Notes under the pieces: model-generated
Databases searched by the model: none
Seen by the model: the letters and a program-made list of their open reading frames with translations, nothing else
What the model was told of the DNA's origin: nothing
From: Rhodothermales bacterium
GTDB taxonomy: Bacteria > Bacteroidota > Rhodothermia > Rhodothermales > JANQRZ01
Direction: 5' to 3'
Length of the DNA: 64,000 nt
Assembly (NCBI GenBank): GCA_039944855.1
Contig: JBDUXZ010000001.1
Coordinates: 2,568-66,567, forward strand
Shown: one piece after another, positions 1-64,000 of the stretch
Layout: the number at the start of each line of letters is the position of its first letter
Position numbering within the stretch: position 1 is the first letter of the stretch
Made by a program: the position numbers and the translations under genes

Positions 1-2
1 GC

Positions 3-2411
3 CGGGTCTCGTTCTGGGTGATGAACGATGTCGGGAACGTGCACACCTCGTCGGGCCGGCCGCCCATCGGGCTGGAGGTCCGCGCGCTGGCGTTCTCCTT
101 CGACGATGCCGACGCCGCCCTCGATCAGTCCACGCTCTACCGCTACGAGCTCGTGAACAAAGGCGGCGCACCGCTCGAGGAGGCCCGCTTCAGCCTCTTC
201 CTCGACCCCGACGTCGGCGGCGCGCTCGACGACTACGTGGGGAGCGACCCGGCGCGCGGGCTCGGCTTCGCTTACAACGCCGACGCCGACGACGACCTGT
301 ACGGCTCGCCCCCGCCCGCCGTCGGCGTGGACCTCTTCCAGGGGACGGGTTCCTTCGCGTACTACAGCAACGACGTCGGCGCGGCGACGGGGGACCCGAC
401 GTTCGGCGTGGGCGCGACGTACTACAACTACATGCGCGGGGTCTGGAGCGACGGCACGCCCATCACCGAGGGCGGCACGGGCTATCGCTCCGGCGGCCCC
501 GTGACTCCGTACGCCTTCCCCGGCGACCCCGAGGGCGAGGCGTTCTGGAGCGAGGTCAACGCCGACGGTGCAGGCGGTGACACCCCGCCCGACGACCGGC
601 GGTTCGTGCTCTCCGCCCCGTCGTTCGCCCTTGCCCCCGGTGCCTCGCAGACGTTCGACTTCGCGATCCTCTTCGCGACGGGCGCCGACCACCTCAACAG
701 CGTCACGGCGCTGAAGCAAGCGTCGGACCGGCTCCAGGCCCTCTACGACACGGGCGACCTCTACCGGGAGGCGAGCGAGGAGGCGAGCGTAGAGGTGGTC
801 GCGCCGCCCCAGACCGCGGCCGGGAGTGGGTTCTCCGTCGGCGTGGCCGTCACAGGGTTCGTCCCCACGGTGGCCGAGCTGCGGTACCGCCCCGTCGGGG
901 CGACGGGGTACGGGAGCACGCCGCTCACCGTGAGCGGCGACGGGTACGAGGGCGCCATCCCGAACGCGGCCGTCACCCTCCGCGGTGTCGAGTACTACGT
1001 GTTCCTCTCGAATGGGGCGCGGACGATCACCTTCCCCGCCGACGAGCCCGAGACGAACCCGCTCCGCGTCCGCGTCGGCGTCGCGCAGCAGGCGTCGAGC
1101 GTCATGCTGCCGGGCGATGCCAGCGCCGTCACCGCCTACCGTATGGTGTCGGTGCCGCTTGTGCTCGACGACCCCTCGCCCCTTGCCGTCTTCGGCGACG
1201 ATTACGGCGACTACGGCCCGACCTCGTGGCGGCTCCTGCGCTACCTCCCCCTCGCCGAGCGCTACGCCGAGTTCCCCGATCTCAACGCTGCCGTCGTGCC
1301 CGGTGCCGCCTTCTGGCTCGCCGCCTACGCCGAGGCGTCGGGATCCTTCGACGTCGAGAACGGGCTCTCGGTCGATGCCTCCGAACCGGTGCTCCTCACG
1401 CTCGCGCCGGGGTGGAACCAGATCGGTACCCCCTTCGCGTTCCCCGTCGCGTGGGACGCCGTGCTCGGGAGCGAAACCGATGGCATTCAGACGCCCGACT
1501 TTTGGGACGGGACGCAGTACGTAGAACGAGCCGTGCTCGACCCGTGGGTAGGCTACTTCGTGCTCAACGGCACGGAGGAGACCGTCACGCTTCGGGTGCC
1601 GCCGACCGAGGCGGGCCAGACGCGCTCGGCGACGCGGCCCGCAGCGAAAGAGGGCGAGGAGGGCTACCGCCTCCGCCTCCTCGCCGAAGCGCGGGACCGC
1701 GGCCTCCGGGATACGCAGAACCTGCTCGGCTTCGCCGACGGTGCGGCCGAGGGACGTGACCGCCTCGACCGCGCCGAGCCGCCGCCGATCACGACGCACC
1801 TCCGGCTGAGCGCCGTCGAGGACGGCGTTCGCCTCGGCCGCAGCTTCCGCCCCGCCGGCACCGACGGCGCCGCCTGGGAACTCGAAGTCACCGCCACGCC
1901 GGATGTGCTCGACGCCGGGCCGCTCGCGGTCCGCGTCGCGCTCGAAGAAGTCGGCGGGCGGCCGGACGGCTACGACGTGCACGTGCTCGACCTCGACCGC
2001 GAGGTGCCGCTGACGCTGCTCGAAAGCGCCTTCGAGCTCACGCTCAGCGCCGCGCGCCCGGTGCAGCGGCTCCGCCTCATCGCCGGGACCGACGGCTTCG
2101 CCGACGCCGCACGGGGGGGCATCTCCCTCGCCCCCGTCGCCTTCGCCCTCGCCCCGGCCTACCCCAACCCGTTCGCTGGCACGACCACGCTCGCCTACGA
2201 GCTCCCCGAGCCGGCCGACGTCACGCTCGACGTGTTCGACCTCCTCGGCCGCCGCGTGGCCGTCCTCGCCGACGGGGTGCAGGAGGCGGGGCGCTACACC
2301 GCGAGGTGGGACGGGACGGTGGCGGGGGCACCCGCGGCGAACGGGGTGTACGTCTACCGGCTCCGCGCCGGGGGCTTCACCGCCTCGCACAAGATGGTCC
2401 TCCTCCGCTAG
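3..2411 (+). CDS. secreted protein with T9SS (Por) C-terminal sorting domain; 5' end lies outside the window
   Basis: The reading frame is open from nt 3 with no stop, so the true start is upstream. The C-terminus (YPNPFAGTTTLAYELPEPADVTLDVFDLLGRRVAVL...GVYVYRLRAGGFTASHKMVLLR) has the same T9SS CTD pattern seen in two other proteins in this window. Confidence 0.8.
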   Translation, partial: RVSFWVMNDVGNVHTSSGRPPIGLEVRALAFSFDDADAALDQSTLYRYELVNKGGAPLEEARFSLFLDPDVGGALDDYVGSDPARGLGFAYNADADDDLYGSPPPAVGVDLFQGTGSFAYYSNDVGAATGDPTFGVGATYYNYMRGVWSDGTPITEGGTGYRSGGPVTPYAFPGDPEGEAFWSEVNADGAGGDTPPDDRRFVLSAPSFALAPGASQTFDFAILFATGADHLNSVTALKQASDRLQALYDTGDLYREASEEASVEVVAPPQTAAGSGFSVGVAVTGFVPTVAELRYRPVGATGYGSTPLTVSGDGYEGAIPNAAVTLRGVEYYVFLSNGARTITFPADEPETNPLRVRVGVAQQASSVMLPGDASAVTAYRMVSVPLVLDDPSPLAVFGDDYGDYGPTSWRLLRYLPLAERYAEFPDLNAAVVPGAAFWLAAYAEASGSFDVENGLSVDASEPVLLTLAPGWNQIGTPFAFPVAWDAVLGSETDGIQTPDFWDGTQYVERAVLDPWVGYFVLNGTEETVTLRVPPTEAGQTRSATRPAAKEGEEGYRLRLLAEARDRGLRDTQNLLGFADGAAEGRDRLDRAEPPPITTHLRLSAVEDGVRLGRSFRPAGTDGAAWELEVTATPDVLDAGPLAVRVALEEVGGRPDGYDVHVLDLDREVPLTLLESAFELTLSAARPVQRLRLIAGTDGFADAARGGISLAPVAFALAPAYPNPFAGTTTLAYELPEPADVTLDVFDLLGRRVAVLADGVQEAGRYTARWDGTVAGAPAANGVYVYRLRAGGFTASHKMVLLR

Positions 2412-2456
2412 CCGGCATCCCGTCCGCGCTCCGACCGGGCTCTCTCCTCTGAAACC

Positions 2457-3599
2457 GTGCTCCCGATGAATCGACTTCCGATGAACCGGCTCTGTCTCGT
2501 CCTCTTCCTCACGCTTCCGTTCGCGGCACCGCAGGCGCAGGTGGTCCCGTCCGGCGGGGAGGGCTCGCTCTACATCGGGAGCCAGCGGCCGCCGGTCCGG
2601 ATCACGACGGTGGGGACGTTCCAGCGCTACAGCGGCGCCCTCGCCGACGATGCGGACGAGGTCGAAGTGGCGGCGTTCTCGACGCCGTTCACCATCTTCG
2701 CTCCCGTCGCGCGCAACCTCGCGCTTAGCCTGCGCACGAGCTACACCTCGGTGGAGGGAAACGACCTCGCGGGGGTGAGCGGGCTGACGGACACGCAGGC
2801 CACGCTCAGCTACTTCCGGCCGCTCGGGCCGGGGAGCGCCGTCGTGAGCGCGAGCGCGAACCTCCCGAGCGGGACGACGGAGCTGAAGCCGGACGAGGCG
2901 GCGACGGCCTTCCTCGTGGGGCAGAACTTCTACGGCTTCCGGCTGCCGAGCCTCGGGCAGGGCCTCAACGCCGCCGCCGGGCTGACCTATGCCTTCCCCC
3001 TCGGCGAGGCCGTCGTGGTCGGGCTCGGCGCGGCGTACCAGGTCCGCGGCGCTTACGCCCCGACCGTGGGCGCCGACGATTACGACCCCGGCGACGAGCT
3101 CCTCCTCACGGGCGGGTTCGACTACGGCCTCGGGCCGGCCTCGTCGCTCGCGCTCGACGTGACGTACGCGATCTACGGCGCCGACGCCTCCGGCGACCTC
3201 GCGTTCGAAAGCGGGAACGCGCTTTCCGTCACGACGAAGTGGACGGGCGAGGTCGGCCGCCGCCGGGCGAGCCTGCTCGGGCGCTTCCGCTCGAAGGGGG
3301 GGACCGAAGTGGCGGAGGATCCCGGGGTCCGGCTCGGGCAGGACCCGGTGATCCCGACGCAGGGGCGGGTGCTCGGGGACGTCCAGCTCGTCGGCGGGGG
3401 GCGGCTCGGGCTCGGGGTGTTCGCCCAGGGTCGGTTCTACGCTGCGAGCGACCTGTTCACCGAAAAGGTGGTCTTCGACGTCGGCGCGGCGCCGTCCTTC
3501 CGGGTGCTGCCGAACGCGACGCTCCTCACGCGGTTCGCTGTGACGTTCGGGGACCTCGCCGGGTTCGAGGCCAGCGGTGGGCTGTCCTGGGAGCTGTGA
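2457..3599 (+). CDS. putative outer-membrane beta-barrel protein (hypothetical)
   Basis: There is an N-terminal signal peptide (LCLVLFLTLPFAAPQAQ). The sequence is Gly/Ala/Tyr-rich with alternating beta-strand-like character and no cytoplasmic motifs. The start is ambiguous (GTG 2457, ATG 2466 or ATG 2481) because a 15-nt duplication encodes PMNRL twice. Confidence 0.6.
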   Translation: MLPMNRLPMNRLCLVLFLTLPFAAPQAQVVPSGGEGSLYIGSQRPPVRITTVGTFQRYSGALADDADEVEVAAFSTPFTIFAPVARNLALSLRTSYTSVEGNDLAGVSGLTDTQATLSYFRPLGPGSAVVSASANLPSGTTELKPDEAATAFLVGQNFYGFRLPSLGQGLNAAAGLTYAFPLGEAVVVGLGAAYQVRGAYAPTVGADDYDPGDELLLTGGFDYGLGPASSLALDVTYAIYGADASGDLAFESGNALSVTTKWTGEVGRRRASLLGRFRSKGGTEVAEDPGVRLGQDPVIPTQGRVLGDVQLVGGGRLGLGVFAQGRFYAASDLFTEKVVFDVGAAPSFRVLPNATLLTRFAVTFGDLAGFEASGGLSWEL

Positions 3600-3889
3600 G
3601 TTCTGAGAGCTAGGCCGAGAATCATGGCTTTGGAAGGAATCCCTCTCCATAGCTGATCAGCAGGCCCCCGACGCCGCCGTGCAGGGCGGGCCGTTGCGCC
3701 CGCCTCGGCCGAGGCCGTCGCCCGCGCCTTCCAAGACGCCCGCCGCACGGACATCACCGCGCTGCTCGAGACGCTCGTCGAACTCGGCCAGGCGCGCGCC
3801 ACCGAGGCCCGGAGTGAACACAATGAACGACCGCAAGCGTGGCGAGGGGTCCAAGCGGGGGATCCCGCTCCGCTCACCGCACGATCCGC

Positions 3890-6800
3890 TCACCGCACGA
3901 GGAGCACGCGGCGCGTTGCGGCGGCGGCGTCCGTGGAGAGGCGGACGAGGTAGGTCCCGCTCGGGAGCCCAGCCGCGTCCCAGCGGACCTCGTGGTGGCC
4001 GGCGGGCTGGAGCCCGCTCAGGAGACGGGCCACGCGGCGGCCGAGCACGTCGTAGACCGTCAGCTCTACATCCGCGGGCGCGGGGAGCGCGACGCCGAAC
4101 GTCGTCGCCTCGCGGAACGGGTTGGGGTAGGCCGCCTCCAGCGCGAAGGCGAGTGGGAGCATGGCATCACCTTCGGACGGCACGTCGACGCCGACGCCGA
4201 AGCGGCCCTCCGCCGCCGGGCCGCCGTTGTAAGCGGTGTCCACGGCGCGGACGCGCCATGTGTAGACGCCCTCGGGGAGCCCGCTCAGCGTCCATTCCGT
4301 CGCGGCGCGGATGGTGCCCGGCTCGGGCAGGCGGCGCGGCGTGGCGACGGGGACGCCGTCGCGGTAGAGCTCAAGGTCGTAGGTCAGCGCGGAGGCGGGC
4401 GTGCTGTCGTCCGTCGCCGGGTTCCACGCGAGCGTGACGGTGCCCGTCTCGTCGTCGACGGTCGCCTGCATCCCGGAAGGCCGGGTCGGCGCGGCGTTCG
4501 AGCCCGTAGCGTCGTAGCGGTAGAGGTGCATCTGCGCCTCGACGAGGCCGTTCCCGCCGGGCACCCAGTAGTCGCCCGCGATGAAGTAGTCGAGGTCGCC
4601 CTCGCCGTCGATGTCGAGCCAGGAGAACGTGCCGCCGCGCGTGCCGGACGAGCGGGGCGCGGGGAGGTCGTCGCCGGCGTCGGTGAACGTGCCGTTGTCG
4701 TTGACGTAGATCCGGGCGCGGCCTTCGATCTGCCCGGTGCCGGGGTTGTGCGTGCCGGTGAGGAGGATGTCGATGTCGCCGTCCGAGTCGTAGTCGGCCC
4801 ACGTCGCGGCGGTGAAGTCGAACCAGCCCTCGCACGGGATGCACTCGATGACGTCGAACGGGGTGAAAACGTCGGCGTCGTTCTCGTAGATGCGGAGGGC
4901 GCGGTGCGTGAACGTCCCGTCCTTCTCGCCGAGGTTGCCGGCGATGAGGAAGTCGTAGTCGCCGTCGTTATCGTAGTCGCCCCACTGCGCCTCGCCGTGC
5001 TCGATCGTGAGGTCGCCGAGCACGTTCTCGCCGACGAACACGCCGCCGCCGTCGTTGCGGTAGCGGCGGATGAAGCCGTTCGGGGTGAGCGGGGCGAGGT
5101 GGACGAGGAGGAGGTCGAGGTCACCATCGGCGTCATAGTCGGCCCAGAGGCTCTGCGCGTGACGGGTGGGGGCGAACGTCGAGTCGGTCTCGGTGAACGT
5201 GAACCCGCCCGCGCCGTCAGGGCCGTCATTGCGGAGGAGCGCCGTGCGGTGGCGGAACGAGCCGGAGTCGTAAACGGAGGGGAGGAGGAGGTCGGGGTCG
5301 CCGTCGTTGTCGTAGTCGGCGAGCGTGATCGACTGGAGGTCGAAGTCGGCCTGGTCGTTGTCCTCGTAGTAGCCCGGCAGGCCAGAATCGGTGGCGACGA
5401 GCGTGCCGCCGTCGTTCCGGTAGATCACCGTCTCGCCGTCGGTGCCGACGACGAGGTCCTGGTCGCCGTCCCCGTCGAGGTCGCCCCACGCGAGGTCGGA
5501 CGCGCCCGTCGTGAGGTCCCCGAGGGGCACGTCGATGTACTCGAAGTCCCACGCTTCGGGCGAGGCCTCGCCGTCGTTGCGGAGGAGCACGAGCCGCTCC
5601 ACCACGCTCTCGCCGTAGACGACGTAGAAGCCGAGCACGGCGATGTCGAGGTCGCCGTCGCCGTCGTAGTCGGCGGGGGCCGTTGTCGCCACCCAGAAGT
5701 CCTCGTCCTGGGGCGTCACGAAGAGCGGGTCGAGTGGGGTGACCTCGGTGAAGTCACCGAAGGTGCCCCCCGGGCCGGACTGGACGACGATGACCCGGCC
5801 GCCCTGGCCCGTCGCGCCGACGTCGTCGGTGACGGTCAGGCGGACGATGTAGGTGTCGGCCTCGACGAAGGTATGCGTGGGGTTCTGCTCCGTCGAGGTG
5901 GAGTCGGGCGTGCTATCCCCGAAGTCCCAGAACCAGTCGACGACGGTGCCGTCGGGATCGGTGCTGGTGTCGGTGAACGTGACGGTGAACCCCGTGGCTT
6001 CGAACTCGAAGGACGCCACGGGCGGCCGGTTGAGTGGGGGCGGGGGCGGGCCCGTGAAGTGCTCGATGGCGCCCTGCCACCCCACCACCCACGCGTCTCC
6101 CGCCGGCGTGGCGGCGATCGCCGAGAACGAACTGAGCGCTCCTTGCCCGATCTCGAGCACGGCCCAGGTCTGGCCGCCCGTGGCCGAGTAGTAAACAGTA
6201 TCGTCGTTTGTGCTGACCCACAGTTCGTCGGGGCCGAGGAGGTAGACGTCGGTGAGTTGGACGTCGGTATCGGCCGGGATCGGTAGGATGTCCCACGACA
6301 CGCCCCCGTCCTCGCTGCGCGCGGCGTAGCCGTACCAGCCCACGGCGTACCCTACGTTCTCATCGGCGAAGTCCATGTCGCGGATCTGCTGGCTGGTGCT
6401 CGTCGGGAGCTCGCCCTGCGTCCACGTCGCGCCGCCGTCATGGCTGTAGTAGTAGCGCCCGCTCGTGTTGGCGGCCCAGCCATGCGTGCCCTCGATATCC
6501 ACGGCGACGTACGCCCCTCCGAACCCCGGCACGGGCGTCCACGTCGCGCCGCCGTCGGTGGTGTGGAAGAGGGCCCGGCCGATGGCGCCCGACCCGATCA
6601 CCCACCCGTCGAGCTCCGACGTGAAGTGGACGTCGGAGGCGTCGAGGTTGGCAGGCGCAGCGGCGGCCGCGTTCCACGACGCGCCTCCGTCGGCGCTCTG
6701 GTAGACGAGCCCGTCCTCGTCGACGGTGGCGACGCGCTCGCTGTCGACGGCCTGGACGGCCACCAGGTCCAGCGATGTGAACGGCGCGACCTGCCGCCAC

Positions 6801-7996
6801 GGCGCGTCTCCCGTCTTGGTCAGTACAACTCCGTTATCCCCGACGGTGATCAGGCGGCCATCGGCGAAGCGGTCCACGTCGGCGAGGTGGGAGCCGGTGC
6901 CGCTGCTGATCTGCGTCCAACTGGCCCCGCCGTCGGTGGTCTTGATGACGAAGCCGTTCCCGTACCCGAAGTAGCCTGTCTGTGCATCGGCGAACGCGGG
7001 CCGGCCGCCGTTGAAGAAGGTCGGCCGGGGGCCGAGGGATGCGAACGACTGTGTCCACGTCTGCCCGGCGTCGGTAGAATAGTGCATGCTGCCCTGGAGG
7101 TCACTCGCAACGACGGCCGGCACGGCCGGCACGGCGAACCCACCGACGCCCTGCGGGATCACCTCGCCGAGGTCGGTCCACGACTGGCCGCCGTCGGCAG
7201 AGCGGAGGACGCGGTCGTCGTAGTTCTGGAACGGGCCGGTCCGTCCCCAGGCCAGCACCACGTCGGAGGTGACGGCCTGAAGCCGGGTACGGCCGAGGGC
7301 CGTAGTCCCGACGGCCGTCCACGTCTGGCCGCCGTCTACGGAGCGGAGGAACGCGTCTTCGGCGATGGCCACGGCGGTGGTGGCGTCGAGGAACGTGACG
7401 GCGCTCACGGTGTCCGCATAGACCTGCGAGAAGGTGTCCCCGCCGTCGGCCGTGCGGTAGAGGCCCGCTGTCGAGACCCCGAGCCCTGTCTGGCCGTCGG
7501 CGAAGTCGAAGGCGACGATCGCATGCGGGGCGTCCTCCCACGAGAGGCCCCCGTCCCGGCTGATCCATGCTTCGCCGTTGGTCGAGGCGAAGCCGAAGCT
7601 CGGCGAGTAGAACGCCATGAAGTAGGTCGAGCCCAGCACGGGGAGTTCCTCCCACGTCGTGCCGCCGTCGGTGGTCCGGTAGTTCCGGTTGCCGTAGGCC
7701 CAGCCGAGCTGGCTGTCCAGGAAGAAGACGCCGTGGAGGGGGTCGTGGAGGTTGAAGGGGACGTCCCGCTGCGTCCAGGTCGCGCCGCCGTCGGCCGATT
7801 CAAAGAGGGCGCCTCCGTCATCGAACGAGTCGTCCGAGGTGGCGAGGAACACGCGTTGTGGGGTGGGAGCCCCTACCCCGCGTACGTCCAGGGCGGTAGG
7901 GATCGGACTCTCCGTGGTCCACTGCGCGAGGGCGTGCGGCCCGAGGAATACGCTGAGGAGGAGAACGAGGGTGGAGGGGGCGTAGAGGTGGCGCAT
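3890..7996 (-). CDS. 1368-aa secreted multidomain protein: BNR/Asp-box beta-propellers + PKD + FG-GAP/VCBS repeats + Fn3 + T9SS CTD
   Basis: Signal peptide MRHLYAPSTLVLLLSVFLGPHALAQ. There are 13 SxDxGxTW-type Asp boxes (e.g. SADGGATWTQ, TTDGGTTWEE, SHDGGATWTQ). The PKD-like segment reads FTDTSTDPDGTVVDWFWDFGD. Seven DxDxDGxxD FG-GAP-like repeats are present (ADYDGDGDLDIAV, GDYDNDGDYDFLI and others). The C-terminus is a T9SS CTD (YPNPFREATTFGVALPAPADVELTVYDVLGRRV). Confidence 0.85.
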   Translation of the reverse strand: MRHLYAPSTLVLLLSVFLGPHALAQWTTESPIPTALDVRGVGAPTPQRVFLATSDDSFDDGGALFESADGGATWTQRDVPFNLHDPLHGVFFLDSQLGWAYGNRNYRTTDGGTTWEELPVLGSTYFMAFYSPSFGFASTNGEAWISRDGGLSWEDAPHAIVAFDFADGQTGLGVSTAGLYRTADGGDTFSQVYADTVSAVTFLDATTAVAIAEDAFLRSVDGGQTWTAVGTTALGRTRLQAVTSDVVLAWGRTGPFQNYDDRVLRSADGGQSWTDLGEVIPQGVGGFAVPAVPAVVASDLQGSMHYSTDAGQTWTQSFASLGPRPTFFNGGRPAFADAQTGYFGYGNGFVIKTTDGGASWTQISSGTGSHLADVDRFADGRLITVGDNGVVLTKTGDAPWRQVAPFTSLDLVAVQAVDSERVATVDEDGLVYQSADGGASWNAAAAAPANLDASDVHFTSELDGWVIGSGAIGRALFHTTDGGATWTPVPGFGGAYVAVDIEGTHGWAANTSGRYYYSHDGGATWTQGELPTSTSQQIRDMDFADENVGYAVGWYGYAARSEDGGVSWDILPIPADTDVQLTDVYLLGPDELWVSTNDDTVYYSATGGQTWAVLEIGQGALSSFSAIAATPAGDAWVVGWQGAIEHFTGPPPPPLNRPPVASFEFEATGFTVTFTDTSTDPDGTVVDWFWDFGDSTPDSTSTEQNPTHTFVEADTYIVRLTVTDDVGATGQGGRVIVVQSGPGGTFGDFTEVTPLDPLFVTPQDEDFWVATTAPADYDGDGDLDIAVLGFYVVYGESVVERLVLLRNDGEASPEAWDFEYIDVPLGDLTTGASDLAWGDLDGDGDQDLVVGTDGETVIYRNDGGTLVATDSGLPGYYEDNDQADFDLQSITLADYDNDGDPDLLLPSVYDSGSFRHRTALLRNDGPDGAGGFTFTETDSTFAPTRHAQSLWADYDADGDLDLLLVHLAPLTPNGFIRRYRNDGGGVFVGENVLGDLTIEHGEAQWGDYDNDGDYDFLIAGNLGEKDGTFTHRALRIYENDADVFTPFDVIECIPCEGWFDFTAATWADYDSDGDIDILLTGTHNPGTGQIEGRARIYVNDNGTFTDAGDDLPAPRSSGTRGGTFSWLDIDGEGDLDYFIAGDYWVPGGNGLVEAQMHLYRYDATGSNAAPTRPSGMQATVDDETGTVTLAWNPATDDSTPASALTYDLELYRDGVPVATPRRLPEPGTIRAATEWTLSGLPEGVYTWRVRAVDTAYNGGPAAEGRFGVGVDVPSEGDAMLPLAFALEAAYPNPFREATTFGVALPAPADVELTVYDVLGRRVARLLSGLQPAGHHEVRWDAAGLPSGTYLVRLSTDAAAATRRVLLVR

Positions 7997-8285
7997 GAGC
8001 GCGGGGGCCGGTGGCGAAGCGGAGGGGTTAGCTTTAGTACTCCAAATGGGATGCCGGGTTTTTATGAGGGCTCCAGCTTATGACCTACCAGGGGCCAGCC
8101 AGCAGGAGAAGAGGCCAGCCGGACCTCCGCTCGGGTGTGCACCGTGCGCACCCTGCGCATCCCATGCGCAGCGTGCAGAGAGGCGTGGTAGCGATGGGGG
8201 AGGGGCGGCCAGAGACGGGGCGCGGGATCGGCGAGCCAACCGGTTCGCCGATGAGGACATGGGAGCGTTCGCCCCAAAGACAGAA

Positions 8286-8319
8286 GGGCCCCGGTCGACG
8301 CTAACGTCGACCGGGGCCC
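8286..8319 (-). terminator. 15-bp perfect hairpin downstream of tRNA-Arg
   Basis: GGGCCCCGGTCGACG-CTAA-CGTCGACCGGGGCCC, followed on the minus strand by the T-rich run TTCTGTCTTTGG. Confidence 0.6.
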
Positions 8320-8326
8320 TTCCAGG

Positions 8327-8400
8327 TACGCCCGAGAGGATTCGAACCTCTGGCCTCCAGAACCGGAATCTGGCGCTCTATCCAGCTGAGCTACGGGCGC
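8327..8400 (-). tRNA. tRNA-Arg (anticodon CCG)
   Basis: The reverse complement folds by hand as a 74-nt cloverleaf: GCGCCCG TA GCTC AGCTGGATA GAGC G CCAGA TTCCGGT TCTGG AGGCC AGAGG TTCGAAT CCTCT CGGGCGT A. The anticodon loop is TT-CCG-GT, and CCA is not fully encoded. Confidence 0.9.
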
Positions 8401-8581
8401 GCTTGAGAATCCCAAGCTACGCACGGTCCGGCGGCGGAATCAACCGCGCCGGGGGGATAATCGGTGAACCCGGAGCCCGAGCTAGAGGGCGGGGAGCCGG
8501 GGCGGCATGGGATTTTCACGGACCCGCACCCGACGCGCAGCGTTCGCTCATTTCGTATCGCTCTCATTCTCCCCGCCTCGC

Positions 8582-9913
8582 ATGCCCGTTACCGTGACCG
8601 CTGTCGAACCGGGCTCACTCGCCGATGACCTCGGCTGGGCCACCGGCGACCAGATCCTCGCCATCAACGGCGAGTCGGTTCAGGACGAGCTCGACCTCCG
8701 CTTCAAGGCGGCCGAGGAGCGCTTCGTCGTGAAGGTGCGGATGGCGGGCGGGCTCCGCGAGCAGTCGGTCTCGCGCGACCTCGACGAGCCGCTCGGCGCG
8801 GCGTTCGAGGAGTTCCGCATCAAGACCTGCGGCGACGACTGCGTGTTCTGCTTCGTCGACCAGAACCCCGTCGGGCTCCGCGACACGCTCTACTTCCGCG
8901 ACGGCGACTTCCGCATGTCGTTCCTCTACGGGAACTACATCACGATGACGAACCTCCGTGACCGCGACATGCAGCGGATCGTGGAGCAGCGGCTGAGCCC
9001 GCTCTACATCTCGGTCCACTGCACGACGGACGAGATCCGCCGCCGCATGATGGGCCACCGCACGCAGCAGGACCGGCTGATGGAGAAGATGGATTTCCTC
9101 CGCCGCCGGGGCATCGACATGCACGCCCAGGTCGTCCTCGTCCCCGGCTTCAACGACGGCGACGCGCTCGTCAAAACCGTCGAGGATCTGTACGCTATGA
9201 ACGACCGGATGCTGTCGCTCTCGATCGTGCCCGTCGGGCTGACGCGGCACCGGCGCGAGCTGACCGACCTTCGCACGCTCACGCAGGACGAGGCGCTAGC
9301 GCTCGTCGGACGGGTCGAGGCGTGGCAGGCGCGGTTCCGCGACGAGATCGGCCGCGGCTTCGTCTACCTCTCCGATGAGATGTACCTCCTCGCTGGGCTC
9401 GACTTCCCCGACGAGGACGACTACGACGGCTACCCGCTGATGGAGAACGGCGTCGGGATGAGCCGCGACTTCCTAAACGAGCTCGACTACCAGCGCGAAT
9501 TCTTCCCGGCGTCGCTCCCCGAGCCGCGCCGGCTCACGCTCGTCTCCGGCACGCTGACGGCTCCGCTCCTCGAAGAGCGCATCGCGCCCGTCCTCCGCGA
9601 GGTTGAGAACCTGGACGTGGATGTCGTCACGGCGGAGAACACGCTCTTCGGGGACTCGGTGACGGTGAGCGGGCTGCTGAACTTCAAGAGCTTCCTCGCC
9701 GCGCTCCGGCCGCTCGCCGACGCGGGGCGGCTCGGCGACCTCGTCGTGCTTCCGCCGGACTGCGTTAATTTCGAGGGGCTCTTCCTCGACAACCGCGACG
9801 GCCAGAACACGCCTGACGATCTCTCGGCCGCCCTCGGCGGCGTGCCCGTCGAGGTGTTCGGCGGCGACTGGTCCGAGGTCATCGAACGGCTCGGCGACCT
9901 CGTCCCGTGCTGA
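8582..9913 (+). CDS. PDZ-domain radical-SAM-like protein (DUF512 family)
   Basis: An N-terminal PDZ-like segment (VEPGSLADDLGWATGDQILAINGESV) is followed by a Cys cluster (CGDDCVFCFVDQ) and a DUF512-like C-terminal half. The ATG at 8582 is preferred over the track start at 8507. Confidence 0.7.
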   Translation: MPVTVTAVEPGSLADDLGWATGDQILAINGESVQDELDLRFKAAEERFVVKVRMAGGLREQSVSRDLDEPLGAAFEEFRIKTCGDDCVFCFVDQNPVGLRDTLYFRDGDFRMSFLYGNYITMTNLRDRDMQRIVEQRLSPLYISVHCTTDEIRRRMMGHRTQQDRLMEKMDFLRRRGIDMHAQVVLVPGFNDGDALVKTVEDLYAMNDRMLSLSIVPVGLTRHRRELTDLRTLTQDEALALVGRVEAWQARFRDEIGRGFVYLSDEMYLLAGLDFPDEDDYDGYPLMENGVGMSRDFLNELDYQREFFPASLPEPRRLTLVSGTLTAPLLEERIAPVLREVENLDVDVVTAENTLFGDSVTVSGLLNFKSFLAALRPLADAGRLGDLVVLPPDCVNFEGLFLDNRDGQNTPDDLSAALGGVPVEVFGGDWSEVIERLGDLVPC

Positions 9914-9982
9914 GCACCGCGCGCGGCGCATGCGTGCTGCGGGCCGGCACGCGGCCTGCCTCTCTACCCCGACCCAGTCTCC

Positions 9983-11023
9983 ATGTCTGACCCCTTCGTG
10001 CGCCGTCCCGACGAGGCCCCCGAGCCGGCGCCGGTTCCGCCTATCGTCGCCGCGCCGCTGCCCTACACGCCGGGCGAGTTCGTCGTCCTCCGAGACCCGT
10101 TGCCGGGAGCAGAGCCGATGCGGCTGAGCGGCGTGCTGGAGCGCCAGCGGTTCCACCCGTTGCTTACGGCGTTCCTGACGTTTGTCGGCGGCTTCGTGAT
10201 TTACCAACTCGTCGGGACGGTCGTGATGCTCGTCGCGGCGATCCGGTCGATGGGAGGGGAGGCGCTGGATGTGGAGAGCGTGCTGGCGGCCGTGCAGACC
10301 GATGCGTTCGCGCTTTTTGGTGGCAACGCGATCGGGCAGGTCGCCGGGTTCCTCCTCTTCGTGCTCTTCATGACGTGGCTCCACACCCCGGACGTGGCTT
10401 CGTACCTCCGCGTGCGCCGGATCGATGGGGCGCAGCTCGGGCTAGCGGGCGTCGGCCTGCTGACGTTGCTGCCGCTCGTGTCGTGGCTCGGCGAGCTGAA
10501 CGCACGGCTGCCCCTCCCCGAAGCGTGGCAGGCGTGGGATGAGCAGCAGTCCGCTCTGCTCGAACAGGTACTCGGCGCCGAGCTCAACGTGTTCTACGTC
10601 CTCCTCGTCGTCGCGCTGACGCCGGCGATCTGCGAAGAGGTGATGTTCCGGGGCTATCTGCAGCGGCAGGTCGAGCGGCGGCTCGGCGTCGTGTGGAGCA
10701 TCGTGCTCGTCGGCCTCGTCTTCGGCATGTTCCACCTCCGCCCGACGCAGGTGCTGCCGCTCGCCACGCTCGGGATGTACCTCGGCTTCTCGGTGTGGGT
10801 GACGGGGAGCCTTTGGGCGGGTGTGCTGATCCACCTCATGAACAATGGCCTCGCCGTGATCGTGAGCGACTACGTCAGCCGGAGCCCGGACGTGGACGCG
10901 GTGGCGCTCGAATCTCTCGCGGTGCCGTGGTATCTTGCCATCGTGAGCGCGGCCGTCGTCGCCGGCGTCGCCTTCCTCATGCTGCGGCGTCGACAGGCCC
11001 TCCTCGCCGACTTCCCCGCGTGA
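9983..11023 (+). CDS. CPBP family intramembrane glutamic endopeptidase (CAAX protease-like)
   Basis: It has multiple TM helices plus the three CPBP motifs: EEVMFRGYLQ, FGMFH and HLMNN. Confidence 0.8.
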   Translation: MSDPFVRRPDEAPEPAPVPPIVAAPLPYTPGEFVVLRDPLPGAEPMRLSGVLERQRFHPLLTAFLTFVGGFVIYQLVGTVVMLVAAIRSMGGEALDVESVLAAVQTDAFALFGGNAIGQVAGFLLFVLFMTWLHTPDVASYLRVRRIDGAQLGLAGVGLLTLLPLVSWLGELNARLPLPEAWQAWDEQQSALLEQVLGAELNVFYVLLVVALTPAICEEVMFRGYLQRQVERRLGVVWSIVLVGLVFGMFHLRPTQVLPLATLGMYLGFSVWVTGSLWAGVLIHLMNNGLAVIVSDYVSRSPDVDAVALESLAVPWYLAIVSAAVVAGVAFLMLRRRQALLADFPA

Positions 11024-11068
11024 CCCGCTAGTCCCTTCTCCTCTTTCGCCTCTCCCGACCTGACCGCT

Positions 11069-11449
11069 ATGGCTGACGATCCCCGCACGTACCAAGACTG
11101 GGTGGCCGTGTTCAACACCTCGACCGACTACGAGGCCGACCTCCTCCGCGACCGGCTCGACGCCGCCGGCATCGCCGCCGTCGTGCTCACGCAGCGCGAC
11201 CACGCCTTCAACCTCAACGTCGGCGACCTCGCGCCCGTCCGCGTGATGGTGCGGCCCGAGGACGTCGGCGCGGCGCAGGAGGTCATCAACGAGAAGCCGT
11301 TCACGGACGAGGAACTCACCGAGGCCGCGATGAACGCGGACCCCGACAGCGAGGACGCCCACACCGCCGACGAGGAGGGCATGCTCGACTCCGGCCCCGA
11401 TGCCATCCGCTTCTCCGCCCCCGACGACGACGACCCGGTGAAGCGGTAA
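11069..11449 (+). CDS. DUF2007-like small protein (putative signal-transducing fold) with acidic tail
   Basis: WVAVFNTSTDYEADLLRDRLDAAGIAAVVL...VMVRPEDVGAAQEVI resembles the DUF2007 pattern. Codon usage looks like real coding sequence. Confidence 0.55.
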   Translation: MADDPRTYQDWVAVFNTSTDYEADLLRDRLDAAGIAAVVLTQRDHAFNLNVGDLAPVRVMVRPEDVGAAQEVINEKPFTDEELTEAAMNADPDSEDAHTADEEGMLDSGPDAIRFSAPDDDDPVKR

Positions 11450-11538
11450 GAGGTTGCTGGTTTGGGGTTCGGGGTTGTGAGTCCTGCATCGACCCCCTCG
11501 TAACCTCGAACCCCCCAACTCCCCACCCCCGACCTCGC

Positions 11539-12357
11539 ATGAGCAACCTCACACAGCGCGTCCTGACGGCCCTCATCGGGGCTCCGCTGGTCGTGGGGGT
11601 GGTCTACCTCGGGGGGTGGTTCTTCGGCGGGCTGATGCTGCTCGTCGGGCTGTTGGCGCAGCGCGAGTTCTACGGGCTGGCCGAGGCGGCGGGCATCCGC
11701 CCGCTGAAGAGCGTCGGCCTCGTCGTGGGGGGGCTGCTGATCGTGCGGTCGCTCGTCCCGCTCGCCGTCCCGCTCGCCGTCCTCGGACTGATCGTCGTCC
11801 TCGTGGCCGAGCTCTACCGCCGGCTCGACGGGCCGATCCCGAACGTCACGGCGACGGTCTTCGGCGCGATCTACCCCGCGCTCCTCGTCGGCTACTTCGT
11901 CGACCTCCGCGTGCTCGGGGCGACGGGCGGGCTCGGCGACATGGGCGCGTTCTGGCTCACCGTCGTCGTCGTCGTGGCAATCTGGGCGTCGGACACGTTC
12001 GCGTACTTCACCGGCCGCGCGTTCGGCTCGCACCCGCTCTTCCCGCGCATCTCGCCGAAGAAGACGATCGAGGGCTCGGTCGGCGGTGTCGTCGGGGCGA
12101 TCGTGGTCGTCGTCGCGTTCAAGCTCTTCCTCGTCCCGTTCCTGACGTGGGGCGACGCCGCGTTCGTTGGCCTCGTCTGCGGGGCGTTCGGGCAGCTCGG
12201 CGACCTCGTCGAGAGCCTGCTCAAGCGGTCAGTCGGGGTGAAGGACTCGGGCCACTACCTCCCCGGCCACGGCGGAATGCTGGATCGGATCGACGCGATG
12301 CTCGTCGCGATCCCCGTCGTGGTGTTGTATTTCGATTACGTCCGTGGCGTGTGGTGA
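11539..12357 (+). CDS. cdsA: phosphatidate cytidylyltransferase
   Basis: It is a polytopic membrane protein with the CdsA signature SPKKTIEGSVGG...DLVESLLKRSVGVKDSGHYLPGHGGMLDRID. Confidence 0.9.
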   Translation: MSNLTQRVLTALIGAPLVVGVVYLGGWFFGGLMLLVGLLAQREFYGLAEAAGIRPLKSVGLVVGGLLIVRSLVPLAVPLAVLGLIVVLVAELYRRLDGPIPNVTATVFGAIYPALLVGYFVDLRVLGATGGLGDMGAFWLTVVVVVAIWASDTFAYFTGRAFGSHPLFPRISPKKTIEGSVGGVVGAIVVVVAFKLFLVPFLTWGDAAFVGLVCGAFGQLGDLVESLLKRSVGVKDSGHYLPGHGGMLDRIDAMLVAIPVVVLYFDYVRGVW

Positions 12358-12460
12358 TGCGGGGCCGGATGCGCGGGGCCGCGGGCGGTCCGTGACGGAA
12401 CGGTGGCAGAGGGGGTCGGTATAATGGCGCCGACCGAAATCCGCCCAGGCACCCGGCTCC

Positions 12461-12652
12461 ATGTTGACCCCGAGACACCGTCCCAAAGCCCGCCGTTTCC
12501 ACTACGAACCGCGTTTTTACGACCCCAGTAAAGACGAGCGGATCAAGCAGCGGATCCGCTTCAAGAGCAAGACCCGACGCGGGAAGCAGCCGGCGTTCAT
12601 CGCCGTAGCGGTACTGCTCCTCATCGCGTTCTACATCTACACCAACCTGTAA
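12461..12652 (+). CDS. small basic protein with C-terminal TM helix (hypothetical)
   Basis: The 63-aa ORF has a basic N-terminal part (RFHYEPRFYDPSKDERIKQRIRFKSKTRRGK) followed by one hydrophobic helix (AFIAVAVLLLIAFYIY). It fills an otherwise empty gap between cdsA and mutL. Confidence 0.5.
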   Translation: MLTPRHRPKARRFHYEPRFYDPSKDERIKQRIRFKSKTRRGKQPAFIAVAVLLLIAFYIYTNL

Positions 12653-12744
12653 GCGAGCCGCGTTCTACCGCTGCTGCTTTTCCACCCCGTGCGAGCCCCG
12701 GCTCCACGCGCTCCCAACCCCACCGCGTGCCCCGACCCGACCCG

Positions 12745-14676
12745 ATGGCCTCCCTGCCCGACACGCCGGACGAAGCGGGAACGTCTTCGGCCGTGCCCGA
12801 CGAGTCCGCGCCGGACGGGCTGATCCGCGTGCTGCCGGAGACGCTCGCGAACAAGATCGCGGCGGGGGAGGTGGTGCAGCGGCCGGCGTCGGCGCTGAAG
12901 GAGCTGATGGAGAATGCGCTCGACGCGGGGGCGGGGCAGGTGACGGTCGTCCTCCGGCAGGCGGGGAGCGAACTCGTGCAAGTGGTGGACGACGGCTGCG
13001 GCATGGGCCCGGCCGATGCCGCGACGTGCTTCGGCCGCCACGCGACGAGCAAGATCACCTCCACCGACGACCTCGAGCGGATCCGCACGCTCGGCTTCCG
13101 GGGCGAGGCGCTCGCCTCGATCTCCGCCGTGGCCCACGTCGAGCTGAAGTCGAAGCGGCGGGGCGATGCGGCAGGGACGTGCGTGCGCTACGAAGGGGGG
13201 ACGTGCGTGGCGCAGACGCCGTGCGCCGCGCCGGACGGGACCTCGGTCGCCGTGCGGAACCTCTTTTACAACGTACCCGCCCGGCGCAATTTCCTGAAGT
13301 CGCCCGCGACGGAGTTCAAGCACCTCGTCGAGACGTTCCAATTTCTGGCGCTCTCGAACCCCGAAGTCGGCTTCACGCTCGTCCACGACGACGCCGAGGT
13401 CTACCGCCTCCCGCCCTCCGAAGGCGGGTTCGACGCCGCGCTCCGCCGCCGCATCGGCGATCTGATGGGGACGCCCGACGAAGCCCTCGTCTCCGTCGCC
13501 GAGGCGACGAGCTACCTCTCCGTCCGCGGCTTCGTCGGCGGGCCGGAGCAGGCGCGGAAAGGCCGCAGCGATCAGTACCTCTTCGTCAACGGGCGCTACA
13601 TCAAGAACCGCTCGCTCGACCACGCCGTCGCCGCCGCTTTCGACGACCTGCTGCCGAAGGGGACGTTCCCGCTCTTCGCCCTCTTCCTCACGCTCGACCC
13701 GCGCCACGTCGACGTCAACGTCCACCCGACGAAGACGGAGGTCAAATTCGACGACGAGCGCGGGATCTACGGCTTCCTCCGCGCCGTCGTCAAAAAGGCC
13801 CTCGGCGACGCCGACGTGATCCCGAGCCTCGGCGACGGCTTTCCGAGCAGCCGCGCCGAGCAGTCCGTCGTCACCGCATCGCCGGCCGACTTCCGTCCGG
13901 TGCAGTTCGAGACCACGACGCACGTCGAAGCCGGCGGGAGCCGGTCCGCGTCGCCGATGCCGTCCGACCCGACCGCGATCCGGTCGTTCGAGCGACAGCG
14001 GCCGCTCGGCGATGACTTTGAGTTGGAAGTGGAGTCCGCGAAGTCCATCCCCTCCGGCCCGCGCCCGATGGAGCCCGAGGGCATCGAAGACGACTTCACG
14101 CCCGGCGACCGGCCCCCCGTGTGGCAGCTCCACAACCGCTACGTCGTCACGCCGATCCGCTCGGGGCTCATGCTGCTCGACCAGCGCGCCGCGCACGAGC
14201 GCATCCTCTACGAGCAGGCGCTCGCCGCGCTCAACGGCGGCCTCGCGTCGTCGCAGCAGCTCCTCTTTCCTGTCACGCTGGAATTCCCGCCAGCCGACTT
14301 CGAACTGCTGCAGGAACTGCTGCCGAACCTCGCCCTCCTCGGGTTCGAGATCACGCCGTTCTCGGGGCGGACCGTCAAGGTCGAGGGAGTCCCCGCCGAT
14401 GTGCAGGTCGGCCGCGAGCGGCTGATCTTGGAGGAGGTGCTGGAGCAGTACAAAGCGTACCGCGACGGCCTCCAACTGCAGGACCGCGACAACCTCGCGA
14501 AGAGCCTCGCGCGTCGGAGCGCCATCAAGCCCGGCAAGGCGCTCAGCGACGACGAAGCCCGCTCACTCATCGACCAGCTCTTCACCTGCGAGATGCCGTA
14601 CGCCTGCCCGCACGGCCGCCCGACGATGATCAAAATTTCGATGGAAGAGCTCGAGCGCCGCTTCAATCGGGGGTGA
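12745..14676 (+). CDS. mutL: DNA mismatch repair protein MutL
   Basis: GHKL N-terminal motifs are present (LPETLANKIAAGEVVQRPASALKELMENALDAGA; DDGCGM). The C-terminal dimerisation/endonuclease region includes ACPHGRP. The GTG at 12727 is an alternative start. Confidence 0.92.
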   Translation: MASLPDTPDEAGTSSAVPDESAPDGLIRVLPETLANKIAAGEVVQRPASALKELMENALDAGAGQVTVVLRQAGSELVQVVDDGCGMGPADAATCFGRHATSKITSTDDLERIRTLGFRGEALASISAVAHVELKSKRRGDAAGTCVRYEGGTCVAQTPCAAPDGTSVAVRNLFYNVPARRNFLKSPATEFKHLVETFQFLALSNPEVGFTLVHDDAEVYRLPPSEGGFDAALRRRIGDLMGTPDEALVSVAEATSYLSVRGFVGGPEQARKGRSDQYLFVNGRYIKNRSLDHAVAAAFDDLLPKGTFPLFALFLTLDPRHVDVNVHPTKTEVKFDDERGIYGFLRAVVKKALGDADVIPSLGDGFPSSRAEQSVVTASPADFRPVQFETTTHVEAGGSRSASPMPSDPTAIRSFERQRPLGDDFELEVESAKSIPSGPRPMEPEGIEDDFTPGDRPPVWQLHNRYVVTPIRSGLMLLDQRAAHERILYEQALAALNGGLASSQQLLFPVTLEFPPADFELLQELLPNLALLGFEITPFSGRTVKVEGVPADVQVGRERLILEEVLEQYKAYRDGLQLQDRDNLAKSLARRSAIKPGKALSDDEARSLIDQLFTCEMPYACPHGRPTMIKISMEELERRFNRG

Positions 14677-15052
14677 TTGGGAAGGAGCCTGCCCAATTAC
14701 CTCGCTCGCCGCGCTTCGCGCCGTAGGGGCGCGAGGCGTCGCGCCCTGGTCGGGATGGATGGGCACTCTGAGGAGGAACGGCTCGGGGCACACGGCTCGG
14801 GGCTCTGTTGAGAAGCTCGAATGGATGTCATCCTGAGCGGAGGCCGCAGGCCGCAGACGAAGAACCCGTAGGGACTCGTCCCGAAGGCTCGGCGAAGCCC
14901 ATCTTTCCGGGGAAGCCCGCAGCAGACTGTCGCAACTGTCTCCGCAGAGATCCCTCGGCTCCACTCCGTTCCGCTCGGGATGACCACGTAGAGAGCTCCT
15001 CACCAGAGCACTCGGCGCGGCGAGTACCTTTCTCGTCCCTGACCGCGCCGCC
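14677..15052. repeat. structured intergenic repeat region (REP/MITE-like palindromes)
   Basis: An 8-bp-stem hairpin GGGCGCGA-GGCG-TCGCGCCC lies at 14727-14746. A 14-nt inverted repeat, GTCATCCTGAGCGG (14827-14840) and CCGCTCGGGATGAC (14971-14984), matches at 13 of 14 positions. No credible ORF is present. Confidence 0.6.
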
Positions 15053-16426
15053 ATGCCCTTCCTCCAGCGATTCATCGATTTTGTTGCCGAGCGCGCCTTG
15101 CTCGCGCCGGGAGAACGCGTGGTCGTCGGCGTCAGCGGGGGGCTCGACTCGACGGTGCTGCTGCACCTCGTGCGAGCGGCCGGCTTCGATCCTGTCGCGG
15201 CGCACGTCAACTACGGCTTGCGTGGCGCAGCATCGGACGCTGACGAGGCGTTCGTGCGCGAGCAGGCCGAGGCGTGGGGCATTCCGGTCCACGTCCACCG
15301 CGTCGAACTCGGAGACGGCTCGGTGCAGGCGGAGGCGCGGGAGGCGCGGTATCGGTTCTTCGACGAGCTGGCGCGTGAGGTCGGAGCCCGAGCCGTCGCC
15401 ACAGCGCACCACCGCGACGATCAGGCGGAGACGCTGCTGCTGAACCTGCTGCGCGGGGCCGGTCCGACCGGTCTCGCCGGAATGCCCCACCTCCGATCGC
15501 TTGCCCCCGGCTCGCCCGCCGACCTCGTTCGTCCGCTGCTGTGGGCGACGCGGGCCGAGATCGACGTCTACGCCCGCGAGCACGGGCTCCGCTGGCGCGA
15601 CGACGCGACGAACGCGACGAGCGACTACCGCCGCAACGCACTCCGGCACGAGGTGCTGCCCCTCATCGAAACCCATTTCCCCGGCGCTGCCGCGCGAATC
15701 GCGCACACGGCCGATGTGCTCCGCGACTACCTCGACAGCGGGGCCGCGCTCGCCCCCGACGTCCTCTTCGATGCGGCAGCGGAGGAGAGCGAAGAGGGGC
15801 GAGGGCTCCGCATCGATGTACTCGCGGCGCAGCCCGAGGTCGTGAGGCGGGGGCTCCTGCTCGAAGCGCTCCGGCGGTGGGCGCCGGACGCTCCTCGCAC
15901 AACGGCTTCGGTGGCGGAGCTCGACGCGCTCGTTGACGCGCAGCCGGGGCGCCGCGTCGCGTGGGCAGGCGTGACGGTGTGGCGCGAGCGGGATCGGATC
16001 ATATTTGCCCCGCCGCACGAACCTGCCACGTTCGCCGTCGAGGTGGAGCCTGGAGAGACACCGACGCCAACCGGCACGCTGCGAGTGGAGTTGCTAGACG
16101 GTGTGCCAGCAGCCTTCGCCGCGTCGCCGCTCGTCGAGGTCGTGGACGCGGATCGCCTGCGGTTTCCGCTCATGCTGCGGCCGTGGCGGCACGGCGACGT
16201 CGTGCGCCCGCTTGGGCTCGACGGGCACAAAAACGTTAGCGACGTGCTTACGGAAGCGCGCGTGCCGCCGCATCGCCGTGCGCGGGAGCCCGTGCTCGTT
16301 TCGGACGGGGAAATCGTGTGGGTCGTCGGCCACCGGCTTGGGTCGGCGTTCGCGGTCGGGCCCGCTACGCGCCGCGCCGTCCGGCTGACGTGGTTGCCGT
16401 CGGATTCACTGGCACCCGACGCGTAG
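15053..16426 (+). CDS. tilS: tRNA(Ile)-lysidine synthase
   Basis: It has the PP-loop motif VVVGVSGGLDSTVLLHL, a TilS-like central domain and a C-terminal substrate-binding region. Confidence 0.88.
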   Translation: MPFLQRFIDFVAERALLAPGERVVVGVSGGLDSTVLLHLVRAAGFDPVAAHVNYGLRGAASDADEAFVREQAEAWGIPVHVHRVELGDGSVQAEAREARYRFFDELAREVGARAVATAHHRDDQAETLLLNLLRGAGPTGLAGMPHLRSLAPGSPADLVRPLLWATRAEIDVYAREHGLRWRDDATNATSDYRRNALRHEVLPLIETHFPGAAARIAHTADVLRDYLDSGAALAPDVLFDAAAEESEEGRGLRIDVLAAQPEVVRRGLLLEALRRWAPDAPRTTASVAELDALVDAQPGRRVAWAGVTVWRERDRIIFAPPHEPATFAVEVEPGETPTPTGTLRVELLDGVPAAFAASPLVEVVDADRLRFPLMLRPWRHGDVVRPLGLDGHKNVSDVLTEARVPPHRRAREPVLVSDGEIVWVVGHRLGSAFAVGPATRRAVRLTWLPSDSLAPDA

Positions 16427-16468
16427 GGGCGCTACCTTCGGGTGCCGCTCATCTCACCGCGCCCTTCC

Positions 16469-17050
16469 ATGTCCGACTCCGCCGCCCCCGCCATCGCTGA
16501 GACCGTCACGTGTCGCGGCGAGACGTTCCGGATCTACCTCGACGCCGAGACGATCGCCCGCCGCGTCGCCGAGATCGGCCGCGCCATCAGCGAGGAATAC
16601 GAGGGCCAGCGGCCCATCCTCATCGGCGTGCTCAACGGGGCGTACATGTTCCTCGCCGACCTCATGCGCGCGGTCACGATCGACTGCGAGGTGGACTTCC
16701 TCAAGCTCTCGTCGTACGGCGCGGAGAAGGTGTCGAGCGGGACGGTGACGGAGCTGAAGAAGATCGACGCGCAGATCGAGGGCCGCCACGTCATCGTCGT
16801 CGAGGACATCGTCGATACCGGGCTCTCGATGCAGTTCATCACCGATCTGATGAAGGAGGCGAAGCCCGCTTCGGTCAAGACGGCGACGCTGCTCCACAAA
16901 AAAGCCGCGACGAACCCCGACCTCAATCTGCGACTCGACTACGTCGGCTTCGAGATCGACAACCTGTTCGTGATCGGCTACGGGCTCGACTACGGCCAAC
17001 TCGCCCGCAACCTCCCCGCCATCTACATTCTCGAAGATCAGGCGGCGTGA
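16469..17050 (+). CDS. hpt: hypoxanthine phosphoribosyltransferase
   Basis: The PRPP-binding motif VIVVEDIVDTGLSM is present, and length and layout are typical of Hpt. The ATG at 16469 is preferred over the GTG at 16442. Confidence 0.9.
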   Translation: MSDSAAPAIAETVTCRGETFRIYLDAETIARRVAEIGRAISEEYEGQRPILIGVLNGAYMFLADLMRAVTIDCEVDFLKLSSYGAEKVSSGTVTELKKIDAQIEGRHVIVVEDIVDTGLSMQFITDLMKEAKPASVKTATLLHKKAATNPDLNLRLDYVGFEIDNLFVIGYGLDYGQLARNLPAIYILEDQAA

Positions 17051-17059
17051 CGCTCGGGC

Positions 17060-17081
17060 GAGACGCATCATGCTGCGTCTC
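17060..17081. terminator. hairpin between convergent hpt and HD-domain genes
   Basis: GAGACGCA-TCATGC-TGCGTCTC lies in the 30-nt gap between the two stop codons and overlaps the TAG of the minus-strand gene. Confidence 0.45.
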
Positions 17082-18439
17082 TACGGTTCGGTGGGAAACG
17101 CTTCGGCGAGGTCGAGGGTGACCTGTTTCGGGGCGCAGACGTAGTGCCGCACGACGGCCCCGGTGAGGGCTCCGACGGCGGCCACATCGGTCGCGCGCGA
17201 TAGCTCGCGGACGCGCCCGTCACGCTCCAAGATCGAGATGGAATCATCGGCGCGCTGGTACGCGTCGAGCGAGGAGCGGCCGACGGTGAGGTACGCACCG
17301 GCGTCGGCCACGGCATCGGACGGGGTGGAGAGGCCGGAGGTGACGAGCCACTCGGCGACGCGCTCGCGCCACAGGGCGAGGTCCTCGGGCGTCGGCTCGG
17401 CGGGGAGGTACGTCGTGCGGAAGAGGTCGCGGTCGACGAAGCGGCGGGCGAGGTCGGCGAGGATCGGGTCGGCGGCGTCGGTCCAGCGGCTCAGGCTGTA
17501 GAGGAGGTCGGTGTCGTCGAGCCGGCAGAAGGCGTCGAGCACGGCGGGTTCGTCGATCTCGGACGCGGTGACGCGGCGGCGGAGGAAGAACAGCAGGGCG
17601 GGGGAGGAGGCGAGCACGGCCGGGTCGCTGTCGGCGCAGCACCGCCGCGCGCGGGAGAACGCGGAGCGGAGGAGGTGGTCGGCCGCGATGACGGTCTTGT
17701 GGAGGTAGACCTGCCAGTACATCAGCCGGCGCGAGAGGATGTAGCTCTCGACGGCGTACGCGCCCTTCGCCTCGATCACGATGTCGGCGCCAGCCCCGCC
17801 TTCGAGCGGGTGGACGCGCATCGTTTTGATGATCCGATCCACGCCGATCACGCCCTCGGCGACGCCGGTGTAGAACGAGTCGCGGCGGAGGTAGTCGAGC
17901 CGGTCCATGTCGAGCTGCGACGAGAGGAGGCTGTGGAAAAACGGCCGGTCGTACGCGCTGTCGAAGATGGTGAGGGCGAGGTCGAGCGCGCCGTCGAAGC
18001 GCTCGTTGAGCCGTTGGATCAGCACGCGGCTCATCCGCTCGTGCCGGAACGGTCCGTTGGCGTCGGGCCCGATGAGGTCGGTTTCGAGCGTATGCGAGAA
18101 GGGGCCGTGGCCGACGTCGTGGAGGAGGACGGCGACGAGCGCCGCTTCGTGCTCGGCCTCGGAGATCGGCGTGCCCTTCTCGGCGAGGCTGAGGAGCGCC
18201 TGCTGCATCAGCGCCGTCGCCCCGAGGGCGTGTTGGAACCGTGTGTGCTCGGCACCGGGGAAGACGAGGTGGCCGAGGCCGAGCTGCCGGATGCGGCGGA
18301 GCCGCTGGAACTCGGGCGTCTCGATGAGCGGGAGCAGCAGCCGCTTGGGGACGGAGATGAACCCGTGGACGGGGTCGGAGAAGATTTTAAAGCGGCTCGC
18401 CACAGGAGGAGTCGGAGGGGGAACGTAGAGACGCAGCAC
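17081..18439 (-). CDS. HD-domain phosphohydrolase (dNTP triphosphohydrolase/SAMHD1-like, COG1078-type)
   Basis: Motifs FQHALGA and VAVLLHDVGHGPFSH are present. The N-terminus FSDPVHGFISV is typical of this family. The start codon is GTG. Confidence 0.8.
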   Translation of the reverse strand: MLRLYVPPPTPPVASRFKIFSDPVHGFISVPKRLLLPLIETPEFQRLRRIRQLGLGHLVFPGAEHTRFQHALGATALMQQALLSLAEKGTPISEAEHEAALVAVLLHDVGHGPFSHTLETDLIGPDANGPFRHERMSRVLIQRLNERFDGALDLALTIFDSAYDRPFFHSLLSSQLDMDRLDYLRRDSFYTGVAEGVIGVDRIIKTMRVHPLEGGAGADIVIEAKGAYAVESYILSRRLMYWQVYLHKTVIAADHLLRSAFSRARRCCADSDPAVLASSPALLFFLRRRVTASEIDEPAVLDAFCRLDDTDLLYSLSRWTDAADPILADLARRFVDRDLFRTTYLPAEPTPEDLALWRERVAEWLVTSGLSTPSDAVADAGAYLTVGRSSLDAYQRADDSISILERDGRVRELSRATDVAAVGALTGAVVRHYVCAPKQVTLDLAEAFPTEP

Positions 18440-18526
18440 GCTGCGTCAGTCGAACGGGACAGAGACCGGCGGGATCCGGCGGCAGCGTTGAATCGAGGGC
18501 CTGTTCCGGCGTATCGTGCGCTCCCG

Positions 18527-19912
18527 ATGCCCGACTTCGCGCCCATACCCTGCTGCATCGAAGCGCCCCCGGCGTTCGTGCCGAAGGCGCGCTGGGCACT
18601 CGACGCGCTGCTTGCGCCGCTCGGTCTTGCGCCGGTGTGGACGGAGCGCGATGCGCTCGACGCCGGGCTCTACTACGGTCCGACGCCGGACGGCCTGCCC
18701 GCCGACGTGCTCGCCCTCCGCCTGCATCCCGCGACGACGGACTACTTCGACAGCGGTGAAGTCTACGACCCCAACGGCGCGAGCAAGCTGGCATGGGACG
18801 GCGAGCGCTGGCCCGTCCTGTTTCCGTACGAGCAGCCCGCGCCGGCCGACCTCATCGCCTCCGCCTTCTTCTGGCTTTCGGGCTGGCAGGAGGTCACGAC
18901 GCGCGAGCGCGACGAGCACGGCCGCTTCCCGTATCGCGCCTCGCTCCAGGCCACGCTCGGCTGCGCGGCGCAGCCCGTCGTAGACGTGTACCGCGAAGTG
19001 CTCGCAGACAAGTTGGCGGCGCTCGGCGTCCCGGTTCGGCGGCAGTTGTGGGAGGGGAAGGCGTGGGCCGTGGCGCTCTCGCACGACGTGGACCTGCTGC
19101 GGAAGCGGCGGCTCGGGACCGTCGCCCGCTCGTTCGTCCGCCGGGATGGGCAGCGCGGCGCAGCGCTCCGGCAGGCCGCTCTCGCCCCCGATCCCCGGCG
19201 TGAGAGCCTCCGCCGTATGGCCGAGGCCGAGCAGGAGCGCGGGGTCGGCGCGACGTACTTCTTCAAGACGGCGGCGCGCGGGCCGTGGGACGTTCCGTAT
19301 GCCCACGACAGCCCGACCCTCCGCCGCCTCGTCGCAGGCCTCGAAGCGGACGGGTTCGAGATCGGGCTGCACCCGAGCTACTTCGGGCACGACCACCCCG
19401 GCCACCTCGCCGAGGAGCGGGACCGGCTCGCCCGGCTGCTCGGTGCGCCGCCCGTCTCCGTCCGCCAGCACTTCCTCCGCTTCGACGAGGCGACGCCCCG
19501 GCTGCAGCACGCCGCCGGCTTCCGCATCGACTCGACGCTCGGGTTCTCTCGACACGAAGGCTTCCGGCGCGGGACGTGCTTCCCGTTTCGCCTCTTCGAC
19601 ATGCGGATGAACGCGCCGCTCGATCTGTGGGAAGTCCCGCTCGTGGCGATGGACACGACGCTGTTCATGCACCGCGGACTCGACGGGAGCGAGGCGGAGC
19701 GCGTGCTCGGCGACCTCTTCGCCGCGTGCCGCCGCGTCGGCGGGTGCTGCACCGTCCTCTGGCACAACACGACCTACGACGAGCTAGACTATCCAGGGCA
19801 CGCCGCCGTGTTCGAGCGGACGCTTGACCGTGCGATCGCCGAGGGTGCCGCCGTGCTCAGCGTCCGTGACGCCGTCGCAGCCGTGGAGCCGGCCCGGGCG
19901 GGGCGAGGGTAG
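18527..19912 (+). CDS. polysaccharide deacetylase-like protein with extra N-terminal domain
   Basis: The C-terminal half has deacetylase-like motifs (ALSHDVDLL, EIGLHPSY, VRQHFLRF). The track ORF from 17675 is an antisense over-extension, and the first plausible start is the ATG at 18527. Confidence 0.6.
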   Translation: MPDFAPIPCCIEAPPAFVPKARWALDALLAPLGLAPVWTERDALDAGLYYGPTPDGLPADVLALRLHPATTDYFDSGEVYDPNGASKLAWDGERWPVLFPYEQPAPADLIASAFFWLSGWQEVTTRERDEHGRFPYRASLQATLGCAAQPVVDVYREVLADKLAALGVPVRRQLWEGKAWAVALSHDVDLLRKRRLGTVARSFVRRDGQRGAALRQAALAPDPRRESLRRMAEAEQERGVGATYFFKTAARGPWDVPYAHDSPTLRRLVAGLEADGFEIGLHPSYFGHDHPGHLAEERDRLARLLGAPPVSVRQHFLRFDEATPRLQHAAGFRIDSTLGFSRHEGFRRGTCFPFRLFDMRMNAPLDLWEVPLVAMDTTLFMHRGLDGSEAERVLGDLFAACRRVGGCCTVLWHNTTYDELDYPGHAAVFERTLDRAIAEGAAVLSVRDAVAAVEPARAGRG

Positions 19913-20044
19913 CGCAACGGCGTAGATTCGGGGCGTTGGGAGGATCTGACCGGTCGTTGCGCCGTTTCAGCCCTGCCCGTTCGATTCCGGCGCGGCAGGA
20001 CCGTTTCTTCCGTCAGCCGCCCGCGCCCTCACTTCCCCTTCAGC

Positions 20045-23000
20045 ATGGCCGATTCAACGCCTCCGAGCACGAGCGACGCATTGCCCAACGGCGCCGCCCT
20101 CCCCGACGATCTCGCGCTCTTCCTCGACTTCCTCGACCAGTTCTCGGTCGGCGTCAGCATCTACCACCTCGACGACCCGGACGACCCCGGCTCGCTCCGG
20201 CTCGTCCACGCGAACGACGCCGCCTCGCGCGCCGTCGGTTTCGACGTGAAGGCGGAGATCGGGAAGACGTTCAACGAGGCGCTGCCGCAGGCCCTCGAGA
20301 CCGACATCCCGGCGACGTACGCCGAGGTCGCGCTTACTGGCGAGCGGCGGGACCTCGGCGAGGTGGAGTACGGCGACGAGCGAGTGCAGCGGGGTACGTT
20401 CCGCGTCGAGGCCGTCCCCCTCCCGGGCCGCCACGTCGGCGTGATCTTCGAAGAGGTTACGCAGCGGAAAGCGACGGAGGATCGGCTGCGCCTGCTCACG
20501 GCGGCGACCGAGAACGCCCGCGACTCCATCCTCATCACCGGGCCCGAAATCGACGAGCCGGGTCCGGTGATCGTCTACGCGAACTCGGCCTTCACGCGGC
20601 TCACGGGCTACGAACTCCACGAGGTCGTCGGCAAGACGCCGCGCCTCCTTCAGGGGCCGGACACCGACCGTACGGTGATCGACCGGCTCCGCGCCCGGCT
20701 CGAAGCGGGCGAGACGTTCTCCGGCGAGACCATCAACTACCGGAAAGACGGGACGCCGTTCGTGATGTCGTGGGACATCGCCCCGATCCACGGGGGAAGC
20801 GGCGAGATCACGCACTGGGTCGCCACGCAGCGCGACGTGACCGAGCGGCGGCAGGCCGAAGAGCGGCTGCGGCAGAGCGAGGCCGAGTTGCGCAGCATCG
20901 CCGAGGCCACGTTCGAGGGCGTCGTGCTGAGCGAGGGCGGCCGGATCGTGCTCGTGAACGAGACGTTCGCCGAGATGATGGGCTACGCGCCCGACGAGCT
21001 CGTGGGGATGAACCCGGCCGAGGAGGGATACATCACGGTCGCGGCCGAGTCCCACGCCGAGGTCCAGGCCCGCATCGAGGCCGGGTTCGAAGGGGCCTAC
21101 GAGGCCGTGCTCCGGCGGAAGGACGGCTCGACGTTCCCCGCCGAGATCCGCGCGCGGATGATCCGCTTCGGCGGCCGGGACGTGCGGGCGACCGCGGTGC
21201 GCGACGTCACCGAGCGCGTCGCGACGCTGGAGGCGACGCGGCGGCAGGCCCTCCGCTTCCGCGGCATCTTCGACTCCGCCTTCCAACACATCTTCCTCCT
21301 CCGCCCCGACGGCACGCTCGTCGAGGCCAACCGCACGGCGCTCGACTTCGCCGGCGTCGCGGCCGAGGAGGTCGTCGGCGAGCCGATCTGGGAGGCGCGG
21401 TGGTGGGGGCTCAACCCGCGCACGCGCGAGCGCCTCGCCGAGGCCGTGGAGCGTGCCGCCGAAGGCGACCTCGTTCGCTACGTCGTCGACGTCAGCGGGC
21501 AGGGCGACCGCGTCGCCGCGCTCGATCTCTCGGTGAAGCCCGTCGCCGACGAGCACGGCCGCGTCGAGCTCCTCATCGCCGAGGGCCGCGATATCACCGA
21601 AGACGTGCGGACCGAGCAGGAGCTCCGCCGGCTGCAGGAGACTCAGCGCCGCCTCGCCCTCGAGGAGGCCCGCTACCGCCTCGCCGCCCGCGCCACGAAC
21701 GACGCCATCTGGGACTGGGACCTCACGACCGACGAGGTGAAGTGGAACCCCGCCGTCGCCGACCTCTTCGGGTGGACCGACGCCGTCGACGGGACCGACG
21801 CGGCGTGGTGGAAGGAGCACATCCACCCCGAGGACCGCGAGCGCGTCGTCGTCGCCATCCACGACGTCATCGAAGGTGGTGGGGAGACGTGGCGCTCGGA
21901 GTACCGCTTCCGCCGCGCTGACGGGACGTACGCCGACGTGTACGACCGGGGCTACATGGAGCGCGACGACGAGGGAGAGCCCCGCCGGATGGTCGGCGCG
22001 ATGCAGGACGTGACGGAGCGGAAGCAGGCCGAGGTCGCCGTGCGCACGGCGCTCCGCCACGCCGAGGAGGCCGAGCAGCGCAAGACGGAGATCCTCGAAT
22101 CCATCGGCGACGCCTTCTTCTCGCTGGACACGGACTGGCACTTCACGTATGTCAACGAGCAGGCGGGGCCGCTCCTCCAGCGCGACCCCGACGACCTCGT
22201 CGGGAAGAACGTGTGGGAGGCGTTCCCCGAAGCGCTCGACTCCGCGTTCGGTCAGCACTACCAGCGCGCTGTCGAAACCGGCGAGGTCGTCGCCTTTGAT
22301 GCGTATTACCCACCGCTGGAGCGGCACTTCGCGGTCCGGGCCTATCCGTACCCCGGCGGTCTCTCCGTCTACTTCAGCGATGTCACCGCGCAGAAAGAGG
22401 CCGAGCAGGCGCTCCGCGAGGTCGAGGAACGCTTCCGCCTCGCCACCGACGCCGCACAGATCGGGACGTGGGATTACAACCCCATTTCGGGCGCCCTCGA
22501 ATGGGATGCCCGGTGCAAGGCCATCTTCGGCATCGCGCCCGGCGTGCAGGCCGACTACGACGTCTTCCTCGAGCGGCTCCACCCCGACGACCACGCCGCC
22601 ACGAACGCCGCCGTTGAGGGCGCGCTCGACCCCGCCGGCTCGGGGATGTACGACGCGGTCTACCGTGTCTTTCAATCCGACGGCGACGTGCGTTGGATCC
22701 ACGCCACGGGCAAGGGCTTCTTCGAGGGCGAGGGCGACGAGCGCCACGCCGTCCGCCTCATCGGCACCGTTCGCGACATCACCGAGGAGCGCGAGGCCGC
22801 CGAGGCCGTCCGCCGCAGCGAGGCCCAGCTCCTCTCGCTCGTCGACAACCTACCCGAGCTGGCGTGGAGCGCGCGCCCCGACGGCCACATCGAGTTCTAC
22901 AACCACCGGTGGTACGAGTACACCGGGACCACGCCCGAGCAGATGGAGGGGTGGGGCTGGAAGGCCGTCCACCACCCCGACCACCTCGACGACGTAGTCG

Positions 23001-25651
23001 CCCGTTGGCAGCACTCGATCGACGCGGGCGAGGCGTTCGAGATGGAGTTCCCCCTCCGCGCGGCCGACGGGTCGTTCCGGTGGTTCCTCACCCGCATCCG
23101 CCCGCTCCGCGACGACGACGGCGAGATCACCCGGTGGGTCGGCACGAACACTGACATCGACGAGCACCGCCGCCTCCTCGCCGAGCGCGACGAGGCCCTC
23201 GCCCGCGCCGAGACCAGCGAGGCCCGCTACCGCTTCCTCGGCGAGACCCTCCGCCAGCAAGTCTGGACGGCCGAGCCCGACGGCCAGCTCGACTACGTGA
23301 ACAGCTACGTCGTCGAGTTCTTCGGTCGGTCGGCGGAGGAGGTCATCGGCGCGGGGTGGCAAGCCGTCGTTCACCCCGAGGACCTCCCGCTCGTCGCCGA
23401 GCGCTGGGCGCACTCCGTCAGCACCGGCGAGCCCTACGAGGTCGAGTTCCGCCTCCGCCGGCACGACGGTGCGTACCGCTGGCACCTCGCCCGGGCGAAC
23501 GCCCACGTCGATGACGGTGAGGTGGTGAAGTGGTTCGGCGCGAACACCGACATCCAAGAGAAGAAGGAGGCCGAGGAGGTCCTCACCGAGACGAACCGCG
23601 TGCTCGAACGGCGCGTGGCTGAGCGGACGCAGGCGCTCGAGGGGTTCTCCGAAGACCTCAAGGCGCTCCACCGCATCACCTCGGCCGAGCACGACCGGAC
23701 CGAGGACTTCTTCCACGACTACCTCCGCGCCGGGTGCGACATCTTCGAGATGCCCATCGGCATCCTCAGCGAGACGCCGCTCCTCGCGACGGGCGAGCGG
23801 GTGTACCGCGTCCACGCCGCCGAGTCGGCCGTAGCGGGGATCGAGGCGGGGATGGAGATCCCGCTCCGCGACGCGTTCTGCGACGCCGTCGTAGGGACCG
23901 AGCAGACGATGAGCTACGGCGACACGGCCGAGGTCGAAGCGCTGGCCTGTCACTCCGCTTACACGGAGCGCGGGCTCCGCTCGTTCATCGGCACGCCGGT
24001 GTGGGTCGACGGCGAGCTGTTCGGGACGCTGAACTTCATCTCGCCGGAGCCGCGGCCGAGCGGGTTTGCGCCGCACGAGCACGAACTCGTCGAGGTCATC
24101 GCCGAGCTCGTCGGCCGCCTCCTCAGCCAGCAGCGGGCCGAGCGGGCCCGCGCCGAGACCGACGCCCGCTACCGCTCCGTCGTCCGCACGATCGACGAGG
24201 GGCTGATCCTCGTCGACGCCGAGGGGCGCGTCCTGATGAGCAACCCGGCGGCGACGCAGTTCCTCGGGCTCGAAGAGGGGACGCACGACTCCTTGACCGG
24301 GAGCGGGCGTTATACGATTGTCCGGCCTGACGGCAGCCCGTTTCCCGAAGCGGAACTGCCCGAGCGCGAAGTGCTGCACACCGGCCAGGCCGTCAGCGGC
24401 GTCATCCAGGGCATCGTCAGCCCCCGTGGCGGGACGCGGTGGTACTCCGTCAACGCCCGCGCCGCCGAGCACGACGACGAGGGCGCCGTCCGCACCGTCG
24501 TCGTGTCGTTCACGGATGTGACCGAGCAGCGGCAGGCCGAGACGGAGCTGCGCGAGAGCGAGGCCCAACTCCAGAACGCCCAGCAGATCGCCCACATCGG
24601 CAGCTGGAAGTGGCACGTCGCCGACGACGAGATCCAGTGGTCGGACGAGCTCTTCCGCATCTTCGGCCTCGTCCCCGACGCCTTCGATCCGTCGTTCGAG
24701 AGCTACCTCAACTACATCCACCCCGAAGACCGGGACACAATCCGCGAGGGGGTGGCGGGTGCGCTGGAGCGGGGCGGGGGCTTCGAGGTGAACCACCGCA
24801 TCGTCCAGCCCGACGGGACGGTCCGCTACGTCCTCGGGCTCGGCGAGGCCGTACTCGACGACCGCGGCGAGATCGTCGCGCTCCAGGGCACGGCGCAGGA
24901 CGTGACGCAGCAGCACGAGGCCGAGCGCGCGATGCAGCGCTACGCCGACGACCTCGAGGAGCGGAACGCCGAGCTCGAGCAGTTCGCCTACGTCGCCAGC
25001 CACGACTTGCAGGAGCCGCTGCGGATGGTGTCGAGCTTCCTCCAGCTCCTCCAGCGCCGCTACGCCGACCAGCTCGACGAGACCGCCGACGAGTACATCG
25101 CCTACGCCGTCGATGGGGCGAAGCGGATGCAGGTGCTGATCCAGGACCTGCTCGCGTACTCCCGCGTCGGCACGCGGGGCAAGGCGTTCCGGCCCGTCGA
25201 CATGAACCGCACGGTCGAGACGATTCTCACCGACCTCGGCCCGGCGCTCGACGACGTCGACGCCGACGTGCGGGTCGAGCCGCTCCCGACCGTATCGGCC
25301 GACGAGACGCAGATGCGGCAGCTCCTCCAGAACCTCGTCGCGAACGCGGTGAAGTTCCGCGGCGAGGCCACGCCCGAGGTCCGCGTCTCCGCTGCGCGGA
25401 TCCGCGAGGACGACCGCCCGCTGTGGCGCTTCGCCGTGGCCGACAACGGCATCGGCATTGAGGCGCACCACGCCGACCGCGTGTTCCAGATCTTCCAGCG
25501 GCTCCACACCCGCGACGAGTACGAGGGGACGGGGATCGGGCTGGCGATGTGCAAGAAGATCGTCGAGCGGCACGGCGGCCGGATCTGGTTCGAGTCCGAG
25601 CCCGGCGCGGGCACCACCTTCTACTTCACGATCCCCGACCAGCGCACGTAG
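20045..25651 (+). CDS. cytoplasmic multi-sensor histidine kinase (11 PAS/PAC + GAF + HisKA + HATPase_c), 1868 aa
   Basis: Eleven PAC-type domain ends are visible (e.g. DVTERRQAE, DITEDVRTEQ, DVTERKQAE, DITEEREAAE, DVTEQRQAE). A GAF-like block lies at about nt 23670-24125. The HisKA H-box is [12 protein letters not shown]. The HATPase motifs are NLVANAVKF, DNGIGI and [18 protein letters not shown]. No TM segment is seen. Confidence 0.9.
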   Translation: MADSTPPSTSDALPNGAALPDDLALFLDFLDQFSVGVSIYHLDDPDDPGSLRLVHANDAASRAVGFDVKAEIGKTFNEALPQALETDIPATYAEVALTGERRDLGEVEYGDERVQRGTFRVEAVPLPGRHVGVIFEEVTQRKATEDRLRLLTAATENARDSILITGPEIDEPGPVIVYANSAFTRLTGYELHEVVGKTPRLLQGPDTDRTVIDRLRARLEAGETFSGETINYRKDGTPFVMSWDIAPIHGGSGEITHWVATQRDVTERRQAEERLRQSEAELRSIAEATFEGVVLSEGGRIVLVNETFAEMMGYAPDELVGMNPAEEGYITVAAESHAEVQARIEAGFEGAYEAVLRRKDGSTFPAEIRARMIRFGGRDVRATAVRDVTERVATLEATRRQALRFRGIFDSAFQHIFLLRPDGTLVEANRTALDFAGVAAEEVVGEPIWEARWWGLNPRTRERLAEAVERAAEGDLVRYVVDVSGQGDRVAALDLSVKPVADEHGRVELLIAEGRDITEDVRTEQELRRLQETQRRLALEEARYRLAARATNDAIWDWDLTTDEVKWNPAVADLFGWTDAVDGTDAAWWKEHIHPEDRERVVVAIHDVIEGGGETWRSEYRFRRADGTYADVYDRGYMERDDEGEPRRMVGAMQDVTERKQAEVAVRTALRHAEEAEQRKTEILESIGDAFFSLDTDWHFTYVNEQAGPLLQRDPDDLVGKNVWEAFPEALDSAFGQHYQRAVETGEVVAFDAYYPPLERHFAVRAYPYPGGLSVYFSDVTAQKEAEQALREVEERFRLATDAAQIGTWDYNPISGALEWDARCKAIFGIAPGVQADYDVFLERLHPDDHAATNAAVEGALDPAGSGMYDAVYRVFQSDGDVRWIHATGKGFFEGEGDERHAVRLIGTVRDITEEREAAEAVRRSEAQLLSLVDNLPELAWSARPDGHIEFYNHRWYEYTGTTPEQMEGWGWKAVHHPDHLDDVVARWQHSIDAGEAFEMEFPLRAADGSFRWFLTRIRPLRDDDGEITRWVGTNTDIDEHRRLLAERDEALARAETSEARYRFLGETLRQQVWTAEPDGQLDYVNSYVVEFFGRSAEEVIGAGWQAVVHPEDLPLVAERWAHSVSTGEPYEVEFRLRRHDGAYRWHLARANAHVDDGEVVKWFGANTDIQEKKEAEEVLTETNRVLERRVAERTQALEGFSEDLKALHRITSAEHDRTEDFFHDYLRAGCDIFEMPIGILSETPLLATGERVYRVHAAESAVAGIEAGMEIPLRDAFCDAVVGTEQTMSYGDTAEVEALACHSAYTERGLRSFIGTPVWVDGELFGTLNFISPEPRPSGFAPHEHELVEVIAELVGRLLSQQRAERARAETDARYRSVVRTIDEGLILVDAEGRVLMSNPAATQFLGLEEGTHDSLTGSGRYTIVRPDGSPFPEAELPEREVLHTGQAVSGVIQGIVSPRGGTRWYSVNARAAEHDDEGAVRTVVVSFTDVTEQRQAETELRESEAQLQNAQQIAHIGSWKWHVADDEIQWSDELFRIFGLVPDAFDPSFESYLNYIHPEDRDTIREGVAGALERGGGFEVNHRIVQPDGTVRYVLGLGEAVLDDRGEIVALQGTAQDVTQQHEAERAMQRYADDLEERNAELEQFAYVASHDLQEPLRMVSSFLQLLQRRYADQLDETADEYIAYAVDGAKRMQVLIQDLLAYSRVGTRGKAFRPVDMNRTVETILTDLGPALDDVDADVRVEPLPTVSADETQMRQLLQNLVANAVKFRGEATPEVRVSAARIREDDRPLWRFAVADNGIGIEAHHADRVFQIFQRLHTRDEYEGTGIGLAMCKKIVERHGGRIWFESEPGAGTTFYFTIPDQRT

Positions 25652-25684
25652 CGCCCGCTCTGCTCACCCCGCGATCCCACCGCC

Positions 25685-26986
25685 GTGACCGCTACCCTGC
25701 CCATAAACCTCCTCCTCGTCGCCGCCGACGTGTTCGGCTGGCTCGCCGACAGCTCGCTGATGCCCCACGGCTACTGCCTCCGCTGGGACCCCGCGCTCGT
25801 CAGCCTCCACGTCGGCGCCGACACGGCGATCGCGCTCTCGTACTACTCGATCCCGGCCGGGCTCTTCTACTTCGTGAAGAAGCGCGACGACATCGCCTAC
25901 TCGTGGATCTTCGTGCTATTCGGCATCTTCATCCTCGCGTGCGGGACGACGCACCTCATGGAGATCTGGACGCTGTGGCAGGCGAAGTACGGGCTCGAAG
26001 CCGTCGTCAAAGTGGTGACGGCCGTGGCGTCGGTCGTGACGGCGGTGATGCTGTGGCGGCTGCTCCCGGCGGCGATCGCGCTGCCGTCGCCCGAGCAGCT
26101 CCGCGTGGCGAATGCGCAGCTCGAAGACGCGAACGCGCAGCTCGAAGCGGCCGTCGCCAAGCTCGAAGAGGCGAACGCGCGGCTCGAGCGCGAGGTGGTC
26201 GAGCGACGCCGCGCCGAGGCCGCGTTGGAAACGACGACGGTCAAACTCCAGCGTAGCAACGCCGAGCTCGAGCACTTCGCCTCCGTCGCCAGCCACGACC
26301 TCCAGGAGCCGCTGCGGATGGTGTCGAGCTTCCTCCAGCTCCTCCAGCGCCGCTATGCCGACCAGCTCGACGAGACCGCCGACGAGTACATCGAGTACGC
26401 CGTCGATGGGGCGAAGCGGATGCAGGTGCTGATCCAGAACCTGCTCGCCTATTCCCGCCTCGGGACGCGTGCCGAGCCGTTCGAATCGGTCGACACCGAA
26501 GCCGTCGTGCGCGACGTTGCCGACGACCTTTCCGTCGCGATCGAGGAACACGGCGCCTCGCTCACGGTGGACGACCTGCCCACCGTTCAAGCTGACCCGA
26601 CCCAACTCCGGCAGGTGTTCCAGAACCTCATCGCGAACGCGCTGAAGTTCCGCGGCGAGACGGCCCCTGCGGTCCGCGTCTCGGCCGTGCACACCGAGCA
26701 CGTCCTCGCCGACGACGCCTCGGCGGAGGGCTGGCGCTTCGCTGTGGCCGACAACGGCATCGGCATCCCCGCCGAGCACGCCGAGCGGATCTTTCGCATC
26801 TTCCAGCGGCTCCACACCCGCGACGAGTACGAGGGGACGGGGATCGGGCTGGCGATGTGCAAGAAGATCGTCGAGCGCCACGGCGGCCGGATCTGGTTCG
26901 AGTCCGAGCCCGGCGCGGGCACCACCTTTTATTTCACGCTTCCACTCCGTCCTGCACCCATTCAACCCGACCATGCTGATGGTTAA
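25685..26986 (+). CDS. membrane histidine kinase with ETR1-like (ethylene-binding-domain-like) N-terminus
   Basis: Three N-terminal TM helices show [14 protein letters not shown]...[18 protein letters not shown], which parallels Arabidopsis ETR1 AYFSIPLELIYFVKK...FGAFIVLCGATHLINLWT (recalled from memory). These are followed by a heptad coiled coil, an H-box ([10 protein letters not shown]) and an HATPase domain. Confidence 0.85.
26108..26191 (+). repeat. four in-frame 21-nt tandem repeats encoding heptads ([28 protein letters not shown])
   Basis: The repeat GCGAAYGCGCAGCTCGAAGNN is read directly from the sequence. It lies between the TM domain and the H-box of the kinase. Confidence 0.8.
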
Positions 26987-27422
26987 CGCAACTCCCCGGC
27001 CCATCGAGATCCTCCTCGTCGAAGACAGTCCCGGCGACGTGACGCTCACGATCGAGGCGCTCCGCGACGCGAAGGTCGCCAACAACCTCCACATCGCGCG
27101 CGACGGCGAGGAGGCGCTCCGCTTCCTCCGCCAGGAAGGCGAGTTCGCCGACCGCCCACGCCCGGACCTCATCCTGCTCGACCTCAACATGCCGCGCAAG
27201 GACGGCCGCGAGGTCCTCGCCGACATGAAGGCCGACGACGAGCTCAAGCGGATCCCCGTCGTCGTGCTGACGACATCGCAGAGCGAGGACGACGTGGCGG
27301 CGGCCTACAACCTCTCCGCGAACTGCTACGTCGCCAAGCCCGTCGACCTCGACCAATTCCTCGGCGTCGTCCGCGCCATCGACGACTTCTGGCTCTCCCT
27401 CGTCAAGCTCCCTTCTGAGTAA
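26973..27422 (+). CDS. single-domain response regulator (CheY/Rcp1-like receiver)
   Basis: Receiver motifs are present: [31 protein letters not shown] and YVAKP. It overlaps the end of the upstream kinase by 14 nt. Confidence 0.9.
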
Positions 27423-27657
27423 CTGAAACGTAAAACGTGAAGCGTAAGGGTATGCTTGAGTCCTCCCCCTGGACAGGGGGAGTCCCGGAGGGGAGGGGGT
27501 AGACCTGGCGTGGCACCGGCCCTCGTTCGACCACCCCTGGCCCCTCCTGTCCAGGAGGGGGACTGCTCCTTCGACTTCGCAGACGCATCCCTAGGGCGTT
27601 CCGTCTCGACGCTTCGTGCCCGGCACCCTCCCGTTTTACGCATCACGCACCCGCCCC
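27423..27657. repeat. nested-palindrome intergenic element inside the sensory operon
   Basis: The outer inverted repeats are CGTAAAACG/TGAAGCGT (27429-27445) against ACGCTTC (27609-27615) and CGTTTTACG (27632-27640). The inner, imperfect inverted repeats are AGTCCTCCCCCTGGACAGG against CCTGTCCAGGAGGGGGACT. No credible ORF is present. Confidence 0.6.
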
Positions 27658-29088
27658 ATGCCCACGCGCATCCTGCTCGTCGAGGATAACCCCGGCGACG
27701 CCATCATCTTCCGAGAGAAGCTCAACGCGAGCGACCTCGACTACGAACTCACGCACACAAAACGGCTGAGCGAAGGGCTGGAGACCCTCGGCTCGGCCAC
27801 GTACGACATCCTCCTCGTCGACCTCTCGCTCCCGGACGCGCAGGGGCTCGAGGCCGTGACGAAGGTGCGTGAGGCAGCGCCCGACCGCCCGCTCATCGTG
27901 CTCACCGGGCTCGACGACGCCCGCGCCGCCGCCGAAGCGAAGAAGCTCGGCGCCGTCGACTACCTCGTGAAGTGGTACGTCGATAGCGTCTCGCTCGCGC
28001 GCTACATCCGGTACGCGATTGCGCAGTACCAGATGTACGAGACGGGCGCCTCCGACGAGGCCGGCTTCCGGCCGACCTCGGCGGAGATCACGCCCCGTCC
28101 GGGCCGGTCGGGCATGAGCGGGACCGTCGTGGAGGGGAAGATCGTCGAGCGGCCCGCGCCGGTGACCGAGCGCGCCGAGCCGGAGGCGGGCACCGCCGTC
28201 GCCGAACCCGGGACGCAGACGGACGATGCCCTCCGCGACGCGCTCACCGCTGTCGATACCGCCGTGCTGATCGTGACGGAGGGGCGTGAGATCGTGTTCG
28301 CCAGCGACGCCGCGCGGGCGTGGGTCCGCGAGGACACGTACCCGTGGCCGGTGGAGGAGGGACGACGGCGCATCCCGCGGAAGGGACGGCCGCTGGAGCA
28401 GCGGGCCAGCCGGACGACGTGGGAGGGCCGCGCGGCGCTCCTCGTCACGCTCGCCCTCGCGCCGGACGAGACGCCGAAGCCCGCCCCGGAACCGGCCCCA
28501 CAGACCGCGACGCAAGCGGCGCCGTCGCCCGCCGAGGCCACGTTGCGGAGGTCTACGGAAGCGGCGCTCGCGTTCGTGGAGCGGGCCGAGCAGCGCAGCG
28601 CGTGGATGGCCGACGTGCTCCGCTCCGCCCTCGACCTCCACCGCACGACGCACGGTGACGTGACCGCACAGCCGACGGATCTCGACGCGCTCGAACTGGC
28701 GCAACAGGTCGTCCGCGAGCATCGCTCGCTCGCGATGAGCCTCGGTCTCCCGCTCCGCGTCACCTCGCCGCGGAAGAAGGTGATGGCCTACGGCGACCGC
28801 AATCTCGTCAACGCCCTCCTGAATCGCCTCATCGTAGACGCCGTGCAGAGCGCGGGGCCCGAAGGCGTCGAGGTCCGTGCCGACGTGGACCGGAGCGTCT
28901 CCACGCTCGAAGTCGAGTGGGCCGAGAGCAGCCGGGCGGCGGACCCCGCCGTGGAAGCGTGCGCCGGGCTCGGCCGCGACCTCGTGGAGCGGATGGTCGA
29001 GGCGGTGGGCGGCGAGAGCGAGCACGAGCGGCGGGCGGGCGGGCACCACCTCGTCACCGTCCGGCTCCCCGGCCGGGCCGAGGCATGA
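27658..29088 (+). CDS. receiver domain fused to a PAS-like segment and a degenerate histidine-kinase-like C-terminus
   Basis: The receiver shows ILLVEDNPGD, DILLVDLSLPD, LIVLTG and YLVKW. A Pro/Ala-rich linker follows. At the C-terminal core, ADVLRSAL occupies the H-box position with no His, the N-box-like segment NRLIVDAVQ lacks Asn, and only a weak G2 box (AGLGRDLV) remains. Confidence 0.75.
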   Translation: MPTRILLVEDNPGDAIIFREKLNASDLDYELTHTKRLSEGLETLGSATYDILLVDLSLPDAQGLEAVTKVREAAPDRPLIVLTGLDDARAAAEAKKLGAVDYLVKWYVDSVSLARYIRYAIAQYQMYETGASDEAGFRPTSAEITPRPGRSGMSGTVVEGKIVERPAPVTERAEPEAGTAVAEPGTQTDDALRDALTAVDTAVLIVTEGREIVFASDAARAWVREDTYPWPVEEGRRRIPRKGRPLEQRASRTTWEGRAALLVTLALAPDETPKPAPEPAPQTATQAAPSPAEATLRRSTEAALAFVERAEQRSAWMADVLRSALDLHRTTHGDVTAQPTDLDALELAQQVVREHRSLAMSLGLPLRVTSPRKKVMAYGDRNLVNALLNRLIVDAVQSAGPEGVEVRADVDRSVSTLEVEWAESSRAADPAVEACAGLGRDLVERMVEAVGGESEHERRAGGHHLVTVRLPGRAEA

Positions 29089-29768
29089 TCGGGGGAGAGC
29101 CCGCGCTCATCGTCTTCGCGAAGGTGCCGGAGCCGGGCACCGTCAAAACCCGCCTGACCTCGCTCCTCACAGAAGCAGAGGCAGCGCGGCTCTACGACGC
29201 CTTCCTCCGTGACGCGCTCGACGCCTACCGCGGCCTCGGCGTCGCCGTCCGACTCTACCTCGGTCCATCGATCCATGCGGCGCCGGAAGGGCTCGTCCCC
29301 GGCGGCGTCTCGCTGCACGCGCAGCGCGGCGACGGGCTCGGCGAGCGGATGCTCAACGCCTTCGTCGAGACCTTCGTGGCGGGGCACGACCGCGCCGTCG
29401 TCATCGGGACCGACCACCCGACGCTCCCGCTCGCGTTCGTCGCGCAGGCGTTCGAAGAACTCGCGTCGCCCTTCGCCACCGTCATCGGGCCGAGCGACGA
29501 CGGGGGGTACTACCTGCTGGGGATGAACGAGGTCTACCCACAGCTATTTGAGGGGATGGACTACAGTCACCCCGACGTGTTCGCCGATACCCTGCAACGT
29601 GCCCACACGACGCCCGCCGCGATCAGCATCCTCCCGACGTGGTACGACGTGGACACGCCCGCCGCGCTCGAACGGCTCGCCGCCGACCTCGACCGCGAGC
29701 CCGGCGGGGCGAGCAAAACCCGTGAAGTCATGGCGGAGCTTCGTGAGAAGTACGAGCGCCTAGCGTAG
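29085..29768 (+). CDS. DUF2064 / TIGR04282-type glycosyltransferase-like protein
   Basis: The N-terminus LIVFAKVPEPGTVKTRL...AARLYDAFLRDAL and the later DGGYYLLG fit the DUF2064 pattern. Its ATG overlaps the upstream TGA (ATGA). Confidence 0.65.
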   Translation: MIGGEPALIVFAKVPEPGTVKTRLTSLLTEAEAARLYDAFLRDALDAYRGLGVAVRLYLGPSIHAAPEGLVPGGVSLHAQRGDGLGERMLNAFVETFVAGHDRAVVIGTDHPTLPLAFVAQAFEELASPFATVIGPSDDGGYYLLGMNEVYPQLFEGMDYSHPDVFADTLQRAHTTPAAISILPTWYDVDTPAALERLAADLDREPGGASKTREVMAELREKYERLA

Positions 29769-29830
29769 CTTGTGGCGCAATCATATGACTGGATAGGCCG
29801 TGTTAGGCTATCCCCCAGAATCCGAGGATC

Positions 29831-30886
29831 ATGGAAACGGTGTCCGTCCCCCAGAGCCAGTCCCTCGCCACGAACGGCGGCGAGCTCAAAACGCTGGAGC
29901 AGTTCATCATCGAGCGGCAGGGGGACGTGCCCGGCTCGACGGGCCAGTTCTCGCGCCTCCTGCGCGACCTCTCGCTCGCCGCAAAGATCGTCGACCGCGA
30001 CGTGCGGAAGGCGGGCCTCGTCGACATCTTCGGCGAGGCGGGCGGCGAGAACGCCACCGGCGACACGCAGAAGAAGCTCGACATGCTCGCGCACGAGGAG
30101 TTCGTCCGCGCGCTCCGGCGCGGCGGCGAGTGCTGCCTCATCGGGAGCGAGGAGCATGCCGAGGCGATTCCGCTCAAGACGAACGGCCACTCCGGCCGCT
30201 ACATCGTGCTGATGGACCCGCTCGACGGCTCCTCGAACGTCGACGTCAACGTCTCGATCGGGACGATCTTCTCGATCTACCGCGTGCCCGACGGGTGCGA
30301 GCCCGCCGCCGAGCACGCGCTTCAGCCCGGACGAGACCAGGTTGCCGCGGGCTACGTCGTCTACGGCTCGTCGACGATGCTCGTTTACACGACCGGCAAC
30401 GGCGTCAACGGCTTCACGCTCGACCCCTCGATTGGCGAGTTTCTCCTCTCGCACCCCAACATCACCACGCCGCCGACGGGCCGGATCTACTCCATCAACG
30501 AGGGGAACTACCGCTCGTGGGAGGACGGCACGAAGGAGTACATCAAGTGGGTCCAGATGGAGGACGAGGCGACGAACCGGCCGCTGACGTCGCGTTACAT
30601 CGGCTCGTTCGTGGCGGACTTCCACCGCAACCTCCTCAAGGGCGGCATCTACATCTACCCGGCGAACGTGCGCGACCCGCGCGGCAAGCTCCGCCTGATG
30701 TACGAGGCGAACCCGATGGCCTTCATCGTCGAGCAGGCCGGTGGCCGGGCCTCCACGGGCAGCCGGCCCATCCTCGACGTGACGCCGACGATGCTCCACC
30801 AGCGGACGCCGGTCTACATCGGCTCCCCCGACATGGTGGAGATGGCCGAGGACTTCGTCGCCGGACGCCGCACGCACAACGACTGA
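29831..30886 (+). CDS. fbp: fructose-1,6-bisphosphatase class 1
   Basis: It has DPLDGSSNVDVNVSIGTIFSIY and GKLRLMYEANPMAFIVEQAGG, with full-length class I FBPase layout. Confidence 0.93.
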   Translation: METVSVPQSQSLATNGGELKTLEQFIIERQGDVPGSTGQFSRLLRDLSLAAKIVDRDVRKAGLVDIFGEAGGENATGDTQKKLDMLAHEEFVRALRRGGECCLIGSEEHAEAIPLKTNGHSGRYIVLMDPLDGSSNVDVNVSIGTIFSIYRVPDGCEPAAEHALQPGRDQVAAGYVVYGSSTMLVYTTGNGVNGFTLDPSIGEFLLSHPNITTPPTGRIYSINEGNYRSWEDGTKEYIKWVQMEDEATNRPLTSRYIGSFVADFHRNLLKGGIYIYPANVRDPRGKLRLMYEANPMAFIVEQAGGRASTGSRPILDVTPTMLHQRTPVYIGSPDMVEMAEDFVAGRRTHND

Positions 30887-30910
30887 CGGAGAGACGGCCA
30901 AGTGTAGAAT

Positions 30911-30940
30911 CGTGGGGGCGGCGGAGGCGCTGCCCCCACG
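30911..30940 (+). terminator. hairpin after fbp
   Basis: CGTGGGGGC-(12 nt loop)-GCCCCCACG is followed by ACGTTTCGTT. Confidence 0.5.
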
Positions 30941-31023
30941 ACGTTTCGTTCGGCCACGGCGGTCCGTGCGGTACCTTCCGTACAGCTATCCTCGTTGCAC
31001 TCCCTCCCTCGCTACCTACCCCC

Positions 31024-32004
31024 GTGCGCCCGCTGCTCCTGCTCGCCCTGTTCTCCGTGCTCGCCGCGCCTCCGCTTCGGGGGCAATCTGGAACGGACTC
31101 GACCGTGAAGGCCACGGTGCCGTCGCCCGCCGTCCGGCTCCCGTTCATGCGCCGCCCTGGCGACCGCGCTACCGTCCGCATCGTGAAGAGCCGTGCGGAA
31201 CGCGACGGCGGCGTCCTCGTCGACAGCGTGAGCGGAACGTGGCTCGTCGACACCCGCGTGCTCGCCGCCCGCCCGCGCGGCTATACGATGGCGTGGACGT
31301 ACCAAGCACCGGGGCGCGACGACGAACGGCGCTTCGACCTCGCCACGAACACGCTCGAAGGCGTCCCCATCGTGTTCCGAACCGATGCCACCGGGCAGCC
31401 TTACGAGATCGCGAACGGCGATAGCCTCCGCGCCGCCATCAACGCGGCGCTGCGCGAGATGGCGCCGGGGCTCGGGCGGGAGGCGCGCGCCGCACTCGAC
31501 AACGTCCGCGCCACGGCCGCCACCGACGCCGGGCTCGAAGCGCTCCTGCTCGCCGACGTCGAGCGGTTTCACCTCGCCTCGGGCGGGCGTTATCCGGCCG
31601 GCCGCGCCGTGACGTACCGCTCCGCGCTGCCCAACCCCTTCGGCAGTGCGCCGATCCCCGCCGTCTCCAGCTTCCGCCTCGAACCCCTCGCTGCGCGGGA
31701 CTCGGTAGCGACGGTGCGGTGGCGACAGACGCCGGACACCGAGGCCCTCGCCCGCATCCTCATCGACCTCCTCAACGAGGTCACGCCGGGCCGCCCGCCG
31801 CTCACCACGGCCGAAGTCGTCCGCCGCTTCGGCGTCGAAGAAGAGGCGACGTACCGGGTCGGGACGAAGCGGGGCCAGATCTCTAGTGTGCGCTACAGGA
31901 AAGCCGTCCGCTTCGGCGACCGGGTGCGGACGGAGCGCGTGGCGATGGAGACGCAGGCTGCGCCGAAGCCGGCGCTGCCCTCACCCCCGCCCGAGCGGCC
32001 GTAG
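31024..32004 (+). CDS. hypothetical secreted protein
   Basis: A GTG start is followed by the signal-like segment RPLLLLALFSVLAAPPLRGQ. The upstream part of track ORF 29800..32004 overlaps fbp out of frame and has no start codon after fbp until 31024. Confidence 0.6.
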   Translation: MRPLLLLALFSVLAAPPLRGQSGTDSTVKATVPSPAVRLPFMRRPGDRATVRIVKSRAERDGGVLVDSVSGTWLVDTRVLAARPRGYTMAWTYQAPGRDDERRFDLATNTLEGVPIVFRTDATGQPYEIANGDSLRAAINAALREMAPGLGREARAALDNVRATAATDAGLEALLLADVERFHLASGGRYPAGRAVTYRSALPNPFGSAPIPAVSSFRLEPLAARDSVATVRWRQTPDTEALARILIDLLNEVTPGRPPLTTAEVVRRFGVEEEATYRVGTKRGQISSVRYRKAVRFGDRVRTERVAMETQAAPKPALPSPPPERP

Positions 32005-32017
32005 TAGCCGACGGGCT

Positions 32018-32671
32018 TCAGAGCGCGATGCTGACGCCCGCTACGGCCGAGAACCCGTTGTCGAGGTCGGGGCCGGGGCGGTCGCTGCTGAAGTTCGGCT
32101 CGGGCGTGGCGAAGCGGTAGCGCGCCTGCACGAACGGGTTCAGCGACCCGCGGCCGAACCGGAGCCCGGCCGTGAGGCTCGGCCCCAGCGCCCACGCCGT
32201 GACGTGGTCGTTGCCGACCACGGCGGCGCCGTCCGAGGCGTCGAAGTCGGCCGCGTAGCGGGCGTACGAGAGCCCGAGCCCGAGCGACGGGACGACCCGC
32301 GCGCCGGAGAGGGGGAACGAGCCGACGACCTCGGCGCTCGCCCGCAGCACGAACTGGCTGAAGTCGAGGGACTCGCCGCCCTCGAACTGCCGGGACTCGC
32401 CGGGGAGGAACGTCGCTTCGAAGGAAGGCTGGACCGCGAGGTCGAAGGGGAAGCGGCGTTCGAGAATCGGGAACGCCGCTCCGACCCCCACGAGGACGCC
32501 ACCCCGCGTGTCGAGGGCGGTCGTCGGGTCGGCGAGGAACGACGCGCCGTTGTCGTAGCCCGCGTCGAAGGCGTAGCCGGCGTAGGGCAGGATGCGGACC
32601 TGGGCTTGCGCTGGAGGGGAGAGGAGGCAGCCTACGAGTAGGGCGAGAGAGAGCGTCGAGAGCGTGCGCAT
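32018..32671 (-). CDS. small outer-membrane beta-barrel protein (OMP_b-brl-like)
   Basis: Signal peptide MRTLSTLSLALLVGCLLSPPAQAQ, then VRILPYAGYAF and alternating aromatic/Gly strands ending in ...AGVSIAL. It is a paralogue of the next gene. Confidence 0.7.
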   Translation of the reverse strand: MRTLSTLSLALLVGCLLSPPAQAQVRILPYAGYAFDAGYDNGASFLADPTTALDTRGGVLVGVGAAFPILERRFPFDLAVQPSFEATFLPGESRQFEGGESLDFSQFVLRASAEVVGSFPLSGARVVPSLGLGLSYARYAADFDASDGAAVVGNDHVTAWALGPSLTAGLRFGRGSLNPFVQARYRFATPEPNFSSDRPGPDLDNGFSAVAGVSIAL

Positions 32672-32798
32672 GGGCAGCAGACCAGGGAGGTGAGCGACGG
32701 GATCGGTCTCAAGAAACGACGGACCGGGCGGGCGGAGAGAAAATAAAACGCCCCGGTCAGCAGAGGCCGACCGGGGCGGAGTCGCAGGGCGCAGCGGT

Positions 32799-33353
32799 TT
32801 AGTTCGCGCCGAGCGGGATCGTGAAGCCACCGAGGATGGAGATTGCGCTGCCATCGAGGAGCGTGAGACGGCCCTGGACGAAAGGAGCACCGAAGCCGAT
32901 GCTGTCAAACTCCAAGCCCCCGACGATGTTGAGGCCGACCTCGGTTCCGCCCGCCTCGTCTTCCACGGCTTCGCAAACGGGGTTCCCCTCACAGTCGAAG
33001 CTGAAGCTTTGCGACAGGATAGCGAGGCCCGCGCCTACAAAGGGGTTGAGGCTGGCCGATTCGAGGCGTGCGATTACGTCTCCGTTGATCTGAAGAGCCG
33101 TCACGCTCACATCGCTGCCGAACCCAAAGTTTTCGTCACCGATGAAGAGGTATTCAATCGAAGGGCGGATGCCTAGGGCAAGGTTTCCGGCACTGAAGGG
33201 TGCATCGAGCTCAGTACCGATGCCAACGAGGAACGACTCCGCGTCGAGGTTATAGCCGAGGTAGGGTATCAGGCTGAACTGGGCTTCGGCGCGGTTCGCC
33301 GTCATGGGCAGGGCGAAAGCGACGAGGAGGGCGAGGAGAAGCGATTTGCGCAT
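32799..33353 (-). CDS. small outer-membrane beta-barrel protein (OMP_b-brl-like), paralogue
   Basis: Signal peptide MRKSLLLALLVAFALPMTANRAEAQ, then FSLIPYLGYNL, with the same architecture as 32018-32671. GC content is visibly lower than in surrounding genes. Confidence 0.75.
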   Translation of the reverse strand: MRKSLLLALLVAFALPMTANRAEAQFSLIPYLGYNLDAESFLVGIGTELDAPFSAGNLALGIRPSIEYLFIGDENFGFGSDVSVTALQINGDVIARLESASLNPFVGAGLAILSQSFSFDCEGNPVCEAVEDEAGGTEVGLNIVGGLEFDSIGFGAPFVQGRLTLLDGSAISILGGFTIPLGAN

Positions 33354-33546
33354 TGCGGTTGGGGTGTTGTTGAGAGGGTAGGAAGTGGCGGGGGAGAGCG
33401 GGGCGCGGTCATGTCGTAGCAGAACATGCGCCTAAGACCCTCACGAAAAAGATAGGGTAATCAGTTCATCCAAAGAACAAAGACTTCCCCCGAGGGTCGT
33501 ACGGGGCGATACACGAACTCGGCCCACCGAAGTTGCACGCCCCGCA

Positions 33547-34287
33547 GTGAAACGCTTTTCGACCCCCGACCCGTTGGACCTCCGGTTCGCCGGTTTTGCT
33601 CCCGAAGCGTTCGCCGTGCTGGAGCGGTTGCGCGAGCACCCGCACATCGAGCAGTACCGCGCGGAGAAGGACACGATCGCGGCGCACGTCACCGCGCCGC
33701 TCAAGGCGTATCGCGACGACCTCGTGGTCAACTGGGTCCTCCCGAACCGCCTCCCGTTCGAGACGGAGAAGAACGTCTTCAGCCGCCTGCTCAAGAACGA
33801 CTTCGGCGCTGGCGGCTGCCACCACCATCAGTGGATGGCGTTTTACCGTCCGCCGCGGCGCCGTCTCACGGACGTGCAACTCTCGCACAGCCTCTACCCC
33901 GACGGCTTCGTGTTCGGGCTCTACCTCGGCGAGTACGCCAAAGGCCTGTTTCGCGAGGCGAAGGCGTGGATGCTCGACGACCCGGCGCGGACGCTGGGCC
34001 TCCTCAACGGGCTGATTGAGCGCGGCTACACCTTCACGTACGCGCCCACCGTCACGAAGTCGCTGGCCTCGCCGACCTACGCCGAGCCGCTTGCCGCGCT
34101 GCCCGACGACCTCGCTAGGGCGAACGGAATGTGGGTTCGCCGGAAGATGACGCGGGATGCCGTGCTCGGTGCCGGGCCGGATCTCGTGCGCTATGCCATC
34201 GAAGCGCAGTCCGAACTGTGGCCGTTGTTTGTCGCGTGGGCCGGGGCGGAGGGGAAACCGTGGGCACAGGGGATGCCGCCGCAGTAA
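33547..34287 (+). CDS. conserved hypothetical protein, DUF2461/TIGR02453-like
   Basis: The N-terminus FAGFAPEAFAVLERLREHP...YRAEKDTIAAHVTAPLKAY resembles the family pattern. The function call is tentative. Confidence 0.45.
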   Translation: MKRFSTPDPLDLRFAGFAPEAFAVLERLREHPHIEQYRAEKDTIAAHVTAPLKAYRDDLVVNWVLPNRLPFETEKNVFSRLLKNDFGAGGCHHHQWMAFYRPPRRRLTDVQLSHSLYPDGFVFGLYLGEYAKGLFREAKAWMLDDPARTLGLLNGLIERGYTFTYAPTVTKSLASPTYAEPLAALPDDLARANGMWVRRKMTRDAVLGAGPDLVRYAIEAQSELWPLFVAWAGAEGKPWAQGMPPQ

Positions 34288-34330
34288 GTTTCCGCACGCC
34301 TTCCTGTCGCCCGTCACCATTCCCACTCGT

Positions 34331-35149
34331 ATGTCCGACCCTTCGACAAGCTCAGGGCAGGCTCTCGTCCTGCGCCGCCGTGAGGGCCGCGTCCTCACCC
34401 TCACGCTCAACCGGCCCGACAAGCGCAACGCGCTCAGCGCCGACCTCGTCGGCGCGCTGAAAGACGCGCTCGCCGAGGCCGCCGAAGACGACGCGGTCCG
34501 CGTCGTCGTGCTGACGGGAGCGGGGAAAGTGTTCTCGGCCGGGGCCGACCTCGCCGCGCTCGAAGCCCTGCAGACGGCGTCGCCGATGGACAACCTCGCC
34601 GACTCGCAGCACCTCGCCGGGCTGTTCGAGGCGATCTACCGTCACCCGAAGCCGGTCGTCGCCCATGTCAACGGGCACGCGATCGCAGGCGGATGCGGGC
34701 TCGCCGCGGTCTGCGATTTCGCGCTCGTCGCCGACGGGGCGAAGCTCGGGTTCACCGAAGTGCGAATCGGGTTCGTCCCCGCCATCGTCTCCGTCTTCGT
34801 GCTCCGCAAGCTCGGCGAGGCGGCAGCGCGCGACCTCATGCTTCGCGGCCACCTCATCTCCGCTGCGGACGCCGCCGCGGTCGGCCTCGTCACGCGCGCC
34901 GTCCCCGCCGCCGACCTCGACACCGCCGTCCGAACACTCGCCGACGAACTGGCGACGGAGACGAGCGAGACGGCCGTGGCGCTCACGAAACGCCTCCTCG
35001 CTGACGTGCCGGGGATGGGCCTCAGCGAAGCGCTCGACCACGCCGTCCAACTCAACGCACTCGCCCGCGGTACCGACGACTGCAAAGCCGGGATCGCGTC
35101 GTTCCTCGGCAAAACCGATCCGCCGTGGCGAGCGGCGAGCGGGGAGTAA
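34331..35149 (+). CDS. enoyl-CoA hydratase/isomerase family protein (crotonase fold)
   Basis: It has LTLNRPDKRNALS, VVVLTGAGKVFSAGADL and NGHAIAGGCGLA. The ATG at 34331 is preferred over the track start at 34157. Confidence 0.85.
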   Translation: MSDPSTSSGQALVLRRREGRVLTLTLNRPDKRNALSADLVGALKDALAEAAEDDAVRVVVLTGAGKVFSAGADLAALEALQTASPMDNLADSQHLAGLFEAIYRHPKPVVAHVNGHAIAGGCGLAAVCDFALVADGAKLGFTEVRIGFVPAIVSVFVLRKLGEAAARDLMLRGHLISAADAAAVGLVTRAVPAADLDTAVRTLADELATETSETAVALTKRLLADVPGMGLSEALDHAVQLNALARGTDDCKAGIASFLGKTDPPWRAASGE

Positions 35150-35240
35150 GGCTACCCGGCAGCGGGATGCGCGCCCCTGTTTCTGCTATCTTCCGTGACT
35201 CCGCATTTCCGCTTCCGCACCGCTCAGCACGTACTGCACC

Positions 35241-36239
35241 ATGACCACCTACCGTGATGCCGGCGTCGACATCGCCGCCGGGGAAGAAACCGTCGGCCGC
35301 ATCAAAGGGCTCGTCCGCCAGACGTTCACGCCGGGCGTGCTCGCCGACATCGGTGCGTTCGGCGGGTTCTTCGCGCTCGACACGGCGGCGTACCGCGAGC
35401 CCGTGCTCGTTTCGTCCATCGACGGCGTCGGGACGAAGCTGAAAGTGGCCGTGCGCGCGGGGCGGCACGACACCGTCGGTCAGGACCTCGTCAACCACTG
35501 CGTCAACGACATCGCCGTCTGCGGCGCGCGCCCGCTGTTCTTCCTCGACTACCTCGGGACCGGGCGGCTGGAGCCCGATGTGGCCGAGCAGATCGTGACG
35601 GGCTTCGTGACGGCGTGCAAGGAGAACGGCTGCGCGCTCATCGGCGGCGAGACGGCCGAGATGCCGGGCATCTACAGCGACGGCGATTACGACCTCGCGG
35701 GGAGCATCGTCGGTGTCGTCGAACGGGACGGCGTGATCGACGGGCGCCGCGTCGAGGCGGGTGACGTCCTCCTCGGCCTGCCGTCGACGGGGCTGCACAC
35801 GAACGGGTACTCCCTCGCCCGCGCCGTCCTCTTCGAACATTTCGGCGTGGATGACCGGCCCGGCGAACTCGGCGGCGAGACGGTGGGGGAGGTGCTCCTC
35901 CGCGTCCACCGCTCGTACCTCGACGCGATTCAAGCGCTCGTCCGCGACGACCTCGCGCACGGCTTCGCGCACATCACCGGCGGCGGGCTCGAAGGCAACA
36001 CGAAGCGCATCCTCGCCGACGGCCTGCGCCTCGACGTCGACTGGAATGCGTGGGAGCGACCCGCGATCTTCGAGCTGATCGGGCGCCTCGGCGACGTACC
36101 GGAGGACGACATGCGGAGCACGTTCAACCTCGGCGTCGGGCTCGTGGCCGTCGTGCCGCCGTCGCGCGTCGCGGACGCGAAGGCCGTGTGGACGGCGATG
36201 GGCGAGCAGCCCATCGAACTCGGCCGGATCGTCGGCTAG
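35241..36239 (+). CDS. purM: phosphoribosylformylglycinamidine cyclo-ligase (AIR synthetase)
   Basis: It has [23 protein letters not shown] and GGETAEMPG, with full-length PurM layout. Confidence 0.93.
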
Positions 36240-36276
36240 CGCCCTTTCTCCTCCTCGCCACAACCGACGCGCCCCC

Positions 36277-37329
36277 ATGCGAAACCTCGCCGAGAACTCC
36301 ATCGCCGTGCTCGGAGCCGGGAGCTGGGGGACCGCACTCGCACACAGCCTCGCCGTTTACGGCGCGCACGACGTCAAGCTCTGGGCCCGCCGCCCCGACC
36401 TCGTCGAGATGATCCAGCGCGAGCGGCGCAACCTCGAATACCTCCCGAACGCCGTGCTGCCGGACCGGGTGACGGTCACGTCGAGCGTAGCCGAAGCGGT
36501 GGAAGGATGCGCGCTCATCGTGTTCGCGACGCCGTCGCAGTCGGTCCGGCCCGTCGCGGGCCACCTCGCCGACCGGATCGGGCGGGAGCACACGGTCGTC
36601 TCCGTCGCCAAAGGGATCGAGGTCGACACGCTGATGACGACGACGCAGGTGCTCCGCGACGTGCTCATCGAGGCGAACCCCGACCGGATCGGTGTGCTCT
36701 ACGGGCCCAGCCACGCCGAGGAAGTGGGCGCAGGCCGGCCGACGACGGTTGTGGTGGCGATGCCAGACGTGGAGGCGGCGCACGCGGCGCAGCACGCGTT
36801 CATGACGGACCGGCTGCGGGTCTACGTCAACATGGACCTCATCGGCGTCGAGATCGCAGGCTCGGTCAAAAACGTGATGGCCCTCGCGGCCGGGATGGGC
36901 GACGGCGTCGGGCTCGGCGACAACGCGAAGGCGGCGCTCGTCACGCGCGGCCTCGCCGAGATCAAGCGGCTCGGGCTTGCGCTCGGTGCGGACCCGCACA
37001 CGTTCTCCGGGCTCGCCGGGCTCGGCGACCTCATCGTGACGTGCTTCAGCCGCCACAGCCGGAACCGCTACTTCGGCGAGCAGATCGGGAAAGGCCGCAC
37101 GCTGGAGGAGGTGGAGCAGGAGATGAAGATGGTGGCGGAAGGGGTCAAAACGACGCTCTCGGTCCGCGAACTGGCCGAGCGCCACGGCGTCGAAATGCCG
37201 ATCACGGAGGCCGTGCACAACATCCTCTTCCACCACCTCCGCCCGGAGGACGCCGTCTACGAGCTGATGACGCGGGCGGCGAAGCGGGAGGACATGCTGA
37301 GCGCGATGCGGGAGGCGGAGGAGGGCTGA
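36277..37329 (+). CDS. gpsA: NAD(P)H-dependent glycerol-3-phosphate dehydrogenase
   Basis: Rossmann motif IAVLGAGSWGTALA, plus SVAKGIE, GPSHAEEV and SRNRYFG. Confidence 0.92.
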   Translation: MRNLAENSIAVLGAGSWGTALAHSLAVYGAHDVKLWARRPDLVEMIQRERRNLEYLPNAVLPDRVTVTSSVAEAVEGCALIVFATPSQSVRPVAGHLADRIGREHTVVSVAKGIEVDTLMTTTQVLRDVLIEANPDRIGVLYGPSHAEEVGAGRPTTVVVAMPDVEAAHAAQHAFMTDRLRVYVNMDLIGVEIAGSVKNVMALAAGMGDGVGLGDNAKAALVTRGLAEIKRLGLALGADPHTFSGLAGLGDLIVTCFSRHSRNRYFGEQIGKGRTLEEVEQEMKMVAEGVKTTLSVRELAERHGVEMPITEAVHNILFHHLRPEDAVYELMTRAAKREDMLSAMREAEEG

Positions 37330-37394
37330 TTTATTGCCTCGGCCGTCGTGCGGCTCGCGCGAAACCTCCCCGGCCCTTCAGCCATACTTGCGCT

Positions 37395-38054
37395 ATGGAC
37401 CTGCACGATCTCAAGCGGTACGTCGGCTTCGGTGAAGGATTCCACATCGAGTTCAAGCGCCGCGCGCCGCAGCCCGAACGCCTCGCCAAAGAAGTCATCG
37501 CCCTCGCGAACGCCCGCGGAGGCAAGCTCTTCGTCGGCGTCGACGACGACGGGACGATCCGTGGCGTCCGCGACGCCGAGGAGGAGCGGTTCGCGCTCCG
37601 CCACGCCCTCGACACCCACTGCGACCCGCCGGTTGCCGTCGAGATCGAAGCCGTCGAGGTGTCCCGGCGCCGGGACGTGCTCGTCGTCGACGTGCCCGAG
37701 AGCGCGGAGAAGCCGCACTACCTCGTCAACGCCGTGAACGGGAGCGGGCGTCCGCGCACGCCGTACGTCCGCGTCGCCGACCAGAGCATCGAGGCGAGCC
37801 GCGAGGCCGTCCGCCTGATGAAACACGAGCGGGCGCCGACCGACGTCCGCTTCGAGTTCGGCGACAAGGAGCGGGCGCTGATGCGCTACCTCGACCGCCA
37901 CGAGCAGATCACCGTTGAGGGCTTCGCTCGCCTCGTCGACATTCCGCCGCGGCGGGCGTCGCAGACGCTCGTGCTCCTCGCGAAGGCGAACCTCCTGCGG
38001 CTCCACCCGAGCGAGCGGGCCGACTACTTCACGCTGGCCTACGACGTGGCGTAA
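37395..38054 (+). CDS. AlbA_2 (Schlafen-like) domain protein with C-terminal wHTH-like region
   Basis: FHIEFKRRAPQPERLAKEVIALANARGGKLFVGVDDDGTIRGV matches the AlbA_2 pattern. The C-terminal part looks like a small DNA-binding domain. The track ORF from 36507 is an over-extension through gpsA. Confidence 0.65.
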   Translation: MDLHDLKRYVGFGEGFHIEFKRRAPQPERLAKEVIALANARGGKLFVGVDDDGTIRGVRDAEEERFALRHALDTHCDPPVAVEIEAVEVSRRRDVLVVDVPESAEKPHYLVNAVNGSGRPRTPYVRVADQSIEASREAVRLMKHERAPTDVRFEFGDKERALMRYLDRHEQITVEGFARLVDIPPRRASQTLVLLAKANLLRLHPSERADYFTLAYDVA

Positions 38055-38082
38055 GGGGCGGGGGCCGTTTTTGCGCCGCGGC

Positions 38083-38103
38083 GGGTGTCACGGGTTGACA
38101 CCC
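38083..38103 (+). terminator. short hairpin after the AlbA_2 gene
   Basis: GGGTGTCA-CGGGT-TGACACCC lies 29 nt after the stop, with no strong T-tract. Confidence 0.3.
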
Positions 38104-38184
38104 CCATGTTGTATGTTCGGGGGGAGCACGGGCCTCGGCAGGATGCGGCGGCCCTTTTAAGCTGTTATTGCAAAGAAAAAAGAT

Positions 38185-40530
38185 ATGCCCGTCGTCGACG
38201 TCATCCCGCTTCACGAGACCGCCCGCGAGCGCTACCTCAACTACGCCCTCTCGGTCATCACGAGCCGCGCGCTCCCCGACATCCGCGACGGGCTCAAGCC
38301 GGTGCAGCGGCGGATCCTCTACGCGATGTACACGAACCTCCGGCTGACGCCGGACTCGCGCTTCCGCAAGAGCGCGACGGTCGTCGGCGAGGTGATGGGG
38401 AAGTACCACCCCCACGGCGACACGGCGATCTACGACGCCGCCGTGCGGATGGCACAGCCGTTCAGCCTCCGCGCCCCGCTCGTCAACGGCCACGGCAACT
38501 TCGGCTCGCTCGACGGCGACAGCCCGGCGGCCATGCGCTACACCGAGGCCAAGTTGACCCCGCTCGGCGCGTCGTTCTCCGAGGAGATCCGCAAGCAGAC
38601 CGTCCCGTTCCGGCCGAACTACGACGGCACGCTCTTCGAGCCCGTCGTCCTCCCGGCGCAGTTCCCGAACCTGCTCGTCAACGGCGCGACGGGCATCGCC
38701 GTCGGGATGGCGACGAACATGCCGCCGCACAACCTCGGCGAGGTCATCGACGCTGCGATATACCTCATCGGCAGCCCGAACGCGTTCGTCCGCACGCTCG
38801 TCGAGAAGTACGTGCAGGCGCCGGACTTCCCCACGGGCGGCCGCATCCTAAACACGCCCGAGGAGCTCGTCACGATCTACGAGAACGGCGAGGGCGCGAT
38901 CGACCTACGCGGGTCCTACGAGGTGGAGGGCAAGAGTCGCGTCATCATCACGTCGATCCCGTACGCGCTCTCGAAGGGCGATCTCATCGAGAAGATCGCC
39001 GATCACATCCGCGAGGGGAAGGTCCCGCAGATCGTCGACATCCGTGACGAGAGCACGGACGACGTCCGGATCGTCCTCGAGATCAAGCGTGGCGCCGATG
39101 CCGAGGCGGCGATGGCGTACCTCTTCAAGCACACGCCGCTCCAGAGCCGTTTCCACGTCAACATGACGTGCCTCGTGCCGACGGAGAACCCGGAGGTCGC
39201 CGCGCCGAAGAAGGTCGACCTCCGCGAAGCGCTGCAAGCCTTCCTCGACTTCCGTTTCGAGGTCGTCACGAAGCGGCTGCAGTTCGACCTCGAGCAGCTC
39301 GAGAAGCGCATCCACATCCTCAAGGGCTTCGTCAAGATCTTCGACGCGCTCGACGAGGCTATCAAGATTATCCGCTCCTCGAAGAACAAGTCCGACGCCG
39401 CGCAGCGGCTCATGCACCGCTTCGGAATCGACGATCTGCAAGCCGACGCCGTCCTCGAGATCAAGCTCTACCGGCTGGCCCGGATGGAGATGAGCGCGAT
39501 CCGAGCCGAACTCGCCGACAAGGAGCAGCAGGCCGCTGCGCTGCGCAAACTCCTCGGCGACGACAAAGCGCTCTGGAGCCTCATCAAGAAAGAGCTCCGC
39601 GAGCTGAAGAAGCAGTACGCCGACGAGCGCCGCACGATCATCGCCGGCCCCGACGCCGTGCTCGAATACTCCGCCGAGGATTACATCACGAAGGAGGACG
39701 TCTACGTCATCGTGACCCGCGACGGCTGGGTCAAGCGGCAGCGCTCGTACACCGAGCTCGACGCGATCCGCGTGCGCGAGGGCGACCACGTGGCCTACGC
39801 CCTAGCCGGCTCGACGCGAGCGACGGTCTGCTTCTTCACGAGCGCCGGCCGCGCTTACACGATCCGCATCGACGACCTGCCGCAGACGACGGGCTACGGC
39901 GACCCGGTGCAGAAGTACTTCGACTTCAAAGACAAGGAGCGCGTCGTCGGCGTGATCTCGCTCGACGAGCGCGTGCTACCGGAGAGCCTGCCCGACGCCG
40001 CCTTCGTCGACCTCGACCTGTTCCAGGGTGACGGGGCGCTGCCCGACGGCGTCGAGGCCGGGCCGTTCGGCGTGGCGATTACGGACGAGGGGATGTCCGT
40101 CCGGTTCACGCTGGAGAGCTTCGCCGAGCCGTCAAACAAGAACGGCCGCGTGTTCGTGCGTCTGCCGAAGGGGTCGAGCGCGGTGGGGGTCGAGGTCGCG
40201 CGCGGCGACGAGAACGTGTGTCTTGCCTCGAAGGAAGGGCGCGGGCTCGTCTTCCCCGTCAGCCAGATCCCCGTGTTCAAGAGCGCCGCGAAGGGCGTGA
40301 TCGCGATGCGGCTCGACGGCAAGAGCGACCGCGTGCTCGGGTTCGTCGTGAGCGACGCCGCGCGCGAAGGGCTTGAAGTCGAGACGAGCCGGGGGCGGAA
40401 GGAGATCGTCCGCACGACGAAGTTCGAGGTCACGAACCGGGGCAACAAGGGCCGGACGATCATCGAGCGCGGCACGCTCCGCGCCGTCACCCCGCCGCCG
40501 GTGGAGTTGCATCTGGACAGGGGGAACTAG
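38185..40530 (+). CDS. parC: type IIA topoisomerase subunit A, ParC-like (topoisomerase IV)
   Basis: It has [21 protein letters not shown] and [23 protein letters not shown]. The C-terminal beta-pinwheel region lacks a GyrA-box (QRRGGKG-type) motif, and the protein is shorter than typical GyrA. Confidence 0.75.
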
Positions 40531-40605
40531 GCATTGGCGAGGCGTACCCGCGGCGAGCTTCCGCCACGGGAGAGTGTCGGAGGCCACGGAGCCGGTGTCG
40601 GAACG

Positions 40606-40983
40606 CTAGCGGGTGCGGGGCGGATCGCCGATGATCCCGTCGATCACGAACGTACGGATGCTGTCGATCGCCTCGTTCATGTCGCCGTCGAAGACTTCGA
40701 GCGTGCGGCGCACGTCGTGCGTGATCTCATGGTCCTGCGCGTAGACGTAGAGGATGTTGCCTGCGCCCTGAGCGGGGATGAGGTCTTGCTCAAGCTCGAC
40801 GATCGTCAGCACCATGACGGCCTGCACCATGCGGTCGGTGATGGGCGTGCGTCGGATCACGACGGGAGAGCGCTCCAGTTTGGCGTGCGGGGCTTCGCTC
40901 GTGGACGTGCTGGAGTGCACGTTGAGTTGGGGAGATAGCGGCGCGTGGTGCGTCGACGAGGTGCGCGCTGGATGGAGGGGCAT
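40606..40983 (-). CDS. hypothetical protein (disordered N-terminus, compact C-terminal domain)
   Basis: This is the only protein-like frame in the gap between parC and parE. The C-terminal half (VMVLTIVELEQDLIPAQGAGNILYVYAQDHEITHDVRRTLEVF) has a normal composition. No motif was recognised. Confidence 0.45.
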   Translation of the reverse strand: MPLHPARTSSTHHAPLSPQLNVHSSTSTSEAPHAKLERSPVVIRRTPITDRMVQAVMVLTIVELEQDLIPAQGAGNILYVYAQDHEITHDVRRTLEVFDGDMNEAIDSIRTFVIDGIIGDPPRTR

Positions 40984-41314
40984 GGCGGGGGTGGGAGAAG
41001 AGATGGAGAGAGGGGGTGAAAGAGTATAAGCGTCTGGTTTGAAATAGGTAAGGCGAAGCCATCGGGACTAGCCCGTCATTGCTCATGGGGGAAATACCCA
41101 GAACGAGCATGGGGGAGTAAATCCCTAACGAACAGCATAGTGCGGGTGTAGGTGCGAGGCGTAGTCCAAGCTCGGGGGGGTGGTTTACGGTTGGACAGAT
41201 CCCGCCAGGGGCGGTCCGCGCTTACCCGTGTCGTCAACGAAAAGGTGGGGAGGGAGAGGACGCCTAGCAGACGGTTCTCGTACCCACTGCACGTCTGGCT
41301 TCTGACGAATGTGA

Positions 41315-43315
<2,001 letters not shown>

Positions 43316-43318
43316 GGC

Positions 43319-44146
43319 TCACGTGCTCAGCACCCAGAGCAGGAGGGCGCCGTCGCGGATGATGCCGAACATGAGGTAGGCCAGCACGTAGGCCCCGATG
43401 GTTTTGAACGCCGTGCCCACCCGCCCGCCGAAGAACCCGACGGCGCCGAAGCAGAGGAAGAACAAGCTGAGCATGATGGTGAGCCAGGGCGGGGTCGCCG
43501 AGCCGGTAAACGCCAGTAGCGGGAGCGAGAGAAGGCCGTCGATTAAGTGGTAATGGCCGGTCACGAACAGGGCGTAGACTGAGATCTCGGCGAGGTTGAA
43601 GCCCGAGCGGCGGAAGAACAGCCGCATGAACAGCACGAAAGGGACGTAGAGCAGGATGACCTGGTACGCATACGTCACCCCGATCAGCTTGAGGTTTAGC
43701 TCGACGAACTCGGGGACTTTGTCAGCCGGAAGCAGGCCGAAGAGCGGGGTGCCGTCGCCACGCTCCATCATCTCGATCATCCACTCCTTCATCCCGTCGA
43801 TCTGAAACGAGAAGGCGAAGAGGACGACGGCGGTGCCGAGGACGAAGTAGCTGAGCGGGCTGACGTAGCGCTTGCGCTCGCCCGCGACGTAGCGGCGGCA
43901 GACGCGGCCCGGCGCAACCGTCAACGTGCGCACGGTCAGCCCCAGCCCGCGTTCCATCTTCAGGAAGCGCTCGGCGAACTCGCTCCACAGCGTTCCGAGC
44001 GTGAGGCGGCCATCGAGGTAGTGCTGCCCGCAGCGCTGGCAGTAGTCGCCGAGGCGTTCGGCCTCGCAGTTGGGGCAGGTCTCAGGGCGGAACTGCTCGG
44101 GTTCGTCGCGGAGGACGTCGGGCGGGGAGAGGGGAGCGGTGAGCAT
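43319..44146 (-). CDS. DUF3667-like membrane protein with N-terminal zinc ribbon
   Basis: CPNCEAERLGDYCQRCG is followed by several TM helices. The upstream part of the 614-aa track ORF is a run-on through the next gene's antisense frame. Confidence 0.65.
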   Translation of the reverse strand: MLTAPLSPPDVLRDEPEQFRPETCPNCEAERLGDYCQRCGQHYLDGRLTLGTLWSEFAERFLKMERGLGLTVRTLTVAPGRVCRRYVAGERKRYVSPLSYFVLGTAVVLFAFSFQIDGMKEWMIEMMERGDGTPLFGLLPADKVPEFVELNLKLIGVTYAYQVILLYVPFVLFMRLFFRRSGFNLAEISVYALFVTGHYHLIDGLLSLPLLAFTGSATPPWLTIMLSLFFLCFGAVGFFGGRVGTAFKTIGAYVLAYLMFGIIRDGALLLWVLST

Positions 44147-44211
44147 CGGCGAGGGTGCGGGTGGTGCCCGCGAAGTAACGCACGGCCGACCACGCATGCA
44201 AGCCGGAGGGC

Positions 44212-45126
44212 CTACTTCCGCCGCGCGATCAGCAGGACGCTGCCGACGATGAGCATGGCTCCGGCGAGGCTCTGGAAGTCGGGCACGGTGCCGAAGACGA
44301 GGGCGCCCCACACGAACGCGAAAACGACCTGGAGGTAGCCGACGGAAATCGCCCGGCCCGCTTTTTCGAGGTGGAGCCCGCGCGTCAAGCAGAGCTGCCC
44401 GACGAGCGTCGAGACGCCGGCGCCGAGGAGCCACAGCCATGCCCAGCCGGTCGGCATCACCCAGTTCCCTGCGAAGGGGAGCGCGCCGACGACGCCGATC
44501 CACGAGAGGTAGAAGATGATGACGTCCGGCGCGTCCGTCGCACGCAGCTTGCGGACGATGGTGTACACGAGCCCCGAGAGCATCGACGCCGCGACGACGG
44601 CCGCTACGGCCAATCCGTCGAGCGCGTCGAGTGAGCCGAAGAGGAACGACGGCTCGGAGATGAGCACGACGCCGACGAGGCTCACGGCCATCCCGACAAG
44701 CACGAGCCCCGCCGTACGCTCGCGGAGGACGAACGCCGCCGAGAGCGCGGTCCAGATCGGGGCCATGTAGAACAGCGCCGTCGCGTCGCCGAGCGGGATG
44801 CGGGGGATCGCGAAGTAGAACAGGCTCAGCGCGGCGACGCCGATCACGCCGCGCGCGAACAGTAGCGCCCGGTTGTGGCCGAGCGGGGCGAGGCCGGCGC
44901 GGCGAACGAGGACGTAGATCATCCCTGCCATCAGGACCGAGCGCGCGAACACGATCTCCATCGTCGGGATCGTCTGCCCGGCCAGCTTGACGAACAGCGT
45001 CATCAGGCTGAAGGCCAGCGCGGACCCTGCCATGTAGCGGAGGCCGAGCGGAATGCGGAGGAAGAAGCCGGGGCGAGGCGTAGCGGTAGCGGGCACGGAC
45101 AGGAGATCTCGGGCGAGCGTTGGCAA
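44212..45126 (-). CDS. DMT superfamily transporter (EamA-type, 10 TM)
   Basis: Two EamA-like halves are rich in Gly/Ala/Leu TM helices (ALAFSLMTLFVKLAG...; ...GALVFGTVPDFQSLAGAMLIVGSVLLIARRK). Confidence 0.8.
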   Translation of the reverse strand: MPTLARDLLSVPATATPRPGFFLRIPLGLRYMAGSALAFSLMTLFVKLAGQTIPTMEIVFARSVLMAGMIYVLVRRAGLAPLGHNRALLFARGVIGVAALSLFYFAIPRIPLGDATALFYMAPIWTALSAAFVLRERTAGLVLVGMAVSLVGVVLISEPSFLFGSLDALDGLAVAAVVAASMLSGLVYTIVRKLRATDAPDVIIFYLSWIGVVGALPFAGNWVMPTGWAWLWLLGAGVSTLVGQLCLTRGLHLEKAGRAISVGYLQVVFAFVWGALVFGTVPDFQSLAGAMLIVGSVLLIARRK

Positions 45127-45280
45127 CCGGATTCCCAGCGGCGAGTTCGCCGGCAGGTGTCATTTACGCCCCTCTTCACGCGTCGAGCGAGGGCAAGCTC
45201 AACTGTCTGATGCGGTTGGCTTTGACTCGGGGGCCGCGTACTTTTGGGCCCCGCCGTCTCTCCGCCATCGCACTGCCCGC

Positions 45281-47731
45281 ATGCGCCGTCTCTCCGCTTC
45301 CCTCTGTTTCCTCGTCGTCACGCTCGCCGGCTCTTCTGTCCTCGCGCAGTCCGTAGCGCCCCGCTACAGCGAAGTCCGCATCGCCCTCACGGATCGGGCC
45401 GACCTCCGCGCGATCGCCGAGCGCGTCCCCGGCCTCGGACACGTCGATCTGCAGAAAGAGGGCGGCCGGTTCGTGGCCGTCACGGTGCTAAGCGAGGTAG
45501 ACCTCGCCGACCTCGCCGCGAGCACGTTTCCGTTCGAGGTGTCGGTGCCGGATGTCGCAGCGGCGTACGCTGCCCGTCCGCCGGCGACCGAGGCTGATCG
45601 CGCCGCCGGCCTCGCAGCGAGTCGCGTCGGTGGCGGGTTCGGCTACGGATCGATGGGCGGCTACTACACGTTCGACGAAGTCCTCGGGAAGCTCGACGAG
45701 CTGGCGGCGGACTACCCCGGCCTCATCTCCGAGCGCGTCTCCATCGGGCAGTCGTGGGAGGGGCGCGACCTGTGGATGGTCAAGATCTCCAACGCCCCGA
45801 CCGTCGACGAAGACGAGCCGGAGGTGCTCTACACCGGCCTCCACCACGCCCGCGAGCCGCAGGGCATGACCTCGGTGCTCTATTACATGTACTACCTGCT
45901 GGAGAACTACGGCAGCGACCCCGAGGTGACGTACCTCGTCGACAACCGCGAGCTCTACTTCGTGCCCGTGCTCAATCCCGACGGCTACGTGTACAACGAA
46001 ACGACGAGCCCGAACGGCGGCGGCTTCTGGCGGAAGAACCGCCGGGACAACGGCGGGAACAGCTTCGGCGTCGACCTCAACCGGAACTACGCGTACGAGT
46101 GGGGGCGCGACAACACCGGGTCGAGCCCGAGCCCGGGCGGCGAGACGTACCGCGGGCCGGGGCCGTTCTCCGAGCCCGAGACGCAGGCCATCCGGGACTT
46201 CGTGGAGAGCCGGGAGATCGTGGCCGCGTTCAACTACCACTCGTACAGCAACGTCCTGCTGCACCCGTGGGGCTACGAGGAAGGCGTGTACACCCCCGAC
46301 CAAGACGTCTTCACCACCATCTCCGGCGACATGACGCGGGTCAACGGTTACGAGTTCGGGCAGGCCGCTGACGTGCTCTACCCCGCGAATGGGGACTCCG
46401 ACGACTGGTACTACGGCGAGCAGACGACGAAGGGGAAAGCCTACGCGTGGACGCCCGAGGTAGGGAGGTCGGGCGACGGGTTCTGGCCCGACGAGGACCG
46501 CATCGTCCCGCTCGCCGAGGAGAACCGCGTGGCGAATCTCAGCCTCGCGTGGTTCGCGGGCGCTTACCCCCGCGTGCAGGCCTTTGAGATCGCTGAGACG
46601 CACGCCGCGCCGAACGGCTACGTCGACCCCGGCGAGCCGGCGGCGCTCACCCTCACGCTTCAGAATCTCGGGCTGGCAGGCGTTTCCGACGCACGGGCGC
46701 GGATCGTCAGCACGAACCCCGCGCTCCCCATCGAATCGGGCGCGCTGAGTGCGCCGTTCTCGCTCGGCCCCGAAGGCATGGTGGAGCTCGAAGGGCTCGC
46801 GTTCACGCTCGGGCTCGACGCCGCCGTCGGCTTGCAGGACGGGCTGGCGGTCGAGATGACGTTCGATGGGACGACGCTCGTTCAGCCGCTTGGACCGATC
46901 TCGGTGGGCACGCCGGTCGCGGTGTTCGAGGACGCGGCGGGCTCGATGGCAGCGTGGGATACGGGCACGGGGTGGGGCCTCGCGAGCACGAGCACGTCGC
47001 CGCCGACCTCGTTCGCCGACAGCCCGACGGGGTCGTATGGGAATAATGTCTCGAACGCGCTGACGCTAGCCGAGCCGCTGGACCTCAGCGACGGCGTGAG
47101 CCCGCAGCTACGGTTCAGCGCGCGCTGGGACATCGAGTCCAACTATGACTTCGTGCAGGTCCGTGCTTCGACGAACGGCACGAACTGGACGCCGCTGGCG
47201 GGCCGCTACACCCGGCCCGGCTCCGGCTCCGGCGATCAGACTTCCGGCGAGCCCGGCTACGACGGCACACGGACGCAGTGGGCCGAGGAACTGATGGACC
47301 TGAGCGCCTACGAAGGCGAACCGGAGGTCTACCTCCAGTTCCGGTTGCAATCCGACGGCTCCGTCACCGGCGACGGGTTCTACCTCGACGACCTCGCGGT
47401 GGAGACGTTCTCGAACGGGAGCACGGTGGCGAACGAGACAGGCACGGCTCCAACCCGGCCCGCGCTCTACGATAACTACCCGAACCCGTTCACCAACTCG
47501 ACGCTCATCCCGTTCGACCTCCCCGAGGCGGGTCCAGTGACGCTCACGGTGTACGATCTGCTCGGCCAGCGCGTCCGCGTGCTCACCGATGGAGACCGTG
47601 CTGCAGGTCCGCACAGCGTGAGGTGGGACGGTCGGGACGCCTCGGGTCAGGCCGCGGCGAGCGGGGTTTACGTCTGCACGCTCCGTGCCGCCGGGGCCGT
47701 GTCGACACGCAAGCTCCTCGTGGTCCGGTAG
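45281..47731 (+). CDS. secreted M14 zinc carboxypeptidase with extra C-terminal domains and T9SS CTD
   Basis: Signal peptide MRRLSASLCFLVVTLAGSSVLAQS. The M14 motifs are LYTGLHHAREPQG, NPDGY and FNYHSYSN. The T9SS CTD reads YPNPFTNSTLIPFDLPEAGPVTLTVYDLLGQRVRVL. Confidence 0.85.
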   Translation: MRRLSASLCFLVVTLAGSSVLAQSVAPRYSEVRIALTDRADLRAIAERVPGLGHVDLQKEGGRFVAVTVLSEVDLADLAASTFPFEVSVPDVAAAYAARPPATEADRAAGLAASRVGGGFGYGSMGGYYTFDEVLGKLDELAADYPGLISERVSIGQSWEGRDLWMVKISNAPTVDEDEPEVLYTGLHHAREPQGMTSVLYYMYYLLENYGSDPEVTYLVDNRELYFVPVLNPDGYVYNETTSPNGGGFWRKNRRDNGGNSFGVDLNRNYAYEWGRDNTGSSPSPGGETYRGPGPFSEPETQAIRDFVESREIVAAFNYHSYSNVLLHPWGYEEGVYTPDQDVFTTISGDMTRVNGYEFGQAADVLYPANGDSDDWYYGEQTTKGKAYAWTPEVGRSGDGFWPDEDRIVPLAEENRVANLSLAWFAGAYPRVQAFEIAETHAAPNGYVDPGEPAALTLTLQNLGLAGVSDARARIVSTNPALPIESGALSAPFSLGPEGMVELEGLAFTLGLDAAVGLQDGLAVEMTFDGTTLVQPLGPISVGTPVAVFEDAAGSMAAWDTGTGWGLASTSTSPPTSFADSPTGSYGNNVSNALTLAEPLDLSDGVSPQLRFSARWDIESNYDFVQVRASTNGTNWTPLAGRYTRPGSGSGDQTSGEPGYDGTRTQWAEELMDLSAYEGEPEVYLQFRLQSDGSVTGDGFYLDDLAVETFSNGSTVANETGTAPTRPALYDNYPNPFTNSTLIPFDLPEAGPVTLTVYDLLGQRVRVLTDGDRAAGPHSVRWDGRDASGQAAASGVYVCTLRAAGAVSTRKLLVVR

Positions 47732-47746
47732 CGTCCTCGGCGAGAG

Positions 47747-48244
47747 CTAAGCGTCGCGGCGGATCTCTTCGTACTCCACGTCGATAACCTCGTCCTGCGC
47801 GGGGGGCTGCGCGGGTGCTGCGGCGGGCGGCCACGTCGCGACGTGGACCGTGCCGCCGAGGATTCCTCGCTGGAACCGCTTCATGACGATCCGCTTGATG
47901 ACGGCGCGCGTCGGCGGGAAGAGCCCGAGGAATCCGACGACATCGGTCAGCACGCCGGGCGTCAGCAGGAGGGCGCCGGCGATGAGGATGATGAGGCCGT
48001 CGGTGATCTCGCTGCCCGGCATCGCGCCGGAGGCGACGCGGGCGCGGAATCGGGCGAGGACGGAGAGCCCTTCGCGGTGGGCGAGGAACGAGCCGAGCAG
48101 CGCCGTGGCTGCGATGATCCCGACCGTAGGCCAGAACCCAATCTGCTGCCCGAGCCATACGAGGAGCGCGAGTTCCAGGATCGGGACGAGCGTGAACAGC
48201 AGCAGGAGGCGGCCGAAAAGGGATCGGTTCGGGGCAGGGGGCAT
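47747..48244 (-). CDS. fxsA: FxsA family membrane protein
   Basis: LLLFTLVPILELALLVWLGQQIGFWPTVGIIAATALLGSFLAHREG and LLLTPGVLTDVVGFLGLFPPTR match the FxsA/UPF0716 pattern. Confidence 0.85.
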   Translation of the reverse strand: MPPAPNRSLFGRLLLLFTLVPILELALLVWLGQQIGFWPTVGIIAATALLGSFLAHREGLSVLARFRARVASGAMPGSEITDGLIILIAGALLLTPGVLTDVVGFLGLFPPTRAVIKRIVMKRFQRGILGGTVHVATWPPAAAPAQPPAQDEVIDVEYEEIRRDA

Positions 48245-48478
48245 CGGGGTGAAGATCGAGTCCGCGTCGGGAAGAGGGAGCCGGGGCCGTGTAACGCGCG
48301 GTGCCGCTAAATATTCCGGTGCGACGCGCTTTCACGCGTGCGGCAGGCGAAGGCTGACCCGGCGGCGTCACGTCGGGCGTACGAGAGATCGGCGGTGCTG
48401 GTTGCTGGCCGGAGACGGGGCCGCATGCGTAGTCTTGTCTGCTCGAATAACCGCGTCTCTCCGAATCCTCCTGCTCCT

Positions 48479-49009
48479 ATGACCGACATGAAAGCCCTCT
48501 CCCTCTACGCTATCGACGCCGACCTGCTCGCGCTCGAAGACGCCCTGCTCGCGGCCGGCGGAGAGATCACCGATGAGATCGAGGCCGAGCACAACCACCT
48601 CCTCGATGTGCGGGACCAGAAGGTGGAGGGTTACCTCCGGGTCCTCCGGCGGCTCGAGACGACGGCCGAGGCGATCAAGGTCGAGCGGCAGCGGCTGCAA
48701 GAGGCCGAGCGCAGCATGACGAACGCGGCGCAGTCGCTCAAGGACCGCCTCGCCGCCTCGATGCAGCAGCACGGCGACAGCGAGTACCTCACCTCGCTCG
48801 GCCGCGTCAAGCTGCAGCGCAGCGGCACTGTGCCCGTCGAACTCCTCGTGGACGTGGACGGGCTGCCCGATTCCTACGTCCGTGTCAAGCGCTCGGCCGA
48901 CCTCACGGCGCTGCGGGAGGCGTTGCAGTCAGAGGATGCGGCGGAGCGGGCGGACGCCGAGCGGCTCGCCCAACTCGGCGAGGCCAAGCACTACGTGCGG
49001 ATCTACTGA
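48479..49009 (+). CDS. Siphovirus Gp157-like protein (phage-derived, orphan)
   Basis: The 176-aa coiled-coil protein has layout ...LYAIDADLLALEDALLAAGGEITDEIEAEHNHLL..QKVEGYLRVLRRLE..IKVERQRLQEAE...LPDSYVRVK...HYVRIY, which parallels Gp157 family members as recalled. The ATG at 48479 is preferred. Confidence 0.6.
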   Translation: MTDMKALSLYAIDADLLALEDALLAAGGEITDEIEAEHNHLLDVRDQKVEGYLRVLRRLETTAEAIKVERQRLQEAERSMTNAAQSLKDRLAASMQQHGDSEYLTSLGRVKLQRSGTVPVELLVDVDGLPDSYVRVKRSADLTALREALQSEDAAERADAERLAQLGEAKHYVRIY

Positions 49010-49245
49010 CCCCACCGCGCAACGACGGGGACCTAGATCACGCTGAGACGGCGAGGGGAGAGCCCGTCGCAGACGTGGGCACACCGTCGCGAAAGGGGCT
49101 ATGGACGGGGTAATTCGGAGTTCGAAGCGGACAACACATCGGCATGAATGACGTATGTTTCCGGGCGTCCGGTGTTTGCAAGAGGCCGTGTCGAACCCTC
49201 ACCACGCCCTCCGCTCCACAGCCCAAACCTCGACCTCCACCTGGC

Positions 49246-49914
49246 ATGAGATTCCCCCTCGCCCTTCTCTTCTCGACCGCGCTCCTCCTCTCCGCATGCG
49301 ACGCCGTCGTCGACGTGCCCTCGGATCAGGTGGCGGCATACACCGCGAGCCCGGCTACGGATGCGGCCTCGCGCATGGCGACGGCGCCCACCGCCTCGTG
49401 CCCCTGCTTCTCCCGCTCTTCCCTCGGCGATTCTCCGGTCGTGTCACAGTACCGCGGCGTCGGCGTGCCGGCTCCGTACCTCTTCTTCGACGCCTTCAAC
49501 TACTACGGCCTAGACATGCGTCGGACCGAGGTTCGGGCGACTCTCCACTCGAAAGAGGGCACGTTCGAGGAGGTGGCCGCCGTCTACATCACACCGGACA
49601 ATGACGGCCTGCACCTCATCTGCACGCGGCAGGAACTCGTCCGTCACCCGGCCTCCGGCGACTTGACGTACCGCTATCAGACCCTCTCGCCGACCGTCGA
49701 TGAAGCGGAGGCGTGCCGGCAGGACCTCGCGGGGTTTGTGGCCGAGCGCGAGCCGTGCCAGGGGGGCGCCTGCGGCATCCCGTACTCGGACGCCCAACTC
49801 GACCCGGATTACCCGCCGTACCACGACGGCAACTTCGACACGCCGAAGCCGGTGCTCGACCGGATGCGCCTCGAAGTCGAGCGCGTCGGCCGGATGCTGC
49901 AGGTGCTTTCCTGA
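49246..49914 (+). CDS. Cys-rich hypothetical lipoprotein
   Basis: A lipobox is present (LLFSTALLLSAC). There are further Cys residues in the mature part, and no motif was recognised. Confidence 0.6.
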   Translation: MRFPLALLFSTALLLSACDAVVDVPSDQVAAYTASPATDAASRMATAPTASCPCFSRSSLGDSPVVSQYRGVGVPAPYLFFDAFNYYGLDMRRTEVRATLHSKEGTFEEVAAVYITPDNDGLHLICTRQELVRHPASGDLTYRYQTLSPTVDEAEACRQDLAGFVAEREPCQGGACGIPYSDAQLDPDYPPYHDGNFDTPKPVLDRMRLEVERVGRMLQVLS

Positions 49915-49940
49915 CACGGCTCCTACCTGTTGACGAATTG

Positions 49941-49974
49941 GAAGCGCCTCGGGACACACGTTCCGAGGCGCTTC
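49941..49974 (+). terminator. 12-bp hairpin after the lipoprotein gene
   Basis: GAAGCGCCTCGG-(10 nt loop)-CCGAGGCGCTTC is followed by TCCGTTGTTG. Confidence 0.6.
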
Positions 49975-50079
49975 TCCGTTGTTGTAAACGGCAGGACCAG
50001 AGCCCGACCCGTCGCGTATTTTGGCGACGGACCTGTGCCCGCCCTGTGCTACTGAGTGATCGCTTTTCCCCGAACCTAT

Positions 50080-50709
50080 ATGTACCGACCCCGGCTGCCA
50101 CGACTCCTCATTTTGTGCATTTTCGCAGGTGGATGGGCCGCCGGCACGACGCCTGCCGCCGCTCAATCGGAGTCGAGTCCTGCGGAGGTCGTAACGCGCA
50201 CGCACACGCCTGCCGACGCGCTCTTCATGCGGGGAATGATCCCGCACCACGCGCAGGCCCTCGACATGACGGCGCTCGTGCCCGCCCGGACGACCCGCCG
50301 CGATCTCCTCCTCCTCGCCGAACGGATCGAGGTGGCTCAGGGCGATGAGATCGCGTGGATGCAGCGGTGGTTGCAGGACCGGGACGAAGAAGTGCCGATG
50401 GTAGGCGCCGGCCACGCGCACCATGGTGCCGGGCACCACACCCTCATGCCCGGCATGCTGACGCCCGAGCAACTCGCCCAGCTCGCCGAGGCGTCGGGCC
50501 CCGCGTTCGACCGCCTCTTCTTGGAGTTCATGATCCAGCACCACGAGGGCGCGCTCGTCATGGTCAACGACCTGCTAGCGAGCCCAGGCGCCGCCCAACT
50601 CACGGAGGTCTACCGCTTCGCCTCCGACATCGATGCGGACCAGCGCGCGGACATCCAGCGGATGAAGGCCATGCTCGAGGGCCCGCTCGCCGCGCCGGAC
50701 GAACGATAG
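50080..50709 (+). CDS. DUF305 family protein (four-helix-bundle, metal-associated family)
   Basis: The duplicated DUF305 motif is present (FMRGMIPHHAQALDM and FMIQHHEGALVMV), plus EIAWMQRWL and DIQRMKAML. There is an N-terminal signal/TM segment. Confidence 0.8.
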   Translation: MYRPRLPRLLILCIFAGGWAAGTTPAAAQSESSPAEVVTRTHTPADALFMRGMIPHHAQALDMTALVPARTTRRDLLLLAERIEVAQGDEIAWMQRWLQDRDEEVPMVGAGHAHHGAGHHTLMPGMLTPEQLAQLAEASGPAFDRLFLEFMIQHHEGALVMVNDLLASPGAAQLTEVYRFASDIDADQRADIQRMKAMLEGPLAAPDER

Positions 50710-50754
50710 CCTCACTCCATCCCCCACATCTCCCCACCCCCATCCCCGTCGCCC

Positions 50755-52578
50755 ATGACCGCCCTCCCGATATCCCTCGTGCGCCGCGTCGTTGCTGCGC
50801 TCTGCCTCTGCACCTTTGCGCTCGGCGTCTCTTTATCGGCGAGCGCGCAGACGATGACCGCAGGTGAGAAGGCGCAGGACCCCCGCGTCGGACTCAAAGC
50901 TGGGTGGCAGGACGCGGAATCGGCGGCGATGAATATGGAACTGGTCGCCCACGTCCCGCGCCCCGACGGGTTCTTCAACCCCGACGATCCGGGCGACTTC
51001 AGCTATATGAATTCCGACTTCGCCTTTCGGGGGGACCACCTCTTCCTCGGGAGCTTCCACGGGCTCCAAATCTGGAACATCGCCGATCCGAGCCAGCCTA
51101 CACTGCGCCTCACGCTCCCATGTCCGGGCGGGCAGGGCGACGTTTCCGTCCACGGCGATCTCCTCTTCATGTCGGTCGAAGAGACCCGCGGCCGTCTCGA
51201 CTGCGGCCCGCAGGGCGTCTCGGAGGTGGTCAGCGACGAGCGCTTCCGCGGCGTGCGCGTCTACGACATCAGCGACGTCGACCGCCCGAAGCAGGTCGCG
51301 GCGGTGCAGACGTGCCGCGGCTCGCACACCCACACGCTTGTGCCCGACGTAGAGGATGACTCCCGCGTGTTTATCTACGTCTCCGGCACGAGTCAGGTGA
51401 GGCCGAGCGAGGAGCTGCCCGGCTGCTCGGGCCGGTCGCCCGACGAGGACCCGAACACCTCGCTGTTCCGCATCGAAGTCATCGAAGTGCCGCTCGACGC
51501 TCCTCAGGACGCGCGCATCGTCAGCACGCCGCGCATCTTCGCCGATGCGACCTCCGGTGACATCGCCGGACTCTGGCCGGGCGGCCCCCACGGCGAGGGC
51601 ACGCAGGAGACGAGCACGACGAACCAGTGCCACGACATCACGGTCTATCCCGAGCTCGGCCTCGCGGCGGGCGCGTGCTCCGGCAACGGCATCCTCCTTG
51701 ACATCAGCGACCCCGCGAATCCGAAGCGGATCGACGAGGTGATCGACCCCAACTTTGCCTACTGGCATTCGGCGACGTTCAACAACGACGGCAGCACGGT
51801 GCTCTTCACCGACGAGTGGGGCGGCGGGCTCGCCCCGCGCTGCCGCGATACGGATCGCCCGGAGTGGGGCGCGAACGCGATCTTTACGCTCGAGGACGGG
51901 GAATTGGAACACGCCAGCTATTACAAGCTGCCCGCGCCGCAGACATCGGAGGAGAACTGCGTCGCGCACAACGGCTCGCTCGTTCCGATCCCCGGCCGCG
52001 ACGTGATGGCGCAGGCGTGGTATCAGGGCGGCGTCTCCGTCCTCGACTTCACCGATCCCGCCAACCCGCAGGAGATCGCCTACTTCGACCGGGGCCCGAT
52101 GAATGCGAAGCGGATGGTGATGGCCGGATACTGGTCGGTGTACTGGTATAACGGCTACCTCTACGCCTCCGAGATCGGTCGCGGGCTCGACGTGTTCAAG
52201 CTGACGCCGAGCGAGCACGTGTCGCAGAACGAGATCGACGCGGCGGAGTCGATCCACGACGAAGAGGTGAATCCCCAGCTTCAGACGCGGATCGTGTGGC
52301 CTGCTAGCTTCTCCGTCGCGCGGGCGTACCTCGATCAGCTAGCGCGCCACGAACACCTCACGTCCGAGCAGGTAGCCCGCGTGGGGGGTGAGATCGATCA
52401 GGTGGAGCAACTCGCTGCGCGGTCGAAGGGCGGCGCGGCAGTGGCTCGGCTCGCGAGTACGGCCGCGATGGTCGAGGGCGAAGCCGGGGTCGCTGAGGCG
52501 GGCGCGTCGCCCGAAGCCGCGCGCCGGCTCCGTCTGCTCGCCGCGACGCTACGCGAATTGGGAGGCGCGCTGCCGTAA
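50755..52578 (+). CDS. LVIVD-repeat beta-propeller protein, secreted
   Basis: A signal peptide is followed by repeated motifs of the type G-hydrophobic-x-hydrophobic-x-D-hydrophobic-S/T-D-P-x-x-P (GLQIWNIADPSQP, GVRVYDISDVDRP, GILLDISDPANP, GVSVLDFTDPANP, GLDVFKL). Confidence 0.7.
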   Translation: MTALPISLVRRVVAALCLCTFALGVSLSASAQTMTAGEKAQDPRVGLKAGWQDAESAAMNMELVAHVPRPDGFFNPDDPGDFSYMNSDFAFRGDHLFLGSFHGLQIWNIADPSQPTLRLTLPCPGGQGDVSVHGDLLFMSVEETRGRLDCGPQGVSEVVSDERFRGVRVYDISDVDRPKQVAAVQTCRGSHTHTLVPDVEDDSRVFIYVSGTSQVRPSEELPGCSGRSPDEDPNTSLFRIEVIEVPLDAPQDARIVSTPRIFADATSGDIAGLWPGGPHGEGTQETSTTNQCHDITVYPELGLAAGACSGNGILLDISDPANPKRIDEVIDPNFAYWHSATFNNDGSTVLFTDEWGGGLAPRCRDTDRPEWGANAIFTLEDGELEHASYYKLPAPQTSEENCVAHNGSLVPIPGRDVMAQAWYQGGVSVLDFTDPANPQEIAYFDRGPMNAKRMVMAGYWSVYWYNGYLYASEIGRGLDVFKLTPSEHVSQNEIDAAESIHDEEVNPQLQTRIVWPASFSVARAYLDQLARHEHLTSEQVARVGGEIDQVEQLAARSKGGAAVARLASTAAMVEGEAGVAEAGASPEAARRLRLLAATLRELGGALP

Positions 52579-52707
52579 TGCTGCGTTGGCACATCCGATG
52601 GGGTAGTGTCTCTTCCGCGACATGGGAGCGCTTGTTGTAAGCCGGTGTATGGTGGGTCGACCGCTCTGCGAGTCAATACGCCACCTGCTTTAGAACGATC
52701 CGAACGT

Positions 52708-52923
52708 ATGAAGACCTACGAAGCCCCTCGCTTAATCCCCTACGGCACGGTCGCCCACGTGACGGCGTATGCGGGGGCCCCGGGCACCGGCGACGTTCTC
52801 GTTGATGTCAACGGGACTGTGATTGCTACGGATGCCCTCTCGGGCGCCGATTTCTGTCAGGTCATGGGCTCCAATGGCACCCCCGTGCTTTATCCCATAG
52901 AGACATGCCCGCTGAACCCATAG
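52708..52923 (+). CDS. small ORF (71 aa) with lasso-peptide-type leader motif; putative orphan RiPP precursor
   Basis: MKTYEAPRLIPYGTVAHVTA fits YxxPxLx3Gx5Tx exactly. The ORF has its own hairpin terminator. It lies in a gap of about 600 bp with no other coding sequence, and its third-position GC is lower than in neighbouring genes. Confidence 0.5.
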   Translation: MKTYEAPRLIPYGTVAHVTAYAGAPGTGDVLVDVNGTVIATDALSGADFCQVMGSNGTPVLYPIETCPLNP

Positions 52924-52975
52924 TAGTCTAACAAGCTCGCCTCGAGCACATCAAGAGCGTGACGGATCCCCATGG

Positions 52976-53001
52976 AGGCCGCTTCCAACTGGAAGCGGCC
53001 T
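52976..53001 (+). terminator. rho-independent-type terminator after the small ORF
   Basis: AGGCCGCTTCC-AACT-GGAAGCGGCCT is followed by TCTGTATTTCT. Confidence 0.7.
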
Positions 53002-53181
53002 TCTGTATTTCTCCCTTCATCGTGCAGGTACCGAACCGGGTATGCGGGAGACCATGCGGCTGTACGAGGCAATGCCCGTGGGTGCCCGTGAAAGGGGGGG
53101 GGCTTCTGCACAGGTTCTGGATATCGCTCGATTAAGTTGAGCCACTCACCTGACCTCTGCACCGAGAACGCTTCCCCCGCC

Positions 53182-54300
53182 ATGAGACCACACTCGTACG
53201 TGTTCGCCATCGTAGTTGCCCTGTTCACGCTGGGCGCTTTCTCCGCCTGCGACTCGTCGACCACATCTGGAAACATCGATGACCCGACACTCGGCGAGGT
53301 CGATCCGTCGCTCTTCGTCGACGCCGCGATTGTCGGCGAGATCACCGAGGAGGCCTGCGTGCTCTCCGGCGGGACCGAGACCACGTGCATCCGCTTCTCT
53401 GTGAACACGGACCCGGTGGACCACACCGCCGGGCCGTGGTGTCCGGGGACGATCCAAGCCGACGCCTCTGAGGGCGGGATCTGGCCCGAGGGCGGGATCG
53501 CCTACGAGGTCGACGGCTCATTCATCGAGAACCTCGACACCTTCTATGACGATCCGTTCTGGCAGATGTACGATGACGAGGGCGACGTCTTTATCACGGA
53601 CTCGCAGGAGGACTGCGCCGCTGCGGCGAATCCGAACGTCGGCGAGGAGTACGCCAACTTCTGCGTCGAATGCCAGACGTCGTACCTCGAGCCGGAGGCG
53701 CAGATCACGTACGTCATCCCGAAGCAACCCGTTTCCGTGAATGGTACCGGCCCCACGAGCGACCCGATGGGCGTGGCCTTCAACGGCATCAGCTTCGCCC
53801 CGCCGGCCCCGACCGACCGCATCCTCGGTGCCTACACGCTCGCCCCGTTCGACGACTGCGGCGGCCACGTCAACCTCAACGTTGGCTACCACTACCACGA
53901 GGCGACGGGGTGCGGGACGCAGGTGGCCCAGAGCGACGGGCACGCCCCTATGATCGGCTATGCGCTCGACGGCATCCCGTTCTACGCGCAGATGGGCACC
54001 GACGGCCAGGAGCCGACGGACCTCGACGAATGTCGCGGCCACACGGATGACGAGCGCGGGTACCACTACCACGTGGCTTCGCCCGGGGCGAACCAGTTCG
54101 TCGGCTGCTTTCGCGGCGAGTACGGGTGCGCTCTCGCCGGCGACGGGGCGGGGCTTACGTGCGATGCGACGCAGGGTCCGGGAGGCCCGCCTGGTGGGGG
54201 CCCGCCCGGAGGCCGCCCCGGCCCGCCCGAGGGCAGGACGTCAGCAGACGCTGAGGCGGCGCACACCCACGCGTTCCCGGGGCCTCACGACCACCACTAG
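53182..54300 (+). CDS. YHYH-domain lipoprotein with Pro/Gly linker and His-rich tail
   Basis: Lipobox (LFTLGAFSAC). The motif pair is duplicated: DDCGGHVNLNVGYHYHEATG and DECRGHTDDERGYHYHVAS. The C-terminus reads GPGGPPGGGPPGGRPGPPEG...AAHTHAFPGPHDHH. Confidence 0.75.
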   Translation: MRPHSYVFAIVVALFTLGAFSACDSSTTSGNIDDPTLGEVDPSLFVDAAIVGEITEEACVLSGGTETTCIRFSVNTDPVDHTAGPWCPGTIQADASEGGIWPEGGIAYEVDGSFIENLDTFYDDPFWQMYDDEGDVFITDSQEDCAAAANPNVGEEYANFCVECQTSYLEPEAQITYVIPKQPVSVNGTGPTSDPMGVAFNGISFAPPAPTDRILGAYTLAPFDDCGGHVNLNVGYHYHEATGCGTQVAQSDGHAPMIGYALDGIPFYAQMGTDGQEPTDLDECRGHTDDERGYHYHVASPGANQFVGCFRGEYGCALAGDGAGLTCDATQGPGGPPGGGPPGGRPGPPEGRTSADAEAAHTHAFPGPHDHH

Positions 54301-54394
54301 ATCGCCTGTGCTCTCTGCTGCTGGCCTACCCGCCCGTCGCGCGGTTGCAGGTCGGTGGCGGTATCATGGTGTCCGGACTCCTCCCCCTTCTCCG

Positions 54395-55078
54395 ATGCCC
54401 CGCACCCTCCTCGTTGCCGACGACGAACCGGCCATCCGGGACCTGCTCCGCGACTTCTTCGAGGCGGAGGGGTATACCGTCGTGACGGCCTCGGATGGGA
54501 GGGAGGCCCTCGCCGTGGCTCGCGAGGCCGCGCCCGACCTCGTGCTCCTCGACGTGATGATGCCGTGGGTGGACGGGTTCGACGTCGTCCGCGAGCTCCG
54601 GCGCGAGGGCCAGACGCCGGTCATCCTCCTCACGGCCCGCGTGGAGGAGGCCGACAAGGTGAAGGGGCTCGGGCTCGGGGCCGACGACTACGTCACCAAG
54701 CCGTTCAGCTTCCACGAGGTCGCCGCCCGCGTCCAGGCCGTCCTCCGCCGGAGCGAACCGAAAGGCGTGCTGAGGGGCGGGGACATCGCTCTGGACGTGG
54801 AGGCGTACCGCGTCACCGTCCGAGGCGAATGGGCGGAGCTCACCCCGGCCGAGTTCAATATCCTCCGCGCCCTCATGGCAGCGTCTGGTCGCGCCTTGTC
54901 CCGCCTCGACCTCCTCGAAGTCCTCGGTCGTGACTACGACGGCTCGGAGCGGACCGTCGACTCCCACGTCCGCAACCTCCGCGTCAAGGTTGAGGTCGAC
55001 CCCAAGACTCCGGCGCACATCGAGACCGTGTTCGGGACCGGATACCGGTTCGCGCCACGGGTGGGAGGCGCCCCGTGA
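54395..55078 (+). CDS. OmpR/PhoB-family response regulator
   Basis: The receiver shows LLVADDEPAIRDLL, DLVLLDVMMP, VILLTAR and DYVTKPF. The winged-helix output shows LTPAEFNILRAL and VETVFGTGYRF. Confidence 0.9.
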   Translation: MPRTLLVADDEPAIRDLLRDFFEAEGYTVVTASDGREALAVAREAAPDLVLLDVMMPWVDGFDVVRELRREGQTPVILLTARVEEADKVKGLGLGADDYVTKPFSFHEVAARVQAVLRRSEPKGVLRGGDIALDVEAYRVTVRGEWAELTPAEFNILRALMAASGRALSRLDLLEVLGRDYDGSERTVDSHVRNLRVKVEVDPKTPAHIETVFGTGYRFAPRVGGAP

Positions 55079-56523
55079 CCGGTTCGCTGAGGGGGCGGTG
55101 GACGCTCGTGCTCGTCGGCGTGTGCCTTCTGGAGGCCGCGCTCGTCGCCGTCGCCGTCCGTGTCTCTACGGCGACGGCGTTCGACCGGTTCGTGATCGAG
55201 GAGGCACTGGAGGGGTTCGTCGACGACGTCGAGGCCACGGCGCGGGCCTCGGGGACGATCACGGCCGAGGGGGTCGAGGAGGCCCGCCTGCCTGCCGGGC
55301 CGCCACCCCGACCGGGGACCCTCCCTGACGATCGCAGCCGACCGTCCCGCAGACTCCCGCCCCCTGCCACGCTCGGGCAGCGGATCGCGTTCGGGCTCGC
55401 CGACGCCGAGGGCCGCGTCGTCCGCCCGTTCGACGCGTACGCCGTGGGCGACGTACTCCCGCCCGCCGCGCTCGACGACGGGCGCGCGGTGGTCGTGGAC
55501 GGCCGGCGCGTGGCGACCGCATTCGTCCCACGAGACGCCGCTGACGCCCTCCACGGCCTGCCTGCGTCGAGCCCCGAGGTCCGGTTTGTCGCCTCGTCCA
55601 CGGTCGCGCTCGTCGCCGCGCTGGGGCTCGCGCTCGCCGTTTCGCTCGCCGTCGGCGCGTGGCTGGCCGGCCGGACGACCCGCCCGCTCCGCCGGCTCAC
55701 CGAGGCCGTCCGTGCGATTGCAGCGGGCGACCTCGGCCAAACTGTTTCCGTCGCCAGTGCCGACGAGGTCGGCGCGCTCGCCGACGCCTTCAACACGATG
55801 AGCGCCCGGCTCGCCGAGGCGACGGCGCTCCGCCAGCGGATGACAGCCGACGTGTCGCACGACCTCCGCACACCGGTGACGACGGTGCTCGGGACGCTGG
55901 AACTCATCGAGAGCGGGGCGCTCGCCGCGACGCCCGAGCGGATCCGGACGGCCCGCGTCCAGGCCGAGCGGCTCGCCCGGCTCGTCGAGGCCTTCCACAC
56001 GCTCGCCCTCGCCGACGCGGGTGACCTCCCCGTCCACCTCACGCGCCTCGTACCGGCTGACACGCTCCGGCACGCGGCCGCGGCGTTCGAGGCCCGCGCG
56101 GAGGCGGTAGGCGTCGAACTCGCCGTCGAGGCCGAGGGCGCGCCGGACTTGCGGGCCGACCCCGACCGCCTCGCGCAGATCCTCGACAACCTCGTCTCGA
56201 ATGCGCTCCGGTATACGCCGTCGGGCGGCCACGTCACGCTCTCCGCCCGGCCTGCACCGGACGGCGTCGAGGTTGATGTCATGGACACGGGCTCGGGGAT
56301 CGCGTCGGACGTGCTCCCCCACGTGTTCGAGCGGTCGGTCCGGGCTGACGGCGCGCGGGCAGGCGGGGGCTCAGGGCTCGGCCTCAGCATCGTCCGCTCG
56401 CTCACGGAGGCGATGGGGGGGGCAGTCGGTATCGTGAGCGTGCCCGGGGAGGGCACGACGGTCACCGTCACGCTCCCGGCGTGGGACGGGCCGTCTGCCG
56501 GGGGTGCCTCGGAGCCGCGCTGA
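55075..56523 (+). CDS. sensor histidine kinase (periplasmic loop + HAMP + HisKA + HATPase_c)
   Basis: The GTG start overlaps the regulator's stop (GTGA). Two TM segments flank a loop of about 150 aa. HAMP motif RPLRRLTEAVRAIAAGDL. H-box VSHDLRTPVT. HATPase motifs NLVSNALRYT, DTGSGI and GSGLGLSIVRSL. Confidence 0.9.
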   Translation: MTGSLRGRWTLVLVGVCLLEAALVAVAVRVSTATAFDRFVIEEALEGFVDDVEATARASGTITAEGVEEARLPAGPPPRPGTLPDDRSRPSRRLPPPATLGQRIAFGLADAEGRVVRPFDAYAVGDVLPPAALDDGRAVVVDGRRVATAFVPRDAADALHGLPASSPEVRFVASSTVALVAALGLALAVSLAVGAWLAGRTTRPLRRLTEAVRAIAAGDLGQTVSVASADEVGALADAFNTMSARLAEATALRQRMTADVSHDLRTPVTTVLGTLELIESGALAATPERIRTARVQAERLARLVEAFHTLALADAGDLPVHLTRLVPADTLRHAAAAFEARAEAVGVELAVEAEGAPDLRADPDRLAQILDNLVSNALRYTPSGGHVTLSARPAPDGVEVDVMDTGSGIASDVLPHVFERSVRADGARAGGGSGLGLSIVRSLTEAMGGAVGIVSVPGEGTTVTVTLPAWDGPSAGGASEPR

Positions 56524-56590
56524 GCTCGCGGCTGCACGGGATCTGGACATTTGCTCTCTAGACTGGGGCCGTCCACCCACCGCTCCCCTG

Positions 56591-57550
56591 ATGCCCAAGC
56601 TCACCCTTCTGTTCGTCGCCCTCGCGCTGGCGCTCTCTGCCTGCGATTCCGACAGCACTGACGCGCCCGTCGTCGGGGTCGTCTTCGACCCCGCGCTCCT
56701 CACCGGCTCCAACGTCATCGGCGCGGCCACGCTCGTCGATTGCACGCTGACGGACGGGACCGAGACCCGGTGCTACGAGGTCTCGTTTGGGGCCAACCCG
56801 GTCGAGGACGGGCCGTACTGCCCCCAGACCATCGATGAGGTCGGCGGCGTCGGGTTCTACGACGGCGCGACGAACCCCGGCTTCCAGGCGCTCAAGGCCG
56901 AGCTCTGGGACGCGATGGAGGCCGACGGCTACGACATCGTCGACGCTGATGGCAACGTTAATGTCGCCGATCCGGGTGCGCCCGGAGGCGTGTCGCCAGC
57001 GTGCCTCGAAGCCACGCCCGACGACGGGCTCGTACTCACGTTCACTATCCCGGCCGTCCCGACCCCACTCAGCACGCCCGACGCCATCGGGACGGTCGAA
57101 TTTATAGGCCTCTCGCTCGATGGCATCCCGATCGCGGGCGTCCCACCGTCCGTCGTGGGCATGGGCGCGGGCGACCCGCGGGGCGGCAACATCCCCGCCA
57201 TCGGCGGGTGCGGCGGCCACATCGACCCGCGCGGGTACCTCCACTGGCACCTCGGCCCCGAGGAGGCGAACAACGTCCTCGACGCGAACGGCATCACAGA
57301 TGTCCGTTGCACGGCCGTCCCCCAGAGCACGACCGCACTCATCGGGTTTGCCAAGGACGGCTACCCGATCTACGCGTCGCAGGATGCAGCCGGGATGCCG
57401 AGCGACCTCGACGCCTGTGGCGGCCACACGTCCACGACGGCCGACTACGCCGACGAGGTCTACCACTACCACGTTTCGTCCACCGATGCCCCGAACGTGC
57501 CGTCGTGTGTCGTCGGCGCCTCGGTGCGGCAACCTTTTCAGTTTCAGTGA
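56591..57550 (+). CDS. YHYH-domain lipoprotein (paralogue of 53182-54300)
   Basis: Lipobox (ALALALSAC). The N-terminal region is shared with the paralogue (TDGTETRCYEVSF against SGGTETTCIRFSV). Motifs GGCGGHIDPRGYLHWH and DACGGHTSTTADYADEVYHYHVSS are present. Confidence 0.75.
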   Translation: MPKLTLLFVALALALSACDSDSTDAPVVGVVFDPALLTGSNVIGAATLVDCTLTDGTETRCYEVSFGANPVEDGPYCPQTIDEVGGVGFYDGATNPGFQALKAELWDAMEADGYDIVDADGNVNVADPGAPGGVSPACLEATPDDGLVLTFTIPAVPTPLSTPDAIGTVEFIGLSLDGIPIAGVPPSVVGMGAGDPRGGNIPAIGGCGGHIDPRGYLHWHLGPEEANNVLDANGITDVRCTAVPQSTTALIGFAKDGYPIYASQDAAGMPSDLDACGGHTSTTADYADEVYHYHVSSTDAPNVPSCVVGASVRQPFQFQ

Positions 57551-58173
57551 TGCCACGCCGCGCCCTCGTCCTCGTGCTCGCGTTGTGGAGCGCGCAGGCC
57601 CTCGCCCACGACCCCCGCTCGGCGGCCGTTGAGGTCGAGGTTACCGAGTCCGCCGCCACGGTCCACCTCGCCGTTTCGCAGGCCGGCCTCCACGCTGCCC
57701 TCGAAGCCGGGGTGGGCCGGTCGGTCGACACCCAGGCTGAGGACTACCGCGCGCTCGTGGCCGACCACCTCCGCCGGACGCTCGGGCTCTCGGCGGACGG
57801 TCATGAGCTGACGGTCAGCGACATCGGGCTCCGGCTCGGCAGTCACCAATCCGACGCACGGTTTGCTGTCGAGCTGCCGTCCGGTACGGAGATGCTGACC
57901 GTCGCCGTCGACGTCTTGGACGGCGTAGAAGGCCACCAGACCATCGTGCGCGTCCGCCACCGGGGCGATACGACGCGGGCCGTGCTCTCTGAGGCTATGG
58001 GCGGGACCGTGACCGTCGCGGTCTCGGAGCCGGTCGCTTCCAGGGCCGATTCCGGTACTGCTGCGGCGCCCGGACCACTCCGCGCGGGCCGGGCGTGGGC
58101 GCTCAGCCTGGTTGCGATCGCCGTCGTCCTGCTGCTCATCGGCATGACCCGCCGGTCGGCGACCACAACGTGA
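57550..58173 (+). CDS. hypothetical exported protein with C-terminal membrane anchor
   Basis: The ATG overlaps the upstream TGA (TGATG). Signal peptide ALVLVLALWSAQALAHD. C-terminal TM segment AWALSLVAIAVVLLLIGM. Confidence 0.6.
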   Translation: MPRRALVLVLALWSAQALAHDPRSAAVEVEVTESAATVHLAVSQAGLHAALEAGVGRSVDTQAEDYRALVADHLRRTLGLSADGHELTVSDIGLRLGSHQSDARFAVELPSGTEMLTVAVDVLDGVEGHQTIVRVRHRGDTTRAVLSEAMGGTVTVAVSEPVASRADSGTAAAPGPLRAGRAWALSLVAIAVVLLLIGMTRRSATTT

Positions 58174-58303
58174 CCCTCCCGGCTCTCCACCATTCTTCCC
58201 TTGGATGTATGACCACATCCTTCCAGGTCCCGATCTGGCTCTCCGTTGCCTTCGCCACCGGGCTGTTCGCCCTCGCCGAAGAAAACAGCCTGCACGATGC
58301 TGC

Positions 58304-58777
58304 ATGGCACGGCGCTGGTCCACACTGCGACCCACCTTGTACCGTCTCATCCTGATCGCCGCAATGGCGGTCCTCACGATGGCCCCCGACGCCTCGGCCC
58401 AGACGACCTCCGAGGTGACGAGCACTGTCCTCAATGCGTCCGACGACCAGCCGCTCCCAGGCGCGACCGTCATCTTCATCCGCGCGGCGCCGGACAACAC
58501 GCGCACGGGAGCAGCGGCCGCCCTCGATGGGTCGTTCCGGCTCGCCGTGGCGCCGGGCTTGTACCGCCTCCGTGTCTCGTTCGTCGGCTACCAGCCGCTG
58601 GAGCGTGACGTGGCCGTGACCGGCGACCCGGTGGCGCTCGGCCGGCTGCCGCTCGCCTTCGACGACGCCGTGCTCGCCCAGAGCCTGACGACGGACGCCG
58701 TGGACGCGTCGGCGTGCAGGGGCGTGTGCTGCTCCGCCACCGGTTTCCTGCGGTGGGCCGGACGCTCACACGAATAG
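58304..58777 (+). pseudogene. truncated TonB-dependent-receptor N-terminus (CarboxypepD_reg-like domain only)
   Basis: A signal peptide is followed by the typical VTSTVLNASDDQPLPGATVIFI...DGSFRLAVAPGLYRLRVSFVGYQPLERDV. The frame ends about 150 aa in, and neither a plug nor a barrel follows. Confidence 0.55.
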
Positions 58778-58955
58778 CGCTGTCTCCACTTCGGCCGTTG
58801 CCGTGAACGTCTCCCAAGAGCGTTCGCGTTCGCGGGCCGGGACCAGACCCGGCGCTACCCACTCACCCCGGCGAAGAGGATTCACACCCCGTGCTTGTTG
58901 CGGCCCGTGACCTGCTGGCGTACGGTCACCGCCGCGCTGAGCTCGCAGGTTCTCC

Positions 58956-59543
58956 TTACTCCTCGATGAGTACGACATCGAGGGTGATGTCGATCATCTT
59001 GCCGACGATCGCGTTGCCAAACTCAGCGACCTTATTCCATTCGAGGCCAAAATCGAAACGGTCGAGGCGCCCGGTTGCCAAGAAGTCGACGCGTCGTTTT
59101 CCATCTCGGATGATGCGCTCATCATGACGCACGGCATGGAGCTCTATCGGCTTGGTCACGCCTCGTATCGTCAACATCCCCGTGATGACATACGTGCTGT
59201 CCCCGACATGCTCGAACGAGGTGCTCTCGAAAAGGAGGTCGGGGTGCTGCTCCGCGTCGAAGAAAAAGGGCTGCATCAACTCCTCGTCTCGTGCGGGAAT
59301 GCCCGTATAGACACTTGCGACTGAGATGGATGCGTTGATCTGGGCACCTTCGAAATCGTCGCCGGACCTGACGACGGTCCCATTAAACGAGCGGAAGACC
59401 CCATCCACATGAGTGAAATAGAAATGCTGCACCTTGAAGCCAACCGTGGACGGTCCCTGAGCGATCCGCCACGTGGTCTGGCTCCAAGCATAGGAAGGCC
59501 ACAGGAGGAGTATCCCAAGTAGAACAAACGCGGTACGTATCAT
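58956..59543 (-). CDS. YceI family periplasmic protein
   Basis: A signal peptide is followed by STVGFKVQHFYFTHVDGVFRSFNGTV...ASVYTGIPARDEEL...ITGMLTIRGVTKPIEL. GC content is markedly lower than the window average. Confidence 0.8.
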   Translation of the reverse strand: MIRTAFVLLGILLLWPSYAWSQTTWRIAQGPSTVGFKVQHFYFTHVDGVFRSFNGTVVRSGDDFEGAQINASISVASVYTGIPARDEELMQPFFFDAEQHPDLLFESTSFEHVGDSTYVITGMLTIRGVTKPIELHAVRHDERIIRDGKRRVDFLATGRLDRFDFGLEWNKVAEFGNAIVGKMIDITLDVVLIEE

Positions 59544-59995
59544 CGGGTAAGGGCTGTCACATCCAGTGCATGGAGCCGTGCGAAGATATGCACCGACAGG
59601 TTATGATAGGATCGCAGGAGATGACGACCCTGGAGTCGAGCGTAGCCGTCTGGTCATTCCCCACGCCCGAGATAGGTGGACTGTGCGTTCGGTTGACGAT
59701 GTGGATATCGGCGCTCATCGAGAACGCGCTCGACGGGAGCCAGATCAACTGACCGCAGAGGAGGATCGTCCGTTTGAGTGATCCTGTCCCCCCGAGAGAG
59801 CGTACCGATCGTAGTCCCTCTTTGCACAAGGAGTGCCTGCGGAGCGTGCCGCACGTTGTGCCCCAGGCGTGTTACGCTGCCGGGACTAAAGGCACGGGTA
59901 TTGCCCGCCATGAGGCTCAGCACCCCACATCCGCCTCCTCGAACGGGTGCTCCAACTCAATAGCAATCCGATAGCAGTCGGGGAGCCCAAACGCA

Positions 59996-60030
59996 AAGAG
60001 GCTTCAGGTCAGAGTGACCTGAAGCCTCTT
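59996..60030 (-). terminator. 16-bp perfect hairpin immediately downstream of tRNA-Lys
   Basis: AAGAGGCTTCAGGTCA-GAG-TGACCTGAAGCCTCTT is followed on the minus strand by TGCGTTTGGG. Confidence 0.65.
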
Positions 60031-60033
60031 GCA

Positions 60034-60109
<76 letters not shown>

Positions 60110-60130
60110 GCTTGGAGTGCCCAAAATAAC

Positions 60131-60163
60131 AACGGGAACCGGAATGCAGTTCCGGCCCCCGTT
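60131..60163 (-). terminator. compound hairpin plus T-tract after the TerB-like gene
   Basis: AACGGG pairs with CCCGTT and CCGGAA pairs with TTCCGG. On the minus strand the hairpin is followed by GTTATTTTGG. Confidence 0.6.
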
Positions 60164-60188
60164 GAAGCGTGGTTGAATAGCGCTGCGC

Positions 60189-60668
60189 TCAGCCCAATTC
60201 GTCCGGGCAGGCGAGGGGGCGGACGATCGCATCGCCTTTGCCGTGCTCGCGGAGGTGGTAGGCGTACGTGTGCATCGTAGCGATGTCTTCGGGGGAGATC
60301 CCGAGCTCCTCGCGCACGGCCTCGAGCGTCTGCGGCTCGCCGGGCTCGATCTCGCCATCGGCGAGGGCGACGTCGACGAGGTTGAGCATCAGCCCGCGGC
60401 GGATCGACTCATCGGTGTCCTTGAGGAGGTCGAGGCAGGCGCGGAGGGACGGGGGAGAGATGCTGAGGGCGAACGCGCGCTGGCGGGCGTCCTCGGAGAG
60501 CCCCTCGAGCTGGAGCGATTCGAGGATCTGGTCGGACTCGCGCTCGTCGATGGTATCGTCGGCGGCGGCGAGGGCGAAGAGGGCGCCGTAGAAGGCGAGC
60601 CGTTGTCGCTCGGAAAGGCCCGAGAGGTCGAGCACGGAGGGAGCGGGGGGAAGTTGGGTGGCAGCCAT
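60189..60668 (-). CDS. TerB-like (tellurite-resistance TerB fold) protein
   Basis: Two copies of the acidic TerB-type motif are present (LAAADDTIDERE and VALADGEIEPGE) in a helical protein of about 160 aa. Confidence 0.55.
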   Translation of the reverse strand: MAATQLPPAPSVLDLSGLSERQRLAFYGALFALAAADDTIDERESDQILESLQLEGLSEDARQRAFALSISPPSLRACLDLLKDTDESIRRGLMLNLVDVALADGEIEPGEPQTLEAVREELGISPEDIATMHTYAYHLREHGKGDAIVRPLACPDELG

Positions 60669-60701
60669 ATGCGGAGATTGGAGTCGGTCGGAGGGGGACG
60701 G

Positions 60702-61877
60702 TTAAGATACGGACGTTGACGCGCGATCCGTTGCGGCGGCTTCGCGGTCGAAGAGGTCGAGGAGCGGGCGGCGACGCCACGCCGGGCTGTACTTCCGCAT
60801 CCAGCGGCGGTCGACGGTGTGCTTGAGGCGGAGAATCGGGCCGCCGCGCAGCCAGAGCCGACCGGAGACCCAGAGGCCCTCGGGCTCTCCGGTCGAGAGG
60901 ATGAGCGGCGTGAGTGGGTAGGGCGTGAACGCGCTGAGATCGAGGTCGCCGAGGGAGCGATCCGCCAACAACGCATCGAGCGCGCGGGCGATGTTGTCGC
61001 GGAGCAGCGGCCCCTGTTTGACGGCGTTGACGCCAATCTTCTTCAAGTCGGGATAGCTGTCGAGCGCCGCGCAGTCGCCCGCCGCGAAGAGCCACGGGGC
61101 CGAGGGGCACTGCATCGTGTCGGCGACGCGGAGGAAGCCGGCGTCGTCCACGGGCAACCCAGACTCGCGGAAGAGGGGCGGACCTGCCGTGCCGGTCGCC
61201 CACAGCACGCGGTCGGCCGCGATGCGGGTGCCGTCGGCGAGGACGACCTCGCCGTTCTCCGCCGCTTCGACGCGCGTCGAGAGGGTGACGGTGACGCCAC
61301 GCTGTTCCAACAGGCGAAGGGCTTCGCGCTGCATCCCGGCCGGGACGTTCGGTAGCAACGAATCGGCCGGTTCGAAGAGGGTCAGCCGGAGGGCGTCGGG
61401 CCGAGTGGCGCCGACGCGCGCGCTGACGTTGAGTGCGACTTCGACGCCCGCCGCTCCGCCGCCCACAATCGCGAGGTGCTGCGTTCCGCTTTCGCGGTCG
61501 AGGGCGTCGCGGACGAACCGTTCGAGCGCTTCGATGTGGTGGAGCGGCTTCGTTGGAATCGCGTCGCCGGCCGCGTCCCGCTTCGGGTTCACGCCGCCGA
61601 CGTCGAGCGCGGCGAGGTCGCACGGCAGCGTTTCGCCGGAGGCGAGCACGACGCCCGGCGGGTCGAGCGAGAGGCCTGTCACCCGGCTCTGCGTGAACGC
61701 CACGCCGGACGCGGCGCACAGCCGACGGAGATCGACCCGCACCTGCTCCGACGCGTAGACGCCGCCGAGGTGCTCGGGCACCATCCCCGAGTAGAACAGC
61801 GCGTCCGACTCATCGACGAGCGTGATGGCGACGCCGCGTGCCGTCCACGTCCCGGCGTGCTTCACGAGCGGCAGCAT
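60702..61877 (-). CDS. FAD/NAD(P)-dependent pyridine-nucleotide-disulfide oxidoreductase family protein (annotated start probably too short)
   Basis: A second Rossmann motif is present (LAIVGGGAAGVEVA), plus FAAGDCA. The first dinucleotide-binding motif (HLVLVGGGHA) is encoded in frame upstream of the first ATG, between 61878 and 61952, where no ATG/GTG/TTG exists. Confidence 0.7.
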   Translation of the reverse strand: MLPLVKHAGTWTARGVAITLVDESDALFYSGMVPEHLGGVYASEQVRVDLRRLCAASGVAFTQSRVTGLSLDPPGVVLASGETLPCDLAALDVGGVNPKRDAAGDAIPTKPLHHIEALERFVRDALDRESGTQHLAIVGGGAAGVEVALNVSARVGATRPDALRLTLFEPADSLLPNVPAGMQREALRLLEQRGVTVTLSTRVEAAENGEVVLADGTRIAADRVLWATGTAGPPLFRESGLPVDDAGFLRVADTMQCPSAPWLFAAGDCAALDSYPDLKKIGVNAVKQGPLLRDNIARALDALLADRSLGDLDLSAFTPYPLTPLILSTGEPEGLWVSGRLWLRGGPILRLKHTVDRRWMRKYSPAWRRRPLLDLFDREAAATDRASTSVS

Positions 61878-61952
61878 CGCGTGGCCCCCGCCGACGAGGA
61901 CGAGGTGGGGCGAGCGGCTGCGTATGGCGGTGCGGGGGTCGATGGTGCGGGG

Positions 61953-62942
<990 letters not shown>

Positions 62943-63015
62943 AGCGATGGGATTCGGACGGGGGAAGGGAAGGCGGGAGCGCCGAGACCACACGCCTCAG
63001 CACGCTACGGCGAGA

Positions 63016-64000
63016 TCAGCCTGCGATGTCGGGGGAGCGGAGCGATTCGTCTTTGATGGCGACGTACACGGACCTGCGCAGCTCGTCGATCCACTCGCTC
63101 ATCACCTGCTGCCGCTTGTCTTGGAGGGCGAACTCCTCGATCAGCGCGTAGTCGTCGGCGAGCGTCATCGGGTGGGCGGGTGTGCGCCGCTGGAGCAGCA
63201 CGATCTGGTACGCCTCGCGCCCGTCGAGCAGCTCCACGTTCGCCGGCTGGCTGATCTCGCCGACTTCGAGCGTGTCGAGCGTCTGCTTCCACGTCGGGCT
63301 GAGGGCGTCGTAGCGGAGGTCGCGGTCGCCGCTTTGGGGGACGGTTACGTTCCCGCCGCGTGCGGCGGACGTCTCGTCCTCGGAAAACTCCTTCGCCATC
63401 AGCGCGAACGACGCGCCGCCCGTCAGCACGGAGTCGCGGACCATCTCGAGTGTCGCGAGCGCCTCGGTCGGGTCGGTGCGGGAGGCGTCGATGCGGATGA
63501 GGACGTGGTTGAAGTCGACGACGTCGCCGACGCGGTTGTTGAGGCGCATGACGTGGTAGCCGAACTGCGTCTCGAATACCTGCGAGAGCTCGTCGGGGTT
63601 GAGCGTTGCAGCGATGGCGCCGAACTCGGGGACGAGGTCGCGGATGTTCACGCTCGCGTAGCGCCCGCCGCGAGTTGCGCTGCCGGGGTCGTCGGAGTAG
63701 CGCTGCGCGAGGGCTTCGATCGTCTCGGCGCCGGTGGCGATCGAATCGCGGATCGCGTCGATCGTCGCGCGGGCCTCGTCGCGGGCGGACTGATCGACGT
63801 CGGGGAACTGGACGACGTTCGCGACGCGGACGAGGTTCGGCACTTCGGGGATCGAGTCGGCCGGGATCGCGGCGAACCACTCGCGGACCTCCTGCGGCGT
63901 GATGCGGACCTGGAAGTACTTCCGGCGCTGGAGCGTCTGGGCAAGGAGCTGGTTCTGGACCTGCTTGCGGAAGTCCTCGCGGAGCTGGGCGACGCTCTTA
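63016..64000 (-). CDS. SurA/PpiD-like peptidyl-prolyl isomerase (two parvulin domains); 5' end outside the window
   Basis: Parvulin motifs are present (FGYHVMRL and a second PPIC-like repeat). The frame stays open to nt 64000 (…QVRITPQEVREWFAAIPADSIPEVPNLVRV…), so the GTG at 63843 is internal. Confidence 0.8.
   Translation of the reverse strand, partial: KSVAQLREDFRKQVQNQLLAQTLQRRKYFQVRITPQEVREWFAAIPADSIPEVPNLVRVANVVQFPDVDQSARDEARATIDAIRDSIATGAETIEALAQRYSDDPGSATRGGRYASVNIRDLVPEFGAIAATLNPDELSQVFETQFGYHVMRLNNRVGDVVDFNHVLIRIDASRTDPTEALATLEMVRDSVLTGGASFALMAKEFSEDETSAARGGNVTVPQSGDRDLRYDALSPTWKQTLDTLEVGEISQPANVELLDGREAYQIVLLQRRTPAHPMTLADDYALIEEFALQDKRQQVMSEWIDELRRSVYVAIKDESLRSPDIAG

Follow-up and report, generated by a model that had tools for sequence, protein, structure and literature searches.

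The closest described relatives of the protein analysed here are the ethylene receptors of the ETR1 type, in which ethylene is bound by a three-helix, membrane-embedded ethylene-binding domain (EBD). In Arabidopsis ETR1 (AtETR1), the substitution D25A abolishes ethylene binding, and Lys91 partners Asp25 in signal output (PMC10266040). Residue Y32 is also essential to ethylene binding (PMC8879215), as are I35, P36, I62, C65 and H69 (PMC6586836), and it is from these three papers that we assembled the list of seven essential residues used below. Published work reports that ethylene inhibits the histidine-kinase activity of AtETR1; for SynEtr1 of Synechocystis PCC 6803 the evidence of such inhibition is indirect, and for AzoEtr1 of Azospirillum brasilense it is predicted. 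Signalling in plants runs via CTR1/EIN2 and is mostly independent of histidine-kinase activity (PMC11819568). Among bacteria, SynEtr1 binds ethylene (PMC6682694), while AzoEtr1 shows saturable binding of 14C-ethylene and controls biofilm formation (PMC11819568). According to published surveys, EBD proteins are encoded by many proteobacteria and cyanobacteria, and their outputs are diverse (PMC7700396).

We analysed a 64,000-nt stretch of DNA (the window) that encodes a 433-aa histidine kinase, read from a GTG start codon, with an EBD at its N terminus. We consider it likely that this EBD kinase is a dimeric inner-membrane sensor kinase with a Cu(I)-dependent EBD of the ETR1/SynEtr1/AzoEtr1 family, signalling in the manner proposed below. 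The gene belongs to a cluster in which a 1,868-aa PAS/GAF kinase is followed, after a gap of 33 nt, by the EBD kinase, then, with an overlap of 14 nt, by a receiver, and finally, after a gap of 193 nt, by a gene that we call REC-X (Table 1). As a sequence-only reading of this DNA had stated, the open reading frame of the kinase spans exactly 25685-26986, and the next gene encodes a single-domain receiver; its length is 149 aa. A scan for promoters and terminators found none. RNA run X24 and DNA run X23 carry the species label of the runs that hold the locus; both contained zero reads for it, and metatranscriptome X9 yielded only spurious fragments of at most 80 nt.

Table 1. Features of the EBD kinase and its cluster. 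Positions are those of the window; residues are those of the EBD kinase.
Feature	Position	Strand	Description and basis
Multi-PAS/GAF histidine kinase	20045..25651	+	1,868 aa; Pfam: many PAS, GAF, HisKA, HATPase_c
Putative gene-conversion block 1, DHp region	24965..25202	+	pairs with 26258-26495; 238-nt direct repeat, 91% identical
Putative gene-conversion block 2, C-terminal catalytic region	25424..25635	+	pairs with 26732-26943; 212-nt direct repeat, 91% identical
EBD histidine kinase	25685..26986	+	ethylene-binding-type TM sensor, coiled-coil linker, HisKA, HATPase_c; Pfam and ORF
PHGxCxxW motif (P27-H28-G29-Y-C31-L-R-W34)	25763..25786	+	directly N-terminal to TM1; on the periplasmic side by prediction
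Ethylene-binding domain proper	25796..26083	+	residues 38-133; Pfam ETR1_N, alignment, AF2 helices
Predicted transmembrane helices			TM1 36-66: D46, Y53, I56, P57; TM2 73-98: I83, C86, H90; TM3 102-131: K109; AF2 and alignment
Heptad coiled-coil linker	26090..26269	+	A-x-L-x-x-A-N repeats over residues 136-195; runs on into DHp helix 1
HisKA (DHp)	26270..26464	+	residues 196-260; phospho-acceptor His204 in SHDLQEPLR box; Pfam HisKA
His204 codon	26294-26296	+	phospho-acceptor of the EBD kinase
HATPase_c	26594..26950	+	residues 304-422; N box N318, DxGxG 356-360, GxGxG 384-388; Pfam
Single-domain response regulator	26973..27422	+	149 aa; Rcp1/RcpA type; Pfam Response_reg E = 1e-19
REC-X	27616..29088	+	490 aa; N-terminal receiver and divergent kinase-like C-terminal half; Response_reg E = 7e-17

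The sequence-only reading had proposed that the N terminus of the kinase resembles that of ETR1, and the Pfam search bore this out. The family ETR1_N (PF25487) matched residues 38-133 over profile positions 2-97 of 97, with E = 8e-38 and a score of 129 bits; the cut-off of the family is 27 bits, and AzoEtr1 scores 132 bits against the same profile. This full-profile match excludes generic transmembrane composition as the source of the resemblance, and chance similarity is rejected by the same E value together with the invariant functional residues described next. No second copy of the EBD was present in the window.

We then assessed the residues themselves in a MAFFT alignment comprising the EBD kinase, AzoEtr1, EBD proteins of Acaryochloris and Pseudanabaena, which served as the cyanobacterial representatives in place of SynEtr1, and six plant ethylene-receptor N-termini. 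For AzoEtr1 we used the gene at L081:3468-5045, on the replicon of Azospirillum brasilense Sp7; the start of this gene agrees with the cloning primer given in the literature, and D35, C75, H79 and K98 stand at their published positions. Within the EBD, the kinase is 50% identical to AzoEtr1 (54.7% by local tblastn), 42-50% identical to the Acaryochloris and Pseudanabaena domains and 28-38% identical to the plant domains. The three segments that the earlier reading had singled out are present in the translation and line up with the plant receptors. Invariant columns of the alignment include D46, Y53, I56, P57, F79, F82, I83, C86, G87 and H90, and K109 is near-invariant (at least 90% of the rows). 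Residues D46, Y53, I56, P57, I83, C86 and H90 correspond to ETR1 D25, Y32, I35, P36, I62, C65 and H69, and K109 to K91: all seven of the seven ethylene-binding residues, plus Lys91, are kept, in an alignment that spans plant, cyanobacterial and Azospirillum proteins. The Cys-x3-His pair is encoded where it had been placed, by TGC at 25940-25942 (Cys86) and CAC at 25952-25954 (His90). A constant offset of 11 residues relates the kinase to AzoEtr1 D35, C75, H79 and K98, in agreement with the published mapping of those residues to ETR1 D25, C65, H69 and K91. The AtETR1 sequence used for the numbering was cross-checked against the published positions, with which it agrees, and against plant receptors in the database, which are 83-91% identical to it. 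A single ETR1 residue of this stretch has been lost, Glu38, which is replaced by Gly59 here and by Ala in AzoEtr1; because AzoEtr1 binds ethylene with Ala at this position, Gly59 is probably tolerated. Together, these comparisons show that the sensor is homologous to the ETR1 EBD family.

An AlphaFold2 (AF2) model built with 36 homologues (mean pLDDT 85) gives the sensor a three-helix membrane topology (Table 1), and hydropathy peaks back TM2 and TM3. In the model, a four-residue break at a conserved LPSP is followed by a single 88-residue helix, 136-223, that carries His204. The linker contains nine uninterrupted heptads (AxLxxAN), and Pfam found no GAF domain directly after the EBD, which the coiled coil joins to HisKA. 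The heptads, the predicted helix and the Pfam domains thus agree with the earlier description of an EBD that feeds through a coiled coil into a HisKA/HATPase core. Among close orthologues, the length of the linker differs by exactly one heptad, a change tolerable to a register-sensitive coiled coil. Among PDB sequences the sensor had no match, even at E = 10; the PDB holds no experimental EBD structure.

Both transmitter domains are intact. HisKA and HATPase_c are matched with E = 1.6e-12 and E = 3.6e-32, respectively; His204 is invariant among the 36 homologues, as are N318, D356/G358/G360 and G384/G386/G388 in the homologue alignment, leaving the N, G1 and G2 boxes intact. The best PDB relatives of the core are the stand-alone histidine-kinase core 8f71 and, after it, bacteriophytochrome kinases. 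Orthologues of the whole protein are 77-83% identical to it. The gene as a whole has a dN/dS of 0.18, and the EBD segment is its most constrained part, with a dN/dS of 0.13 (against L084, one of the loci that carry an orthologue).

Of the characterized receptors, AzoEtr1 is closely similar in plan: it has in common with the EBD kinase the ETR1_N domain, the seven binding residues and the Lys, the PHGxC motif, a HisKA/HATPase transmitter, an overlapping downstream gene for a single-domain receiver and a non-cyanobacterial host. However, in AzoEtr1 (525 aa) a PAS domain separates the EBD from HisKA, where the EBD kinase has a direct coiled-coil junction; its H-box reads AHEMSQPL, as opposed to the phytochrome-type SHDLQEPLR; it has no tandem partner kinase; and it comes from an alphaproteobacterium associated with plants, not from a Rhodothermales-like bacterium. 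SynEtr1 (slr1212 / UirS / PixA) is bifunctional via an additional cyanobacteriochrome GAF photosensor; at the EBD kinase, a second input may come from the separate neighbouring PAS/GAF kinase. Arabidopsis ETR1 and ERS1 have a homologous three-helix EBD (36-38% identity) with D25, Y32, I35, P36, I62, C65, H69 and K91 in common, followed by a histidine kinase; in contrast to them, the EBD kinase has neither a GAF domain nor a fused receiver, and it has PHGxCxxW where plant receptors have the Cys4/Cys6 pair. Finally, in Cph1/Rcp1-type phytochrome pairs the transmitter core and the receiver are of the same type as the core and the 149-aa receiver here, but the input of Cph1 is a bilin-binding PAS-GAF-PHY module and that of the EBD kinase is an EBD.

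The arrangement of the cluster is conserved. Its four genes occur in identical order in L084 and L085, the two kinase genes overlapping by 4 nt in L084, and the order is also kept in L086, where gene calling splits both the PAS-kinase region and the REC-X region into several genes. The 149-aa receiver matches RcpA (4e-45) and Rcp1 (2e-43) in the PDB and is 85-98% conserved and syntenic among relatives; it is the likely cognate partner of the EBD kinase. REC-X is also syntenic in relatives. Its C-terminal half has no Pfam or PDB match and gives weak but consistent matches to histidine-kinase models (MtrB 3e-8, EpsF 1e-5); REC-X could serve as a second acceptor or as a relay. We considered and rejected the idea that the cluster includes a gene dedicated to copper delivery, as none was found, and a search near the locus for a copper chaperone, a P-type ATPase or another copper-handling gene likewise found none.

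The host is not a cyanobacterium, as the sequence-only reading had already held. The window has a G+C content of ~69%, and the cluster is flanked by housekeeping genes, whose products are MutL, TilS, a phosphoribosyltransferase-domain protein, FBPase, GpsA and topoisomerase/gyrase-type subunits. Metagenome-assembled genomes (MAGs) of Rhodothermales, an order of the phylum Rhodothermota in the FCB group, show synteny with the window over the receiver, REC-X, DUF2064 and FBPase genes, with identities of 85-89% for the receiver and 88-90% for FBPase. In addition, two proteins of the window bear T9SS sorting tails. A cyanobacterial origin of the window is therefore rejected, both by the synteny, with flanks 85-90% identical, and by the T9SS domains.

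Related loci point to how the EBD kinase arose. In L001 (a chromosome-level Rhodothermales MAG), L002 and L019, a core of the PAS-kinase type, 80-86% identical to that of the window's PAS kinase, lies directly upstream of the receiver, and the locus has no EBD. Because these loci carry the PAS kinase and the receiver without the EBD, the comparison indicates that the EBD kinase was inserted into a pre-existing cluster of PAS kinase and receiver, an event specific to the lineage that comprises the window, L084 and L086. The core of the EBD kinase is 69-74% identical to that of the neighbouring PAS kinase and 69-73% identical to those of other Rhodothermales PAS kinases, but at most ~59% identical to those of other EBD kinases in the database (aligned kinase parts). 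At the DNA level the similarity between the two neighbouring cores is a mosaic: within the two repeat blocks (Table 1), identity rises to 95-98% at 26276-26425 and to 98-100% at 26801-26920, third codon positions included, whereas between the blocks it falls to ~50%, the background level. In run X1, the short-read contigs are interrupted at these blocks. The two adjacent cores of L086 share 83% identity, more than either of them shares with the orthologous core of the window. The simplest reading of these sequences is a tandem duplication of the transmitter, its fusion to an EBD and continuing gene conversion; on this evidence, the 1,868-aa kinase is the donor of the transmitter, and gene conversion appears to have kept the cores alike. 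The EBD segment has a GC3 of 0.96, which matches neighbouring genes and reflects native codon usage; recent horizontal transfer of this segment thus finds no support.

DHp helix 1 sets partner specificity in two-component systems. Since the DHp helices of the two kinases are nearly identical, and gene conversion seems to maintain this likeness, the EBD kinase and the 1,868-aa kinase probably feed the same receiver, and the ethylene input would then have been added to an older pathway.

By analogy with the characterized receptors, we propose the following mechanism. Cu(I) would be held by Cys86 and His90 of TM2 and positioned by Asp46 of TM1, and ethylene would bind this copper within the helix bundle. 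A polar bridge between Asp46 and Lys109 may relay the resulting change to TM3, and from there down the coiled coil to the DHp. Ethylene would be an inverse agonist: autophosphorylation would fall, and with it the supply of phosphate to the 149-aa receiver and perhaps also to REC-X. We expect a drop, rather than a rise, in receiver phosphorylation with ethylene because of the histidine-kinase inhibition published for AtETR1, with indirect evidence for SynEtr1 and a prediction for AzoEtr1; analogy is thus the basis both for the signalling direction and for the choice of acceptor.

Ethylene binding is not the only function that a Cu(I) site of this kind could serve. The Cu(I) site of ETR1 also takes other olefins and 1-MCP, and the site here might sense a different pi-ligand (an alkene or alkyne, isoprene, CO or NO), with ethylene only cross-reacting. 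Relatives of the EBD kinase come from soil, mat, sediment, salt-marsh and marine metagenomes, in which the sources of ethylene are uncertain, and this fits a different ligand. However, the pocket has the same residues as in receptors proven to bind ethylene and the sensor is 50-55% identical to AzoEtr1, and we consider a different ligand unlikely. The domain might instead bind Cu(I) and sense copper or silver, or redox state through a thiol, and so report membrane metal availability or oxidative state. Such a role would suit the Cys/His copper ligands and the second conserved His/Cys pair (PHGxC), and it recalls an old hypothesis that ethylene perception derived from a copper-handling mechanism (PMC10452086). 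Yet Y53, I56, P57 and I83 are invariant, and their ETR1 counterparts are required to bind ethylene but, unlike C65 and H69, have not been tied to copper binding (PMC6586836). Moreover, both bacterial members that have been tested, SynEtr1 and AzoEtr1, bind ethylene (PMC6682694, PMC11819568), and the cluster is without copper-homeostasis genes; a metal or redox sensor is, in our judgement, distinctly improbable.

The recent origin of the transmitter as a copy of the neighbouring kinase's raises another alternative, namely that the transmembrane module is a mere membrane anchor or dimerization device that has lost ligand sensing, leaving a kinase that is constitutive or controlled through its neighbours. 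An anchor would need none of the ligand and copper residues, but all of them are kept, and the EBD, with its dN/dS of 0.13, is under the strongest constraint in the gene. We regard loss of sensing as very improbable indeed, and favour the Cu(I)-dependent ethylene sensor set out above.

The EBD itself is widespread. With residues 1-140 as the query, exhaustive HMMER searching recovered 8,316 clusters (50% identity) at E ≤ 1e-3, of which 6,020 had E ≤ 1e-10, and in these clusters the EBD is nearly always at the extreme N terminus. All seven binding residues are kept in 352 of 382 sampled bacterial homologues. In a full-length search, the minimal ETR1_N-HisKA-HATPase_c architecture (~370-445 aa) occurred in many proteins, for example in the cyanobacterium Argonema and in a Myxococcota MAG; EBD kinases with an inserted PAS or GAF domain were found in Burkholderia, Paraburkholderia, Scytonema, Verrucomicrobia and Calditrichia. 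None of 80 loci from a contig scan, which was dominated by kinase-core matches, has an EBD. Given the size of the family, the recurrence of the minimal architecture and the published surveys, we conclude that neither the domain nor the architecture is new. The earlier description of such domains as only sporadic outside cyanobacteria is contradicted by a curated Pfam family of this extent. As a second correction to that reading, ethylene binding has already been demonstrated for one non-cyanobacterial receptor, AzoEtr1 (PMC11819568).

One element of the bacterial domain lies outside the usual models. The PHGxCxxW motif (residues 27-34) is 97-100% conserved among the ~380 bacterial homologues sampled, its His/Cys pair being as conserved as the copper ligands Cys86 and His90, and it has no alignment in plant receptors. 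It also falls outside the Pfam model, as ETR1_N starts at residue 38, and is non-helical with low pLDDT in the AF2 model. Its single Cys31 aligns with plant Cys4 (MAFFT), and a possible disulfide has been suggested for the single N-terminal Cys of cyanobacterial receptors (PMC6682694). A literature search on the HGxC motif returned unrelated papers only. As a tentative and rather doubtful conjecture, PHGxCxxW may be a fourth functional element of the EBD, serving to capture Cu(I) from the periplasm and hand it over to the site within the membrane, as an extra ligand or as a redox gate, and not just in a dimer disulfide.

Our results indicate that the identification of the EBD kinase is sound but unsurprising, and that current understanding is not overturned by it. 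Apart from the two corrections above, the sequence-only reading was upheld in its observation and its interpretation by each of its proposed checks that lends itself to computation. What it offers is, in the first place, an extension of ethylene-receptor-type sensing to a Rhodothermales-like bacterium (Rhodothermota), the surveys consulted mentioning cyanobacteria and proteobacteria. It also illustrates a route of evolution in which the transmitter of a neighbour appears to have been duplicated and joined to an EBD, with gene conversion keeping the partner-recognition helix the same as the donor's. With only 433 aa, and one continuous predicted helix that joins the EBD to the kinase, the protein also lends itself well to biochemical and cryo-EM work as a minimal system. 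If the proposed reading of PHGxCxxW were true, then plant-based and Pfam models would omit one functional element of bacterial EBDs, and this domain-poor kinase would be a convenient test system and a candidate for the first experimental EBD structure.

Two neighbouring histidine kinases, the large PAS/GAF kinase and the kinase carrying the ETR1-type ethylene-binding domain (EBD kinase), have transmitter cores that resemble each other in mosaic fashion: over two blocks their DNA is 95-100% identical, third codon positions included, and in the segment between the blocks identity is about 50%. The pattern indicates gene conversion between the two genes. The short-read contigs of sequencing run X1 end at these same blocks. 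The upstream kinase is conserved in L084, a relative's locus with the same four genes in the same order, where its counterpart has 1,881 aa. In those Rhodothermales MAGs without an EBD kinase, the orthologue of this upstream kinase is the only kinase preceding the receiver.

Features of the kinase locus and of other genes in the window.
Feature	Position	Strand	Remarks
Secreted BNR/PKD/FG-GAP protein	3890-7996	-	1,368 aa; T9SS C-terminal sorting domain
HD-domain gene	17081-18439	-	overlapped on the opposite strand by the DUF7033 longest ORF
DUF7033 protein	17675-19912	+	longest ORF, 745 aa
Upstream histidine kinase	20045-25651	+	1,868 aa; about nine PAS and one GAF domain
Repeat block 1	24965-25202 vs 26258-26495	+	upstream kinase paired with EBD kinase
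Repeat block 2	25424-25635 vs 26732-26943	+	upstream kinase paired with EBD kinase
Additional hydrophobic N-terminal helix	25697-25750	+	EBD kinase residues 5-22; AlphaFold, pLDDT 64-75
P-H-G-x-C-x-x-W motif	25763-25786	+	EBD kinase residues 27-34; before the first membrane helix (TM1)
Extra linker heptad	about 26126-26146	+	EBD kinase residues 148-154; vs orthologues
REC-X	27616-29088	+	490 aa; N-terminal receiver, Pro/Ala-rich low-complexity middle, C-terminal half
Secreted M14 carboxypeptidase	45053-47731	+	MAM-like domain; T9SS C-terminal sorting domain

The P-H-G-x-C-x-x-W motif of the EBD kinase is 97-100% conserved among approximately 380 bacterial homologues of the domain. The stretch is excluded from the Pfam ETR1_N model, and it fails to align in plant receptors. 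A few natural homologues lack the motif His and Cys, as in P0390, which reads PRGHG. Most homologues have just 8-12 residues ahead of this loop; in the EBD kinase, AlphaFold places a helix there. It is uncertain whether this predicted helix would form a fourth transmembrane segment, and equally uncertain which start codon is the true one. Further along, the coiled-coil linker matches those of P0349 and P0122 in length and exceeds those of the orthologues P0346-P0348 by one heptad, an indel that therefore leaves the coiled-coil register intact.

The synteny of REC-X, the receiver protein downstream, is conserved. Pfam and PDB searches gave no match to its C-terminal half. Since kinase models match this half only weakly (MtrB, 3e-8), it may represent a kinase-like output that has degenerated.

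Comparison of runs X1-X4 and X21-X24 found the EBD kinase locus in four 2023 runs sharing one organism label. Very large 2026 runs under that label, comprising 40-62 Gb of DNA and 27 Gb of RNA, yielded zero locus reads among the 5-6% that was sampled. Such a label may refer to a host or to a bulk sample and not to the bacterium.

Among the other genes, the DUF7033 gene is annotated at 365-440 aa in relatives, and its actual start thus probably lies much further downstream than that of the longest ORF. The two large T9SS-tailed secreted proteins serve as a taxonomic marker of the FCB group, which includes Rhodothermota.

Follow-up and report, generated by a model that had tools for sequence, protein, structure and literature searches.

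A lasso-family precursor gene without adjoining maturation genes in a Rhodothermales bacterium

In the leaders of lasso peptide precursors, the motif YxxPxL is described as "always" occupying positions -17 to -12, and the residue at position -2 is Thr, rarely Ile or Val (PMC10368454). Characterised lasso peptides and their cores span 13-33 aa in a 2026 review, in which pandonodin (33 aa) is the largest one named; the known mechanism of ring formation on which we rely here, and the definition of the class IV lasso peptides (pandonodin, felipeptins), which carry one tail-tail disulfide, come from the same source (PMC13352647). Phosphorylation and glycosylation by kinase and nucleotidyltransferase enzymes of the kind present in paeninodin/pseudomycoidin-type clusters have also been described (PMC9266682).

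Here we examine a small open reading frame (ORF) in a 64 kb stretch of DNA from a Rhodothermales bacterium, hereafter referred to as the window. A sequence-only reading of the window had pointed out a lasso leader motif in the ORF product, and had left three explanations side by side: that the ORF encodes a remote or orphan precursor, that a different maturation pathway uses its lasso-type leader, or that the match is a coincidence.

The ORF product and its family

Translation of the ORF (52708-52923, Table 1) gives MKTYEAPRLIPYGTVAHVTAYAGAPGTGDVLVDVNGTVIATDALSGADFCQVMGSNGTPVLYPIETCPLNP. Its residues Y4, P7, L9, G13 and T19 fit the motif YxxPxLx3Gx5Tx, and the register is the canonical one, as had been claimed: assuming cleavage after A20, the site predicted from the sequence, Y4 falls at -17, P7 at -14, L9 at -12 and T19 at -2. 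Position 9 of the resulting core is Asp, with Gly directly before it, and lies within the range of 7-9 residues observed for Asp or Glu acceptors. By analogy with the known lasso mechanism, the isopeptide bond would join the amine of Tyr1 to the side chain of Asp9. The predicted core is 51 aa long, 42 aa of which follow the ring, and it contains exactly two Cys, both in the tail (core Cys30, codon 52855-52857, and core Cys47, codon 52906-52908, corresponding to Cys50 and Cys67 of the precursor). The loop between these residues spans 17 residues, and a tail-tail disulfide connecting them is predicted. The protein ends in ...CPLNP.

Table 1. Coordinates of the features discussed in the text, numbered from the first letter of the window
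Feature	Position	Strand	Basis or remarks
Lasso-family precursor gene	52708..52923	+	71 codons plus stop; ATG start; NF033521, homologues, conserved positions
Leader peptide (predicted), residues 1-20 (MKTYEAPRLIPYGTVAHVTA)	52708..52767	+	YxxPxL at -17 to -12, Gly at -8, Thr at -2
Predicted 9-residue macrolactam ring, core Y1-A-G-A-P-G-T-G-D9	52768..52794	+	Family conservation; chemistry by homology
Predicted loop and tail, core residues 10-51	52795..52920	+	D13, G16 and S25 conserved; Cys30 and Cys47
Intrinsic-terminator-like hairpin and T-rich tail	52974..53013	+	13 bp stem, 4 nt loop
Upstream intergenic region	52579..52707	+	129 nt, 57% GC; no recognisable promoter or Shine-Dalgarno sequence
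7.5 kb segment absent from close relative L035	52559..60033	.	blastn of the window against L035
tRNA-Lys(CTT)	60034..60109	-	3' end faces the variable segment

A search with the lasso-leader HMM, one of the checks proposed by the sequence-only reading, placed the ORF product at 19.2 bits with the NCBIfam model NF033521, compared with a cut-off of 19 (E = 8.8e-4), a borderline match on the positive side. With NF033528 (lasso_cyano) the product reached 22.2 bits, below the curated cut-off of 33. All members of an alignment of 21 sequences (A2, query included) match NF033521 and NF033528 at E up to 0.01, the threshold by which these matches were judged in place of curated cut-offs for each member, and the best NF033528 match has an E-value of 5e-10. 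Standard NCBI annotation would probably already name the ORF a lasso leader-containing protein.

An exhaustive phmmer search of 1.84 billion representatives yielded four small homologues of 63-79 aa (E = 5e-6 to 8e-4). A five-member profile, with the query among its members, detected 20 other small proteins of 57-112 aa (E = 3e-28 to 5e-13); the query matches this profile, in which it is itself included, at E = 2.6e-26. A word-indexed protein search with the ORF product returned no match except the product itself, a back-translated single-protein scan of species genomes found no relative, and a look-up of the exact ORF sequence among contigs gave no match. The nearest homologue of the ORF product is 52% identical, and clustering of 15 billion proteins at 90% identity leaves the product as a singleton. 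In total, the family comprises about 50 distinct small proteins, with 49 distinct relatives of the query collected through protein searches and genomic loci.

Seventeen positions are conserved at 90% or above among the 49 relatives, and the query keeps all of them (M1, K2, Y4, P7, Y12, G13, A16, T19, A20, G23, T27, G28, D29, D33, G36, S45 and C50). In the leader, Y4, P7, G13, A16 and T19 are invariant in the family, and the homologues for which the sequence-only reading had proposed an inspection of the Y/P/L/G/T positions therefore exist and keep Y4, P7, G13 and T19 throughout. In the core, G3, G8 and D9 are found in 49 of 49 relatives and T7 in 46 of 49. D33, G36, S45 and C50 of the precursor are conserved in at least 90%, S45 being described as an invariant Ser, and two Cys in the tail are present in 47 of the 49 relatives. 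The cores of these relatives measure 37-49 aa (median 42), compared with 51 aa in the query, and begin with T, I or V where the query has Tyr; the C-termini of the family are mostly P, L, N or R. At positions 11, 14, 26 and 42, as well as in the CPT motif, the query differs from the residue found in most members. The long core, a first core residue other than Gly and the two Cys had been singled out as atypical. All three are indeed present, but they are traits of the family, which includes a core of 49 aa encoded within a cluster.

Maturation clusters and dispersed copies in related genomes

Members of every subfamily examined directly adjoin PqqD, B2 and cyclase genes. In the clusters from which the gene order was taken (L001, L003, L029, L030, L031, L033, L036 and L037), a Wzz/GNVR kinase, a 170-aa ORF, Glycos_transf_4, PqqD, Transglut_core3 and an Asn-synthase-like gene are followed by one to three precursors, a protein of about 300 aa, an ABC exporter (then two ORFs), Exo_endo_phos and NTP_transf_5. 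The B2 protein of the cluster scores 90.7 bits with NF033537 (cut-off 33) and the cyclase 768 bits with NF033535, "lasso peptide isopeptide bond-forming cyclase" (cut-off 525), and lasso chaperone models are the best matches of the PqqD protein. The gene for the protein of about 300 aa, right after the precursor, appears to be HprK-related, matching TIGR04352 at E = 8e-8 with 31.8 bits compared with a cut-off of 200; its matches to Pfam Hpr_kinase_C and ScmC are weak. One precursor from the query's closest subfamily (P0012, locus L036) shares the ending ...TCPLN, its gene being flanked by those of the cyclase and the kinase-like protein. Because another (P0011, locus L037), with a 49-aa core and a long Cys-Cys loop, is encoded in a complete cluster, very long cores can be said to be encoded beside lasso machinery, presumably as its substrates.

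A degenerate DNA pattern for [YH]G[DT][VI]AxxT[AG]xxGxxxxGDxxx[DN]xxG was scanned against one genome per species for 185,579 species. This yielded 25 loci, all of them in six Rhodothermales/Bacteroidota MAGs, which carry 8, 7, 5, 4, 2 and 1 copies. Searches by tblastn with the cluster enzymes placed one cluster locus in each of five MAGs in addition to 1-7 dispersed copies; the sixth MAG has its single copy on a 3.2 kb contig. Several unlinked precursors thus accompany one maturation locus per genome in these relatives (five MAGs, 2-8 copies). The 8 kb blocks around the dispersed copies in the five MAGs contain no B or C gene, and around one dispersed copy such genes are absent over the full 10 kb in either direction. 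On one chromosome of 3.5 Mb, 8 copies are distributed over 7 loci, at about 1.18, 1.19, 1.59, 2.12, 2.69 (two copies), 3.00 and 3.04 Mb; the cluster is the locus at 3.04 Mb.

The copies outside the clusters are intact, and pairwise dN/dS, at 0.15-0.69, is similar for dispersed and cluster-linked copies. The upstream region before one dispersed copy is common to five genomes, and some other copies carry a Bacteroidota-like TAnnTTTG box. Genomes in which a single cluster was detected contain leaders with either D or T at position 14 and with varying residues at position 11, which speaks for some tolerance towards the leader; these are the two leader sites at which the query departs from the majority.

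The window, a candidate cognate cluster and competing readings

A Pfam scan of about 57 candidate ORFs over the 64 kb detected no Asn_synthase (PF00733), PqqD (PF05402) or Transglut_core3 (PF13471), and tblastn of the maturation enzymes of the family clusters against the window gave nothing significant (best E = 0.016 over 33 aa). Both searches agree with the earlier statement that the 64 kb hold no cyclase, PqqD-like RRE or transglutaminase-like protease. The ORF has no adjoining B1, B2 or C genes for 52 kb upstream and 11 kb downstream. The gap of about 600 bp without other coding sequence noted from the sequence was recovered as a gene-free stretch from 52579 to 53136, and the dedicated terminator of the ORF was equally well founded: the hairpin at 52974-53003 has 13 pairs, 9 of which are G-C, is followed by TGTATTTCTC, and folds with an energy of -29 kcal/mol (z = -4.4; 0 of 200 shuffles were as stable). 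In two of the metagenome runs described below (X2 and X3), Logan contigs end at the inverted repeat of this terminator.

As for the genes nearby, Pfam confirmed two YHYH neighbours, and the neighbour that had been called an LVIVD propeller gave only a sub-threshold LVIVD match (E = 0.011, 15.5 bits compared with 20.2), a minor correction to the earlier description. None of the window neighbours (DUF305, LVIVD-like, YHYH, two-component pair) is found again next to further members of the family, where only generic T9SS tail domains match, and the co-occurrence of homologues with YHYH or LVIVD genes that had been proposed for inspection was accordingly not observed. A functional tie between the ORF and its neighbour genes was rejected because none of them recurs in this way.

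Blastn of the window against the close relative L035 gave synteny at 35239-52558 and 60036-62982, at 76-91% nucleotide identity, with no match in between. The intervening segment contains the ORF, YHYH, an OmpR-type response regulator, a histidine kinase, a second YHYH, two other ORFs and YceI. Because L035 has neither the ORF nor this 7.5 kb segment, the ORF is, as judged by this genome comparison, strain- or species-variable. The tRNA-Lys(CTT) gene is conserved in L035, where it stands directly after the LVIVD-like gene. Neither an integrase (by Pfam) nor an att-like direct repeat was found for the segment. The segment looks devoted to metal handling and sensing. T9SS sorting domains, a G+C content of 69% and the taxonomic spread of the homologues point to Rhodothermales as the likely host.

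In order to look for a cluster belonging to the window's organism, Rhodothermales cluster loci were matched at 80% identity or above to the four runs of one study that hold the window (X1-X4). The word depth of the window is about 650 in X1, 16 in X2, 4-8 in X3 and 3-5 in X4, and the ORF sequence is identical in all four runs. A contig of 10,528 bp in X2 (depth 22.4) matches Glycos_transf_4 and, 1.9 kb further on and at the expected spacing, the start of the cyclase; it is described as collinear with GT4, B2 and cyclase, the cyclase match in the runs consisting of one 65-nt stretch together with this collinearity. In X3, the loose end of a contig (30 nt) agrees with the B2 gene of L003, L029 and L030 at all but 2 positions. 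A second X2 contig, of 7,522 bp and the same depth (22.4), is collinear with NTP_transf_5, Exo_endo_phos and three stretches of the ABC gene. The cluster-like contigs have depths of about 575-1020, 22, 8-10 and 4-6 in X1-X4, which corresponds to a ratio of cluster-like contig to window depth of ~1.0-2.5 (1.4 in X2) over an abundance range of about 150-fold; unrelated contigs with a short ABC motif have quite different depth profiles (55 and 103 in X3 and X4). Because the depth of the cluster-like contigs tracks that of the window, a cognate-type cluster is probably present elsewhere in the same genome or population, on the basis of a depth covariation that a co-abundant sister population would produce alike.

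A paralogue with at least 80% DNA identity to the ORF was not found in any of the four runs. A tag peptide, read by eye from one 30-nt tag of a run contig, was not seen in 12 candidate cyclases, and the same exact tag was absent from JGI metagenomes. Four RNA runs with the same species label contained no reads from the window's organism.

The dispersed copies in relatives and the homologous cluster at matching depth in the same metagenomes both fit the remote-precursor explanation, which thereby gained support over the form in which it had been proposed. On this evidence we lean towards reading the ORF as a genuine but divergent lasso peptide precursor, remote from its maturation genes and matured in trans, and as one instance of the pattern of the related Rhodothermales genomes, in which a single maturation cluster is accompanied by several dispersed precursors with variable tails.

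The most serious competitor, which we nonetheless regard as unlikely, is a stranded or decaying paralogue, that is, a gene of family descent that is no longer expressed or matured, for example after arriving with the 7.5 kb segment and proving a misfit to the host enzymes. The absence of the ORF and its segment next to tRNA-Lys in L035 would suit such a history, as would the lack of any homologue above 52% identity and the loss of majority residues at the four positions and the motif listed above. The base composition points in the same direction: GC3 of the ORF is 0.73, the lowest among family copies from genomes of comparable G+C (range 0.75-0.95), and compares with 0.82-0.90 in most genes within about 7 kb, in keeping with the lower third-position GC reported from the sequence, and three flanking ORFs of the same segment are equally low (h320, without a Pfam match, 0.75; CarbReg, 0.82; YceI, 0.70). 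In addition, no sigma-70-type promoter was found 5' of the ORF, and the AGGAGG/AGAGGT box is absent before its ATG, unlike in many relatives. A decaying gene would, however, not be expected to retain 17 of 17 conserved positions, including both Cys and the Gly-Asp of the ring, under neutral decay at about 50% divergence, and the intact reading frame, the strong dedicated terminator and the identical sequence in four metagenome runs likewise argue against decay.

It is considerably less probable that the ORF encodes a functional small peptide whose lasso-type leader serves a different maturation or export pathway, or which stays unmodified, perhaps tied to the YHYH and two-component genes. The position of the ORF at the edge of an apparent metal-handling and sensing segment, with lasso enzymes not nearby, would be compatible with such a peptide, but no neighbour gene of the window is found beside another family member, every subfamily occurs in canonical lasso clusters, and RRE binding, cleavage and ring closure require precisely the positions that are conserved. 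No non-lasso enzyme was seen to accompany the family consistently from genome to genome. This explanation from the sequence-only reading thus found no support, the cluster-linked relatives always standing beside canonical PqqD, B2 and cyclase genes.

Finally, a chance intergenic frame that happens to match the motif is extremely improbable even though the ORF is short and a genomic G+C content of 69% often gives rise to long spurious ORFs, given the profile match of the query (which is part of the profile), the presence of all conserved family positions, and the fact that cluster-encoded precursors match the window by tblastn solely from 52708 onward (E = 1e-9 to 3e-12). Coincidence, the third of the earlier explanations, is excluded because the family is conserved and its motif positions are invariant, and by its sequence the ORF is a real family member.

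Proposed maturation and comparison with known systems

For a precursor matured in trans, the reading we prefer, homology with lasso enzymes suggests the following course. The 20-residue leader would be bound by a PqqD-like B1 protein from a cluster elsewhere in the genome, and the B2 cysteine protease would cut after Ala20. An Asn-synthetase-like cyclase would adenylate Asp29 (core D9) and join it to the new amine of Tyr21, and the resulting 9-residue ring would enclose the tail. Cys50 and Cys67 could be linked by an intra-tail disulfide of the class IV type. The HPr-kinase-like and nucleotidyltransferase-like enzymes of the cluster may decorate the peptide, possibly at Ser45, and the ABC exporter of the cluster would secrete the product. 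For this product, predicted to be an acidic peptide of 51 residues with a pI of about 4, the monoisotopic mass calculated with H2O and 2 H removed is 5059.39 Da (5061.41 Da for the core minus H2O alone); phosphorylation would add 79.97 Da.

More tentatively, the Rhodothermales may possess what could be called a lasso library, a broader proposal that we hold with less assurance than the reading of the ORF itself. In such a library, one B1/B2/C/kinase/exporter cluster would mature up to eight scattered precursors, each combining a conserved leader and a 9-residue ring with a variable, disulfide-closed tail of ~30-40 residues. The products, of 37-51 residues, would be larger than any characterised, and the ORF of the window would be the longest and most divergent of the precursors, located on a strain-variable segment.

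Compared with the split B1/B2 lasso precursors recognised by NF033521, the ORF shares the leader register, the Thr at -2 and the Asp at core position 9 for a ring of 7-9 residues, and its relatives are flanked by PqqD, B2, cyclase and ABC exporter genes. It differs in its core of 51 aa, compared with 13-33 aa in characterised examples, in not being clustered with the enzymes, and in a core that starts with Tyr where characterised lasso peptides usually start with Gly. As in class IV lasso peptides, the query and 47 of the 49 members have two Cys, both in the tail, for which the single tail-tail bond is predicted. Pandonodin has the longest tail known within a total of 33 aa, whereas the part of the ORF product after the ring alone comprises 42 aa, with a predicted Cys-Cys loop of 17 residues.

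The family clusters resemble those of the paeninodin/pseudomycoidin type in carrying a putatively HprK-related gene and NTP_transf_5, with a kinase match that lies far below the curated cut-offs and with neither gene occurring in the window, and differ from them in also carrying a gene of the endonuclease/exonuclease/phosphatase family. Kinases of the paeninodin type modify a conserved C-terminal Ser; in the family of the ORF this residue is absent, most members terminate in Pro, and an invariant Ser is located internally instead. With the cyanobacterial lasso systems the family shares cyclases that pass NF033535 and are 43-48% identical to the cyanobacterial enzymes, whereas the hosts here are Rhodothermales (Bacteroidota) and the query remains below the NF033528 cut-off (22.2 compared with 33 bits).

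A search of the literature available outside subscription-only papers turned up neither a publication connecting lasso peptides with Rhodothermales nor any account of dispersed lasso precursors. As a lasso-family precursor, the ORF is of a generally known kind; it is the combination of very long cores with several dispersed, conserved precursors per genome that seems not to have been described. For the window itself the result is more modest, in that a gene has been explained. Lasso genome-mining tools seek precursors beside enzymes, so that dispersed copies would be missed and the product repertoire underestimated. Should maturation in trans apply to the dispersed genes, the cyclase would be tolerant of many different tails and of cores of 37-51 residues, far above the 13-33 residues of known lasso peptides, and would be useful as a scaffold-tolerant enzyme.

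A parallel to such an arrangement comes from the prochlorosins, where a single lanthipeptide synthetase, ProcM, reportedly serves many dispersed precursor genes (about 30). The prochlorosins belong to a different RiPP class with different chemistry, and the Rhodothermales copies are far fewer (2-8 compared with about 30), with trans processing that is putative here. The Rhodothermales family likewise has one maturation locus and scattered precursors, in which conservation covers the leader and the beginning of the core, and variation the C-terminal part; if maturation in trans holds true, it would represent the lasso counterpart of the one-enzyme, many-substrates logic of the prochlorosins.

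Segment beside tRNA-Lys

Comparison with the close relative L035 showed that a 7.5 kb segment of the window, holding the precursor ORF, is absent from that genome, and that this segment adjoins the 3' end of a tRNA-Lys(CTT) gene (see table). Neither an integrase nor an att repeat was found for the segment. A perfect 16 bp inverted repeat also lies beside the tRNA gene. The gene for an M14 carboxypeptidase is likewise missing in L035, and this region is a second indel between the window's genome and its relative.

Several other genes of the window were recorded. The two YHYH genes and a two-component pair are grouped with DUF305 and a candidate LVIVD-like beta-propeller, whose Pfam match reaches only E = 0.011; that this is a metal-homeostasis or sensing neighbourhood is only a guess, made from domain names alone. 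Elsewhere, a histidine kinase of 1868 aa combines numerous PAS domains with a GAF domain; the second kinase, directly after it, has an N-terminal domain like that of ethylene receptors (ETR1_N, E = 8e-38).

Features with coordinates (window unless a locus is named)
Feature	Coordinates	Strand	Remarks
7.5 kb segment	52559-60033		ORF, YHYH x2, OmpR-type regulator, histidine kinase, 2 other ORFs, YceI
tRNA-Lys(CTT)	60034-60109	-	
Inverted repeat	59996-60030		
M14 carboxypeptidase gene	45053-47731		MAM-like domain, T9SS-type C-terminal tail
M14 region missing in L035	45201-47746		
DUF305 to two-component group	50056-57550		
Two kinases	20045-26986		
Tail motif of the query, D33-V38	52804-52821		family alignment
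LVIVD-like gene in L035	14000-15840		split by frameshifts
Cyclase gene in L003	6258-8350		split by frameshifts

Clusters in one metagenome assembly

In ENA sample ERZ25039483, a single metagenome assembly, lasso clusters of this kind occur four times, each one distinct and on its own contig (L003, L029, L030 and L037), and the assembly also contains L035. Cluster tags from the X runs, the four metagenome runs holding the window and cluster-like contigs, were nearest to L003, L029 and L030, with 2-6 mismatches in 30 nt. As L035 and L003 both come from this same ENA long-read assembly, the two gene splits listed in the table probably reflect indels of the assembly and not pseudogenes.

Regions upstream of the precursors and the tail motif

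Several of the dispersed precursor copies (L023, L006, L012, L014 and L008) carry TAnnTTTG-like boxes, such as GTATATTTGC, 45-65 nt 5' of the ATG, which resemble the Bacteroidota -7 promoter element. Five genomes (L019, L024, L009, L013 and L020) share a single conserved region upstream of a dispersed copy.

Upstream of cluster-encoded precursors, a short hairpin lies after the cyclase and ahead of the first precursor, about 25-45 nt 5' of the ATG (L004, L005, L007, L010, L028, L029, L030 and L031), and is followed by a CCTTCAC-like box. Compensatory changes occur at four of its seven predicted pairs, in at least one sequence, and its consensus energy is weak (-2.8 kcal/mol). This hairpin might set the ratio of precursor to enzyme expression.

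Finally, core positions 13-18 of the family alignment show a motif conserved in the tail, D-[VL]-[DN]-G-[ND]-[VI], which appears to resemble DxDG-type calcium-binding loops.
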